Position numbers and translations under genes: made by a program. A stretch of DNA of 64,000 nt, taken from assembly GCF_964204865.1 (NCBI RefSeq), contig NC_135257.1:18352001-18416000 (forward strand), in the 5' to 3' direction. The notes beneath the pieces are model-generated. The model had not been told where the DNA came from, ran no database searches, and was given only the letters and a program-made list of their open reading frames with translations. Origin of the DNA: Styela clava (taxonomy: Eukaryota). Positions 1-64,000 of this stretch are shown here, one piece after another. The stretch's first letter is position 1; each line of letters begins with the position of its first letter.

Positions 1-197
1 TCCTATTGTATTAGTAGAACTACACCGGATACAGGGTAATATTACTGGACTCCTCGCCGATGTGTTCACGTAGTCGCTGGTCGGTTACGGCTTCCTCCAC
101 CATAAAGTCCATGCCTCCAAAAACAAATAACTGGCTAACTAAGTAATCCCATACTTGACATCCTTCCCCCCGTGATAAATATGTAAATCCTATCCTA
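1..197 (+). mobile_element. SINE fragment (same family)
   Basis: CTGGACTCCTCGCCG..GGTCGGTTACGGCTTCCTCCACCA..GATAAATATGTAAATCCTATCCT. Confidence 0.8.
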
Positions 198-876
198 GTA
201 ACAATTAATGCTGCAAAATCTCACTTTTCTCGGTATGCTTTCCAAATATCACAGCTCCTAAATGCTATGCTGAACGAATTCGTTGCACTCTGATTATATC
301 TAATATTGCAAGCCCTTTCAAAACTAGCCGATAAAATTACATAAAGACATACAGAACTGTCTGTTAAAAACCACTGAAAACGTGTATGAAAAATTTTCTA
401 CGCTACTTTCCATACTTTTAATATATACTACGTTCTAAAGTTATATATATCATAGACTAATAGTATTAAACTCTGACAATATGAAAAAATTCAGTCATTC
501 AACTAATTTTCAATATATATGTTATACAAGGAACGTTTCAAGTTTTTGAACTTCCAGCGGGCAAAGATAGACCTTGTATCGGTCAAACTTCAGAGTTTCG
601 CTGTATAAACCATTCTTACCTGATTTGGAAACCCACAAATAATGGATTTTACTATCCAATAATAAGTAAAACGGTTAACTTTACACACAGTATAAATCAA
701 TCATCAAATCAATACCTAACTTCTTCGTGGCACAAATATAAAAGCATTCTTATGTGTACGTGAGATGGCATCAAATTGAATGATTATGACAATAATTATG
801 TAATCACGTGACTAGAGAAGTGGGAAGATATAGCGTTTTAAATGTGCTGACATGCATGCAGTACATGCTTCTATAT

Positions 877-1169
877 CTGGCATGGTCAAACTACGGCTCG
901 TAGGCAAAACCCGGCCCGTAAGATAATTCAATCTGGCCAACCAAACTAAAACACAAATTTGATGTTTTAGCTAAAAAATAGCTCAAGGAATTTGTTGAGA
1001 TGGCGATTAAATTTAGTTTGGACAAGAGGTTCATTGTTTTCCGCTTTTGCTTCTGTAATACTGTAAATATTGTTTATAAAATGTAACTTTTTACGTCGCA
1101 CTCACATGGCCCGGCAGTTTAAGTGGACAAAAATTTTGGGCTCTGGTCCATTAACCTTGCCCACCCCTG
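877..1169. mobile_element. hAT (Charlie-type) MITE
   Basis: Imperfect TIRs CTGGCATGGTCAA / TTGCCCACCCCTG, GGCCCG subterminal motifs, perfect 8-bp TSD TTCTATAT. Confidence 0.8.
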
Positions 1170-3210
1170 TTCTATATTATGCTATATAGAAAGTTCATAT
1201 TTCTCGAGCTGCAGAAAAATTAGTTCGTCTACCTCAATCCTTTATATTTTATATGAATCACATTTCTAGCGCACTATTTTCACGAGCACATTCTGGCCCT
1301 AGGGCTCCGATTATGATCTATTTTATAGTAATATAACCAGAATCGTCTAATTATTGTGAAATTAAATATCGGCCATAGTTTCGATATGTTCAACGTGTAC
1401 AAACTGACAAATCAAACCGGCTAACCTGTTTGAATTCGTTAAATTCTGATTATCAAATTGTTAATATTTTATTTACCAGATTATAAAATCGGCTATACTA
1501 CGCTACAGGCACCTCGCTGCTTAGAATTGTTTTTTCCGACACTCGCCCACATCTTAGAAATAGCATGATTGGCCTTTGTCAAGAAGTGAGGATCTAGCCT
1601 TGTGAAGACGTGGTCGCGACAAATTTCTCAATTTTGTTTTATTGTTCTATTGTTTTAATGATTGATTGTTTTGGTCAAACGTTGATTAGAATGTTTATTC
1701 GTCTATCAAGTCTGATCATCAGATTCAGATATTTATTTTCACCGTGCAAAAATCAATGTAAGCAATAAACGCACATAATAGAATAAAAAAACTAACACAA
1801 TTCATTCATGAACCAATTATTGACCAGATAGTATGTGCTGTTTTTGTTCAATATATCCTCAGTATTTTACAGTAATTATGATCAAATGTGCAATGAAGTC
1901 TCAGGATCTTAAAACAAAAGCAAAATTTGCAGGCTTCTAATTAAAAGAATTATTGATTTACCTTATATAAAATTTACATTTTCTATTTCAACTTTGCAGT
2001 ATTTAGTATTGGAACAAACGGAGAAAATGGTCGCCAATTGCGCAAATGGACGCCAATGGACGACGAATGCGCAAATGGTGTATTATTTCTAGAGTGATAT
2101 TCATCAATCCGCCTACGTTATTGTGTTATCTGTTATATGATACTGAGATATCTTACACGCCCCCGATCACGTGATGGTTTTAAGCCAATTAAAATTTAGC
2201 AGAATCGGATGTCTTTAGCCTCCGGCGTATTCAAGGAAAACTTTGTGTCGTAATAGAAATCTTGTGGGCAAACGTGACATATTATTTTTATATATTTATT
2301 ACGTCACGAGACATAAGAATACCATAAGAATGCATTTATTTGGGCTAATCTTCATAGCATTTTTAAACCACGTTCCCGCTTTATAACAAACTAAGTTTAT
2401 TATTTGTTTGCGTATAGATTATATTTGTACTTTTGTGAATTTGTCAGCAAGCAAATTAAGTCCGATATAACAATGTTGAATCAACTTTTTTCACGTCATT
2501 TGTTCCAAACAATTCTATGTATAAGCCCCTACTAATGAACTTACTATGAATTTGAGTGAGCGAACACGTACTACTTCTTTTAACATTACCTTTCCATCTA
2601 AAATCTGTGCGCTTCAAACCTTCTTTGAGGTTTTGTTTGCTTTCCCCGATTCTATAATCAGTTTTATTTATTTTGTGTTTATCAATTATTTTATCGTCTA
2701 TTATGCTGATTATGGAGTTGAAAAAACTTTCTTATACTCAACTTCACCATGACAACTTGATTGGACGTCGGTTTATAGAGTAAAAATGTCGGCAATGTAA
2801 TATTGTTTCAACCTTTAAAATGCATTGCAGTTCAAACTACTTTCCAAATTTTCAGCCGAATGAAATGTTACGTACTCAGATACCATTTATCAACGGCCAA
2901 CTGCTCACTGCGGCATATATAGTCCCGACGATTATTTTGACCTTCTGATTTCCTCGGGAATTATGCACCGATCATATTTGAGGAAGCGTAATCAGCAGTC
3001 GAAATTATTTGTAGAGTATTCATTAGGTTACCTACAGTTTCTTTCACCAACTGGGATTCATACAGAATGCATAGTCATAGTCATAGTCAAGTTTATTTTT
3101 TCCCATTCAGCAAAAAATAACATACGAAATTAACAAAATATCAATCAAGATCAATTATTTTACATAACAGGCAATGTTTCAACCGTAATTGCGTTTGTTT
3201 CCATCTATAT

Positions 3211-4075
3211 CAGGGATGGCGAACCACTGACCCGCGGGTCACAAAGTGAACCAGGTCGTTTTATCCGTGACCCACCAAGGCACGGATGAAATGAAAAAAT
3301 GCTAACATATCAGTGCTAAAAATTGATAAAACCGGCCTTAAATTATTAACTACTATAAACTATAACTATTATAATGTACCGTCAGTTGGGCAGTCAAGGC
3401 TGCGATCGCTCATATTCGAATTTATATTTCCGGGCCGGTATGATAATTTTCAAAACCCCTAATCTTGGACGCATGTCTGCACCGCTGTGTACCGATATTC
3501 AGCTATTGGCTCTGACATCGTTTATGATATAACAATGCAATTGATCTGGTAATTTTTCGCAACGCCTCGTCTCTTTTGGAAGTGCACCTGCATGCTTTTT
3601 TAGCGGTAATACGAGAACTAGATGCTACATTACATTTTATTTGTTTCTAGCCTATAATTCCAGTGAGAAAACAAAATCTTTCAGACTTGAAATAAAAACC
3701 TAGAAATCCGAAATACCAATGGGGCAGTGTAAAAGTGCCTTAATGTGGTTGGAAGCAGATCGAAAAATATAACACTATCAGAGTGGAATTCCCTCTAAAC
3801 CATTTGGTACCGTAAATTAATTTTCCCCATCATCCTAAACGTTTTTGGTAATTAATATGCTTGTTTTCGTACTCTCATTTCATATAATCGAGTGCCATAA
3901 AATGTCCCTAATGGAAATGCTGCATAATCCCAAAACTACACCAACACCAACAGAAGCTTACAAGATTTGATTCAGAAGTTTCTTATAGATACAAACATTG
4001 ATTAAATATCTGTGACCCACTCTCTTCTGTTCCGCGATAAAAATATAATTCATCAGAAATGGTTCGCCATCCCTG
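3211..4075. mobile_element. hAT non-autonomous element
   Basis: Perfect 16-bp TIR CAGGGATGGCGAACCA; TSD ATCTATAT/ATCTAAAT. Confidence 0.88.
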
Positions 4076-4489
4076 ATCTAAATGATTATGCCATTGATAC
4101 ATATTTCAGGTCGGGTCAACACGGCCTTCAAACTTATCGGCATTTTAGTATACTTCATATTATAAATCTTAGCGCCATGCAATCGTTAGCGCTCCCTAGT
4201 GACAATATGTCAAATAAAATATGATTCTCAAGGTGGCGATAGACGAGGGTGTTACTTTTGATTGACAGGTGCCCAAATTTTATGTGGTGGGCCTGATATG
4301 TCATGTTATCGTAGTGGAGCGTTTGAGGAATACAGGTCACAAATTATAAAAAAAAAACATCATTTATTAGCACATTGCGAGTATTGGCCATTGGGTATAT
4401 TTTATACATCTGTTTGTGCTAATTACTGTTTTGCGATTGAGTCTGAATTTGTTTTGTTCGCACGTCTGCACGTTGTAGATATTAAAAGG

Positions 4490-4948
4490 ATGTCTGACAC
4501 TGGCGATCGAAAATCAAGCTGTGGCTCATCCTTAACTTGTCATGCTTTAAGGTTAAGACCCGGCCAGAACATCACAGATGAAATTGTCAGATATGTGAAA
4601 GAAAATGAACTGAAAGCTGCGTTTATTCTAACATGCTGTGGAAGCGTCACTAAAGCAACTATTCGCATGGCGAATGCCAGTTCAACAAACACAAACGAAA
4701 TAAAAACTCTTGATGGGAGACACGAAATTACATCTCTTGTCGGAACTGTTTGTAATTCTGGTGATTTCCATCTTCATGTCACACTGGGTGATGTAGCAGG
4801 AAACGCTGTAGCAGGTCACGTCATTGGGGATATGGAGGTTTTCACAACTGCTGAGATTGTACTTGGTGAATGCAACGGCCTGTCGTTTACCAGAGAATTT
4901 GACAAAGAAACAGGATTTGATGAATTGTTAATCGGGAAACGAAATTGA
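4490..4948 (+). CDS. PPC/DUF296-domain protein, single coding exon, 152 aa (often auto-annotated 'GlmU-like' in animals)
   Basis: Motifs LRLRPGQ, AFILTCCGS, GRHEITSLVG, HLHVTLGD..G..V.GHV and VFTTAEIVL...F.REFD..TGFDEL. Likely start is ATG 4490, 11 nt after an acceptor-like TAG; the upstream part of ORF 4262 looks non-coding. Confidence 0.9.
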   Translation: MSDTGDRKSSCGSSLTCHALRLRPGQNITDEIVRYVKENELKAAFILTCCGSVTKATIRMANASSTNTNEIKTLDGRHEITSLVGTVCNSGDFHLHVTLGDVAGNAVAGHVIGDMEVFTTAEIVLGECNGLSFTREFDKETGFDELLIGKRN

Positions 4949-6185
4949 AGTCGCTCTGCTCAATGGTACCACCAATGAGTTTTTTTTCATAATTATGAGA
5001 GATTTGATGTTTGGGTACTGGGAATTTCTGCTCTAGAGTTGGTTGGTTGATTCTGCTCCTGGTTGCATATATCAAATCGCTTAATCAGCATAGTTCTGTA
5101 GTTGTTTGTGCAAATTTATAGAATGGTGTGGTTGCGGTTATGATGGTGTGAAACTGTACTTGTTGTGTTTACACCAATGACTAAATCAGCTAATTCAAGT
5201 GGTCTACTGCATCTCACTGTTGTAATGACATTGCTATTGAATCAGCTACTTATACCCGCACCAGGGGGACTCCTGAATAAACCTTAGTCCGATCTATAAT
5301 CCAGCCACCCATTACATTGATTGCCATACATCATTTTACAATTTTGCAACAAAATTCTCCCAGGATGTCAGAAAACAGAAAATTTGACTCCAGCGATCCA
5401 TGTTCTTATATTTATATGGAAAAGCATAACTTTGAAATTCCACCCCATGAGCTGGTTTGCGGTACTCCCGTAGTATGTGTACCAGGTTAGACCATAATTT
5501 TATTCCGATTTTGGAACCGTCTGTGTTAGCCAAGTGAATAAATATACCCACTGCCCATATGTTTCAGTCACTTTACACAACTTTATGTAATAAAGTAGGC
5601 AAACAAAATTAGTTGCCTTTGTATTGGTACACACTTCTGAAGCGCCAGTTTTGCTGCTCATATCGGGGAAATGTTTAATGCTATCCTGTCAACCAATTAG
5701 TTGAAGGTACAGCTAGCGGCAAATAAATTAAGTTTCATTGGTGACCCATGGTTTTGCATAAAGAGGTCGTACATCAGCACACAGGGATACAAATCATAAT
5801 TTAGACAACTTTCTATCAATAAAACCATTTATTATATGGTCATTTTAATATGGTTTTTCAGAATATCATCCCACTTATTTGAATGACCGACCACACTAAC
5901 TACCAGACTACTACCACAAAAGATTATTTGTTAACTGGAATTTATTTCATGGTACAATCTAGCTCATCATCATAAGAAGGCGAAGTAGAACGATTGAAAA
6001 TTTCTTCACATCTTTAGGTCTATGAACTCATTCCAAGATATTAAGTTTATGTGCTTTTTAGTTTAAATGCTTTCACGAGTCCTTATGGTCCAGTTCCCAC
6101 ATATCAAAACCTCTTATTGCATCCCCACACTAGCAGACATAAGACTCTACTGCTTTCTTCCATGACTCATTTCTAAGTTGAGCCT

Positions 6186-9100
6186 TCAGACATCGCCTCC
6201 AATATTAGTAGTTAAATCTTTGACATGGTCCTGCACTGCAGTATCTAATAGGGTGAAAATATCTTGACACCCTGATGAAACAGTTTCCAATGCTTTGCTC
6301 ATCTCATCTGCATGTAGCCTGTGTACAAAGTTGAAAGACAGAGCACATTAGAAGATGAAAATGAATCCACTTTCATAAACTTATGGCTCGTGGACATTTC
6401 CATCTATCAAAAAACACAATAGCCAAAGTCAAAATAACTCCGAAATAGGCCTCGAAATGAAGCTACCGTACTTTTATTTGGAAGGACCGGGATTTTTGTG
6501 GATCCATAGTGAAGGGGAAAGCGTCAAGAATTCGCTTGCCATCGCACCTCTGATTACTGTACCAGGGTTTACAAGTTGAATCTTGAGGAGGATAATTATG
6601 TGCAAGAGCAGTGTTAACTCTAAGGAAATTATGAGTGCGAAAGTGCTTCGCAGTCGATAAAAAAAGTGCGAAAGTGCTTTTCCTGATTTTAACTAGTTAG
6701 GTGCCCTAGCTTTCGTTTAAACTCATTTCAAACAGCATAGATACTCGAAAAAGCGCTCCTCCCGTTAATATTGTGAATTGAAGTCTTTCCGTTAACGGAG
6801 TTTCGTTTAAACCCTTGTTAAAAACAAGGGAATTCATCAAAGGTCACCTGATAAGCACACTTGCCCGGAATAAAAGTTTCGTGCAATCAACCACCAGCGT
6901 CAGTAACGAAGCGCACTCCCGCCTGAACAGACAAGCCTTGCAAACTTGTTTCTTCCATCTAACAGACACCGATTGATACATGCAGATATTAGTTACTACC
7001 GGCCATAGCTAGGGAGGGGGATCATTTGTACAAAACCCAGGCAAAATGACATCCCCATGACCCATCACCAATATCGCTTTAGTATAACACGCTTCCTCGT
7101 CCGAAAGAATATGCTTGAAAGTGCCGCCCTCTTCCCTTTTAAGAGATTGGTTAACGTCATGTTTCTCTGGCCAGTTTTTCTTTGGGAAATAACGCAAAAT
7201 CACCATGAAAGTACCGCTGTTTTTATAGATAGAGTGACCTACTTTCTATCGAAGATTTTTTTTCCGAAATATTACCCAAGATCACTTTGAAATCCCTTTC
7301 ATGAGCTAGCTTGGCCTAATTTATATTATACTGTCTCACAGATTACTTACGCTAAGACCTGTAATTTTCAAATATCGACTTGCATTGGTCTGCGTGCCAG
7401 TTAGTTCAAATCGGGTAGAAAACATCATATATTTGCAAATTTTTTAGAAATGCCATGTACTTCCAGCATTTATAAATAACGCTCTCTCTAATGCTGCAGA
7501 CCTAGTATGAAGTATTCGCATCTCAACGCCACTTTCAATTACACTAATAGTAATGATGACACCAAAGAGTTTTCCTTTGCGAAGGTACAGGAAATACAAC
7601 AGGGTGATTCTTGAAAAAAACATGAATGTAAAAAATAAACGAATGACATGATAGTGGTTCTCAAATAATTTTGAGTGTGACGCGAAATACCAATCCATTT
7701 GATAAATCTTTTTTAGTCGACCACGTGAACGCCGAAATCCTGGAAATTAAAGTTGAAAGAGCAGCATTCTCATATAAATAATCGCGATATATAATCGTTC
7801 ATGTGCACAAATCTCACATGTAGCATCGGTTAGTTGTGCATGAAATGTAAAACTCTTATGTGTGTGCGTTTCAATTTCAATAAAATCAAATTCGTTTTTC
7901 CATGCACCATTACTTGTAATTTTAATATTAATTGCGTTCCGAGTTTGTAAAGTTTAGAAACCTTTTATATATACCATTACCCCTATTTTGATTGGCTAAA
8001 GAAAGATAACACGTAACCGCTTTTCGGCAACATGGTATTCGTTTTATATCTGCTTTGAACAGAGAAAAAACATGTGCCCTCTCAGTCATCTGATCACAAT
8101 CAAAAATCCGTATTTATTTTTTTCGCGATTTCGGCAATCGTTATTATTAAGGGTTTTCGTCGACTGGAAAATAAACATCGTTCTGTTAATAATATATTTC
8201 AGGCCATGTTCTTTATATCCTGCCATAATTAGCAAATCTTTATTACGCAACCCATGATTATAAAATAGCTTTGCTTATCATTTGCTGCTGAATCTTGTGC
8301 TATCGCTTGTCAATTATAGCATAGACGTAAGGAACATATTTAAAATTTTCCATGTTTATACAGAAATTAGCGACGTTATCAGCGCCAACTAACAGAAAAT
8401 AACTTATCATAAAACACAATTAAAATTCAGTCGGTAATAAATGGCGCTAAGGTGATGCCATACAGAACAAAAAGATTTGGTCGCGAGAGTTACCTTAGAT
8501 GACTGTATAACGATGTTGTTTTATAAGCGGAAGGTAGAACAATCAAATTTAATAAAAAAAACGGGGGTTACGACACCCGTAACACATCAAGTTCATTAGA
8601 CATCTCTAAAGACTTCTAAGTTGGTTACTCGATTACACTATACTATCAATATTACACTTATTACACCTGTTTGAGTATTCCGGACAATTTCGAATTTGAA
8701 ATAAACGAAAACTCAACATATCATAATTAATACACAAAAGTAAAATAAACATTCATCGAAAAAGTTATTATTTAAGAACAACAACATAATCGTATAATTC
8801 CGCCCAACCCCGATGTTCGCAAGCTTACAAATATTCTCTGCGTTAATATCATAACCTCGCCTATAGGCAGGGTTGCCATATCATGCTTATTTCTAAGATT
8901 TATGCTTATTTTCTAGACGGCGTCTTATAAAGTAACAATGTGCTTATTTCTAAGAAAAGTGCTTATTTTTGAGTTGCGTGCTTATTTTGTCTTAGAAACG
9001 CGGATGACTTGTTCTTGTTTTGCGTACAAAGCAATTTGGACAATGAGTAAGCGTAACCATGAGTTCTGTTTCGAATATGAAAAGAAATTTGCTAATAACT

Positions 9101-12100
9101 ACTGCTATTGCGACATTGAGAAAGGGAGAAATCAGTAATCAGTGCCCACAATACTACCACAAAACATAATAAGCATTGTGGGAAACCAAAGTATGAAGAC
9201 TGTAGATCAAGGGTCGGCCACCTGCGGGCCACATCCGGCCCGCGGACAAAAATAATCCGGCCCGCAATGCTTCATTGAAACTTACGGATCGTTATTATGT
9301 TGTTTTTGTTCTTCATTAATAATTCGTTTTCCAAAAAAAAAATCGCTTTTGTTTTCAATTACTGAACCAAAATGAAATTTTCCGTGCGGAGAACTAGGTT
9401 CAGCGATAGGCTACCCATTTAGAAAATGTTCTAATATTGGTTTTATTCAGTGTTTCACCTGATGTCGAAAAGGTATCGAGCGTAATGCAACAAATAGTGT
9501 TAAATTAAATGTTATTTGTAAATATTTTGCATATTAAGACGACTTGTCGCAGTGTTCGCTCGCTAATTAAAGTCTAGAACCTCAATTTCTAATTTGTATA
9601 AATAATGTGGTTCATCAGCCACACGTTCAGTCTTTAACTTTCTCGAAAAAATATGTGCGGCCCGTCAAGATTTGTATTACTTGATTTTGGCCCACGAGCG
9701 ACAAAAAGTTGCCCCTGCTTTAGAGATTGCGTGTGGCAGTGATTCCATAGCTTTTTGCGATTTGCGTACAACCGTGTTCGAAGCGACTTCTAATGATCAA
9801 AATCGGAAGACTCGTGTATGATATCCTTCTTGACGCCCGTGCTTATTTTTGGCTCTGGGTAGGTGGCAACCCTGCCTATAGGACTGGGCAAAATATTCGT
9901 ATCGTTTCAATTCCATACTTTGCGCCAAAAAAGGTACCAACAAAGCTTCCTAATTTTAGAAGAGTCAAAATAAATAGACTATTCGAAATAAATATCCCAG
10001 ATTTCAAACTCCGTATATTGGCAGCATGAATTAGCCGTTTCAGGTAGGAGCCGCACATACATTGATTGTCGAAAATTAAAAGTTAAATTGACGTTCCGAG
10101 AGCCCACACACGGTATAACATGTACAGGCTATAACCAGAAAAAAATGACAAGTCATAATCCTTTTAATGTGCTTTCAATTAGCTCGTTAGTGATCCCTCC
10201 CATCCTTGACCAAGTAATGTTTCGAAAATGTGAACCTTCCACTCAGCCATGCATGGCGGTGGAGTGTTGAAATCGTGAACAAGAGTATAACGTAAAATCG
10301 ATCGTGAATTTCGATGTAACAACGCACACTGTCTCCGTCATGAATTGCGCCTATTAACATCGGAAATGATTAAATTCGTTATATTTTGAGTATTTTTGCA
10401 CCAATAATTAGGGCGTGATCATCAAAATGGTGAATTTGCAAATTCCGTAAATAAAATTGTAACATTTTAGCTATAATTATCACCGGGCAGGGGCGCAGCC
10501 AGGATTTTTTCAACGGGAGATTAGGGGGAAGTTAAAACATTACACCAAAACTGCAATTCGCGACGACGTAATGCGTTTATAACTAAAATGTAAGGTCGTT
10601 CACGGCGAAATTTCGCAGTTACGTGTAGCCCGCCTCTCTTTGCTGAACGGTCCGAAGTCCTATTTTAAAACATCGACCATTTATCCGTAGTCAGCGGGCA
10701 TCCACATCTAGAAATGAAACATTAAAAATCGCGAAAATTAAATTTGGAGAGATCTATAACTCGCAGATGTCAGTAGTGTCATCATGGTTTATATGTACAA
10801 AAACACGCTCGCATGTAGCGACGATCAAAATCATGAAAATGTGAAACTATTACTTGAAAATTATTGTTAATGAAGTTAAATTTTTATTGCCATTCAATGA
10901 TTATTTCATAATTTTGTCATAATCGAAGGCTGCAGTAAATTTTTTGTCGCCGCGATCGTGTTGTTAAACTATATTAAAGCATGTTTTTATTCACTAGCAA
11001 ATACTAATTCTCACGTAACGGCGGGCATCGTAGTTTGGTTTTTATATTTCGGATAGAATTGTGAATTCACATCGGCGAAGATTTTAAAGACAACTATTAA
11101 TGAGCGCATTCACAACGAAAATAGATTTTGTTCTGATTTTTATCTTCTGTGTAGGATTTGTATCAGTTCGTAAATTACGGTCCCGAGTTTGAGCGAACAA
11201 TAATATTATTACTGACCCCGGGATGCGATATTTGTGAAGCAGATAGTTGACATTTCTATGCTTTTTATTTTAGATCGTGTCGGTGTTACTTTCGTATTAA
11301 ATAATAATTGAAAAACTCCGCAAATTGGTTATCTCTTGAGTACTCAGTGTTAAGTATTTACGTAACTCAGCTTTGGGTTAAAACACTGATAGTAACTAAA
11401 CACGTGAATAAATTGGCAATAATGGCATTTCGACATGGTCAAAATAATATTTCTCACCAATATCCCATGAAAGTTCCATAAAATACATTATTTACTTGTC
11501 TTACTTATCGACGTTTCTAAATTTACAAAAACGATGTTGACACGCTTTATACAAAATCGTTTCAAATTTATTGTTTCTACATGTTAGCGATAGCCGTCTG
11601 GTTAATTCTTACCCGTAACTCGTTGTAAAGTAATGTTAATAAATTGTGTTTTGCTTTCCAATGCGCGGTTAACTGCGGTTAAATTCGTTTCATGGTGAGG
11701 AAGGAAAATACGTTTTCCGGAATTGCAATCAACAATTACACATTTTTTATTTATCATTATCAGCGCCGAATAAAAAAGATAACATATCGTGAAGACGAAA
11801 AAAGTCGTTGAAACTTAAGTTGAATTAGTTGCAATTAGCGCCTGATTAGGCACCAGAGCACTGGAGCCCAATGTTTTTAGCATTAGTCGCATATGTAAAA
11901 TATCCTTAAAGAAGTGCTGTTTATTAAAGTCATCTCGTCTTATGGCCACGCAGAAATGCCTTCATTGCCGAATTATTTAATCACGATTTTAAATCAACAT
12001 TCAGGATTGGCACAATCTCAGATTTGCGAGGTTTATCTGTAAATTAATACAGACACCATAAAAAAATTATAAAAGTTCATTATCGTCTTAAATATCTGCA

Positions 12101-15100
12101 TTCCGGCATCGATAATAATAATACCATTCGCTTAAAATTGGGACAGTAAATTTGCAAACGTTGATAGGTAATATCAAGTCAACGCAAATGTTTATTTTGG
12201 TTTTGAAATTTGTCGTTAATGCCCTTAACAGCTGTTGCCGATGTGAACGCACGCGTAAGCCTGGATTGCCAAACCCAGGATATAGTCGCCAAAACGAATG
12301 CGGTGACAAAAACAATTAGCTATTATAACGAAATTAACCAGTAGTAAAGGCTTACTTGCTAATTTTTCGACCGACGTTCTAGACTCCTGCTGTGCATAAA
12401 AAATATTCCTTATTCGTTAAAAATATTCAATTCGAAAAAATATTCGATTTTGCCCACCCCTACTCGCATATTAATGAGGAAATAATTTAGATTGATTTTT
12501 GACCCTGGTCTGAGTTTGATTTATCGTGAATGACTAGACTAGCTGATATATACTGAATATCGCAAAATTCCGCGAAACGCCATTTGCTTTTATCATTGGT
12601 GGTTACAATAAAATGGCTGTTAAATGTTAATACGACGACGTATTTATTTTGTCAATTTGGCGATTCTGCAAATCTGTGTGATGCTGCTAGAAGTTTCTTC
12701 TAATTTAACAAACAATGGCCCAAGTTTACATTCCATTACTAAACAATGTCGTGTCGGGTATCAGAAATTTCTGAATGGCTCCAGTAAATTCACTAAGAAG
12801 AGAACACAGACCTGTCAAACCAGTACTAGAAAATCGTGTACTTTGGTCACAATTCATCGATGTCATTGACAGTCACATGACCACTCTCGTTTAGAGAAAC
12901 GCACTGCCTTGCATTCGGACATCTGGTTTCAAAGACGCCGCCGAGCGTTTTCGCGGTGGAAGCGGAATCAGTGTGCTTGTATAATAATCATATTATAAAC
13001 AAGAATTTTGCCATTAATGCAAAAGCTTTATCGTTATGATATGCAGAATTGAGTTACAAAAGTACTAGTATGTTACTTATTTGTCAACTTAATAAACACA
13101 CAAAAATATTTGTCAACTTTGAATTTTTATTCCATTCAAAATCGAAAAAAAGTGCTATTTCTCTTCAAAATCGGAAAAAAGTGCTATTTCGCAGTCCCTA
13201 AAAAAAGTTGCGAAAGTGTTTCGCAATTTTCGCAAAAAAGTGCGCTAATAGTGAACACTGTGCAAGAGTATTGCTGGACTACTCGTCGCTGTAGCATGGT
13301 TCATGTAACCGCTGGTCAGTTACAGCTTCCTCCAACACCAAGCATCTGAAAACAAATAACTGGCTGACTACCCATACTCACCCTGGACTAGTAACCGGTT
13401 GAGAAGCTGTGGTTTACCATATGGTTAAGCCATCTTATTGGCCTTCCTCTCCCCCGGGATAAATATGTAAATTCAATTTTTTTCTTACCTTCCATTTTGT
13501 TCAACATAGATTATCTGATCAAGCTTAGGTAACATAGCAGCCATCAGTTCCGGACAATTCGAATTTTCTTCAACTCGATTTATATCTTTCAATGCAATAC
13601 TTTTATGGACACTCACAGAACATGCACAAACAAAATCCTGTAACAGAAAGATAATTGTGTAGTGTATTCTGCCTTCAGTTCTTTATAAACAAGAACAAGG
13701 TTTCCATTACAAATCTACTTTATTATAAGAATCGAGCACAAATTAAGACGCAGTAGCAGACTAAGCAGCAAGTCACACAAAACATGAGTAGAGACAGAAT
13801 GTCCGCCTCGGAGAGACAGAGTCAAAATGGTTAGTGTTGATAGCGCCACCTAGTGACGTTACATCATAAATATATACAATAAAATATAACGAATTACAAG
13901 TGATAATGCCTTGTACACCCATTTGGGATGATTACCTATCTGGTCACTATAACGTACTGGTATCAAAATAAGGGGTCATGGTTTGTCATATGAATAGACT
14001 GTATCATTGGCTTTCCCCTTGGGATAAATGTAAATTTATTCTGAGGCTGTAAACTGCAAAAAAGATTCTAAATTCTGTCACTCCAATAAATTCAAAATAT
14101 CAAATACCATCATTATGAGCTACTGAATATCTTTACCGAAAGTAATTTGCTAGAAATCTGAATATTTAATCATATAAATAATCCACAGCAGCGGAAAATC
14201 TAAAATATTCACCTTCAATGCGATTCCCGCATCTATCAAAGCCAACGTAGCAGCATTCACACAGACACAATAATTACTTCCATCAGAATGTAGGACTTGC
14301 AGGTAAATATCTATCTGGGATCTGTAAGGTAAAAAGACAGCTCGAGCAGGAGAATCTATATCAATGGTTCTAAAACTTTTTGAGCCCACCCCTTTTTAAT
14401 TTGTGAAGTCTCGCTCGCCACCTCAAACATAACTAGCTTACAATAAGCTACAAATAACAGATTATAAGGCAGAAGTATGTTTCATTAAAAAAACACTCCC
14501 TTCCACTTGCGAGGCGCGCCTCACCGTTTGAAAATCACTGCTCTATATGAAGCCAGGCTACCGTGGCATTTCGCTTGAGCAAAGCTTACCATAATATCTG
14601 GAGCTATAGCTGCCATAAATTAAAGTGGCTCCAGCTCCATTAGAAACCCTTAAATCACAGACTTGAGTGTTGAGTCTTCACGAAACTGCATTTGGGCTGA
14701 TGTTTCATAGTAGTGGTTATCTTGATTGATTTTCTGTTCTTTTACTGTTAGGATTTTCAATTTTTCATTCGACCATGACATATCAGGAAATTTTCAAATG
14801 TAAGATTTCTCAATTTATTGCTGAAATCGGGTATAAAGTACTAGTAAATTGAATATTCGAATGTTGAATGAATTTGAATATTCAATCCATTTTTGACATA
14901 ACTGATAACCGATTTTAACTTTTCTCACCTTGGATATAATTCAGTTAAAATAGCAGCTTCAAAAGTCTGTTTAATGTGCATAGACAATTCTTGACCCTTT
15001 CTGTCCCCGCGTGACCGATGTTTCCTCTCAGCAGTACTAAATGTTGCTTGACTGTATTCACAGTTCAGAAATGCTTTGTCACTGAGAATCTGTGGATAGA

Positions 15101-17653
15101 TAAATAATAATAAAGAAAGTATTCAACTATCTTTTATCTTCATACAAGCGAAATCAGGGTTTTTCAAAGATATTTCTCAGGTAAATTTAATGACAGTTTA
15201 CGGTCCTTAAACCAATAGCCAAGACCAATCACAGCAAATTTCCTCAAATCGCATTTATACTCAACTCTTGAGTTTTGTAAACAACAATGTCTTCGAGTCC
15301 CAAATAAAAGTCTCTATGGCGATTAGTCATGTTATTTTGTTAGATGATTGGAGTAAATGGAAAAAGAGGCTCAAGTATCTATCTGTACAGCGTGACTGCT
15401 GGTAATTCCCATTTCTATCTTCCACAATTTTTAGCTGTGGGAAAATAAAAATATTAATATTTTTGAAAGTTGTGCCAAACATTTAAAAATTAGAATGTCG
15501 GATTAATTGTTAAATCTTTGTAGTTGGGCTTCTCAGCCCTACGCGCAAGTCACAAATTTTCTTTGTGAATCTGAGCCTCTAGTTCGAGTAAACCCTGGCC
15601 TAGTCACCACTGATTGAAAATAGTAGGTCCGCATTCCCCTTTCTAACTGTATATCAGTTGTTTGCCCAAAGCCTTTTTGCACCAGCACCAGAGCCTTGAG
15701 AGAAAGAGAAAAACTCCAGAACACATACTGTCAGGTTGTCCTCGACTTACGAGGTTGTTCCGTTCTTGTGATGCGATGTAACCCGAATTTCAGTGCAAGT
15801 CGGAACAACCAAAATGGCGAACAGTATCACTGAAACTGTGTACCATGCGACTGAAGCTTAGTGATTATTTGTTCATAATCGTAATACTTGCAATTGTCCA
15901 CGTCATTCACGGTGTAAAAAAAAAAAATAATGAGTCCAAAGCACTGATTTCTTGATCACAATGATCCAGTTTAAGGGCTTAGATATTACAGACAGTACAG
16001 TATTATCTTTTATATTTTTATGGAGTGCGTAACATCGAAACAGTGTAAGTCGCGACCGCTGTAACCTGAGGACTCCCTGTACTGGCTTTTACACCCCTAA
16101 ATACTGTTCAAAGCTTCGTGAAGAGCTTACACCTCAACATGAAGATTTCATGACTCAACTCAATCCTTATTATCTTACCTGTCCTCTCATATTAGATGAT
16201 GGTTCATGTGGTCCATAGACTGCAGCTAATATCTGAAAATTTAATTTTTGAAATTATAAACCGGCTCATTGTTATACAATGATGGAGATGAGAGGCCATG
16301 GTTCACCAAATGATTAAGCATCGATTATTAATGAAATTCTTATACCAATTAATGTTATAAAAATAAAAAAAATAATAACATTTTTCAAAGTTATCACATA
16401 TTCTACTCAAACTTATTGTGAAGTGCAAATGGACAAATGATGTATGTGACATTTGTGACATGATATAATTATTTATAAAATATATGTAAATTGCAATAAA
16501 GAGTTCATTTAGGATTGTAACCGGCTCGGCGGTTGGCACATTAAGCTTGTCATTACATTACTTATAACCAGTGGTGGGATTCAATATTTTTGTCAGCCGG
16601 TTCCATTACTAAAGTCATATTTTTCACCTGGTTCTGTTAGGATAGGATAGGATTTACATATTTATCCCGGGGGAGAGGAAAGCCGATAAGACAGCTTATC
16701 CATATGGCGAACCACGGCCTCTCGTCCGGTTACCATTCCAAGTCGGGTATGGGATTAGTTTTACTGTATTGTTTGTTTTCGGAAGCATGGACTTGGTGGT
16801 GGAGGAAGCCGTAACCGACCAGCGGTTACATGAACCACCCAACGACGGCGAGGAGTCCAGCAATCCTCTCGCACATAACCATCCCTGCATGGGATTCGAA
16901 CCTGCGAACCCACGCAGAGTAGTTAGAGGTGCGGTGGCGAGCGTATTCCTAACGTTTAGCTCGTTGAGCCACACCGCCGCGCAAAAGTCATTGGGAGTAA
17001 CCAGTAATCCTAACCGGTGCGCTGATCTCATGAAATTCCGTGATACGGTTTTATAGAACTGGTGCGAACTGGCTGAATCCCACTACTGCTTATAACCCAT
17101 TAGGAGTTCCAATGTTTTAATCTCGTGGAGGATAAGTTAGTGCGAGGGGATCGCTGGACTGGTATATACATAAGTCAGTTACTGACATATGATTAGGCCA
17201 TCTTATTAACTTTACTCTCATCTTAAAATAAATTTGAAAATTTTTTCCTTTATCATGCCTCAGCCAAATGCACCACACCTCAAAACTTTTATGAAGGACA
17301 CTTTTGAGCTTCAATTTATACCAAGAAATCGATTCGGAATACAGATGGACCTGAATTGATCAAGGTCTGGCCAAAATAAACTAAATAAGACAGTGAATCC
17401 CAAAGCAGGAAATTTCCGTTCATTTGAAAAGTTTTTTTCGTTAAGGAGCTGTTTGAGTAGAACTTAGATAAAATAAGTCTTTATAGAAAAAAATATAACC
17501 AATTTCATGTACCTTAGTGTTCCCTTGCTCTAAATAGGACGAACCGTCGGCTTGTGAAAACACTCCAAGACGACAACGAATCCGGCGTAGTTCTGTTGGT
17601 AGTCTGCCATCAATTCTATACCCTTCATCAGTTACCAATTCAAGACCAGCCAT
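6186..17653 (-). CDS. EXOSC4: Exosome component RRP41, 6 exons, 248 aa: 17653-17513, 16232-16179, 15089-14929, 14321-14213, 13637-13489, 6318-6186
   Basis: Translation MAGLELVTDEGYRIDGR..ELRRI..ADGSSYLEQGNTK/ILAAVYGPHE/..YSQATFSTAERK..FEAAILTELYPR/SQIDIYLQVLHSDG..NAATLALIDAGI. All introns are GT-AG and phases are consistent; exons sum to 747 nt. Confidence 0.95.
8868..9874. mobile_element. hAT MITE nested in the 6.65-kb element
   Basis: TIR CAGGGTTGCCA, perfect TSD CCTATAGG, TGCTTATTTT subterminal repeats. Confidence 0.88.
9208..9717. mobile_element. Charlie-type MITE nested in 8868-9874
   Basis: CAAGGGTCGGCCA...GTTGCCCCTG, GGCCCGC motifs, TSD CTGTAGAT/CTTTAGAG (6/8). Confidence 0.7.
15732..16079. 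mobile_element. Tigger/pogo-like MITE
   Basis: CAGGTTGTCCTCGACTTAC ... GTAACCTGAGGACTCCCTG followed by TA. Confidence 0.6.
16569..17088. mobile_element. hAT MITE containing a SINE
   Basis: TIR CAGTGGTGGGATTCA / TGAATCCCACTACTG; perfect TSD CTTATAAC. Confidence 0.88.
16636..16981 (-). mobile_element. tRNA-derived SINE, full-length copy (~345 bp), inside a hAT MITE
   Basis: Minus strand has an A-box-like TGGCTCAACGAG, a B-box GGTTCGAATCC and an (ATCCT)n tail; several dispersed copies in the window. Confidence 0.85.
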
Positions 17654-19442
17654 AGTTATTAACTGGATTAAATATGATCAATAAAATATGAAAATTTTTT
17701 GTTTTCGAACTTTAAAAACATAATGGCTTTAAAATATTTTTCCTGTACTATTTTTTATACAACGTATTGTTTTTTACAACGTATATTGTTGCATACTGCT
17801 AGGTAGGGAAGTATAGTCTGGAAGGACACAAATATTTCTTGTTCTGCATTTCCTCCCCGATTTTTTATATTACACCCTGGGTATTTAAGTATTTGAGTAT
17901 TTTAACGTAATATGTTTACTGTTACATAATGTAAATTCACTGAGAAATGGATGGCACTGTGTCTGCGAGACAGAATCAGATTTTCATCTAGGTTTGGTCA
18001 AAAATGCTTAAATTTATACGAATAGATAAATAAAACAAAACAATATTAAAGCTGCAAATGACGAGGGTTTGCAAAAAACATCAAAAATACTCAGCAACAA
18101 GTGTATGGTTATTTATGATTTTTTTTCATGCCTCATTACTTATGCGTAACACTAGCAAAGAATCCATTAAAGATTGGACAATTAGTGTGACATAGTGAGG
18201 AAGAAATAAAAAATTCCAAAATCGATAGAGTGATATTTTTAAAAAAAGCTTGGGGACCACAGGGTCATGTCTGCCACTTCATTTAGTCATATAGGATCGA
18301 ACAAATGATTTGAATATTTCTGATAAAATTGAACAATATAAAGAAAGCCTATTAAACGAAGTGGAAAAATTAATTAATCACTGATTAAAATAAAACAAAA
18401 TTTGGCCAAGAAATATTAAGAACTGACATCATAACAAATCTGGGTTGCAACAGGACTTTATAAACACACTGTTTATCAATTAATACTTTTGCATTTACTG
18501 AGTGAAGGTATCATATTAGAAATGAACAGGAAAATGAAACAATTTTGGCATGTAAGCACACAAGAATCTGAGGACAAAATTAATTTCAAAATATTAGGTT
18601 TTTAAAACCAAGAAAAACTGCATTTTTGGCATGAATTGCAATATCATATACTTCACGTTAATAAATATTCTGTCAGACAAATACAGTATAAATGCAGGGA
18701 CGATTACACTGTAAAATGCAGTTTTGTGAACTTAGTTAAATAGCAACATCAAAAAAACTGAACAATTAAAATTAAGATATAATATAATATTTGCTCTGCA
18801 ATGTAATGTAATTTCACTGTACGCATAGATGCCCAAAACATGTACAACAGTTCTTCATGTGCAATACATTTATTATTTTGCTTTCTTTTGTAGTCTTTAC
18901 AGTATTGAACATTGCACCGTATTGAACTGATAGAAACGAGTTAAAATCAAAACTAGGTGTTAATATTGAAAAGCAGGTCACACAAGTGTTTAAAATATTG
19001 CAATGCAGCCATGGACCGTGAACGTTTAGGAAACCACTGGTCTTTTATCATATTCCATACACAAACTTTTAACTTCAGGCCAAATTTAGAGTATTTCCAT
19101 TCGACAGGGATGCCAGTATATTGCGCTTAATATTCCTAGGACAACAGCAAGTGGGATTGCACAAAACAAAAATAAGAAAAGCTCTTATAATTATAGGGTT
19201 GCAAGAAAAAGGGGTAAATGCTTAAATTTCGCAGGCCGGATGTTGCCCTGCCCTAGACCCTACCACCGTTTCTACCAATTAGATAAATACTGAACAACGA
19301 TATCCAGTTTAAAATCAAACTAATTCCAATTTCCTACATTATTTACATATTAAAAATTCTGAAGTGGCAAGATGAGTGACATTACAAGAGATAATAAAAT
19401 GCTGATTGAAATCTCATGGAGGGTGAGGTTAATTTGTTAGAT

Positions 19443-19766
19443 CAGGGGTGTGTAACCTGCGGCCCGTGAGCCACACAAGGAAAAATTGCGCAGCCCGCAA
19501 AAGTTTTTAATTTAGTTTAATCTGATACGTGCAAGAATCCCAAGTCAATACCAGAGTCCAATTTTTTTTTTTATCTATGCTTATGACGTTACAATGCCCC
19601 TAAAACAGCTAGCTTGTGCGAACAACGCATGTCGTAAGATAAATACCAAAATTTTTAAGCCTGCATGGCTGCATCACTAGAGAGTCTATTTCAATAAAGG
19701 TGTGGCCTGCAGTTTAACCCAGTTAGTTTCATTTAGCCATCCAGTATTCAAGGTTGCACACCCCTG
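19443..19766. mobile_element. Charlie-type hAT MITE
   Basis: TIR CAGGGGTGTGTAACCT / AGGTTGCACACCCCTG; TSD TGTTAGAT/CATTAGAT. Confidence 0.82.
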
Positions 19767-19955
19767 CATTAGATAATAATGTTCAAAGGAAGGATTTAAA
19801 AAAAAAATTATCAATCTAGCTGTGGTGCTAATTATTTAATGAAAAACCATATGCATAAAATTATGTAATGAATCAGCAATTGCACAAAATTATGTAATGA
19901 ATCAGCAATTGCACAAAATTACTGTTATTAATATTATAAAATCAACTTATTTATT

Positions 19956-20639
19956 TCACTTGAAAGAAATAAAGCAAAGTCGAATTGTCAATTCCAAATC
20001 TGGTTGGAAATTTGCCGGATACTTTATCATATCAATAACTTCTATGTTACATTTTTCCCCAAATGTGCCCTGAAGGTTCTCAATCGTGATGCAGTGAGGT
20101 GGACCTTTGCACTTTGACATATCATAAGTGATAGATTCCATCAAGATTTTTGCTTTTGGCTTCATCAGACTGAAGATTAAGTCTGTGTATTTTTGCTGAG
20201 TGGGAATATTTATCGCGACGTAACTTCCGCGGTCCCAGAACCCATCAAACTGACCACATAATTCTGGTTTTAGATCAAAAATATCACCTCTGTAAATAGT
20301 AATATTCTTCTCCTTACATTTGTAAACCACAAGACAGCTATCAGAACAGGTTGATTCTGAGTATGTCAAGTTATTTTCTTCAAAAAATGCTTCGATTCCA
20401 ATTTTTGAAAACTCAAGACCGACCACCTCTAATCCTTTTTCTTCCAAGAAAATCAAATCCATCGTTTTTCCACAAAGTGGAACGAAAACACGTCCAGTCG
20501 TTCCATTTTCAAAAAGTTTCTCAAAATGTTTCACTAGCAACTGACTGTAATTTTTCCTATGAAATTTCGGGTCTTGATCTGCTGACCATTTCCATTCATC
20601 TACGGCCACTTCTCTCCTAGGTAAAGGATTAGTTTCCAT
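19956..20639 (-). CDS. TPMT: Thiopurine S-methyltransferase-like, copy 1 (227 aa, uninterrupted CDS)
   Basis: RVFVPLCGKT (SAM motif I), VVGLEFS, IYRGDIF, FDGFWDRGSYVAI, GPPH. Confidence 0.92.
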   Translation of the reverse strand: METNPLPRREVAVDEWKWSADQDPKFHRKNYSQLLVKHFEKLFENGTTGRVFVPLCGKTMDLIFLEEKGLEVVGLEFSKIGIEAFFEENNLTYSESTCSDSCLVVYKCKEKNITIYRGDIFDLKPELCGQFDGFWDRGSYVAINIPTQQKYTDLIFSLMKPKAKILMESITYDMSKCKGPPHCITIENLQGTFGEKCNIEVIDMIKYPANFQPDLELTIRLCFISFK

Positions 20640-21716
20640 GTTTGTAGAATATAGTGATATTTTACTTTCTAAGGTCTGTAATTATATATAAAATTAAGTC
20701 AATATATATGAATATTAATAAGACTTAGCACCTAGTTATGAATGAAGAGCTTTCTTGACCTACATTATTGAAGTTATTCATATCATGAAATACTATATTG
20801 ATCACTGGGGTTAACATAGGTAAATAATCGTGAAAAACATCGTCAATTCCTTTGAGTGCGATCAGAGTTATGTGCGTATAAGCCTTAGTTTGGCAACTTT
20901 TTTTTCGAGTTTTAAACTCTGCTTATATGTGAGGATATACGGTAGTACTATTACTCTTTTTTACTAAATCATGATATGAATACAAGACAAGGAAAAATAT
21001 ATGTCAAATCATCCTGCATAGTGCAATTATTTAGAAAAAAGGTTTACATATTTAGTGCATGTAAATACAGTAGAATCAACCAAAAATTTCAAACACAGAT
21101 ATTACTTCATAGTCTATGAAATGGAAATAAAATTTGAAAACTTAAAACATATGAAACTGCTTTTGAAGAAAATTGGACTTTATATTCATATTCTATAGGA
21201 AGCATTTTGACTAGTAAACGATTCAGAGTGAGACAAGTATTTATTACAAATACTTATAAAAAGCAAGCAATTTAGAAATATACAGGTGTCCAAAAAGTTT
21301 CTCCCGATTTTATAGTATCAACAAATAAAAATTTCTTTGTCTTTGTATATTAATCGATCTTATTGTGCTTGTAGTTCTCATTTATTTTATTTATAAAATA
21401 AGATTTATTTTGAATTAAAATTGGTATTACTATAAAATACACCGACATTATTTGGACAAAAACGTGAATAAATTTGATTTTAATAAGAAATAGACGTACA
21501 CCTTTTGATTGGCTGCACTACCCTTCCCACAATCAAAACAACAAACATTAATTTTACTTAATAAATCAGAATGATACTACAGAATGTTGACTAATTTATG
21601 TTCTTTAATAAATTAACATGTTAATCAGAAACCAGGATTAAAAGTAAAGTTGTAAGTTGTTCAACACTTCATGACTCTCTATATTATATCTGATTCACAA
21701 TGGTCAATTTAAAACT

Positions 21717-22412
21717 TTATTTCATTGAAAGAAGACAATAGGGAAGAGTCATAATCATATCTCCTGCATTGAAAACGGGATGTGCGAGCATGGTCATTGT
21801 ATCAACAACTTTAATTTCACATTTTGACCCAAAAGTGCTTTGTAAATTTTCTAAGGTTATGCAATGTGGAGGTCCACCGTATCTCGACGTGTCATAAGTG
21901 AAAGTCTCCATCAATATTTTCGCCTCTGGTTTCATCAGTTGTAAAATAATATCAGCATATTTCTGCTGAGTAGGGATATTGATTGCGACATAACTTCCAC
22001 GATCCCAAATGCCATCAAATTGGCCACAGACATCTGGGTTCAAATTAAACATATCACCTCTGTAAATAGTGATATTTTTCTCGTTGCATTTGTACTGCAC
22101 CAAAGGCTGATTTACAACATCCATTTTCTTGTAGGTCAAATTGTTGTCTTTGAAAAACCCTTCAACTCCGATTTCTGAGAACTCCAATCCAACAACTTCA
22201 AGCCCTTTATCAGCTAGAAATATCATGTCCAGAGTTTTTCCGCACAGCGGAACAAAAACGCGGCCTGTTTCACCATCGGCAAATAAGCAGTCGAAGTGTT
22301 TCACCAGCATAGGCGCGTATTGTGTCCTATGAAAAGGTGGGTTTTCATCTTCATTCCATATCCACTCTGTAGGAGCGAGTTCTCCCTTCTGCATCTCTTT
22401 TGATTCTGACAT
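21717..22412 (-). CDS. TPMT: Thiopurine S-methyltransferase-like, copy 2 (231 aa, uninterrupted CDS)
   Basis: RVFVPLCGKT, VVGLEFSE, FDGIWDRGSYVAI, GGPPH; visibly closest to copy 1. Confidence 0.92.
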   Translation of the reverse strand: MSESKEMQKGELAPTEWIWNEDENPPFHRTQYAPMLVKHFDCLFADGETGRVFVPLCGKTLDMIFLADKGLEVVGLEFSEIGVEGFFKDNNLTYKKMDVVNQPLVQYKCNEKNITIYRGDMFNLNPDVCGQFDGIWDRGSYVAINIPTQQKYADIILQLMKPEAKILMETFTYDTSRYGGPPHCITLENLQSTFGSKCEIKVVDTMTMLAHPVFNAGDMIMTLPYCLLSMK

Positions 22413-22950
22413 TTTAAATATAACTAATAATTAACTGTTCTATCTGTTTTAAAATAAGCATCAACATATTCATAGTATTATTACAGAAAATATATGCATA
22501 TTTTTTTGTCTTACGAATAAGATATTTTTTTATTGATCAGGAGGTAAAAGTAAACAATATTTTAGCGATTATTATATACAATATTAATTTATACTAAAAT
22601 TAATCATAAAATTGATCAGATTCTTGAAATGAGCAGTTGTTTGCTCAAAGTAGGTATAATATTGACTTGCAGCACATAGAAGCAGACAATTTTAAAGATT
22701 TATATGACCACAACAAAGTCAGAAATTTCTAAAAATGGAAGAAGCAATTATTGACATAAAATCTGATCTAAATAGAATGTTGATACTGATAAATTGCACA
22801 AATAGTGATATGTAAAAAAAAATGATTCATTATACAGCTCAGAGTCACTGTTAAACTACAATAAAGCTAATAGTTGAGGCGGCTGTTCAGAACAAATAAA
22901 ACTTGTGGAACTCATACACACTCATATGTGGAAAAATTGAAGGTGATCTA

Positions 22951-23159
22951 CAGGGTGTCCAAAAAGTTCTGCCCGATTAGATAGCATTACCAATTGCAAA
23001 TTTGAATAAATTTTGCTGAATGATAAATGGGGGCTACAATATTGAACATCTATAACATCACGTTAGAAACAGGTTGACTATAAATCTTTTTTAAAATTAA
23101 AAAAAATAACATTTGATTATAAAGACTTTATAATCAGACAAAACTTTTTGGACACCCTG
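22951..23159. mobile_element. Tc1/mariner MITE (a related left end also at ~21283)
   Basis: TIR CAGGGTGTCCAAAAAGTT flanked by TA on both sides. Confidence 0.85.
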
Positions 23160-23357
23160 TATTATGGCCAGAACAATATCATTCTAAATAGATAGAGCAA
23201 AATCTGTCAAACACACTCTACTAATTTCTGTGCTAGATTGCAATAAAGTTGTATCAAACAAATTATGCTTCATGTCAAAAAGATGGCCAAATATTTCGGA
23301 ACGGAAGAAATTAAACTTCCATTGATAATCTCCATGCCTAAGTTCAGGACTGTACTT

Positions 23358-24071
23358 TTACAGCGAACCTTTAACTTTTGGCTCGAGTAAATATATATTA
23401 ATTGTCCAATCCATTTTCAAATTCGGTATTGGAGGTGTAGATTCTCTTGTTTCAAGCAATTCATAAGAGTATCTTTTTCCTAAAGTTTCTTTCAAAGAAT
23501 CTTCAGATAAGTAGTGTGGTGGACCAGCATACTTTGTGCCATCATAATAAGCCCCCTGTAGAAGATATTTTGACATGTTTTTCATTAATTTGAACATGAT
23601 TTCTGCATATTCCAACCTCTGGCCCATATTTATAGCAATAAAACTTCCACGATCCCAAAATGCATCAAACTGTCCACAAATTTCTGGTTTCAACTTGAAA
23701 AAATCTCCGCGGTAAAGTGTTATGGCTTTATCCAGACATTTGTAAACAACAAATGGTTCATTTTCCAAATCATACTTCGTAAATTTCAAGTTATTTTCTG
23801 CAAAAAATGATTCCACTGCAACTTCTGAAAACTCTAAACCAACAACATCATGTCCTAAATCAGCAAAATAAATGAGATCCAATGATTTACCACAGAGTGG
23901 AATGAATATCCGTCCAGTTTTGCCCTCGCTAAAAAGGCGGTTGTAAAATTTTTTGACAGTGGAATGGACCTCTTGCACATGAAAAGGCGGATCCTTCTGG
24001 CCAGACTTCCAAAAATAATCGTCCCAACCATTTGTTGTAAGGTTGGTTCTTGATTCCTCATTGCTTGACAT
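23358..24071 (-). CDS. TPMT: Thiopurine S-methyltransferase-like, copy 3 (237 aa, uninterrupted CDS)
   Basis: W..FW....PPFH, RIFIPLCGKS, GHDVVGLEFSE, FDAFWDRGSFIAI, YAGPPH. Confidence 0.92.
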   Translation of the reverse strand: MSSNEESRTNLTTNGWDDYFWKSGQKDPPFHVQEVHSTVKKFYNRLFSEGKTGRIFIPLCGKSLDLIYFADLGHDVVGLEFSEVAVESFFAENNLKFTKYDLENEPFVVYKCLDKAITLYRGDFFKLKPEICGQFDAFWDRGSFIAINMGQRLEYAEIMFKLMKNMSKYLLQGAYYDGTKYAGPPHYLSEDSLKETLGKRYSYELLETRESTPPIPNLKMDWTINIYLLEPKVKGSL

Positions 24072-24994
24072 TCTGCATCAAATAAAAGCGAAGAAACCAC
24101 TGCTGTGATAAAGCGTTCAAGATCAATTCAATTGAGACAGGTTACAGTAATCTGCTCAGCTTAACCTGATGGTAGAATTTGTTTTCTTTTTCCTAGTATT
24201 ATTAATAAACGAGCATTATTTATATCCATATTGTAAGAGCATCAGTTCAGTTGTAAATCCCATATTCATCATCGCCAGATGTTCGATATTGTACATTTAA
24301 ATATAATTTCATAAAAATAATGAAAAATAAATAAATAGCAGTATAGCAACTGGTTCACCTAATTGCACATGATAGCTATTGAATAAAGGTTACTCCTGTA
24401 GTATTGTATGACCAGGTTAGGGCCGGGCCATAATTTCATTCCGATTTTCCTTATTTTAGTTCTATTACGAGTTCAGGGACTGTCTGTGTAAGCCAAGTGA
24501 ATTTCCCCCTGCCATAGGTTTCAGTCTCTTCACACAACTTGATGTAGAGTAGGCAAACAGAATTAGTTACCGCCATATTGGTACACATATTTGTGGAGCG
24601 CCAAATAAAGTATTTATACATAATTTTTTTATAAATTGGGTTCCCTTGTAAAATTATAGGATGCCCAGATGCCTTTTGGGTTGACAAATGGGGATCAAAA
24701 GTTAGGATTGGTTCACAAAAGGGCAGAAATTACTATAAACATTCCACAAATTTTGAAAACAGCTGAAATTTTATATGATAAAATTGTCAACTCGCTAACA
24801 ATAAAAAGAATGGCTTTTTTGCAGCTTTGTAATGGAATGGAATATAGTTAAAGTAGCCCATGCATTAATATTTTCGCAAATCACTTAAAGATGTTAAAAC
24901 GCCGAGAACTACTATTCAATGTATGGCCATGCATTTATATAGTGCAATATTATAAGACGTTGGTTTCCAAACGGGGGCATGTGGCCCCCTAAAA

Positions 24995-25210
24995 GGGCCA
25001 TAACCACGGCCTCTTATCCAGTTACCCGTCCACGTTAGGTATGGGATCACTTAGCCTGTTATTTGTTCCAGATGACGAGATTTGGAGGTGGAGAAAGCTG
25101 TAACCGATAAGCGGTTACATGAACCACCCTACGTCAGCGAGGAGTCCAGCAATCCTCTCGCACATAATTATCTCCAACAGGATTCGAACCAGCAAACCCA
25201 CGCAGGCATC
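24995..25210 (-). mobile_element. SINE copy (partial)
   Basis: AACCACGGCCTCT..GGAGTCCAGCAATCCTCTCGCACATAA..GGATTCGAACC matches 16710-16915. Confidence 0.8.
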
Positions 25211-26693
25211 AGGACCTGACTCAGTAAATGAAACAGCGTGAAAGATATTTGTTTTTGTGGCGAATCTGCTTGATATCCCTATGATAATGTGGTGAAACCA
25301 AAGGTTAGTTCATACCAATCAACAGTTTCTGTAACCTCCCATCTTTACTTCACATGATGCAATACAATTATTTATATCCAATATTTTTAAGGCAACGTTT
25401 ACCACACTAGAAGTTATAAAGTACTACTAAACCTGTGGAAAAGAGAAACAATTTGATAGAAGAAAAGGAATTAATCATGGAGAAAACACTTCACACAGTG
25501 GATTGCTAAAAACAGACGAAAGATGATTTTTGAAGAAAATATATATTGGCAGTTGGCACTAATATTTCCAAACTTGAAAAAGCATTTGCTGAAGATTGTA
25601 TGAGGAACAAGTTTGAGGTCAAGTTCTGACACGGGAGACGGCAAAATAAAACCCTCAAGCCACTGTCTAGCCTGCGAAACCTATTTATGTGGCTCTTAAT
25701 AATAAAGACTTGGTAATTGGTATACAAGCTAGAGGTTCATCAAAACAAACGGCGCTATTGTACAAAAAAACGCCCAGGTACTAGTTACAATAGCATTGTG
25801 GATCAAATTTGGATTGGGTCAAAAATAACACGATTCTGTAAAATCAGTCATAAAAAGATCGCACCCGGGAATCATCTTGCAGATGAGCAGCACTTGGAAG
25901 CTGAACTTCGAGTTGGTAAAAACTAACAAGTTTTTCGATGGCCGCCATCGCATCACTAAAATTTAAAGTTTTGCCCCATTGCGATAACAATCGGTAGCTG
26001 GACGCCTCTGTTTTGATTGATACAAAATAAAGTAAATACCTTTACATTGGTATAAGTTAAATATAAAAATAAAGTATAAATAATAAATGAACATTGGTAA
26101 AAAGATGTGAGTAATCTCATTATAAGTAATACTGGACACTCACAAAAATGCCTAAATTCTAATATCATGTTCATAAATAAATCAAGGTAGTTGAGATGCA
26201 GTGGCAGGATTGATAAATACTATCCAATGATTACTAAGGATTTAAAATTTACCACTTTGTCACATCTTGCAATAATCATGATTGGTGTAAAATAGCATGT
26301 GTTAGAATCTGGTGTACATCTCATGACATATCTATTGAAATAGAAACAGCAATACAAGAGGCCTAGATATTTCAAGATCCTCATTACTTTGGATGAACTT
26401 AAGCCATTGTTAATACCCTATTGTGTTTTTCTGTCTTGCCAAATCGAGTTTATGAAATGTCCTACAGTCTCTCCACACAAACGTGAATTGTTCCTGCCTC
26501 AATATGCAAAGCAATGCTTAGAAAATGAATAACCTTTGCAGGCCATTACTCTGGAAGCCTTTTTCAGATTTTGTAGATAAGTTGCCATCCATTTTTTTGT
26601 CTGCAAAACACTGGTCTAAAGACTTGAGTGAGGTGTAGAAAATGTGAGGAAGACAGCCATATTGACAGCCCGAACAAGGACTTGCATTTAAAA

Positions 26694-28540
26694 TCAAGAT
26701 GCTAAAGTCTCTGATGCATTTGCATCAAGCAGTCGTGCTTTTAACAAGGGCATTTCTTTTTTCTTCCATCTTCTTCTGCAACCTCTTGGAAGATAACGAC
26801 AAACATCCAAATTAAATTCTTGGATGTTTGAAAAACAGGTCAGCATTTCTAAAACCATTCCTGAGATGTTGGTATGGCACATGGAAAGAATAGAAATTGA
26901 TTGCCAATACAGAATATCTGCACAGGAACATAGTCGTGCATTCAAATTATCATAATAATCGAGATGAATTTCTTTTAAGGATCCACTCAGATGAAGCAAT
27001 AGAGCAGATAGACTTGATCCATAGAATCCTGATATGTCAAGAACTTCGATTTTAAGACAGTTCTCCAGAGAGGGGATCAAGCAGGCGACATCCATTCTAC
27101 GATTACTCAAATTGACGTTCCTTATATTGCGACTTTTTGACATCATTAAAGCAAGCATTTGATTATCTGGTTCGTTAGCAGTACAATATTCATTAATGGA
27201 TAAATCCAAATCTTCTAGCTCTGGAAATTCAACTTCCAGACAGCCTCTGGTATCCAAATGCATGTTCGTTAAGTGTAGCACCCTCAAATGTTTTAAACTT
27301 TTTATATTGGATATGTTGAAAGATCGTCCACATTCAATTTTAAGAATGTTAAGATTCCTCAAGTGGATGAGCGAAATTTGTATATCACGTGGAAATTCGG
27401 GATTGAATAATTCAAGATGTGTTAGTTGTTCGCCAGCTCCTAGAAAAATTGATTTAATCAAAAACCTTTAATAATGGAGTTACACGAAGATGGTTCAAAT
27501 ACAGGCGAAATATGTGGAAATTAAACAGGATATCTGAGCTGATTTACATATTTAAAATAAGATAAGACGGTCCAATCACATGGCGACACACAGCCTCTCG
27601 TCCGGTTACGAGTTCATGTCGGGTATGGAATTAGTTAGACAGTTATTTTGTTTATGGATGCATGGACTTGATGATGGATGAACCTGTAACCGACCAGTAG
27701 TCATGTGAACTACCCCCTGTGGTGGCGAGGAGCCTAGCAATCCTCTCGCACATAAAGTTTCCCCCTGTGAATTTGAACCTACAAGTCCTGAAATCCATGC
27801 ATGGTAATCAGAGATGTGGTGGCGAGTGTAAAGGTATCCCTAACGCTTAGCGCGATGCGCCATGCCATCTTATTAGTATATATGTATGATAAAAAAACAT
27901 ACAAAAACAAAAAAATCGCAAGACCTGACAAAATTTTTCTGATATCAGATGTAGGAATTGATGTGTGAGATATACAAAGTTGTTGGAGCGATGACGAATG
28001 TCGATCTGCTACAGTTTGTAGGCAATTCTTTGTTGAGATTGAACCACATCTTTGAATTGAAAGTATTAGTATCTTTCTTGCATAATTCAAAACTGTTTTT
28101 ATAAGAACTGGAGCAATCATGGTAAACCCACTGCATGTTAAACTTTCCACAGAACTAAAGTGAGCTTCTGCCATTAATTCAAATGACTTTATGTTCTTTT
28201 TGAATGCTTGTTGACTTTTCACCAAATATGGAGCGAAATGTAAATCTGACCATAAAAATGGTATATTAGCAGTATTTCTCCAATGTCTGCAAACCTTAGA
28301 TAATCTTAGAAGGCAGGGTAACATTCCTGTATCCTGCTTTACTAGATATTCAAATATTTGTGCCAAAACTTCTGCAGGCAAATATGCCCATTCACTTTGG
28401 ACTTGTTTTACATGTTTATGACATAATTGTGTTTCTCCAGTCTCAGGCTGTGATACAATCTCCCTCAAGTTCTTTCGTCTTTTTTTCAGTGGTGGCATTT
28501 CATTGTTGTTTTCATCTAGCTGGATCTTTGTTTTATTCAT
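26694..28540 (-). CDS. FBXL6: F-box/LRR protein, FBXL6-like, 2 exons (28540-27925, 27439-26694), 453 aa
   Basis: F-box WAYLPAEVLAQIFEYLV...MLPCLLRLSKVCRHW...LW, followed by LRRs and a C-terminal FNLDVCRYLPRGCRR resembling FBXL6. A phase-1 GT-AG intron joins the two ORFs in frame. Confidence 0.85.
27525..27870 (-). mobile_element. SINE copy in the FBXL6 intron
   Basis: Full-length diverged match to 16636-16981. Confidence 0.8.
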
Positions 28541-28592
28541 GACTGTTGTGGTAGTATGATAGGTAGGAAAAATAAAACCTAATAACCCGTAA

Positions 28593-28840
28593 AACGAGAA
28601 TATCGATCGGAGACCGAAGACTTATCGATCTTAGATCGGTAATTAGTTAATAACTCGCTAATTATACGACATAATTAACCCAAAATCTATAGGCTTCTGG
28701 TAGGTAAGATGCATGCACATGCAAAATTTGGAACAGATTCAACCACGCGTTCGTGAGATATCGCGTTCATCTAACAGACACACAGACAGACAGACATACA
28801 TACAGACAAATACCATACAGATCTTAAGATCGATAAGTAA
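28593..28840. mobile_element. Helentron/HINE (DINE-1-like) non-autonomous element
   Basis: Asymmetric inverted repeat ACTTATCGATC / GATCGATAAGT, (CAGA)n microsatellite, inserted in an A-run without TSD; absent at the paralogous site ~49743. Confidence 0.65.
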
Positions 28841-29094
28841 TCAGTTAGGACAGGATTTAAACATTTATCTCAGGGGCTGGGGGGAGCGGAAATCCAATAA
28901 ATTGGCAATTCACCGAAGAAAATTTTTTTACAGAGGCATTCAAGAGTTTTTAGCATAAAACGCATTGGAGTACAACTTCAAACTAAATTTTAAGCAAAAC
29001 TAAAGGTGATAAACGTATGCTTTCTTGCGCTTCAATGTACTTTCTGCCTAAACGTTTACATAACACACGTAAAATTCCAATCAATTGTTTACTT

Positions 29095-29673
29095 CAGGAG
29101 TGTGCAAAGTGCGGCCCGTGGGCCAAATGCGGCCCGCAAGGGAAAATTGTGCGGCCCGCGGAGACAACTGGAGAGCATTTAAAAAAATTAATATTAAAAA
29201 ATACAGAAACTAAATGAGTTTTGGTTACAGCTTATTAATTGTTTTTGTCTAAATCTAACCCAGAATAGGGTTTGACAGCAAATTATTTGGAAATGAATCT
29301 TGGCGTATTTTACTGAAAACATCTCAACCAAGATAACTTTCCACATTTCAAAAGGTTTCAAATATGGCACTTTTTTGTAACTCACTTTTTTCTAAAATGG
29401 GTGTCATATCGAATTGCTGGCACTTCTATTTAAGCAAATTTGGGTAAAAGTATTCGGATATGACAAGATATTTGAATTACAGTTTTAAGAAATTCATGCG
29501 TTTAAACTCATCATTTCTGCAAGGACCCCCAATGATGACATGAGATCAACAACAAAAAGACTCGATTTTGGGCCTGCAACTAATAGAAAGCCTGTGTTAA
29601 ATGAAGGTGCGGCCCGCTGTATTACCCGATTATTGATAATTGGCCCGTCTGCGAAAAAGGTTGCACACCCCTG
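29095..29673. mobile_element. Charlie-type hAT MITE
   Basis: TIR CAGGAGTGTGCAA / TTGCACACCCCTG; perfect TSD GTTTACTT; empty site at ~50367 in unit B. Confidence 0.9.
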
Positions 29674-30678
29674 GTTTACTTCATCACTATTGTCTATTGC
29701 TGTATTGAGCTACGCAAAAATCCATTTACTGCGTAGTGAAAATACACAGCGATTACAGACTTTTTTTTTTTTGCCAAATAAATTCCAATGCCAAACAGAA
29801 TTTTTGTATTAATATTTTGGAATCGAATCATTTTAAATACGGTAGGCTACATAGTTTTTGTTTCCATGTTTTTGTTTTATCAATTTAAATAAATCCCATC
29901 CCCGCAATATATATCAATAGTACAGTAGTAGAGTAAAATCCAAATAAATACAAAATTCATACCCTTACCATTATATCATTAATTTAAGGTAATATAATCC
30001 ATAGCCTACGGTATATGTCCAAAGAAGTTGAGTTATTCTACATGTAATCCACTCAGCAGTTATATATAATTTTAATTTACAGATAATCAGTTTATTTTAG
30101 TTAGCATGAAAAATGGAATAAAAATACAAAAATTACACAGGGAATATGGAAAAAACCACGCTTTTGTATTGGGTTTTTCCTATTCACCACCTCTGACCTA
30201 TACCGGTAGTCCATACACCATCTTCTTATGAAAATGATGTACCGATAATACAATTTCAATAATTTTCACAGTATGGTGTTGCATATCGCTGCTTGGCTTG
30301 CCTAACGTTTTCAAAATTCACTACCAATACCTTCGGACAACCACTAGGTTTAAAATACAGTTTACAAAATGAAGAAGTGCAATAAATTGTCATCGCTAAT
30401 TTATTGACAGTTATTATGCATGGACGTATTCCCGACCCTTGACCCCAGAAAAATAAAATCGCTAAGACGTTTGGATTGCATTTTGCTGAAATCGCCGATT
30501 ATTTTCGTCAGCGTGACGTGTTATTTAGGTGGTAAACATCTTTATTTCGGTGTTTATTTTCCCTAAATCAGAAATTCTCTTCAACAGATGTTTTGTGCCG
30601 CGAAGACGATGATAATTACTTTTTTGTTCTCGCACGGAACCATGACACCTATCAGAAAAATGAGTTATTGGACACATA

Positions 30679-31036
30679 CCGTGTTTCCCCGAAAATAAGA
30701 CCTAGCCTGAATTTTATAAATGATTATAATACAAGCTCTCCCCTTAAACTAAGACCTAGCCAATACCGCGATTTTTTTGACCTAGTCGATATCAAGAAAT
30801 GTATCCTACACGTTTTAAATGATTAATCCAAAACGCTTGAGAGAGGAAAACGTTGTATTTATAAGTAAACGGTTATCGGTTTTCATATTTTAAATATTTA
30901 AAAATTTCGTTATTCTCTACTATGTATTTTTGTTTTTTTAAATGAAAATATAAGACATCCCTCGAAAATAAGCCCTGGTGGTATTTTTCGAAGGAAAATT
31001 GAAATAAGACCCGGTTTTATTTTCGGGGAAACACGG
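30679..31036. mobile_element. Tc2/pogo-like MITE
   Basis: TIR CCGTGTTTCCCCGAAAATAA, TA on the left, repeated AAATAAGAC motifs. Confidence 0.82.
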
Positions 31037-31074
31037 TGATGGACGTTTTGATATTGGACACGTCAGTGTACATA

Positions 31075-31977
31075 ACGATCGTTTCAATATTATGTTGTTG
31101 TTCTTGTTATTAGTATTCTTCTCTTTCGTCGTGATGAAATCGCTTTTCTTTACGAATACTGGACCGATTGCTTTGAAATTTTCAGTGGGTGAAGATTAAT
31201 TTTTTTTTGCCAGAAGGCTATTACTTTTACTTATTTCAAAAATTTCTGTGGACTACAAGAGATTCGTTTTTTATATGTCAGATTAAAAATTAGCGACACT
31301 TTGTGACGTGTTGATATATTTGAGCACAGCTCTCTTGTTATGTTGTTGTTGTTGTTCTTGGACATAGAATTTTATCGTTGTGAAAACCGTTATGCTTATG
31401 CTTCAATATATGTATTTTTTCTCTTTTTATTGATAAAAACATCACATTTATAAAGACTCTAGGCCACAAATACAATTTCACTTCAAAAAAACGAGCTTAT
31501 AATAGTTTTCCACTTCTCCTTACAGTTTATCATTTTCAGTTGCAATAGTTTTTTCACAGTTAATAATATTTTTTTTATCATATATGAAAATTGACAAAAT
31601 TGAGGCCTTTCATTACGAAGTTTACATTTGTATTTATAATATCTGGCACCTAATAAAACACAATTTATACCTTGTTTTTTTTACCCTACCCTCAATAAAA
31701 ATTTCTCGGATCTTCTGAAGTATGCGCACTAAGATGGCGCACAACCTGAACTCAGGTTGTGTACCAGGTTAGAGTTCAGGTTATGCAACATCTTGGTGCG
31801 CATACTTCGGGAGAACCAATTTCTCTATGTGTCAAATTAAACCTTTCGTTAGTTTTGTTGTTTCTCAACAACTAATACATTTGTTGTGATTTGCTTGCCC
31901 ACATACCCACTAACTTATCAAACTGCTCGTTCGCTGACTACAACATGTAACACGCACGTTTTGTGACCCTCGCTAGT
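31075..31977. mobile_element. Probable HINE/DINE-1-like element (boundaries approximate)
   Basis: (GTT)n tracts, core ACTGGACCGATTGCTTTGAAATTTTCA, ends ...CGCTAGTT. Confidence 0.45.
31708..31817. mobile_element. 110-bp palindromic MITE, Merlin-like (relatives at ~5461-5646, ~24405-24602, ~49254-49435, 50416-54033)
   Basis: GG termini, TIR GGWTCTYCYGAAGTATGCGCAC, perfect 8-bp TSD AATTTCTC. Confidence 0.7.
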
Positions 31978-34900
31978 TTAAGATTGTCTTGGCAAGTTCA
32001 GAAACAAGTAGTTTTAAAGTTTTTACAATTCAGATAGAAAATTGGTCATGTTTGAAGACAAAATTTAGTACGAAAACCTAATTATTGATGAAAAAAAAAA
32101 ATATGGCCGTGGTTGGTAGTTATGGTTCTGGAACAATGCTGGAATCGTTTGGTTTGCATTGCTTTGGTAATTTTGGGGAAGTATTTTATTTTCCTTATGC
32201 TGCTAAGAGGTCGTACAATACATAGTGGATTGCCTACAGCAGTTAATTTAGACAACTGAATTGCACCCTAACACCTGGCCTACATGCATTTAGGCACATA
32301 ATGATTAGAATCAAAAAAATATTTTTAAACTATTTTTAAATTTTGTAGAACATTTGCGTCATTTGCTGAAAATCACTAAAAGGGTCTTGTATCTTGCACA
32401 AGTATTGGAAGCATTATATTAAAATACACCCTGGTATTCGAATGCGCCAGGAAGAAACACCTGCGTTACATGCAGGGACGTGTCAAACTTTTTTGCCACC
32501 CGGGCGAGTTTCTCATTGTAATGCCCCTCATACCTAACTTCAAAAATAATAAGAGGGTAAAACAAATTATAGATGTTGTTATACACGAGTGTGAATCAAT
32601 CAAAAATCAATTAAGAGTGAAATATTTGTAATATTATTATTTCAATCATCTAACTAAGCAACAAACTCACCTATAAATCGTGCTTTCCTGGGCGGCTGCC
32701 CCCACCCTGCCCCTGGTTATATGTTACACGCAACTTCAGAAATGGCCCTTTCCCAATCCGATATTTCAAAGTTGTTTTTGATGATAATTTAATGTCTCAT
32801 CTTGCAGAACACTTCAAGTTGTATTTAGAGCGAAAAGTCGGACTTAGTTTGAAAGTTTGACAAAATGTGGAGTGGGTGGAATTGCATAAAACTCTTGGCG
32901 TTTATGCTTGAAAGCAAAGTATGAGTTGGAAAAATAAAAATATATATTATGGCGGTAATAAACCTTGTTATGCACTTAATTTTTAGCATTGTGAAATGTG
33001 AATAGGGTTGGCATTTCAAATCGAATAGTAAATGTTTGTAATCGGACAGACGAAAATTTGGAATCGCCGCCATCTTTTTTTGTTCACTAAAGATCTACGT
33101 CGGTCCTTGCGAGTGATTTATTGATGAAACAGATTTCTTATTCTGTGTGAACACAAAACTAACTGGCTGAATGATGAAGTGTATGTTTTCGGCAATTCAA
33201 TAAAAAAGTCGCATTCAATTACCAATCTTTCAAGTAATCGAGATTTGATTAGAAAAATATTCGATTTAATTCTAAAACCACTAGGTATTTGAAAATGCCC
33301 AGCTCGAATTGCTAACAAACGTTCATGAAATTATGATAAATCTGCTAGGCAACCGAATAGAGGATTCGTATATTAGCGCGTATATCCAATGGTTTAACAT
33401 ATGAGCCAAGTTTAACACAAATACATTTATGTGCCACAGTGAAGATCAGTATCTGAAAATATTTACATGGACGATGTTCGGAGAGTTTAGCAAACATCGA
33501 ATGTGTATATTTTTTGATATGCTGTCGTCCATGCATCGATTTTGAACTACGTGATAGTGCGGGTAATCGTTAGGAGAATCAATTGTATAAAATCGTTATC
33601 AATGTCCCCATTTTCTCCAGACTATCCAATAGATCTCAATCTAGCGATATTTGGACATTTCATATCAATAAAAAAATTAGTAGAAGCGGATTTTTTTCGC
33701 TATGTGGACAAGTTTAGCAAACATTTATGATCGAAAAAGAGAAAAAATTGGTTTGAAATGTTTTTACATAAACTGGAAAAGTGAGTTTTTTTCGAGACTC
33801 AGAGAACATATAGTCAATTTCGTTGTAAAGTTGATCAATGATAGTGTTCAATATTAGTAGTTTTATTGCAGTAATGAGGATTTTAAGAAATTCACTAATC
33901 ACCTTTCTTTCATGACGTTGTTTCGAACAACGTTACAGAACTCGATGATGACGTCATCAATACGTCATCATTTCAATATATATGCTATTGACATCGTAAA
34001 TACCCCATTTCAATACAAAAATAATTTTTTCTTTGTAAGCAAAAAAGTCATGAATGAAAGGCTTAAGGTTCAACCCGTACTCAAAAATTAGTTTTGCTCT
34101 GAATTTTCAGTGATTAAAGATTGAATTTTGCTACCGTGTGGCGGTTCCGCGGACGCATACCAGCCGATTCCGTGCTCAGCGAACGTCGTTGGACCTGGTA
34201 ATTAGCAGAAGTGGGAAGTTTTTTTATGGGAAGCGGTGGAATGTGGGACCTGATCTGGTAATACAGAAGTGACTCGGATAAGTTGATATTTGAATTCACG
34301 TTAAAACTGAATCTCGAAGAATGGATCATCGTAACAGGACCTTTAAAAGCTACGCTGTATGCAGAGTTGTTTCTGAGATTTGGTCGAGTTGTCCGTGTAG
34401 TGTAGCTGAGTTGTTCGGCTTCTCATTTTCGGGGAGTTGATGATAAAATATTTAGTTTTGCCTCCGTGTCCACATATTTGAGCACGGCTCTTTTGTTTTA
34501 TACTCATCAGCGACGAAATGCCAAAGATAGAATAAAGGAGTGAATCCGCAACACAAAATTTCTCGATTGAAAACGGAATTATAAAATACTCAAAACTATT
34601 AACGTAAAACACCATGCGTTTTGTGTTAGGATAACCCGCGATAGATTAAAAATGCTTTTTTAGACATTGCCAATCTCCTATATTCCTTGTGCATGCGGTA
34701 CACCTTTGGTGTTTTAAAAAACCATCGACTGGAAATGAATTTTACTCTATGAGATCTTATCGCAGACTTGGGAATTTTTCTAACGGTAATATCTTCATTA
34801 ATTAAAAATAATCGAGAGGCAGCATCGCGATGGAGCGGAGTAAGAGTTCCAGGGACAGCCTAAATTGGCATCATTTGCAATGATATGGATCAAAACAAGA

Positions 34901-35469
34901 TATGATCGGTCACTTTCCCACACATTTTTAAATATGCCCGTATTATTCATGTATTGAATATTTTATCAACAGAAAAATCATAACATATCCGTTGAAAAAG
35001 TCGGCTTTTCAACGAGTGGCGTTATGTCGACGATTGTCTCAGAAACCGTACCGCATGTATTACGAGGCGAAGGATATATATTTGTTACAATTACTTGACT
35101 TCTAGATATATTTTTTTCGAATCGAATCTCGAATCAAAAATCTTCGAATAGAATCTTTCCGAATCTGAATCCGTTAAGCTTTTGTTTCATCGAATGCATG
35201 GGTTTGCCTAAAGTCACAAAAATCTAGAAGAAATAAACTTGACAATGAAATATCAACACACAAACGTGGCAAAGATGGCAAAGTTTTTTCAGTGAATGAG
35301 CCACACATATATTCCCATCACGATAAAAAATATGTAGGCCATAGACATCACCAATATCTGCATTGATGAAAAACTGAGGTTACAATTTATCTGCGAGCCT
35401 TACAATACTGGATTATTATTGTGTAGATTTGCGCTTTCATACACATGCAGTAATTGTATCAGGACTGAG

Positions 35470-38400
35470 GCCATTTGATGAAATTCATATGTGAAAATGT
35501 TTTCAGGGTTCATGTCATAGACATAGTAACAGCACTGCTTTCCGTAGTCCCACACCGGTAGATATGACTATGGTATTTCATTCATTGTTACATTGAATTA
35601 AAACCCAGTTTAGCCCAGTTTCCTGGAGCCATTTTGTATGGCCTCTTTTGAATTTTTTCATTATCGTCAATCATAAGACCCAAAAACGTCACTCATGGCT
35701 TTTTAAAGGCGTATGCTAAAGTGCATTTCCGCGAGATGACGCTCATGCGCGAGTATCCAATATGAATTTACATTTGCTGATGATTTGGCTGCGGGACTAA
35801 CTACTTATCCTTTTTCTATGATTTTGTGCCGGCGGATCCGTAATCATATATTGCAAGGATGCTGTAGCAAGAGTAATGACAACTATCCTAAGTGATTCAA
35901 GAATCTTGCTGCACACTAACACAAATATATTTCTCGCCTGAATCACTTAGGTAAATTTACATTGGGGACCTTATGTCAAAAATTTGTAAAAAACAACCTT
36001 GAACTTGTGTGTTAATCGCATCTGGTAGAGCAGGGGTCACCAAACTTTTTTGAATGCGGGCCGGGTATGACTCAAACTGTGTTGAAACGGGCCGGACAAA
36101 TATTTTTGTCAATGCAATACAATAAATTCACAAAAATTGGGAAATCCATTCAATTTATTCAACAATATATATTCTACATTTCTGAAGACTTGAATATTAA
36201 ATTCTATATATATCGCAGAATATAGATCGAGAACATCCTAGGAAAACAAATACACAAGATTTCTATATATATATAGACGACAATCCTGAGTTTAGCTGTT
36301 ATAAAAACGTTGCACGACTACGGACTGCCTGCTGTAGCATGGAATTCCATGAAATTTCGACATAATTTAGATAAAATAAACAACTATTATCTGGTATTTG
36401 ATTTTTATTCATTAGCGCATAAATTTCCCAACATTAGGAGCTTTTAAAATTTCGCTCACGTTATACGTGGTGCAAATTAATGATATTGTCTATGGACACC
36501 AATAAAATTTATGTGGACGTGTGTATTTCTTTCCCAATTTGATACATGATACTTACCAATTTTTATGCAGTTTGTACAATCAGAACATCGTTCAATTTTA
36601 CCCATAATGAACCACTGTCAAAATCATGCACAACTCCAGCGTTTATTTGCAACGAACTTTCGGCGGTGTCAAGACCGTTGCCAGAATAAAATCCTGAAAT
36701 AGTCTCAATATTCCATAGATGTGACGCAGATTGAAAGATTAGTGATTGATATGTTTTTTTTTCATATTTATAACAGTTCTTATCAAAAAAGTTTTTATAA
36801 ACTGGATATCGTTTTCTTATTTTCACTCCGATCTATCCACTGGCGCAGTTTTCATTCAAATCGGATGAACTTTATTTTTTTTTTGTAACTTACCTACATG
36901 AATATCCGCATTTAAGCAGTACAAAAATTAGTGTGCACATTCGACGTTCATTTTAGCACGAAGACGTAAACAGTTTCGGCGAGTGCATCTTTCGCAGAAA
37001 ACGTTGCCTCCCGGTAGAAAATTTTAGCCTATTTTGTCACAGCTATTTCTTAGACTAATTTTTCATTACTACTATTAAAACTACAACTCCTAAAGAGGCA
37101 AATGATGATTGACTTATTCGATTCATACTCAAATTTCTCAAACACAACCAGAAACTAACGAATAGCATTCAGAATCGCAAAAACGAAGTATTTTTTACAA
37201 CCACGACTGAAAATCTGTCAGGGTGACGAAAGTGTCTGAGCGGATGCGAAAAGGCCCATTATTACGTCATTTTTTTGCATCTTGCTGATTGGCCGATGTT
37301 ACGAAATAAACAAGGAAGACGATGGTCGAGAAAATTTTTCTTGGAAAAATATTTGGCCACTTTTGTGTGTTATTGCGGGCCGGATAAGATGACGACGCGG
37401 GCCGGATCCGGCCGGCGGGCCGTAGTTTGGTGACCCCTGTGGTAGAGGGTTAAGTACTAATTAAAGGCATTTAATTCAAATTTGATCGTTTTCTTGTGTT
37501 ATTTCCCAGCAAAACAATACCAAAACCATTATCATAGCTAAAATAGTTACCGGTGTAACAGCCGTTCTTTGTTACCTGGACGACAGCAACTGCACACTAG
37601 ATATTTTTTAACAGTTCAATAACGCGGTCTTTCAAACCCCAAGTTTGTATCCTCAATCCAGAATCACACAACTCGGAGTTTAATTTTAAGTTTAATTTTA
37701 TCTTTTTCTTGTGGTATTTTTCGACAAAACAGTTCGATAGCCATTATCCTGGCTAAAATAGTTACCGGCAATCACAATTGTATTCACGGAATTTGCAAAT
37801 TCGACACTTCACTTGACTTATATATAACGTTCGCCCTAATTATCACTGCATATAGGCTTCGAAAAGCATCGAATGTAATAATTGTCGATCAGAATAGGGG
37901 CAGCAAGTCGTAAACAACCCAAAAAGTGCCGTTACACGTCACAGTGGCATTGACGAGCAATAATTGGTCGACTCTGAATCTCGATCAAACGTGGGCATTG
38001 GAGCTAAAGTAAGACGACATTCGCATATTATTCTTGGTCTGGTATGAAATCTGGCGCGTGTTAACTTGTAACGTGTACAAGTTGCCATTCCTCATGCATC
38101 ATCTACTCCCACCTGTTCGTTATGACATTAGCTGGAAATAACTCGAAATATTTTATTCCGCACTCGTATCGCACTAACAAAATAAAAAGAAAATACTATA
38201 TTTTTTTCAATGTAACTGCTGGAAGAAGAAACGTACACTTTGAATAATTTTTACATGGAATTCCATGACAACAATTCTTACGGTATTTTCCGCTAAAAAT
38301 TACTCAAATTGCATTATAAAAATTACAGGACAATCCCGTTTTTACATCCCAAATTGCAGGGAATTCCCAGTAATATTTATCTGAATTTCCAAGTTGATTT

Positions 38401-39300
38401 CACCTTAATTTCAAGTGAAACGGACCTGCTTTTCCCTGTAGAAAGTGCAGAACTTGCATGTATACCTGACACGGATGCCGTGTAAAATGCGTGATAGAAT
38501 TTCCCTGTATCTGCAATTACAGTGAATTTTGTGGCAGCAGTTCGAACTTGGAATTCCGTGTATCGCCTAAGTAATTCCCAATTTTATCACAGATAAACGA
38601 AACCAAACTTAGAGAAGTTTATTCTCAAACAGGAATCAACATAAAATTGAACATAAAAAACACAGGCTTAGCCTGCGTGCCACAACTTTCAATATGTTTT
38701 TTAATGCGATTAAAGGATTGAGACGATTTGATGAAATTCATATGTGAAAATAAGCTCGGGGAACAGTTCGACTGTGCCGTTATGTCGTAAACATAGTAAC
38801 ATCACTGCTTTCCGTAGTCCCACACCGGTATATATAACTGTGATATTCCATTCATTCTTATATTGAATTAAAACCCAATCTAGCCTAGTTTCCTGGGGCC
38901 ATTTTGTATAGGCTCTTCCAAATTTTTTCATGATCGTAAACCATAAGGCCCTAAGGCCTAAAACGTCATTCATGGCATTTTAAAAGCGTATGTTGGAGAG
39001 CTCTTCCGCGAGATGACGCACATGTGCGAGTATCCAATATAAATGTACATATGTGACCCTATGTCCAAAAAAATTTATAAAAAAACAACCTTTAACTTGA
39101 GTGTTATCGCATCTGGTAGAAGGTTAAGTACTAATTATGGGCAATTCATTTCGATTTGATCGTTTTCTTGTTTTCCAACAAAACAATACCACAACCATTA
39201 TCATAGCAAAAAATAGTTACCGGCAATTTCATAATTGTATTTGCGGAATTTGCAAATTCAATACTACACTTGACGTAGTAATAACACGCCACAGCGACAC
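35470..39300 (+). repeat. Local direct duplication within unit A (35470-36030 plus 37440-37830 versus 38725-39300)
   Basis: Shared ATTTGATGAAATTCATATGTGAAAAT..CACTGCTTTCCGTAGTCCCACACCGGTA..TTCCGCGAGATGACGC..TCTGGTAGA.GGTTAAGTACTAATT. Confidence 0.8.
36031..37439. mobile_element. hAT non-autonomous element (1.4 kb)
   Basis: TIR CAGGGGTCACCAAACT; perfect TSD TGGTAGAG; empty sites at ~39114 and ~57918. Confidence 0.9.
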
Positions 39301-40710
39301 TGGGAAATGCTTTTACATTTTATTCTCATTTACAATTTCACCAACCCACCACCGCGCATGGTAGAGGAAATATTTCACATTTCTGAAAACATAACGGTCT
39401 CCGGTCAACGTTCCTTCACGTTCAGACAGAGATTAGTCTGAATAGATTGAAATTTTATGACAAGCGATGGATAGATACACGGGGTTCGCGAATCCGTTCT
39501 TGGAATACCGTAGTATCAGCGAATCCGTTCTTGTTTTGGACGTCAGACAACCCCAGAGAAGGGTTAACCGTGTACCCATGCAGCTGACAGTAGCGTTGAA
39601 ATTGGCGTTCCAAAAGTTATGTATTTGATTTATTTGAAGCGTGTCATGGTAATGCAGCTTAAGTGGTGACAAACATACGTTGTCCTAAATGAGGAAACCC
39701 GTTGTTATTGTTAGTCAGTCCGACTCAACCTGTTCCTGTTCTTAAAATTTTGAATTCGAAACTTTTAATTTATCTCTAATGTAAAATATATTCATCCAAG
39801 AGAGACAAAGAAAAATCAATTCCATGGCTTTCATTGGTTGTTTCCCCAAGCATCGATTTCCTCGTTTATTTCCGTAACAATCAGCAAAGAATGAAACGAT
39901 GACGTAACCATTCTAATTTTTGCGGTTGTAAAAATTACTCGTTATCGCGGTTTTGCGTGTTATTTTTCAGTTCTCTGATGTATTTTCAAAAATTTGTTCA
40001 AATGCAATATTCTAATTGCCATTATGTCTTCCGATGAACTTTAGTTTAGTCGCGAAAACCAGACTCGCAAACGCTGCGCGAGACTAGGCTGGATTTAGCT
40101 ATTTGTACCTGTAAGCTGGCGTGTTTGTATGTTTTGTATAATCAATAAAAATGGAATTAAACATGCAAACCAGTTTGTAAAGGCCCGCTCTCCAAAACAC
40201 TAACAAAATAAGTATAAAAAAGAATTGCAACAGTAAAGTATAAGAAGATTTTTTCTCGGGTCAAAGGTCGGGGACACACTCATAGAAATGAATGAAAAAT
40301 TTCCTCGATATCCTACTATCCGCTCATTCGTGGTTATATAAACCCGTGTAAATTGTATCTAAGTGAATATTTGAATTACCTGTAATGGTTAAGCAGCTTA
40401 AAAGGTTTCGAAAGAAATTACCAGAAATAATTAAAAAGAACTGGTTAAAACGAAGGAAGTATTTGACATATTTAAAATAAAATTCAGGAGAAACTAGTTA
40501 TGACCTTAGTAAAGGTAGTACGTACCTTAGTGGTACGTAATATAAATAAATAATGAATTCCGATTGGACGGAGACATCACGCGAACATTAATTTAGATAT
40601 AATCTCATTGGTACAAAGTGCCGCCGGGTAAGTTTGCGGGAGAAAAAACAGTAAAACAAGGCGTTGGTCAAAAATATCATTATTTTCTTGCTGTAATTCC
40701 GCACCACACC

Positions 40711-43700
40711 ATGTTACGCAGTAACGTACTTTTTGTGTTGTTTATGAGATTTATCTGCTCCACAGCAGAAGGTAAGTGTTGCATCTTATAATTTAACTAA
40801 AGCGCATTTATAATTTGTAAGTTTTTCTGACAATTTATAAGTATATTCAAAAATTGTCATAAGATTTTTATTAGATAAACATATTTAAATATAAACTGGC
40901 GAGCCAGGTAAGTGTAACGTTTTAAGTTACATTTTATTAACAATATCTAGAGTGTAACAAATGCAAAAAATAGAAAACAATAAAAATCGTGCCAAATTCA
41001 AATTTAATCACAATCTCAACAAATTCCTTGGCAGCATCAGGAGGGCCAGATTGAATTTCCCAACGTGCGCCCATGTCAGAACTAGAGTCATTTATTGGAC
41101 ACAAAATGCACATATAGATTGTTTTGTTATTATGTTGTTGTTGGTATTTTTCTTCTTTCTGTTGTGAAAAACTCGTTTAATACAAACGAGTTTAATACAA
41201 AAACCAATTGCTTCTACTAAAGTACTTCTGTCATAGTCAGCACTAATCACACGATTCCTGGATAAAAATAGAAATAATTCAATTTTATCTTTCCATGTAT
41301 TTGTACTTATTCGTTTTTTTTTATTTTCTCGTAAATTTCGAATCAATTACTGTAATCAAGATAGCCGATAACTTTTTGTTCTGAATTGAAATGTCGAATA
41401 TTCCTATTATTATGTAGGCCGACGCGATGTTTCAGGAAAGCCAGCTTTTTTAAATTTGAAACACGAATTACGCAATGGTTTTTGACCCGGAACTTGCACA
41501 TATAACATAATCAATTCACGAAGACCAACTAGGGCGTTATCAGAGAAATTGATTGTAGCATTGAAATGAACGTATTTTTATTTGCAGAAAACCAGCACAT
41601 CTGTCGCGAAAAGGGCGGATTCATTTATGATCGGAGATGTTTTTGGGTCATAATTGATCTCACTTTGGAATTCACAAATGCACAGGGAGAAGCGAAGTGC
41701 AATGAATTTGATACTTCACCGGCCAACATATACGATATACAGCACTTTAACCAACTTTTAAGTTATGGACGTGAAAATAGACCCGGGGATACCCTAATAG
41801 TGCATCTAGGAATGAAATACGATCCAAGTGTAAGAAATATTAATCTTTTCTCCTTCATTTGAAAATAGCGATCTGGAACTCTATAAATGACATTTTGTTT
41901 TTCTATATAGATGAGTATTGACATATTTATATGATTATGCAAACGAAAAGTGATATAGAAAAAATTTATTCGTTTTGAAGGGAACAAAATGGATTCAACA
42001 TTTATAATGTTATATAACAGAATATTTTAATCATAATGATTCCGCATGCAGATTTACGTAAGGAGAAAATAATGGTACAGGCAATTCTTTGGTAAAAATA
42101 CATGAAAACAGAAGTTTATTGTCATAGAATAATAAATATCATTTTCATAATAGAATAAAGTGTTGCAAAATCACGATGGGTCGATCTCATACTTGCCGGA
42201 TTCGGTGTGGTCGATCGCGCCAGCAGAACAAGAAATATACACCGACGTAGCGATGCGTATTGCGAATCCTCCAGTGGACCCTGATGAAGGCCTTGGGATA
42301 GTTAGCTCCATATGGACATGTGAGGGTGTTATATGCGAAACTGAACGTAAGTTGTTGACATTTATGTTACATGAATCAAACAAATGAAAACAAAATTGAT
42401 TAATTGAAATTGTAAAAAAATCGTTCTTGCAGTTTAAGTTTGCGCTTGTGATATTCGTGCCCTTTTTATTTGCTTATGGTTTTTACATTTATGCAATCGT
42501 CAGCCTTACAATTAAAAGTGCGCTCACATTATTATGCTTTGGCTCAACTTTCAAATATATGTAATGAATAAATGAACGAAGATTCTATTAATTTAGGTCA
42601 ATATTTCGTTAAAAAGCAAGCTTGAAGCTTCATGCATATTAAACTAAACTTTACAAAATCTACCAATAGATTGTGGTTCCCTAATGGGTAATTTTGCGAA
42701 AAAAATTACAATTTCTTTAATTATTGGACCAATCATTTATGAATATTAAGTACTCAAAAATGCAACTGTCGCTTGGAGAACTGTTATCTCTAATATTTTG
42801 GAAATTTTGTCTGGCTCACGTAAAAAGTTCCATGGGGAATTTATAATGTTCGAGTCTAAATAATCGATCTTTGCACTCAACTGTATTAGTGCGTGTGCCT
42901 TTCTGTTCATGTTGTGTGTGAACAAAGTACCAAGGTTTCACCGGCATATTCTATTGAATTGTGCAATACAATACTATAGTAATCAAGTAATATATAACGA
43001 TTTCTTTCTGTTACTATACCTTGGACACAATTATTCAATCTGTCCAATCGCATTTAATACTGATTCTCTTCCGTTTACAGAACTCAGTTGCACTCCTCTT
43101 CAAATAAACATGGAAACCCAAACGCGTACCTGTCCCGAAGACTCGCTTAGTTGCACGTAAGTATGAGAATGAGAATGTTAAAAAGTCGTGTCAGTGACAA
43201 ATGTTATGAGGGACATGGACATTGCTTAAGGAGTAATTATAAGTAACGAGATAAAGATCTAAAGATCGATAAGTAACAAACAAACAAACGAGAATATCGG
43301 TCGGAGACCGAAGACTTATCGATCGAAAGTCAGGGGATCCCCCAAAACAGATCTCGCGGCGTGTATCCTTCGCTCTGTCTCAATAGCGTGGAAAATTTCT
43401 CGAAGGACACTTGCGCATCGCGACGACGTCAAAGTTACAAGAGGGATATGGACAATGCTTAAAGATTATTCACGAGATACAATCTAGCGGTGTGTATTCT
43501 TCGCTCTGACTCACTAGCGTGAAAACTTGCGCATCGCACACACACGCACACCCAACGCGAATCAAAAATCTCTCGCTTTGCAAAAATCGTTCTCTCGATT
43601 TGCAAGAATCCAGATCTTTTCATCACTAATTAATTAACGAGAATATCGGTCAGAGACCCAAGACTTATCGATTCAAAGTTAGGGGATTTCCAAAACAGCG

Positions 43701-46700
43701 CTCTTACTCCATAGTGACACCTTGTGCCCATCACTAATTAAATAATACCTCGCTAATTATACAACATAATTCATCCGAAATCAATAGGCTTCTGGTCCGA
43801 GATTTGATGAATGCACATGCAAAATCTGAAGCAGATTCAATCTCGCTTTCGTGAGATATCGCGTGCCTCTAACAGACAGACAGACAAACAGACAAATACC
43901 TATCAACATAATTACCGATTAAAATCGATAAGTAATAACTCGATAATTATACAACATAATTCATCCAAAATCAATAGGCTTCTGGTCCGAGATATGATGA
44001 ATGCACTTGCAAATTCTGGAGCAGATTCAATCTCGCTTTCGTGAGATATCGCGTGCCTCTAACAGACAGATGTTATGAATTATTTATTCACGAATCTGAG
44101 TAATACAAAGTCTGGAATCTAGTTTAAAAATTGAGGCCATGTATAGGTACCTTAATTATATTGGTCTGTACAGAATGCGTAATTAATCAATTGAATTCGC
44201 AAATATTCATAAATATCCATCAAAGTCCATTCAAAATATACTAGGTAAGAAGACTCATGATTCGGTTTATACGCTGCATGTATAAGTTTGCAAAATATTG
44301 GATTAAAACTTTACTTATATATATTTCCTTTCTTCCAGTATATCTTGCAAACCTGGTTTTGTCTTTGACGACGAAAGCAGCGTCATTACACTGACGTGTC
44401 AAGATAATCTTGACTGGGATGGAGAAGTGCCAACTTGTAAACGTATGTAATTTACACATCCTTTACACAACTTGATGTAAAGTCGGCGAACAACCATAAT
44501 ATACTACATATTGGTACACACACTTTTTTTTAACTATAAAGTGACTTATCTGTGGTGTGATATCTCACTTCTCTATTACTTTACTCAGAAAAGTATTTTG
44601 CAACAGTCCAACTGACACAATTTTTTTCCATAAATTTTCACTTATGATAAAGAAGATATTACTATGTTCTTTTTCTCAGTTGCTGTGTGCCCAGAGCTCA
44701 GTTTCGATGGACAGCCAGGACTTATGCATTGTACTGGGAATGAATATCAGGATGAATGCAAGTGAGTGGAGTTTCCCGCCAACTATCTTTAAAATTCTAA
44801 TTAACCAGCTGATATAGAATAATTTTTAACAATAATTTTTTTTCAGCTTCGTCTGTGAGTCTCACAAACAACTCAAAGGACCAAGAAAAATAATCTGCAA
44901 TGACGACAGGACATGGTCAGGAATACAACCAACCTGTGAAGGTGAGAATGTAAAGTGTTGATTGGAAGATTTGAAACATTGCTAATTTTTTATGTTTGTT
45001 CATTTTTTACCAATGAACAGTCGAAAGCCACCGCGTAGTTATTAGGGAAATTGAGAGACTTTCAAACTGAATATCGTGAACGTATTTTGTTGAAATCGTT
45101 TGGGGCAAATTTTCCTTTTTTTTAAGTTATGAACTATGAACATTTTTAGTGTGTTACATTAATGCTATGTCATAGTGACCGTTCAAAGTTGTAACACTTG
45201 TTGGACTTTTTTACGTTCACATCATATTTCGTTAATTATTCATTTGTATTTCAGACGTTATTTGCGAACCAATAGATTTTCCGGCGGAACAAGGAACAAT
45301 GGATTGCACGGATGGATACAACTATGCAAGCTACTGCAGGTGTGTTGATTGAATATTTTATCTGAATGATGCTTCTACTGTCTTATACACATGTTTTATT
45401 GATGATTTGATAACGCGTATTAGTTATAACCGGTTGACAAACAAGCCGTTATCGCTTGTTATATTTCATTTTAACCTTGTATGTGACCTCGTACAAACAT
45501 GAAAGCATTACATGTCAATTGTAATCGCGACCTACGATCTATGTTATAAGTTCAAATCTTTGCCTGAGGCAAATCAGATCAAATGTTCAACAAAGCACCA
45601 TCTAATGCCTTTCTTCAACTTGATAAAATATATTCAGGAATGTGAAATAGCAATAATTTAAACCGCATTGCATTACCTCGAAAAAAAAGTAAGATTCTAA
45701 AGAAAACAATCAATCAATCTAATACGTTACATATAGATGCTGGCTGTGACGAATGCACGGCTTCAAAGTGTAATATGACGTCATGTTTTTCGTAGAATGA
45801 CTTAGAACCTTTGCACTAAGACGAGATGTTAATGTCCATCTCATACTTTATACCTATGGTAATGCTTATGCAAATTCTTTATTTGAATTGATTTAAAAAA
45901 AAAATCTTATAAAAACATTAGCAAAATAACAACATTTACTTTTTTAATAGTTTCTACTGCAAATCTGGATTGCAAAGATGGGGAGCAAAGAAAGTAATTT
46001 GTCTTAGGACAGGAGAATGGTCGGAAGAACCACCTACTTGCAAAGGTAAATTTCTTCAATTATTGATATTATAATTCTCAAACAATTTAAAGTCAGATCA
46101 ATTTTGAAATTAACTCATGGTTTAAACTGAAGCCCGTTAAGAAATGCTATTAGAACTTATCAGTATTTTAAACAAGTAGGTAATGAGTCGCTCACGAATG
46201 TTTAACTACCTGTCCGGATCAGGAAACAGACCTGTGAGCGACCGGAACTGTAAATTGAAAACTCTAGATAGATTAACTGGAGAAAACTCTAGATAGATTA
46301 TCTGGATTATATGGTAGTTGTGTCGAGTCATTGTTTTGAACAAAAATTTTAAATATTAAATAAATAATGTTTCACCACTGAAGCATGGCACCATGATATG
46401 ATTATAACATACAATACCAAGATTTATGGTTCAACTTTTTTTTCAGAATATGATCCTAAATGTCCTGATGCCCACAAACACACTTCATGTCCTGACAGCA
46501 ACTGTGCAGTTAATGCTGATTGCGATGACGACAAGAAGCTTTGTTGTCCTACAAAATGTGGAACTTCTATTTGTTGGGATTTACCGAAACGAACAATTTC
46601 TAGAGGTGAGAATATTTCCAAATGCGTTCTCTTGAAAGTTCAAATTTGTAATAGAACCATTTGAAAATAACTTTGTGTTTATTTATGTTTTAATGCAACA

Positions 46701-48518
46701 TCCAATTATCGGAGCGGGGAGAGGGGCGGGCTAGTAGTATGTTTAACCTTAATCCTACGATCTAGCATAGCGTTTCGTAGTGGATATCTCAATATGCCTT
46801 GTGTGGTCGTTGAGGGCTTGTATGGGATTTCCATATGTTAAACTTAACTTTACGATCTAGCTACGTGTGTGTGTGTGTGTGTAGGGAGAGTTAATGAGAG
46901 CGTATCTCCATATCAAAAAAACCTTTTACGGTACAGCTTTGTGTGTGTATTTGGGGTGGGGGGTGATATCTTCTTATGATAAAACTTATCCTTGTAATTC
47001 ATTCTTCTTCGGCAATATTCGCACGATAAATCTAACGATGTAGCCGTTTGTGTGTATGTTGGTGCAGGGGGGGGGGGGGGGGGGGTAGCTTTGTGGGTGG
47101 GGTCTTCATATTATCCCATTTTTTCTTAAAATTCATATCAGTGGCAACTTATTTCACAAAGGTGATATCTCAATATGAATATTTTTGTATTTGTTAAATA
47201 ATTTTATTTACTAAGCGAGTTCTCAGATTCAAACAAATGATCTCATTTCATTTTTAATATAATTTCATTGAGTCGTGATAATAAACTTAGTAAAATTGTA
47301 AAGTTAGCTAAAATTTTATTACAGAAGCGCTTCTATGGATAGTACTTGGTGGATTAGGCAGAAAGCAATGCCCTACAAACTGCTTGAGAAACGCCTGTGG
47401 GACTGCACGATGTCCAGCAAATCTCAATGCACAGTGTAGAACATCATGCAATGGTTGCCGAGCTCACTTTTACGATTTTAATCAAGAGGTTACCGAAAAT
47501 TGTAAGTTTATACTTAATATTTATAATATGATTAAAACCCGATTTTCACGGTGTTACAGAACAGCGTTATAACCTGAAACTTCTGGTTGCGCATGGCTCT
47601 GAACTTAGTAGAATATAGTATGCAAATTAGAAAGCTATAGTGTCTGCGGAAACTCTTGATATTTTCTATTACTCATAGCTAACTTGGTTCCAAGTATGTA
47701 GTACAAAATATGTGAGATAGAAATCTATAATCTTCGTGTGCTTTATTTTGTGTTTTTAGATTTCCTATTCCTCACAAACTTTTTAAGAATTCCAAGACCA
47801 TGTCGGATTTTTTAAATACGACTCTTGAAAGTTCAAGACAATGTAATATTATTTGAATACGATTTCCCGTATTGTTAAATATTGAACATAATAAAAAAAA
47901 GTATTTTATTGATATTATTTAACCTCGATTTTGTTTATTTAATCCAGGTCAATGTCCACGTGGTTATGTCGTGCCAAACTGTAATCAACAGCAATGTGCA
48001 AACTACAGATGCATTACAAACGGCCACCATATATCTTACTACCATGCCAGTCAATACTACAACCCCAACATACTATGTCGTATGAGCAGCTGTGGTGGAT
48101 GTTTTCCCCAATTCTATGATAGACGTGGACGAAGAATCAATTGCAGACAAATATTGCAATATGTATCAAATCCAGGAATTCCAGGTAATAATAATGTGGC
48201 AGGTTTAAACAAAATCAAATGATATATAAATGATTGCTTGAGTTTCGTATTTGAATATCCATTTTGAATAAACAATATCGAATCTTTAAATTATCCTATA
48301 TCAAACCTATCAAAGCATCTGAAATACATGAATAAATAAACCTTTAGATGACGTCCAGAATCTTTCATTATTTTTGATATTGCAGAAGCGTTGTATTAAA
48401 CAACTCATTTAAAATAGCACCTGTGGAAAGGTTTATAATTTTGATGTCTGAAAAAAACATTTTAATATAATTTTACTTTATCACACTTTCAGTGGCAAAT
48501 GTACCAATTGCCGGATGA
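40711..48518 (+). CDS. Secreted C-type lectin - 3xCCP - WAP - Cys-rich mosaic protein, copy A, 13 exons, 543 aa: 40711-40771, 41588-41829, 42154-42346, 43081-43156, 44339-44442, 44680-44761, 44847-44941, 45255-45339, 45951-46045, 46447-46605, 47325-47501, 47948-48184, 48493-48518
   Basis: All introns are GT-AG and the 1632 nt frame stays open. Signal peptide MLRSNVLFVLFMRFICSTAE; CTLD (C..GFIYDRRCFWV..C..ANIYD..HLGM..W..GVICE); three 6-Cys CCPs ending W...PTC; 8-Cys WAP (CP..C..C...DC....LCC...CG...C); two C..CxGC...FYD repeats; AATAAA near 48814. The last exon is the least certain. Confidence 0.85.
43210..44069. mobile_element. Tandem/concatenated HINE-like units in lectin intron 4 (duplicate at ~62143-63002)
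   Basis: Repeated AACGAGAATATCGGTC.GAGACC.AAGACTTATCGAT and repeated ..GCACATGCAAA..TCGTGAGATATCGCGTG..CAGACAGA blocks; same family as 28593-28840. Confidence 0.7.
46700..47110 (+). repeat. Degenerate G/GT-rich minisatellite with a 19-nt poly-G (47067-47085)
   Basis: Recurrent AAC..T..TACGAT.TAGC..GTGTGTG..GGG units. Confidence 0.6.
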
Positions 48519-49440
48519 GTACTGCAGACTATTGAAGGCAGATTTCAACACAACAACATCATATTAATCTCAAACAGAAATTACCTGATTTAAGCCTGTT
48601 ATCCGTGTTTACAAAATTTATGGAAGAGGACTTGGAGCATAATTCAAACTTATATTAGCTGATTTATATAAATGCTCATCTCCCAAGCTATAGCTTCAAT
48701 TTTCACATCCCCAATAAGGCCCAATGTCATGAACTTTTTGTCCATGCCATTCCTCCGTGGAATAGATTTTAACAGACAAAGGTCTCAATAGGCATATTTG
48801 AAGTGTTCACTTCAATAAAATTTTTCAATGATTGGGATTTTTTTATCATTTTCTTAATTTGTTTCTTTCACGATAATTGTATATATCAGTGTGTTGACAA
48901 CTACCAATGAGAATAAATGTATATCCAGTATCACTTGAGTCTAAATTCAGTCATAAGATAGGCGTTAGGGGAAATATGTGTTTTCAAGCTTGGAACCGGA
49001 TGCACAACATTAGGAATGTGATTGGATTGACGGTTTATCTTGCTCTGCGTAACAATCTAAGAAGAAAGATACCAATGGTGCTTGCGATTTTGCCGCTCAT
49101 TTCGGGGATCGTCCTACACCAAGGGTGGGCAACCCACTGAGAGGGTAACAGGATATCAATAATATAAATATTTAGGTTGCATCGTCAGGTTGAGGTCTGG
49201 AATAGCATTTGCAAATATTTTTGAGATACGTGAACTACACTTGTTAGTCCAACGGGTACTCCCGAAGTATGTGAACAAAGATGGCGGACACCGGAAAGTA
49301 GTGCGTACCAGGTTAGGGTTATGCCAGGTACAAACACTACGAAGGTCATTTGTCTAGTACCAGAACTCGTAATAGAACTAAAATAAGAAAAATTGAAATA
49401 AAATTATGGCCTAACCCGAACCTGGTACACATATCACGTT

Positions 49441-49687
49441 CCTCAGATAGTCTTAGAAAGCAGGGTAACAATCCTCAATCCAGCTTCAGTAGACAATCAA
49501 ATATTTTAACCAAAACCTCTGCAGGAAAATATGTCCATTCACTTTGGACTCGTTTTACATGTTTATGGCATAATTGTGTTTCTCCAGGCTTCGAATGTGA
49601 AACATTGTAGCTCAAGTTCTTTCTGTTTTTATTTAGTGGTGGTGTTTCATTGTTGTTTTCGTCCAGCTCAATCTTTGTTTTATTCAT
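49441..49687 (-). pseudogene. Truncated duplicate of the FBXL6 5' end
   Basis: MNKTKIELDENNNE..QSEWTYFPAEVLVKIF aligns to 28540-28294. There is an in-frame TGA where the intact gene has ACA, and homology ends inside the F-box at a MITE. Confidence 0.9.
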
Positions 49688-50791
49688 GGCTGTTGTGGTA
49701 TGACTGTATGATGATTAAGAAAAATAAAACTTAACAACCCGTAAAATAAGTTAGGGCAGGATTTATATATTTATCCCAGGGGGGAGGAAAGCCGATAAAT
49801 ATTGCAATTTACCAAAGAAATTTATTTTACAGTGGCATTCGACTCGAGAACTCTGGTCATGTGGCGGCTGACGCAAATTGTTTGATTGATTATAAATTAT
49901 TATCGATACAAGCATGGTGTGTTTTAACTCATATATCAGTATAGAGTCTATACTATGGAGTCTATAATATAGACTATGTATCTTTAGAGCAGTTTTCCTC
50001 AAACTCTTTTAGCCGTCTCTCCATTTGGAAAATTTCACAAACCTCACGCCAAACCATTTTGCTACAAAAAAAGCTTTTGTGATGGACATGGTGCTTTGAT
50101 TTACGATGGCGCTGTTAGAGAGTTGGTCTCAAAACGTCATTGCTCAGATTTTTGGCATAAAACGCATTGGAGAACAACTTCACTATTCATTGTTGTGTGT
50201 ACAAAGCCATACTTCCAAAAACTCCCTTTTCCGCTCATTTCGCAATACCTGGTAAAGTCAAACTAAATTTTAAGATAAACTAAAGGCGATAGACGTAAGC
50301 TTTCTTGCGCTTCAATGCACTTTATGCCTAAATGTTTACATACCACACGTAAAATTTCAATCAGTTGTTTACTTCATCACTATTGTCTATCGAAAGATTG
50401 AGCTATGCAAAAATCGAAGTATACGCCCACAGGTACATCTTGTTGGATTGGCTCAACACTTTTTGTCATTCCCAATCCCCACTGACTACGTCATCTGCAA
50501 ATTACATCACTGCGAAGTCGCAGTGACCTAATACGGCCCTCCATTCCATACGGAAGGTCGCGCAGACAATCATCCGGAATCGAGCAAGCTATTTTTCCAG
50601 TTTTTTTTTTGTCGTAACGATACCGACAAAAGAGAGATCGCTAGCGTTGATAAGTTTCTAACAAAGTGACTATAACACAAGTGAGGACAACCATTGGTAA
50701 CGTTATAAGCGCTTGTGTGACGTCACACCCGCCATTTTGGGTCCAAAGTTATATCGCTGGATAGATAGCTAAGTTATGTGCAGAGCGTAGG

Positions 50792-51251
50792 TAGGGTTGC
50801 CAACCGTCCTTTATTTCAAAGGACAATCCTTTAATTAAGCTTTTCGGTCCTTGTCATTTTTAGCTAATTGTCCTTTATTCTTTCCAACGTCGTTTGGCCC
50901 GATAGTTATAGCGAAAATATATACTACTACGGGTATAGTACTGTGTTTAATATTGTTCCGTTTTTCAAAAATTGCCTCCATTCATGTATTTGCAAGCTTT
51001 CAAATATTTTTTTTAATTTCGCTTTGGTCCGGCTCAAATAGCCAAAGAAATAACAATTTTATTAACATTGTTTGGGTCAATGTTAAATAAACATTAAATG
51101 AAAAACGCGTGAAGATTGTTTTATTATACCTTTTTAGCTTTTATATAATTTTTATTTCATTGTTTTATATTGTTCTTTCCTGCAAGTTACAAAATAAATG
51201 ATGACGGTAATCTATGTCCTTTATTGAAACTTTTTTTAGTTGGCAACTCTA
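50792..51251. mobile_element. hAT MITE nested in the P element
   Basis: TIR TAGGGTTGCCAAC / GTTGGCAACTCTA, GTCCTTTATT repeats, TSD ..CGTAGG on both sides. Confidence 0.75.
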
Positions 51252-51959
51252 GACGTAGGACTGAACTTGCCTAGCACTTCTGATAATTTCCCTACGTGTG
51301 TCACATGACATCCCGTGATTATGTGCAGGAAAATTACTGAACCTTACGGTTTAGGATGGTTTTTACAACCACTGGTTTACGACTTCCTTAACCATCAAGT
51401 CCATGCGCCTGGAAATTATGACCGATCAACAAATCCGAAAGAGGATTGGGGAACTAACCAAATAAATTTTCAAATTCATTGAATTTATTTTTGTGGGTGG
51501 AAGTTTGTTATAAAAGATGGATTAAATCAAATAATAAAAACAAAAAAAGAGGATTTTAGGTTGATAAGTTTTGCAAGTGTATAAATATTATACACATAAC
51601 AGTATGAAAAAAAATTTTTTTTTTTTTTTAATTTGATTGGGTGGAAATAAAAATAAATTTGATAGTAAGTGCTCAGAACAAGCATTGGAACGAGAATTTA
51701 GCAGCACGCCAAGCAAAGCAAAACAATATGAAATTGATCTTACAGCGGTACTAATTATATATGAATTAATATTACAGATAAACTATTTAATAAATTTTGA
51801 CAGGATTCTATCAATAAACTACAATTATTAAACATTGGTATCCTTTCGTTCAATGTGTGACGCGTAAAGTTTGATATAAAAATTGTCAAATTAGTTTATC
51901 TATTTTATAATTGCACAGTGGAAGTTATATTTATCCCACATTTTACAGTACCACATGAA

Positions 51960-52310
51960 TATATATATATATGTGAATAAATTAAGGAGTTCCTGCATGT
52001 GTGCTCAGAACAAGTACGTAGATGGCAATTCAAATATCATAGTGAATTAAAAATATATGTGAATAAATTATGGAGTTACAGCATGTGTGCTCACAACAAG
52101 TACAAACATGGCAATTCCTTTATCACCGTGTATTGAATGATTGATTACACAGTATTACAAGAAAATATATGTGAATAGAATATGGAGTTCTACCATGTGT
52201 GCCCTGAACAAGTACAAAGATGGCAATTCATTTATCATGGTCAATTAAATGATTCATTATACATTACTACATGAAAATATATGCGAATAAATAGTGGGGT
52301 TCCTGCATGA
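51960..52310 (+). repeat. Tandem repeat, ~3.5 units of ~85-112 bp, downstream of the P transposase remnant
   Basis: ATATATGTGAATA...GGAGTT...CATGTGTGC...AACAAGTAC...ATGGCAATTC repeated. Confidence 0.8.
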
Positions 52311-54464
52311 ATGTAATAATCTGGAGTGTATAATATATTATCTATTTAACTTGAGCTCTTGCTGCAGTTCTACTAGCATACTGTTTCTCAATAATTTTAT
52401 TTGTCACTTCTTTTGCGTGAATATTTAACCTTAGAGTGAGGAAACGTTTCAAAATTTTAAAAGCGACATTGTGGCAAGATGGAAATTATATTTCAAGCAG
52501 TCAACTTTATCTATCAGAAAAGTAACTGGCGAACATAGAATGCAAGCGCATCTTTGCAGATTCCACAGTCTTGTTTTTTCACTTCTTTGAGCAAAGCCCA
52601 ACGTGTTAAATAATACAAAGCATTCGCTTCACATGTGTCGAAAAAGCCAATGCAGCTCCAAGCAACACCACTCCATTGCACTGGATTCGTAGCTTGTTGC
52701 TTTTTTAGAGTCGAATTGCTGTTTTCTAAATTTGTTTTGATGAATTCGAGCGAATGGGGTATATCATCGTTCTCGTAGTTTGTTGAGGTCGGAGTGCTCA
52801 TAAATTGTGAGACGGAAATAGGTTTGACAGCCACACGAAATTGCGTAGGTTTGCAATGAATTATTAATTGAAATACGATTTAAATTTCATCATTACTTGC
52901 GAAAATAAATTTTCCGAGGCATCTTGCGTTAGGCCTTCCAGCCATGAGAAGAATAACTTCACCATTTAACCGCATAATACCTGCTTTAAAACGTATGCCT
53001 TAGGTTTATGACGTTTCGCACTTGCGAGGAAAAGCGATAAGTGTTTTTCATTACGAACGCAGAGCTACTACGTTGCAACACGTAATTGCAAAACGTCCCT
53101 GCGTAACAAAGTAATTAAGGAACGTCGCTGTTTAACTCAAGTTGGCGCAGCGGACATATGGAGAATTGGAGAACATTAATTAAAATAGCTTATACAATTT
53201 TACTGGTACACGATAAATTCAATCTAATTATACCACTCGCTATCTTTATTATATTATATTATTATACCAAAGCTATCTTTAACCTTTACAAATGTGTCGA
53301 TATTATAATAGGTTAAAACAAGAAAAAATCGAAGTTTTTTTTATTTAATTGAAAATCAATTCAAAAAAATTTCACGCTTTCACAAAATTCCACAATTTTG
53401 CCGATTTTTGTACGATAATTGCGACATTTTATCTTCATCGCATAGTTATTCTCTTAGATTGTCTCTCAAACAATATAAAACTTGTCTAAATATAATGTAA
53501 GGTTCCTGAGATAGAAGGTTTCAAAGTTGCATAGCTCACACGGGATAATAAGATAACTATCGCAACTTTCGCGAAACCGCACAATACCAGTATTGTTCCA
53601 CTAGGAAAATAGCAAAAGAAAAATGCTAAACTTATAGGAATAAAATATAAAACAGTAACAAATCTCCAAACAAATTAACAAACAAAACCTGATCAGCAGA
53701 CTGACTTTGTGTATATGTTTTCTGGTGGACAAAACAAATAAACTCTCATTCTCTCCATCTAAAACAGACTGATGCTGGGCGGTTCACGAGATTCGTAGGA
53801 CCCAAAAGGGCGTCCGATATGCATCATTGCACACGGTGTCTCCACTTGGTTTATAGTCACTTTGGTTCCTAATAGTCGGCACAGATGCCATAATTTAGAA
53901 AGCTCTATGACGCGATTGTGCCGTCGCAGTGACGTAATTTTTGGGTGACGTACTCAGGTGAGGGTTAGGAATATTATATGCAAAAATCATTACGCCCGAT
54001 AGAAATACTTTGGGGCGCGTACTTCAGGAGACCAAAAAAAAAACATTCACTGTGTAGTAAAGAAAACACAGTGATTACAAACGATTTGGCTTGCATAACA
54101 TTTCCAAATTAATTACCAATACTTTCTGACAACCACCAGGTTTAAAATACAATTTACAAAATGAAGAAGTGCAAATAAGTGTATGTACATTATCAGCGTA
54201 AATCGAAAGAAGTTAATTTTCAACAGGTAATAAAACTAAAGTCGCAAATGACGTTTGGAATTTGGTAGATATTTCCCCGAGCATCGAGTTCCTTGTTTAA
54301 ATCTGTAACAATTACACTTTTTAGTTGTGTTTCCAAAAAAATAGTTGTGAATCAAATATCTTACTTGACATTGTGTCTTCTGAGGATCATTAGTTTAGTC
54401 ACAATAATCAAAAATTCATACCACAAATGCTGCAATTGACTAGCTTATAATTAGCTATCAGAAG

Positions 54465-55437
54465 GCGAAGGTGAGGCACGTTGGGACATGGGGCACAGTG
54501 AAAAATCAGCTCTCACACTAATACTATATTCGTAATCCGGTTCGCGGTTTAATGTTTCAATCCGCCCTTCGGTGAGTTACAACGTCCCCGCAAACGGACA
54601 GCGGACGGGTAAAGCGACGCAAGCTATGAGGTGAAATTGGTTTTGGGGGGTTGAAACTAAAATTTCACCGTTCCAGTTTTTTCTTTTTTCTAACTTAGCC
54701 TTTTCAACGTGACAAACCACCGTCTGATATATTTCAGCTATAGTCCACTGTGAAATATTTATAACGTTGTCGAGTGGATGTGCCTTCCGAATTCCGCCGT
54801 GGGATGATCTGAAGATATTTGTTGATCATGGGGAACAATGGACGGGGTTCAGTGGGACATGCCCTACATGGCACAATTCGACAGTGTTTGATACAACAAG
54901 TGTTAGAGACCTAGAGATGCGTTATAATTTTATGTAACATTATGGTATCTTTCGACTCATGGTTCAATATGAAATATATTCGAGAATCAAAAATATTTCC
55001 AGATTAGATTCGGATTAGAAAATAATGTAATTTGTAAGCGAATTTTTTGGTGAAATATCTGAAATATTTCGGTTGAACATTGATTTTAAAAATCTTAAAT
55101 CTTCAAATTTGAGGTCTCCCTGTTCTTTAGACGATTGTGCTGATTGATTGCTTATTTTTAAGGGCATACTTCGTTGAATTTTAACAGAATGACCCATTGT
55201 GCCCCAGGGTCTGTCCGAATGTGCCCCATAAGTGGGGTACAGTAAAACACTTGATAAACGTTTTTCAAAGCATTTTGGTGGTAAGATGTGTGTCGCAAGG
55301 GAATTTCTTAGTCGCCGAATAAAAACTACATTTACCCCTCTCTGCATTAATCCCGCAGAGTCATATGAATGTGCAGAATAAACGACTCAAAATATGAAAA
55401 AGAAAAAAAGTGTCCCAACCTTCCCCACTATCCCCTA
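54465..55437. mobile_element. Degenerate DNA-transposon derivative (pogo/Tc1-like ends)
   Basis: GTTGGGACA..GGGGCAC on the left versus TGTCCCAACCTTCCCCACTATCCCCTA on the right; internal GGGACA/TGCCCC motifs. Confidence 0.45.
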
Positions 55438-55775
55438 CCTATAAGTGGCACGTAGTTTATTGTTTTGAATTAAATCGATAATGTGGAACATGGGAGCCAG
55501 TTTGTAAGCGCCAACTCGTCAAAACACTCAAAATCATCGTTTTTAAGGGGTCAAACTTGGAGAAAAGTCCATTGCATTTTGCTGATTGTCTCGTGATTGT
55601 TTCGTCAGTGTGACGTGTTATTCCAGTGGCAGACAGCTTTATTCCAGTGTTTATCTTCCCTAAATCAGAAATTCCCCTCGACATATGTTAGAAGTTACTT
55701 CGTTCAGTAAATATTCCAATTCACGTTTAAACTTAATCACGAAGAATGAATCATCGTCACAGGACCTTTAAAATC

Positions 55776-57366
55776 TAGAACAGTACCTGTAATACCGTCT
55801 CCGGTACCCTTATGCCGCGAGCCGAAGCCCTGGAAAACGCCTAGAAAGTGAGTTTCGTAGCGCACATCAGGTAACTAACTGAAAATGATTTTAAAATGTT
55901 CCTTAAAAATTAGGTAACAAATATTGCCTTGTTCCCACTTCCAAAAGTTGCACTTTTTACGGAAAAGACGTTTTTACTACAAGAAATATGTGCTACGATC
56001 TGTCCTATATTCTCTACATTTCCACCAATGAACAATGACTTCTTACTGACGTAACAATTGAATCGAATCAGCTGTTTGCGAGCGGATGAATCTTAGTTAT
56101 TACTGCTCGATCTTGCGTTGAGTTGGGCAGCCTTTACATAACCCTGTTTAGTTATTATTAGTTAAGTTATGCTTAGACTTTGTTAAAAAGTATAAGTAAG
56201 TTACTAAACACTTGTACATCCTTACCACGGATATGGGCGTGAGACGAGGCCTTGAAAAACGCCTAGAAAATGAGTTTCGTAGCGCACATCTGGTAACTAA
56301 TTAAATTCTTTAGTTTTGAATGAGAATGAACATACTGAACGCATTACAGCTTGTTCTACAATCCTGATGCGAAATTGAATATAGGGTTCCCGGGAATTCA
56401 ATAATCATAGGTTTACAACGACGCATCATAAGAACTATGCAATTCAAGATACCTACAGCACACTAACACAACGTCTGTAACGTCTTGCCTGACCAAAATC
56501 AGACTTTCTCAGACAATCATAATTTATTAGGTAGATTACAAAAAATATGGCATACATGTAACCAACAACAAAAAATATTTTAATTGTGTGACAGGATTCG
56601 CGAAGGACCTCGAAAGGTCTTCAAGCATGGACACCAACAACGCTGATTCAGATTAGCGAATAAATTTTATGTAATACCCATAAGCAGTTTACAACAAGAA
56701 CAGCATAAGAAGTTGCATTGATTTTTTAGTAGCTATCAAACGTTTTTATTTTTAGGCAATGAAGTCACAAATTAACAACGTGAGCACGAAAACACAAATA
56801 AATCAGTTATTTCTCACTTAGAATTTCACAGGAAAAGTCAAGAAAATAAATGAATATACATTCTTCATATCCTTTCCATACAGTGAACAAACAATTTCCT
56901 CAGCTTTATTTATTAATGCCTCGTTAACCTCAAAAAATCTTCGTATTTGAGAAAAAAATGAATTGAAAAACTCAATGAAGTCTGCAACATCAGTTTGATG
57001 GGCAGTTCCAATTGCAGAAAAGCGAGAGAGTATTTCATTATGAATAGCCCATCTAAGCTGTTTGCAACTGTTGTGATTCTCATATACCTTTACGCTTCAA
57101 GACTTCTTGTTCGATCCATTTTATAGCACTGATAGCAGCAGGAATTAGAGCCTGTGTTAGATTGAATTGGTGGAACATTGCCGTTTCATTTTGAAGTACA
57201 GTATCTAAAATGAAGAAGAAAATCATATTTGGAATAGCATGAGTGTAAAAATACCACTAAATACTGACTAATACATAATGCATTTTATCTGATGTACTCA
57301 ATAAGCGTGTACATGCTCATTGCATGTACTACAGTCCTGCAGTGTTTGCATACCGGTACTAGACTA
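55776..57366 (-). mobile_element. Probable Academ (AcademX-type) remnant, unit-B-specific
   Basis: TAG...CTA termini with imperfect TIR (TAGAACAGTACCTGTA vs TAGTCTAGTACCGGTA), flanks AATC/TATC, peptide remnant EVNEALINKAEEIVCSLYGK at ~56860-56932. Confidence 0.5.
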
Positions 57367-59603
57367 TATCTACACTGAATTTCGATATATCACAATCTGA
57401 AAGCCCTATGGACTATATTTTAAAACATCAACTGTCTGTCTACAACTTGATTTCTCAAGCTTTTTCCATTGAATGCGTAGATTTGCCCAAAGTCACAAAA
57501 AAACAAGCCCAAATCTAGAAGAAAAAAACTTGACAATGAAATATTGACACACAAACATGCTAGATAGCGAAGATGGCAAAGTTTTTTCATTGAATGAGCC
57601 ACACATATATTCCCATCACGATAAAAAATATGTAGCCCATTTTCACAAAATGAAAACATTAAAATGAAAAAAGGGATTTTCTCAGTGTATGTGCCAATGC
57701 CCCAACACTATAAACAATTTGTAGGTCATATACATCACCAATACCTGCATTGATAAAATAGGCCCAAAAACTTTAGTCATATCTTTTTAAAAGCGTATAC
57801 TAGAGTGCTCTTCCGCGAGATGACGCTCATGAGCGAGTGACCAATATAAATTTACATATGCGATCTTGTGTCCAACAATTTTTAAAAAGCAACCTTGAAC
57901 TTGAGTGGTATTGCATATGGTAGAGGGTTAAGTACTAATTATAGGCAATTCATTTTAATTTGATCGTTTTATTGTTTTCCAAACAAAACAATACCACAAC
58001 CAGTTACCAGGAAATTCACAATTGTATTTACGGAATTTGCAAATTCAATTGGCGTAGTACACTTGAGGTCTTATTTACACGCCACAGCGACACTGACAAA
58101 TGCCTGTACATTTTATTTTCATTTACTATTTTACCACCCACACCACCACGCATGGTAGAGGAAATTTTTCACATAACGGTCCCCGGTCAACGTTCACCTT
58201 TGGCAATCTATCGGTTTACAATACTTTGATTGCTTGTTTGCATTTTATTTTATGTAAAGAAAACCATCCTATAGCTGGCAAGAAGTTTCATCATTTTATA
58301 TAAATATATTTACTTCAATTTGTCATATTCTGGTATTAATACACCCCGTCTATAATAAAATAGATAAAACAGCAAAATCAAAAGACTGCCAGTTGAGATT
58401 GTTTACTTCACGTTCAGACAGAGATTAGGCTGAATAGATTGACGTTTCATGACAAGCTGTGATAGATTCACGGGTTCGTGCACCGCAGCTGACAATAATG
58501 TTAAATTTAGCGTTTTAAAAGTTATGTATTTTATTTATTTGAAGCGTGTCATGTTAATGCGGCTTATATACGTTTACTTAACTGATGGACAACTCAACTC
58601 GACACAAAAGAGAACCTGTTCTTAAAATTTGAATTCAAAACTTTCGAATAATCTCTAACGTAAAATATGTTTTTCAAAAAAGAACAAAAAAATCTATTAG
58701 ATTGGATGTTTCTCAAAGCATCGATTTCCTCGTTTATGTCCGTAATCATAAGTAAAGAATTAAGCGATGACCTAACAATTCTAATTTTTGCAGCGGCTCA
58801 GATATTTCGTTCGCTCAGACAGATAACATGGTTGTAAAAATTGCCTCGTTATTGCGGTTTTGCGTGGTATTTTTTAGTTTTCAGATGTATTTTCAAAAAT
58901 TAGTTCAAATTAAATATTTTAATTAATTGCCATTATGTCTTCCGATGAACTTTAGTTTAGTCGCGAAAACCAGTCTCGCAAACGCTGCGCGAGACTAGGC
59001 TGGATTTAGCTATTTGTACCTGTAAGCTGGCGTAATAAAAAAAAATGGAATTGAACATGCAAACCAGTTTGTAAACCCGCTCTCCAAAACACTCACAAAA
59101 TAAGTATAAAAAAGAATTGCAACAGTAAAGTATAAGAAGATTTTTCTCGGGTCAAAGGTCGGGTCGGGTCGGTCAAAGAAATGAATGAAAAATTTCCTCG
59201 ATATCCAACTATCCGCTCATGCATGGTTATATAAACCCGTGTAAATTGTATCTAAGTGAATATTTGAATTACCTGTAATGGTTAAGCAGCTTAAAAGGTT
59301 TCGAAAGAAATTACCAGAAATAATTAAAAAGAACTGGTTAAAACGAAGGAAGTATTTGACATATTTAAAATAAAATTCAGGAGAAACCTGTTATGACCTT
59401 AGTAAAGGTAGTACGTACCTTAGTAGTACGTAATATAAATAAATAATGAATTCCGATTGTACGGAGACATCACGCGGACATGAATTTAGATATAATCTCA
59501 TTGGTACAAAGTGCCGCCGGGTAAGTTTGCGGGAGAAAAAATAGTAAAACAAGGCGTTGGTCAAAAATATCATTATTTTCTTGCTGTAATTCCGCACCAC
59601 ACC

Positions 59604-62600
59604 ATGTTACGCAGTAACGTACTTTTTGTGTTGTTTCTGGGATTTATCTGCTCCACAGCAGAAGGTAAGTGTTGCATCTTATAATTTAACTAAAGCGCAT
59701 TTATAATTTGTAAGTTTTTCTGACAATTTATAAGTATATTCGAAAAAATGGCATAAGATTTTTATTAGATAAACATATTTAAATATAAACTGGCGAGCAA
59801 TGTAAGTGTAACGTATTAAGTTACATTTTATTAACAATATCTAGACTAGAGTGTTACAAAAGCAAAAAATAGAAAACAATAAAAATCGTGCTAAATTTAA
59901 ATTTAATCGCAATCTCAACTAATTCCTTGTGATATTTTTTGGTGAAATCATCAAAATATGGTTTAAGTTGGGCTCGGCAGCATCAGAAGGGCCAGATTGA
60001 ATTTCCCAACGTGGGCCCATGTCAAAACCAGAGTCATTTATTGGACACGAAATGCACATATTGATTGTTTTGTTATTATGTTGTTGTTGGTATTTTCTTC
60101 TTTCTGTTGTGAAAAACTCGTTTTGTGCATTAAATACAAGAACCAATTGCTTCTACTAAAATACTTCTGTCATAATTACCACTAATCACACGATTCCTGG
60201 ATAAAAATAGAAATAATTCAATTTTATCTTTCCATGTATTTGTACTATTTCGGTTTTTTTTATTTTCTCGTAAATTTCAAATCAATTACTGTAATCCAGA
60301 TAGCCGATAACTTTTTGTTCTGAATTGAAATGTCGAATATTCCTATTAATATGTAGGCCGACGCGATGTTTCAGGAAAGCCAGCTTTGCAACACGAATTA
60401 CGCAATGGTTTTTAACCCGGAACTTGCACATATAACATAATCAATTCACGAAGACCAACTAGGGCGTTATCAGAGAAATTGATTGTAGCATTGAAATGAA
60501 TGTATTTTTATTTGCAGAAAACCAGCACATCTGTCGCGAAAAAGGCGGATTCATTTATGATCGGAGATGTTTTTGGGTCATAATTGATCTCACTTCAGGA
60601 TTCACAAATGCACAGGGAGAAGCGAAGTGCAATGAATTTGATACTTCACTGGCCAACATATACGATATACAGCACTTTAACCAACTTTTAAGTTATGGAC
60701 GTGAAAATAGACCCGGGGATACCCTAATAGTGCATCTAGGAATGAAATACGATCCAAGTGTAAGAAATATTAATCTTTTCTCCTTCATTTGAAAATAGCG
60801 ATCTGGAACTCTATAAATGACATTTTGTTTTTCTATATAGATGAGTATTGGCATATTTATATGATTATGCAAACGAAAAGTGATATAGAAAAAATTTATT
60901 CGTTTTGAAGGGAACAAAATGGATTCAACATTTATAATGTTATATAACAGAATATTTTAATCATAATGATTCCGCATGCAGATTTACGTAAGGTGAAAAT
61001 AATGGTACAGGCAATGCTTTGGTAAAAATACATGAAAACAGAAGTTTATTGTCATAGAATAAAAAATGTCATTTTCATAATAGAATAAAGTGTTGCAAAA
61101 TAACGATGGGTCGATCTCATACTTGCCGGATTCGGTGTGGTCGAACGCGCCAGAAGAACATGAAATATACACCGACGTAGCGATGCGTATTGCGAATCCT
61201 CCATTGGACCCTGATGAAGGCCTTGGGATAGTTAGCTCCATATGGAAATATGAGGGTGTTATATGCGAAACTAAACGTAAGTTGTTGACATTTATGTTAC
61301 ATGAATCAAACAAATGAAAACAAAATTGATTAATTGCAATTGTAAAAAAATCGTTATTGCAGTTTAAGTTTGCTCTTGTGATATTCGTGCCCTTTTTATT
61401 TGCTTATGGTTTTTACATTCATGCAATCGTCAGCCTTACAATTAAAAGCGCGCTCACGTTATTATGCTTTGGCTCAACTTTCAAATATATGTAATGAATA
61501 AATGAACGAAGATTCTATTAATTTAGGTCAATATTTCGTTAAAAAGCAAGCTTGAAGCTTCATGCATATTGAACTAAACTTTACAAAATCTACCAATAGA
61601 TTGTGGTTCTGAATGGATAATTTTGCGAAAAAAATTACAATTTCTTCAATTTTTGGACAAATCATTTATGAATATTAAGTACTCAAAAATGCAACTGTCG
61701 CTTGGAGAACTGTTATCTCTAATATTTTGGAAATTTTGTCTGGCTCACGTAAAAAGTTCCATGGGGAATATATAATGTTCGAGTCTGAATATTCGATCTT
61801 TGCATTCAACTGTATTAGTGCGTGTGCCTTTCTGTTCATGTTGTGTGTGAACAAAGTACCAAGGTTTCACCGGCATATTCTATTGAATTGTGCAATACAA
61901 TACTATAGTAATCAAGTAATATATAACGATTTCTTTCTGTTACTATACCTTGGACACAATTATTCAATCTGTCCAATCGCATTTAATACTGATTCTCTTC
62001 CGTTTACAGAACTCAGTTGCACTCCTCTTCAAATAAACATGGAAACCCAAACGCGTACCTGTCCCGAAGACTCGCTTAGTTGCACGTAAGTATGAGAATG
62101 ATCCAATTTGTTAAAAAGTCGTGTCAGTGACAAATGTTATGAGGGACATGGACATTGCTTAAGGAGTAATTATAAGTAACGAGATAAAGATCTAAAGATC
62201 GATAAGTAACAAACAAACAAACGAGAATATCGGTCGGAGACCGAAGACTTATCGATCGAAAGTCAGGGGATCCCCCAAAACAGATCTCGCGGCGTGTATC
62301 CTTCGCTCTGTCTCAATAGCGTGGAAAATTTCTCGAAGGACACTTGCGCATCGCGACGACGTCAAAGTTACAAGAGGGATATGGACAATGCTTAAAGATT
62401 ATTCACGAGATACAATCTAGCGGTGTGTATTCTTCGCTCTGACTCACTAGCGTGAAAACTTGCGCATCGCACACACACGCACACCCAACGCGAATCAAAA
62501 ATCTCTCGCTTTGCAAAAATCGTTCTCTCGATTTGCAAGAATCCAGATCTTTTCATCACTAATTAATTAACGAGAATATCGGTCAGAGACCCAAGACTTA

Positions 62601-63874
62601 TCGATTCAAAGTTAGGGGATTTCCAAAACAGCGCTCTTACTCCATAGTGACACCTTGTGCCCATCACTAATTAAATAATACCTCGCTAATTATACAACAT
62701 AATTCATCCGAAATCAATAGGCTTCTGGTCCGAGATATGATGAATGCACATGCAAAATCTGGAGCAGATTCAATCTCGCTTTCGTGAGATATCGCGTGCC
62801 TCTAACAGACAGACAGACAAACAGACAAATACCTATCAACATAATTACCGATTAAAATCGATAAGTAATAACTCGATAATTATACAACATAATTCATCCA
62901 AAATCAATAGGCTTCTGGTCCGAGATATGATGAATGCACATGCAAATTCTGGAGCAGATTCAATCTCGCTTTCGTGAGATATCGCGTGCCTCTAACAGAC
63001 AGATGTTATGAATTATTTATTCACGAATCTGAGTAATACAAAGTCTGGAATCTAGTTTAAAAATTGAGGCCATGTATAGGTACCTTAATTATATTGGTCT
63101 GTACAGAATGCGTAATTAATCAATTGAATTCGCAAATATTCATAAATATCCATCAAAGTCCATTCAAAATATACTAGGTAAGAAGACTCATGATTCGGTT
63201 TATACGCTGCATGTATAAGTTTGCAAAATATTGGATTAAAACTTTACTTATATATATTTCCTTTCTTCCAGTATATCTTGCAAACCTGGTTTTGTCTTTG
63301 ACGACGGAAGCAGCGTCATTACACTGACGTGTCAAGATAATCTTGACTGGGATGGAGAAGTGCCAACTTGTAAACGTATGTAATTTACACATCCTTTACA
63401 CAACTTGATGTAAAGTCGGCGAACAACCATAATATACTACATATTGGTACACACACTTTTTTTTAACTATAAAGTGACTTATCTGTGGTGTGATATCTCA
63501 CTTCTCTATTACTTTACTCAGAAAAGTATTTTGCAACAGTCCAACTGACACAATTTTTTTCCATAAATTTTCACTTATGATAAAGAAGATATTACTATGT
63601 TCTTTTTCTCAGTTGCTGTGTGCCCAGAGCTCAGTTTCGATGGACAGCCAGGACTTATGCATTGTACTGGGAATGAATATCAGGATGAATGCAAGTGAGT
63701 GGAGTTTCCCGCCAACTATCTTTAAAATTCTAATTAACCAGCTGATATAGAATAATTTTTAACAATAATTTTTTTTCAGCTTCGTCTGTGAGTCTCACAA
63801 ACAACTCAAAGGACCAAGAAAAATAATCTGCAATGACGACAGGACATGGTCAGGAATACAACCAACCTGTGAAG
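59604..63874 (+). CDS. Lectin-CCP mosaic gene, copy B (runs off the window end); exons 59604-59664, 60518-60759, 61084-61276, 62010-62085, 63272-63375, 63613-63694, 63780-63874
   Basis: Near-identical to copy A exons 1-7 at an offset of ~18.9 kb. Splice sites are intact and there are no stops. Confidence 0.87.
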
Positions 63875-64000
63875 GTGAGAATGTAAAGTGTTGATTGGAA
63901 GATTTGAAACATTGCTAATTTTTTATGTTTGTTCATTTTTTACCAATGAACAGTCGAAAGCCACCGCGTAGTTATTAGGGAAATTGAGAGACTTTCAAAC

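What the first reader, a model, noticed from the sequence alone, without database searches (positions are those of the whole stretch)
41588..61276. Lectin-domain exons of the two paralogs differ almost only by amino-acid replacements
Counted by eye. Exon 3 (193 nt) has 8 differences, all non-synonymous (H>N, I>N, A>E, Q>H, V>L, T>K, C>Y, E>K). Exon 2 has 3 replaced codons (L>S, E>G, P>L) and 1 synonymous change. CCP exons 4-7 (357 nt) have a single change (E>G). Exon 3 looks more divergent than the preceding intron (about 5 differences in 324 nt). Changes cluster in WSIAPAEQE > WSNAPEEHE, roughly where the CTLD long-loop binding site lies. Inference: diversifying selection on ligand specificity, as in pathogen-recognition, allorecognition or gamete-recognition loci.
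Basis: partly seen in the sequence, partly recalled or inferred. Interest (0 to 1): 0.85.

Follow-up and report, generated by a model that had tools for sequence, protein, structure and literature searches.

The report
Sea-squirt lectin gene twins, partly homogenised
Two neighbouring copies of a secreted lectin-like gene of the sea squirt Styela clava do differ almost only by amino-acid changes in the lectin part. The pair alone cannot separate selection from neutral drift, and the near-identical rest of the gene reflects a recent copy-over event, although the wider family has two hypervariable lectin loops.

Summary
The counts are exact. Exon 3 has 8 differences, all replacements. Exon 2 has 3 replaced codons plus synonymous change. 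CCP exons 4-7 have one change.

The pair does not show dN/dS above 1. Exon 3 gives one-sided p=0.13, and the lectin exons together give omega 1.46, p=0.47.

The lectin-versus-CCP contrast is regional, not exon-specific. Everything 5' of about 42,880 (in intron 3) is about 3.4% diverged, non-coding DNA included. Everything 3' is about 0.4% diverged, introns included. That is a gene-conversion or unequal-crossover tract.

Replacements have accumulated at the non-coding rate (19 seen, 17 expected), so strong purifying selection is excluded (omega at or below 0.5, p=0.001).

The genes are LOC144425723 and LOC120328110 of Styela clava. They sit in a birth-and-death tandem array whose next four copies are broken.

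Across ten copies, two loops of exon 3 are hypervariable. Codon site models favour omega above 1 there, but synonymous divergence is also raised in the loops, and the test weakens when only intact genes are used. The A/B replacements fall preferentially at these variable positions.

Verdict: a real, fast-evolving lectin-like family of a known kind. Diversifying selection is plausible for the family and unproven for this pair. No read-level check was possible.

The parts
39924..48976 (+). Duplicated block, copy A, holding gene A (LOC144425723, product XP_077971390.1 = P0001, 543 aa)
   Evidence: Self-BLAST and MAFFT alignment to 58830-67912. Protein identity.
58830..64000 (+). Duplicated block, copy B, holding gene B (LOC120328110, P0010-P0012). 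It runs on to about 67912 beyond the window end.
40711..40771 (+). Gene A exon 1 (signal peptide). B equivalent is 59604-59664. Differences: M12L and R13G.
   Evidence: Matches the N-terminus of P0001.
41588..41829 (+). Gene A exon 2, N-terminal half of the lectin-like domain. B equivalent is 60518-60759. Five nucleotide differences.
   Evidence: Matches the Lectin_C protein P0002 at E=4e-34.
42154..42346 (+). Gene A exon 3, C-terminal half of the lectin-like domain. B equivalent is 61084-61276. Eight differences, all replacements.
42211..42240 (+). Hypervariable loop HV1 (residues 121-130, alignment sites 20-29), starting at the EPN-motif-equivalent position. In B it is 61141-61170. Holds I122N, A125E and Q127H.
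42301..42324 (+). Hypervariable loop HV2 (residues 151-158, alignment sites 50-58), just before the conserved GVICE strand. In B it is 61231-61254. Holds T156K and C157Y.
42880..43175 (.). Edge of the homogenised tract, in intron 3. Divergence is about 3.4% to the left and about 0.4% to the right. A 4-bp indel plus 3 substitutions lie at 43171-43175. In B the edge is 61805-62108.
43081..44941 (+). Gene A exons 4-7 (43081-43156, 44339-44442, 44680-44761, 44847-44941), encoding CCP1 and CCP2, 357 nt. In B: 62010-62085, 63272-63375, 63613-63694, 63780-63874. One change, E203G at 44374.
   Evidence: Pfam Sushi hits.
45255..48518 (+). Gene A exons 8-13 (45255-45339, 45951-46045, 46447-46605, 47325-47501, 47948-48185, 48493-48518). 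They encode CCP3, an eight-Cys WAP-like module and two Cys-rich modules.
   Evidence: Pfam finds Sushi only and no WAP.

Best explanation
A and B are tandem paralogues of a Styela clava-specific gene. It encodes a secreted mosaic protein: signal peptide, atypical C-type-lectin-like domain, three CCP domains and Cys-rich modules. The genes sit in a birth-and-death array.

A recent gene conversion or unequal crossover homogenised everything 3' of a breakpoint in intron 3. The 5' 3 kb (upstream DNA, signal-peptide exon and both lectin exons) stayed at an older divergence of about 3.4%. That explains why the CCP exons look frozen.

Inside the older zone, the exons have diverged as fast as the surrounding non-coding DNA. 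Protein-level constraint on the lectin domain is therefore weak or absent. Replacements are concentrated in the patches that are hypervariable across the whole family, chiefly two loops around the canonical ligand-binding face.

The pair is statistically indistinguishable from neutral drift. At family level, diversifying selection on the two loops is the more likely driver, but it is not proven.

Shown here: the counts, the two zones, the array and the hypervariable loops. Inferred: conversion as the cause of the zones, selection on the loops, and a recognition function.
For: Two-zone divergence includes introns: 3.45% against 0.40%, p=1e-23.

Mosaic near-identity occurs elsewhere in the array. 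The 3' end of copy D is 99.4% identical to A 46616-49500, while its 5' part is about 75-80% identical.

Exonic and non-coding divergence are equal in both zones. There are 19 replacement changes against 17.0 expected at the non-coding rate, and omega at or below 0.5 is rejected at p=0.0013.

Family-level results:
- Exon 2 has omega 0.63 and exon 3 has omega 1.34.
- M2a against M1a gives 2dlnL=59.4 for exon 3 and 12.8 for exon 2. The largest null LRT in 14 simulations was 4.5.
- The loops fitted with their own tree length give omega=2.77, p=0.003.
- In the loops, positions 1 and 2 change more than position 3 in moderately diverged pairs.
- The A/B replaced sites are variable among the other copies (p=0.0065).
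- Among the four annotated full-length or near-full-length proteins compared (P0001, P0015, P0017, P0018), amino-acid identity rises from about 11-22% in the loops to about 90% in CCP3 and the eight-Cys (WAP-like) and last Cys-rich modules.
Against: The pair itself gives no significant excess of replacements.

Synonymous divergence in the loops is also raised (pS 0.52 against 0.17). Part of the site-model signal may therefore come from rate heterogeneity, loop misalignment with indels, or older coalescence of the loops.

With intact genes only, the loop test gives p=0.17.

The loops were delimited after seeing the data.

Recombination inflates site-model tests, and conversion is frequent here.

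B carries derived changes at family-invariant positions: P65L, a CpG transition, and E165K. That fits decay as well as it fits selection.

No expression or population data were available.
Confidence: 0.55

Rival explanations
1. Pure relaxed constraint. After duplication, one copy (probably B) or both are redundant and drift neutrally. The replacement-only pattern in exon 3 is sampling noise, and positive selection plays no part.
For: - Omega is not different from 1 in any partition of the pair.
- Replacements accumulate at exactly the non-coding rate.
- The four neighbouring copies C-F are all broken, with stops or missing exons. Decay is therefore the common fate in this array.
- B has derived changes at invariant positions, P65L at a CpG and E165K.
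- The framework of exon 3 has omega of about 1 across the family.
- Intact reading frames carry little weight. About 1.2 stops are expected among 23 changes, so P(0)=0.3.
Against: - Replacements are not spread evenly. They favour positions that vary among the other copies (p=0.0065).
- The loops show omega of about 2.8 at family level, which neutrality cannot produce.
- Non-coding changes are symmetric between A and B (32 against 25), and exonic ones are not clearly one-sided (3 against 6, with 6 ambiguous).
- Both genes are annotated as full-length and protein-coding.
Confidence: 0.3
2. The A/B differences themselves were driven by positive diversifying selection on ligand specificity, and purifying selection keeps the CCP exons constant.
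For: - Exon 3 has 8 replacements and no synonymous change.
- Five of the 8 lie in the two family hypervariable loops, and L47S and E48G lie in the exon-2 variable patch.
- Codon 108 has a different derived residue in each copy, with ancestral Y.
Against: - The pattern is not significant: p=0.13 for exon 3 and 0.47 for the domain.
- CCP constancy is explained by a tract that also includes the introns.
- Within that tract the exons are no more conserved than the introns: 8/1111 against 20/4982.
- The changes are clustered, so there are few independent events.
Confidence: 0.1
3. Artefact. The two copies are haplotypes wrongly placed in tandem, or the differences are assembly errors.
For: Gene A has a new locus number while B keeps an older one. 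That may mean an earlier assembly held only one copy; this is inference only.
Against: - About 10 kb of distinct sequence separates the copies. That spacer matches the region upstream of A only in patches of 81-91% identity.
- There are no N runs in the window.
- The array continues with further, more diverged copies.
- Differences occur in non-coding DNA at the same density as in exons.
Confidence: 0.05

Closest known systems
Fast-evolving C-type-lectin-like recognition families (rodent Ly49/KLR natural-killer receptors, snake-venom C-type lectin-like proteins, invertebrate CTL expansions); from general knowledge, not tested here
   Same: Tandem birth-and-death arrays. Variation is concentrated in the loops of the upper lobe of the C-type lectin fold. 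The canonical Ca2+/sugar motifs are lost. Elevated dN/dS is reported in the binding loops.
   Different: Here the domain heads a secreted CCP x3 plus Cys-rich stalk with no membrane anchor. The family was found only in Styela clava. The ligand and the expression pattern are unknown.
Selectins (NCBI names some members 'E-selectin-like'; Foldseek rank 2 is E-selectin 4c16)
   Same: An N-terminal C-type lectin-like domain followed by CCP repeats. The CCP exons are in phase 1.
   Different: There is no EGF domain, no transmembrane segment and no EPN or WND Ca2+/sugar motifs. The lectin domain itself does not reach the Pfam Lectin_C threshold. This is not a selectin.
Styela clava tandem C-type lectin protein P0002 (XP_039255940, 'macrophage mannose receptor 1-like')
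   Same: It is the closest relative of the lectin-like domain outside the array (E=4e-34). It shares the PANIY, YLGMKYD and GV(I/V)CE motifs. It is a bona fide Lectin_C protein (6e-30), with PDB relatives DEC-205 and mannose receptor.
   Different: It has five lectin domains in a row and no CCP or Cys-rich stalk.
Concerted evolution that spares the recognition part (for example KIR or MHC class I genes); from general knowledge
   Same: Constant parts are homogenised by conversion while the recognition part keeps older divergence. Mosaic identity tracts are seen.
   Different: Here the older zone also includes 1.7 kb of upstream DNA and intron 1. A single breakpoint explains it without invoking selection against conversion.
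Another hypervariable lectin-like cluster 4.7 Mb further along the same chromosome, noted by this scan (s1-812121)
   Same: Same species and the same theme: near-identical duplicated genes with sharply differing lectin loops.
   Different: It is a different locus and gene architecture. It was not examined here.

Membership tests
C-type lectin-like domain (Pfam PF00059 Lectin_C) | Significant match to the family profile | tested here: inconclusive
   P0001 and the exon halves give no Lectin_C hit. Exon 2 matches P0002 at E=4e-34. P0002 is Lectin_C at 6e-30 and hits solved C-type lectin domains. Homology is therefore transitive, not direct.
C-type lectin-like domain | Conserved cysteine framework (C1-C4 and C2-C3, plus the long-form N-terminal pair) | tested here: not met
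   The sequence has C26/C38 (long-form pair), C58 (C1) and C162 (C4). There is no cysteine at the C2 position (TDVAMRI). C157 of copy A is not conserved in the family, and copy B has Y there. The C2-C3 bridge is absent.
C-type lectin-like domain | Ca2+/sugar-binding motifs EPN or QPD, and WND | tested here: not met
   The aligned positions read IAPA in A and NAPE in B. No WND motif is present. It is lectin-like and probably not a Ca2+-dependent lectin.
C-type lectin-like domain | The alpha/beta fold with two helices and a long-loop region | tested here: inconclusive
   The AlphaFold2 model has low confidence (domain pLDDT about 50-64). The order of its secondary-structure elements fits the fold. 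Foldseek rank 2 is E-selectin lectin+EGF+SCR over 297 columns.
Sushi/CCP (PF00084) | Profile match and four-Cys/Trp pattern | tested here: met
   P0001 matches Sushi at E=6e-14 in three stretches. Exon 5 alone gives 7.6e-7. PDB hits include CR1, CR2, CD46 and DAF.
WAP four-disulfide core | Profile match | tested here: not met
   Pfam gives no WAP hit on exon 10 even at E up to 10. Only the eight-Cys pattern with a CC doublet is visible by eye.
Selectin | Lectin-EGF-CCPn-transmembrane architecture | tested here: not met
   P0001 has no EGF module and no transmembrane segment.
Gene pair under positive selection | dN/dS significantly above 1 between the two copies | tested here: not met
   Exon 3 gives p=0.13. 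Exons 2+3 give omega 1.46, p=0.47. The whole CDS gives omega 1.23, p=0.47.
Gene family with sites under diversifying selection | A site model with omega above 1 fits better than a nearly neutral model, robust to rate variation and recombination | tested here: inconclusive
   M2a against M1a gives 2dlnL=59.4 for ten copies and 29.7 for intact genes only. The loops fitted alone give omega 2.8, with p=0.003 for all copies and p=0.17 for intact genes. Synonymous divergence in the loops is also raised. No recombination-aware test was run.

The most novel reading that the evidence does not exclude
The array is a germline-encoded repertoire with a variable head on a constant stalk, in the closest invertebrate relatives of vertebrates. 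Gene conversion keeps the CCP/Cys-rich stalk uniform. Selection keeps two loops of the lectin-like head different between copies. Broken neighbouring copies still contribute exons, since annotated B isoforms use the terminal exons of copy C. Such a system could serve pathogen, self/non-self or gamete recognition.
Probability: 0.2. Interest if true: 0.65.

Novelty: new member of a known kind. Interest (0 to 1): 0.35.

Why it matters
Tunicates lack antibody-type adaptive immunity yet discriminate microbes, and in some species self from non-self. Expanded lectin families are candidate recognition repertoires. This locus is an uncharacterised, species-restricted secreted family with a clear split between a variable head and a constant stalk, and with active gene conversion.

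It also carries a methodological lesson. A contrast between replacement-rich and frozen exons in young paralogues can come from a conversion-tract edge rather than from different selection. About a dozen differences cannot separate positive selection from neutrality.

Tried and rejected
- Pfam on the exon halves gave nothing. The lectin assignment therefore had to go through the database protein P0001 and its relative P0002.
- A search for short transcript-derived fragments with the exon 3 peptide of B found no candidates.
- I looked for micro-conversion from another copy as the source of the clustered changes. No copy carries B's HV1 or HV2 states. Only the exon-2 patch (S-G) resembles copy G, and A's L47 resembles copies C and E. 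This is not demonstrable.
- I tried the younger pairs C/E and D/F as neutral controls. They have too few differences: D/F exon 3 has 2 changes and none in the loops, and exon 3 of E is frameshifted.
- Polarising the A/B changes with outgroup copies is ambiguous in the loops. It is 3 against 6 in exons and 32 against 25 in non-coding DNA, so there is no clear asymmetry, despite the longer B branch in the nucleotide tree.
- The AlphaFold2 model of P0001 from a 7-sequence alignment was too poor for three-dimensional mapping (pLDDT 46).
The constant exons of these copies could be compared only at protein level.
- The 49-58.8 kb spacer shows no convincing gene.
- Literature searches found no paper on this family.
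Full report
WHAT IS THERE

The window is Styela clava chromosome piece C9:18,352,001-18,416,000. A self-comparison shows a direct duplication, 39924-45067 against 58830-64000, that runs off the window end. With 70 kb of downstream sequence added, it extends to 39924-48976 against 58830-67912.

- Copy A encodes LOC144425723 (XP_077971390.1, P0001, 543 aa).
- Copy B encodes LOC120328110 (P0010-P0012).

My splice-site reading of 13 exons reproduces P0001 exactly.

I searched the spliced model exon by exon, by reference. Where the whole protein was needed I used the database entry P0001 that one search returned. Exons were joined only inside scripts, from the session's files, to count codons.

THE OBSERVATION

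- Exon 3 (42154-42346) has 8 differences, all replacements.
- Exon 2 (41588-41829) has 5 nucleotide differences: three replaced codons, one synonymous codon (K29), and a synonymous step inside the L47S codon.
- Exons 4-7 (357 nt) have one change, E203G.
- Intron 2 has 5 differences in 324 nt.

Over the whole CDS there are 19 replacement and 4 synonymous changes.

IS IT MORE THAN CHANCE?

No. The Nei-Gojobori counts are:
- exon 3: Nd 8 over 150 sites and Sd 0 over 42 sites, one-sided p=0.13;
- exons 2+3: omega 1.46, p=0.47;
- whole CDS: omega 1.23, p=0.47.

Exon 3 (4.1%) exceeds intron 2 (1.5%) only at p=0.083. It does not differ from the rest of the local non-coding DNA (3.45%, p=0.54). Intron 2 is the odd one out (p=0.047).

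Differences are clustered in exons and non-coding DNA alike, so independent events are fewer than the counts suggest.

WHY THE CCP EXONS LOOK FROZEN

The A/B alignment has two zones.
- From 39924 to about 42880, non-coding divergence is 81/2348 = 3.45%.
- From there to 48976, it is 20/4982 = 0.40% (p=1e-23).

The edge lies in intron 3, with an indel and substitution cluster at 43171-43175. Exons 1-3 lie in the old zone (15/496 differences). Exons 4-13 lie in the young zone (8/1111). In each zone, exons are as diverged as introns.

The lectin-versus-CCP contrast is therefore a regional property. A gene conversion or unequal crossover with one end in intron 3 explains it best. The same mosaicism is seen elsewhere: the 3' end of copy D is 99.4% identical to A 46616-49500, while its 5' part is about 75-80% identical.

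WHAT THE PAIR DOES SHOW

Replacements have accumulated at the non-coding rate: 19 seen against 17.0 expected. Omega at or below 0.5 is rejected (p=0.0013), and omega at or below 0.7 is rejected at p=0.035. Strong purifying selection is absent. The intact reading frames say little (P of no stop = 0.3).

Polarising with other copies gives 32 A-derived and 25 B-derived non-coding changes. In exons it gives 3 A-derived, 6 B-derived and 6 ambiguous. B carries derived changes at two positions that are invariant or nearly so in the family: P65L, a CpG transition in the conserved PANIY motif, and E165K. Codon 108 is Y in most copies, H in A and N in B.

THE FAMILY

The genome holds a tandem array on C9 from 18.39 to 18.55 Mb, plus copies on C2. 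The four copies after B are all damaged.
- C has a stop in exon 9 and lacks exon 10.
- D has a stop in exon 4 and lacks exon 10.
- E has a frameshift or stop in exon 3.
- F lacks exon 2 and has a stop in exon 10.

This is birth-and-death evolution.

In protein databases of billions of sequences, the family appears only in Styela clava.

Pfam sees three Sushi/CCP domains in P0001 but no Lectin_C domain. Exon 2 nevertheless matches P0002 at E=4e-34. P0002 is a five-domain Lectin_C protein of the same species (6e-30) with solved relatives DEC-205 and mannose receptor. The domain is therefore a divergent C-type-lectin-like domain. It lacks the C2-C3 disulfide and the EPN/WND motifs.

The structure model is poor (pLDDT 46). 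Foldseek still ranks E-selectin lectin+EGF+SCR second.

FAMILY-LEVEL SELECTION TESTS

I aligned exon 2 from 9 copies and exon 3 from 10 copies and ran my own codon-model code.

Among the four annotated full-length or near-full-length proteins compared (P0001, P0015, P0017, P0018), amino-acid identity is about 22% in HV1 and about 11% in HV2. It is 61% in the rest of exon 3 and 65% in exon 2. It is 76%, 85% and 91% in CCP1, CCP2 and CCP3, and about 90% in the eight-Cys (WAP-like) module and the last Cys-rich module.

Codon-model results:
- Pairwise omega has a median of 0.46 in exon 2 and 1.24 in exon 3.
- The one-ratio model gives 0.63 for exon 2 (below 1, 2dlnL=6.7) and 1.34 for exon 3 (not above 1, 2dlnL=2.9).
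- M2a against M1a gives 2dlnL=59.4 for exon 3, with 36% of sites at omega 5.6. It gives 12.8 for exon 2.
- In 14 data sets simulated under M1a, the largest LRT was 4.5.

Sites with posterior above 0.9 form two blocks. HV1 is residues 121-130 and HV2 is residues 151-158. Six of the eight exon-3 A/B differences have posterior above 0.9, five of them within the blocks. L47S and E48G are in the exon-2 patch.

Independently of A and B, the A/B replaced sites are more variable among the other copies than unreplaced sites (p=0.0065).

CAVEATS ON THAT SIGNAL

- In the loops, synonymous differences are also about three times higher (pS 0.52 against 0.17). The loops carry indels. Site models with a fixed synonymous rate therefore overstate omega.
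- Fitting the loops alone with their own tree length still gives omega 2.77 (p=0.003). The framework gives 1.01. However, the loops were delimited after seeing the data.
- With the five intact genes only, the loop estimate is 2.9 but p=0.17.
- In favour of real selection rather than misalignment: in moderately diverged pairs, loop positions 1 and 2 differ more than position 3. For J-K the values are 0.31, 0.62 and 0.19. Randomly paired loop codons give 0.71-0.75 at all three positions.
- Conversion is frequent in the array and inflates such tests.

CONCLUSION

The other half, diversifying selection on binding loops, is plausible for the family and unproven for this pair. Neutral decay of a redundant copy remains a serious rival.

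Context: the Styela clava genome paper reports expanded complement and lectin recognition genes expressed at metamorphosis (PMC7540406). It does not describe this family.

This scan had already noted another hypervariable lectin-like cluster on the same chromosome (s1-812121) and the gene model of copy A (s1-815950).

NOT DONE

No read-level check of assembly, expression or polymorphism was made. Full loci of copies G, I and J could not be fetched.

Noticed in passing
beyond the window: C9:18,425,100-18,480,000 (copies C-F; loci L061-L067): The four array members after B are all damaged. C has a stop in exon 9 and no exon 10. D has a stop in exon 4 and no exon 10. E has a frameshift or stop in exon 3. 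F lacks exon 2 and has a stop in exon 10. The C-D and E-F units are themselves a duplication of about 31 kb at 97.3-99.4% identity.
   Followed up: partly
gene B (window 59604 onward) and copy C exons 11-12 (window-continued coordinates 80411-80593 and 81084-81326, in L062): The annotated isoforms X2 and X3 of LOC120328110 join B's 5' exons to the terminal Cys-rich exons of the broken downstream copy C, 13-14 kb away. This may be real read-through splicing or an annotation artefact.
   Followed up: partly
window 46616-49500 and copy D 3' end (window-continued coordinates 92268-95144): There is 99.4% identity over 2.9 kb between A and the otherwise 75-80% identical, broken copy D. This points to a second recent conversion or duplication tract in the array.
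   Followed up: no
window 41830-42153 (intron 2): Intron 2 is less diverged between A and B (1.5%) than the other non-coding DNA of the same zone (3.75%, p=0.047). No explanation was found.
   Followed up: no
window 42154-42346 and paralogues: Outside the two loops, exon 3 evolves with omega of about 1. Rates are nearly equal at the three codon positions across the family (0.24, 0.18, 0.22), and its synonymous divergence is lower than that of exon 2.
   Followed up: partly
window 43739-43880, 43929-44070 (and 62672-62813, 62862-63003; 28640-28841): A repeat of about 142 nt occurs twice in intron 4 of each copy (94-96% identity) and once upstream at 28.6 kb (about 82-86%). It is probably a small mobile element.
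   Followed up: no
window 28294-39380 and 49441-58174: Patches of 81-91% identity suggest an older duplication unit of about 20 kb (spacer plus lectin gene). Within it, the genes are far more alike than the spacers. No convincing gene was seen in the 49-58.8 kb spacer.
   Followed up: partly
window 40000-42880: A/B substitutions are clustered. 33% of non-coding and 47% of exonic differences lie within 3 nt of another, against 19% expected. This points to multi-nucleotide events or micro-conversion.
   Followed up: partly
The two C-terminal Cys-rich modules also match no family.
   Followed up: partly

Follow-up and report, generated by a model that had tools for sequence, protein, structure and literature searches.

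A tandem gene family of Styela clava with a predicted variable C-type-lectin-like head, sushi stalk and constant WAP-type tail

Here, we describe a 13-exon gene of Styela clava, one of about 15 related loci, whose predicted product joins an atypical C-type-lectin-like (CTLD) head, a stalk of three sushi/CCP domains and a tail made up of a WAP-type module and two copies, Xa and Xb, of an unnamed eight-cysteine "X" domain. Across the family, the head is variable and the tail constant. No characterised protein with this CTLD-sushi-WAP-Xa-Xb architecture turned up in our protein and literature searches.

We propose, at slightly less than an even chance, that the product is a soluble recognition molecule that couples its variable head to a constant effector tail. 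Secretion, ligand binding, protease inhibition and an immune role are what we infer for it. In this model, the CTLD-fold head, which varies by copy, would recognise a ligand, with each copy probably binding a different one. The three six-cysteine sushi domains would serve as the stalk. The basic tail, a single WAP-Xa-Xb cassette, would be the constant effector. Most likely, it would either bind or inhibit proteases, whether from microbes or from complement-type cascades of the animal itself, or act as a cationic antimicrobial.

Gene structure and transcript evidence

The window analysed here is a stretch of 64,000 nt of contig NC_135257.1, in which exons 1-13 (E1-E13) span positions 40711-48518 on the forward strand. 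Each exon border was verified individually, without joining the exons, and the borders of E13 were read directly off the sequence.

40711-40771, + strand: E1, start codon and signal peptide, 20 codons and 1 base, phase-1 donor
41588-41829, + strand: E2, N-terminal half of the C-type-lectin-like head
42154-42346, + strand: E3, C-terminal, loop-bearing half of the head
43081-43156, + strand: E4, first part of sushi/CCP 1
44339-44442, + strand: E5, second part of sushi/CCP 1 (Pfam Sushi match)
44680-44761, + strand: E6, first part of sushi/CCP 2
44847-44941, + strand: E7, second part of sushi/CCP 2 (Pfam Sushi match)
45255-45339, + strand: E8, first part of sushi/CCP 3
45951-46045, + strand: E9, second part of sushi/CCP 3 (Pfam Sushi match)
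46447-46605, + strand: E10, eight-Cys putative WAP-type four-disulfide module, divergent; phase 1-1 exon
47325-47501, + strand: E11, hydrophobic linker and X-domain copy Xa
47948-48184, + strand: E12, X-domain copy Xb, then a conserved C-terminal stretch
48493-48518, + strand: E13, final 7 whole codons and TGA; protein end VANVPIAG

The exon lengths total 1632 nt, which corresponds to 543 codons and a stop. All 12 introns begin with GT and end with AG. The eight introns at domain borders are without exception in phase 1, and of the four that fall within domains, the one in the head is in phase 0 and those in the sushi domains, one in each, are in phase 2. The original model of 13 GT-AG exons, one 543-codon frame and phase-1 domain borders was borne out at every border, and the gene structure holds as an exon-shuffling signature. 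The phase-2 intron between E4 and E5 contains a repeated element.

The 543-aa product is identical to the RefSeq protein XP_077971390.1 (P0001), annotated as "uncharacterized protein LOC144425723 [Styela clava]". In this entry, the 13 exon peptides all occur in the expected order and meet at exactly the predicted junction residues. The gene had been thought to be hidden; since its product is already in RefSeq, it is better described as predicted but unstudied. Its paralogues carry automatic names of the form "E-/P-selectin-like".

Transcript contigs from four runs of one 2020 study were placed on positions 42250-48249 at 90% likeness. The joints E3-E4, E4-E5 (43156>44339), E5-E6 (44442>44680), E8-E9 and E11-E12 are present in all four runs. 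E9-E10, which connects the sushi stalk to the WAP-type module, is found at high depth in two runs (X5, X8) and in a low-depth, off-by-one form in the remaining two. E10-E11 is joined in X6 and X8, with matching loose ends in X5 and X9. E6-E7, E7-E8 and E12-E13 are represented by loose ends only, whose letters match the adjacent exon; at the loose end at 48184 (X5, X9), the first letters of E13 follow with two differences. For E1-E2 and E2-E3, which lie outside this 6000-letter stretch, the sole support is the public protein XP_077971390.1. Contig depth, which is a poor measure of expression, amounts to hundreds to thousands over exons in all four runs, against roughly 0-50 over introns outside repeats. 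The gene is expressed and spliced as modelled across E3-E13.

An atypical lectin-like head on a sushi stalk

Residues 1-20 form the predicted signal peptide, which holds the top hydropathy window of the protein (1.37) and a helix at residues 3-15 in the AF2 model. Outside this region, the best 19-residue Kyte-Doolittle window reaches 0.81 and no membrane segment was found.

The head was predicted to be an atypical C-type lectin, and this is confirmed by its modelled fold, not by Pfam. In the AF2 model, the head has a pLDDT of mostly 58-88. In the fold comparison (VIA), all 50 matches listed are CTLDs, with Z scores of 13.5-14.7 over 118-139 aligned residues. They cover model residues 20-189, 48 of the 50 listed stopping at residue 170 or before. 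In Foldseek, the whole model is matched best by the E-selectin lectin-EGF-2SCR structure (4c16_A; E 4.3e-13). Pfam Lectin_C matched neither the single exons nor the whole protein. E2 has at least 146 matches in the S. clava genome at E <= 0.01, and one of these relatives (L013) matches Lectin_C (E 3e-4) at 21.9 bits, below the 22.6 cut-off.

E2 provides Cys26, Cys38, Cys58, helices alpha1 and alpha2, and the letters HLGM at the WIGL position. With Cys58 and Cys162 conserved and LGM at the WIGL-like core, the head agrees with the double-loop alpha/beta CTLD fold and its C1-C4 disulfide. The cysteines of most family heads are limited to Cys26, 38, 58 and 162 (numbered as in XP_077971390.1), and the C2-C3 disulfide of the long-loop region is missing; XP_077971390.1 carries one extra, unpaired-looking Cys157. 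The motifs EPN, QPD and WND are absent from all eight family heads examined. As the head has no sugar-binding motif, any activity as a lectin is uncertain.

A single residue separates the head, which reaches to residue 165, from CCP1, which starts at residue 167. Each of the exon pairs E4/E5, E6/E7 and E8/E9 contributes 3 + 3 cysteines, giving a six-cysteine sushi/CCP, which is the selectin type. Pfam Sushi (PF00084, cut-off 20.7 bits) matches E5 at 29.9 bits (E 7.6e-7), E7 at 24.2 and E9 at 25.6 bits; these above-cut-off matches of single exons are the C-terminal halves of the domains. For the whole of XP_077971390.1, it scores 52.6 bits in three stretches. The three selectin-type CCPs of the original prediction are thus supported by both cysteine counts and Pfam.

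The vertebrate selectins (E-, P- and L-) likewise have an N-terminal CTLD followed by six-cysteine sushi/CCP repeats. However, they also possess an EGF domain, a transmembrane segment, a cytoplasmic tail and an EPN/WND calcium-sugar site. The Styela protein has none of these, is predicted to be soluble, occurs in multiple copies and ends in the WAP-Xa-Xb tail. A Pfam scan of the exons and the whole protein gave no EGF match, in line with the one-residue gap between head and CCP1. EGF and transmembrane segment are therefore both absent, as expected, and with neither these nor an EPN/WND site, we reject selectin identity. In the G3 domains of lecticans (aggrecan, versican), which are secreted matrix proteins, a CTLD is also followed directly by a CCP. 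Lecticans differ in that their CTLD is preceded by EGF repeats and followed by just one CCP; they have giant glycosaminoglycan-bearing cores and are not known to carry a WAP/X tail.

A secreted invertebrate protein with a CTLD joined directly to a CCP is known from oyster, and speaks for the recognition role that we propose. This characterised soluble lectin, CgCLec-CCP, is reported to bind a MASP-like protease as well as microbes, and to promote C3 cleavage (PMC8605247). Compared by description only, it differs from the Styela protein in that it has one CCP, belongs to a different phylum and has no WAP/X tail mentioned in the portion of the paper available (PMC8605247). If the Styela protein worked in the same way, it would be a complement component, namely an initiator or regulator of the lectin pathway, in which the sushi stalk would dock a MASP- or factor-B-type protease and the tail would tune it. 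We see this as a narrower form of our preferred explanation, and regard it as improbable. Sushi structure matches include complement regulators such as DAF, CR1 and factor H, but such matches are generic. Expanded genes for MBL, ficolin, factor B and CR1, with high expression at metamorphosis, are reported from the genome of S. clava; the genes named in the available part of that paper do not include the present family (PMC7540406).

Variation of the head within the gene family

The gene does not stand alone. Family exons occur at about 15 loci, mostly in tandem, of which nine lie in a 160-kb cluster on NC_135257.1 and the others as pairs on three other contigs. The next copy starts within the window and was located by tblastn of exon peptides.

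59604..63873, + strand: next tandem copy (LOC120328110), exons 1-7, with the remainder past the window end

The exon peptides of LOC120328110 are contained in proteins P0069-P0071, and the DNA of the two copies is 97.8% identical over 3978 columns.

E3, the loop-bearing half of the head, is the most variable exon of the family. It is 87.5% identical to its counterpart in the neighbouring copy 2, and 41-48% identical to those of more distant cluster copies. E9-E12 are mostly 84-100% identical between cluster copies; one stop-carrying copy of E9 is at 61%. The family mean dN/dS follows the same order, with 0.94 for E3, 0.52 for E4, 0.43 for E2 and 0.19-0.36 for E5-E12. Between copies 1 and 2, E3 has eight replacement and no silent differences, where 2.8 are predicted from the intron rate of 1.86% (P 0.008; a post hoc test on a single pair). 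The divergence of these two copies is uneven along the gene (introns 0-4.5%), so that gene conversion confounds this test. For E3, a dN/dS close to 1 is compatible with relaxed constraint no less than with diversifying selection. The strong differences between copies in this half of the head suggest that each copy probably binds a different ligand.

Alternatively, the family may encode structural or protective matrix proteins of the tunic, a mucus net or other extracellular matrix. Here, the head would anchor the protein to polysaccharide, the sushi domains would be spacers and the WAP-X tail would block proteolysis, while the multiple copies would provide dosage, not diversity. Numerous near-identical tandem copies are consistent with this, as is the exon contig depth in all four runs, poor measure of expression though it is. 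As far as the accessible sources go, matrix proteomes of invertebrates commonly include proteins with WAP, CTLD and sushi domains. "Kielin/chordin-like" proteins are listed in a sea-star skeletal matrix proteome, in the part of that report available (PMC5460417); the X-domain protein P0004 carries the same automatic name. However, if copy number served dosage, a conserved head would be expected, and E3 is the least conserved exon, which argues against this alternative. Moreover, the protein contains neither an N-glycosylation sequon nor repetitive or low-complexity sequence of the matrix type. Overall, we consider a matrix role somewhat unlikely.

A variable head could also mark individuality, or mediate sperm-egg recognition or allorecognition, as has been suggested for polymorphic CCP genes of Ciona. 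Besides the E3 identities and dN/dS values, this idea draws on a 14-nt piece of E3 in which the RNA contigs differ from both genomic copies by three replacements. In addition, a polymorphic CCP gene has been proposed as an individuality marker, according to the part of a tunicate review at hand (PMC5465252). But because the contigs were placed at 90% likeness, these RNA differences could stem from another paralogue, and the variation documented here is among paralogues. With no membrane anchor in the protein and no partner gene identified, a role in self/non-self or gamete recognition appears highly improbable.

A constant tail with an unnamed eight-cysteine domain

E10 has eight cysteines in WAP spacing, including the central CC. 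Against a local WAP HMM, derived from 17 WAP segments taken from Pfam-positive proteins, it reaches 18.3 bits, where the best of 1000 shuffles has 12.8. With hhalign, E10 aligns to the same 17 segments with a probability of 92% (P 6.7e-7), all eight cysteines being matched; the control reached 0.3%. E10 also occupies the WAP position of a WAP-Xa-Xb cassette seen in another protein, P0008. There was no Pfam WAP match even at E <= 10 and no PDB WAP match in sequence or profile searches, and the whole-protein model has a pLDDT of about 33 in this region. The WAP module of the original prediction thus stands on cysteine pattern, local HMM and hhalign, and was not recovered by Pfam or PDB sequence searches. 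From the former, E10 is probably a divergent WAP-type module.

WAP and sushi/CCP modules are also combined in the secreted proteins LEV-9 of C. elegans and Hasp of Drosophila. These are single-copy proteins with a synaptic role and no known CTLD or X domains, in which the WAP lies N-terminal to the CCPs; WAP modules of this type of protein are not known inhibitors. By this likeness, the Styela protein might be a secreted sushi and WAP scaffold that organises clusters of cell-surface receptors and plays no part in protease inhibition. However, the order is reversed, since the WAP-type module lies between CCP3 and Xa, instead of immediately N-terminal to a CCP. A multi-copy family with a variable CTLD head and abundant transcripts is also unlike a synaptic scaffold, and we find this alternative scarcely credible.

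The rest of the tail consists of the two X domains. E11 encodes the linker ALLWIVLGGLG and then Xa, which has a shortened first loop and whose eighth cysteine is a codon split between E11 and E12. E12 encodes Xb, which has a 14-residue insert. The two copies are related to each other (E 4e-4). The domain is about 50 residues long and follows the consensus CP..P..C..PC....C..P.A.C...YCGGC.A.F[YF]D..G..V.C, with eight cysteines in register and an aromatic residue past the CxxC.

A phmmer search of E12 against 1.84 billion representatives returned 13 matches. Twelve non-family proteins carry the domain at E <= 5e-4 and belong to a coral, a nematomorph, echinoderms, a hemichordate, amphioxus and a Myxococcales MAG. 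In an alignment of 13 copies from 12 proteins, seven cysteines and one phenylalanine are invariant; the eighth cysteine is shared by 12 of 13, since the row for exon 11 is cut off ahead of the split codon for this residue. A profile search added 25 further small proteins, none with a precomputed Pfam domain. No Pfam family covers X, as judged on five carriers without a notable Pfam match: P0002 (eight copies), P0010 and P0011 gave zero matches, and P0006 gave only one zinc-finger row, below the cut-off. Likewise, the literature search yielded no described family of this kind, and no PDB relative was found by sequence or fold. The AF2 model of E12 has a mean pLDDT of 70.7, and its best fold rows, among them a snail carboxypeptidase inhibitor, have a Z of 2.1, which is within noise. 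X is thus a widespread domain, ranging from corals to amphioxus, that has no Pfam match. The two unnamed cysteine-rich repeats first noted in this gene are indeed related copies outside Pfam; they are not private to it, but belong to a domain that occurs beside protease-inhibitor modules.

Seven of the 12 non-family carriers also contain WAP, Thyroglobulin_1, Pacifastin, TIL, Antistasin or Kunitz domains. X and WAP occur together in compound inhibitor proteins such as the amphioxus "zonadhesin-like" XP_035679107.1, Saccoglossus XP_006815798.1, the Montipora "thyroglobulin-like" XP_068730483.1, the sea-star "kielin/chordin-like" XP_038060050.1 and the transcript-derived P0008. P0008 repeats the WAP-Xa-Xb cassette, and residues 416-542 of XP_077971390.1 align to it with 33% identity (E 9e-16). 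In contrast to the Styela protein, the compound proteins lack a CTLD/sushi head and consist of chains of inhibitor-type modules (Thyroglobulin_1, Pacifastin, TIL, Antistasin, Kunitz); none is characterised. The link of X to inhibition is one of guilt by association. This domain company strengthens the reading of a binding head with an inhibitory or antimicrobial tail, which we consider plausible.

Going further, X may represent a new class of modules, spread across the metazoans, that inhibit proteases or act as antimicrobials; Styela would have fused one WAP-Xa-Xb cassette to a diversifying CTLD-sushi head. We think this broader proposal unlikely. If true, the germline of S. clava would encode roughly a dozen "targeted antiproteases", each bringing a common effector to another surface, microbial or self.

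The tail has a pI of 9.0, against 4.4-4.5 for the head and stalk, and the C-terminus of the protein lies 21 residues beyond the last cysteine.

Gene structure and expression

Copy 1, the gene under study, comprises 13 exons. Their borders were set exon by exon, except that of E13, which was read by eye.

Exons of copy 1 (positions in the window, strand, part of the protein)
E1: 40711-40771, +, first exon
E2: 41588-41829, +, head
E3: 42154-42346, +, head
E4: 43081-43156, +, stalk
E5: 44339-44442, +, stalk
E6: 44680-44761, +, stalk
E7: 44847-44941, +, stalk
E8: 45255-45339, +, stalk
E9: 45951-46045, +, stalk
E10: 46447-46605, +, tail, putative WAP-type module
E11: 47325-47501, +, tail, Xa
E12: 47948-48184, +, tail, Xb
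E13: 48493-48518, +, TGA at the end

As predicted, the exons sum to 1632 nt, which equals a single frame of 543 codons plus a stop, and all 12 introns are of the GT..AG type. The outgoing intron phases from E1 to E13 are 1, 0, 1, 2, 1, 2, 1, 2, 1, 1, 1 and 1. All eight introns at domain borders are in phase 1, also as predicted, which makes each module a symmetric 1-1 unit, the classical exon-shuffling layout. The four intradomain introns are in phase 0 (head) or in phase 2, at an identical site in each sushi domain.

The gene was thought to be hidden, which proved incorrect. With exon 12 as the phmmer query, 1.84 billion representatives yielded a 543-aa protein (P0001), already public in RefSeq as XP_077971390.1, "uncharacterized protein LOC144425723 [Styela clava]". 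In P0001, which was used for the whole-protein analyses, all 13 exon peptides follow one another in order and each split-codon residue is as predicted. The overall architecture of 13 exons in the order CTLD-CCP-WAP-repeat stands, and we regard the anatomy described here as nearly certain.

Of the words sampled from the 7.9-kb stretch, a fraction of 0.20-0.26 occurs in each of four sequencing runs from one 2020 study (X5, X6, X8 and X9), matching the exon share of 1632/7901. The transcript contigs of these runs were compared over 42250-48249, a range from within E3 to just past E12; the E1-E2 and E2-E3 links are taken from P0001. Repeats aside, contig depth is in the hundreds to thousands over exons and 0-50 over introns. 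The intron-free contigs indicate that the runs show spliced RNA, though the RNA label itself is a guess. GT..AG joints for E3-E4, E4-E5, E5-E6, E8-E9 and E11-E12 were found in all four runs. The sushi-to-WAP joint E9-E10, on which the prediction of one gene rather than separate genes for exons 1-9 and 10-13 hinges, is spliced in X5 and X8 at a depth of ~650, and in X6 and X9 appears as a low-depth form that is one base off. E10-E11 is joined in X6 and X8; X5 and X9 each have a loose end there that matches. E6-E7, E7-E8 and E12-E13 are represented by loose ends only, which continue with the letters of the adjacent exon. For E13 these letters show two mismatches, as in paralogues ending VANLPI-.

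Read-through of the E12 donor as far as a stop codon at 48220-48222, upstream of an AATAAA, was considered as an alternative 3' end but not favoured. E13 is preferred in view of the RefSeq protein and of the loose ends seen at 48184, and some read-through past the donor may occur alongside its use. In X9, four contigs exit the end of the WAP exon (46602-46605) into letters other than those of exon 11; these may stem from a paralogue with a different downstream exon or from alternative splicing. Introns 4 (43250-44070) and 5 (44460-44493) contain repeats with RNA contig depth up to ~11,600 and many loose ends. The segments 43739-43880 and 43929-44070 are 95% alike and both recur in copy 2. The repeat probably represents a short interspersed element that is transcribed.

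A lectin-type head on a sushi stalk, distinct from selectins

Residues 1-20 form a signal peptide, the most hydrophobic window of the protein (1.37). Outside it, hydropathy is at most 0.81 in every window, in agreement with the predicted lack of a transmembrane segment. The stretch ALLWIVLGGLG in E11 was rejected as a membrane segment; it has just 11 residues, and a hydropathy of 1.6 is reached by no window.

The head (approximately residues 22-166, encoded by E2 and E3) has no Pfam match, either as single exons or within P0001. An AlphaFold model built on seven paralogues has a pLDDT of mostly 58-88 in this region, and its best Foldseek match is the E-selectin lectin-EGF-2SCR structure (4c16_A, E 4.3e-13, 322 columns). 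Among the matches listed by VIA-align, C-type lectin domains occupy 50 out of 50 rows (Z 13.5-14.7), including CEL-IV (3als_A, 137 residues aligned) and clam SPL-1 (6m5m_A, 131 residues). Together these rows cover model residues 20-189; in 48 of the 50, the range stops at residue 170 or earlier. The head is thus an atypical C-type lectin-like domain, as proposed: it has the CTLD fold by model, but all eight family heads lack EPN, QPD and WND. Exon 2 matches at least 146 places in its own genome, and one of these relatives scores 21.9 bits against Pfam Lectin_C (cut-off 22.6).

Four cysteines are conserved in most family heads. We read them as the C0-C0' and C1-C4 pairs, so that the C2-C3 disulfide is missing. 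Cys157 (WTCEG) is an extra cysteine of P0001/copy 1 alone, at a position where neither copy 2 (61084-61275) nor the other paralogues have one; the mature protein has an odd number of cysteines, 47.

The predicted three CCPs are present, with six cysteines each and three Pfam Sushi stretches in P0001. The C-terminal half-exons E5, E7 and E9 score 29.9, 24.2 and 25.6 bits (cut-off 20.7), and E4 alone gives sub-threshold noise only. Head and stalk are acidic (pI 4.4-4.5), in contrast to the basic tail (pI 9.0).

A lectin head on a stalk is reminiscent of selectins and collectins, but this likeness is only loose. With a single residue between head and CCP1 there is no EGF domain, as the original prediction had stated, and the protein has neither the EGF domain nor the membrane anchor nor the calcium-sugar site, three of the four features that define selectins, which makes the automatic names "E-/P-selectin-like" misleading. 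The "P-selectin" gene of PMC11988888 was considered as a candidate for this copy and rejected, as its forward primer has 0 matches in the window at up to 3 mismatches.

The tail, a probable cassette of inhibitor-type modules

Exon 10 has eight cysteines in WAP spacing. It has no Pfam match, and none to WAP even at E 10; no WAP was found among PDB sequences with the exon or its paralogue profile. Exon 10 scores 18.3 bits against a local WAP HMM derived from 17 WAP segments that were taken from Pfam-positive proteins (best of 1000 shuffles, 12.8). In hhalign, the exon-10 paralogue alignment matches the 17 WAPs with 92% probability (P 6.7e-7) and all eight cysteines aligned, compared with 0.3% for a control with the X-domain alignment. 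Cysteine pattern, HMM and hhalign all point to the predicted WAP module, and we call exon 10 a putative divergent WAP-type module.

Exons 11 and 12 encode two copies, Xa and Xb, of one domain of ~50 residues and eight cysteines (mutual E 4e-4). They had been described as two unnamed Cys-rich repeats. They are indeed related and without a Pfam match, but the domain is widespread. E11 alone has no Pfam match, and E12 alone gives sub-threshold noise only (Barwin 14.8 bits, CPL1-like 13.6). By phmmer, E12 matches 12 proteins outside the family (E 7e-31 to 5e-4), which come from brittle star, sea stars, sea cucumber, acorn worm, amphioxus, horsehair worm, coral, a Myxococcales MAG and unnamed assemblies. 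In an alignment of 13 rows (Xa, Xb and one copy from each of 11 outside proteins), seven cysteines and one phenylalanine are invariant. The eighth cysteine is present in 12 of the 13 rows; it is absent from the exon-11 row because that row stops before the split-codon cysteine. The consensus reads CP.G.P...CL..PC..A.C...PNA.CR..YCGGC.A.FYD.....V.C, with a 14-residue insert in Xb and a shortened first loop in Xa.

Among the carriers, P0002 (eight X copies), P0010 and P0011 have no Pfam match, and P0006 has a single zinc-finger row below the cut-off. The X profile finds 25 more small proteins (66-114 aa), none with a precomputed Pfam domain or an informative name. It finds no relative in the PDB sequences, where a single antifreeze row came up at E 1. 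For Xb, AF2 gave a moderate model (mean pLDDT 70.7, insert <50) with one short helix and a beta-hairpin region, and Foldseek returned no fold match for it (best E 1.7). VIA-align against 48,161 chains gave three rows (Z 2.0-2.1). One of them is the Nerita carboxypeptidase inhibitor (42 residues aligned, 24% identity), a likeness of the model that is no more than a weak lead. An Atlas search with E12 or P0002 returned one unnamed rotifer cluster at 0.77 and 0.75, respectively, under the useful range.

Protease-inhibitor modules stand beside the X domain in 7 of the 12 outside proteins.

Modules beside the X domain in seven outside proteins (Pfam)
P0004, P0005: Thyroglobulin_1 + Pacifastin
P0007: Thyroglobulin_1 + WAP + TIL + PBP
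P0008: WAP x6
P0009: WAP + Pacifastin
P0012: Kunitz
P0013: Thyroglobulin_1 + WAP + Antistasin

In the other five, Pfam found HYR only (one protein) or nothing of note (four), and no lectin or sushi domain was found in any of the 12 by Pfam scans. The transcript-derived P0008 (972 aa) carries a repeated WAP-Xa-Xb unit. It aligns with P0001 residues 416-542 at 33% identity (E 9e-16), and the alignment extends into the start of its next WAP. This argues that the Styela tail is one copy of a pre-existing inhibitor-type cassette.

P0012 (MDD9966114.1, from the Myxococcales MAG) combines three animal-type X copies with two Kunitz domains and, judged by eye, thrombospondin-type-3-like aspartate-rich repeats. 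Either gene transfer or a bin contaminated with eukaryotic sequence would account for this combination.

A gene family of variable heads and constant tails

Exon 12 has 13 genomic matches at ≥74% identity, and exon 10 has 13 close ones. Mapping of the exon peptides assigned nine loci to a cluster of 160 kb on the same contig as the window, and locus pairs to three other contigs. Copy 1 lies within the window, together with exons 1-7 of copy 2, LOC120328110. Several loci are damaged: stops occur in E4, E9, E10 or E12 of four loci, and in two loci of the cluster, which carry stops too, a WAP exon could not be recognised. RefSeq isoforms exist without Xa (P0016) or without the tail (P0018), and E5-E12-like exons are present on another contig (C10).

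Distant cluster copies are 41-48% identical to copy 1 in E3 and 58-73% in E2. E9-E12 are mostly 84-100% identical, with one stop-bearing E9 copy at 61%. Family-wide mean pairwise dN/dS is 0.94 in E3, 0.52 in E4, 0.43 in E2 and 0.19-0.36 in E5-E12 (10-14 copies per exon; copies with stops or <85% coverage left out). Between copies 1 and 2, replacement/silent differences are 8/0 in E3, 3/2 in E2 and 1/0 summed over E4-E7. At their intron divergence (58/3121, 1.86%), 2.8 changes are expected at the 150 replacement sites of E3 and 8 are seen (Poisson P 0.008; Fisher P 0.0097), in a post hoc test on this single pair. In the CTLD fold, E3 corresponds to the long loop and beta3-beta4, where C-type lectins bind their ligands. 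A dN/dS close to 1, as in this exon, may also reflect relaxed constraint. Within 14 nt of E3, the RNA contigs depart from both genomic copies by three replacement changes, which may represent alleles or another paralogue.

The introns of copies 1 and 2 become more alike towards the 3' end, their divergence dropping from 4.5% (intron 1) to 0% (introns 5-6), and family silent divergence is lowest in E9-E12. Together, this suggests gene conversion of the 3' halves in the cluster (18.39-18.55 Mb of the contig), which would confound the copy 1-copy 2 test on E3.

Possible functions

Soluble proteins that combine lectin and sushi domains are known pattern-recognition molecules, and sea squirts (tunicates) are the closest invertebrate relatives of vertebrates. 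We rate the Styela protein as a variant among soluble recognition proteins of the CTLD-sushi kind, and consider the X domain, a domain family without a Pfam match, its most original element. Of the original interpretation, the architecture and the separation from selectins hold, but the gene is not hidden and the repeats are not private to the protein.

In the scheme we propose, a secreted, soluble protein would use its variable, calcium-motif-less CTLD head as the specificity element, the three sushi domains as a stalk and possibly a docking site, and the basic WAP-Xa-Xb cassette as a constant effector. It may thus be a humoral recognition molecule bearing an anti-protease or antimicrobial tail, a tentative reading to which our analysis assigns somewhat less than an even chance. 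We favour it because of the oyster precedent CgCLec-CCP and the expansion of complement-type recognition genes in S. clava, the latter as reported in PMC7540406. CgCLec-CCP, the closest functional precedent in the literature consulted, is a soluble CTLD and CCP lectin; it is reported to bind both microbes and a MASP-like protease, and to promote the cleavage of C3 (PMC8605247). A complement-docking variant, which overlaps with the favoured humoral reading, is rather improbable in itself. A matrix or mucus protein is somewhat less improbable, self or gamete recognition is very unlikely, and a LEV-9/Hasp-like scaffold is hardly credible.

Whole-protein and head-only searches returned S. clava paralogues and, via sushi, two shark C4BP. 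The CTLD-sushi-WAP-X combination was not found outside S. clava in the protein searches, which extend to annotated proteins but not to unannotated tunicate genomes, and of which the word-based one misses distant relatives. No published description of the protein was found in the literature consulted, including the available parts of PMC9953650, PMC11988888, PMC5465252, PMC5460417, PMC12627437, PMC7540406 and PMC8605247.

A lectin-sushi family in which a protease-inhibitor-type tail stays constant and the head varies would bring a new design to innate immunity or matrix protection. The X domain is widespread, from coral to amphioxus, and repeatedly adjoins WAP, Kunitz, thyroglobulin-1, pacifastin, TIL and antistasin modules, making it a candidate new inhibitor family. 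Its definition would help to annotate many proteins that are at present misnamed 'kielin/chordin-like', 'zonadhesin-like' or 'thyroglobulin-like'.

Other features of the window

Three further regions of the window contain open frames with Pfam matches.

4262-4948, +, 228-aa open frame, Pfam PCC ('Plants and Prokaryotes Conserved'), 103.9 bits
19956-24071, -, three ORFs in tandem (227, 231 and 237 aa), seemingly without introns, each matching Pfam TPMT (thiopurine S-methyltransferase), E 3e-43 to 9e-46
26694-28540, -, two adjoining open frames, F-box (49.2 bits) in one and weak LRR matches in the other

The name of the PCC domain is unexpected for an animal genome, and its frame may be part of a spliced gene. 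The frames at 26694-28540 probably form one F-box/LRR gene.
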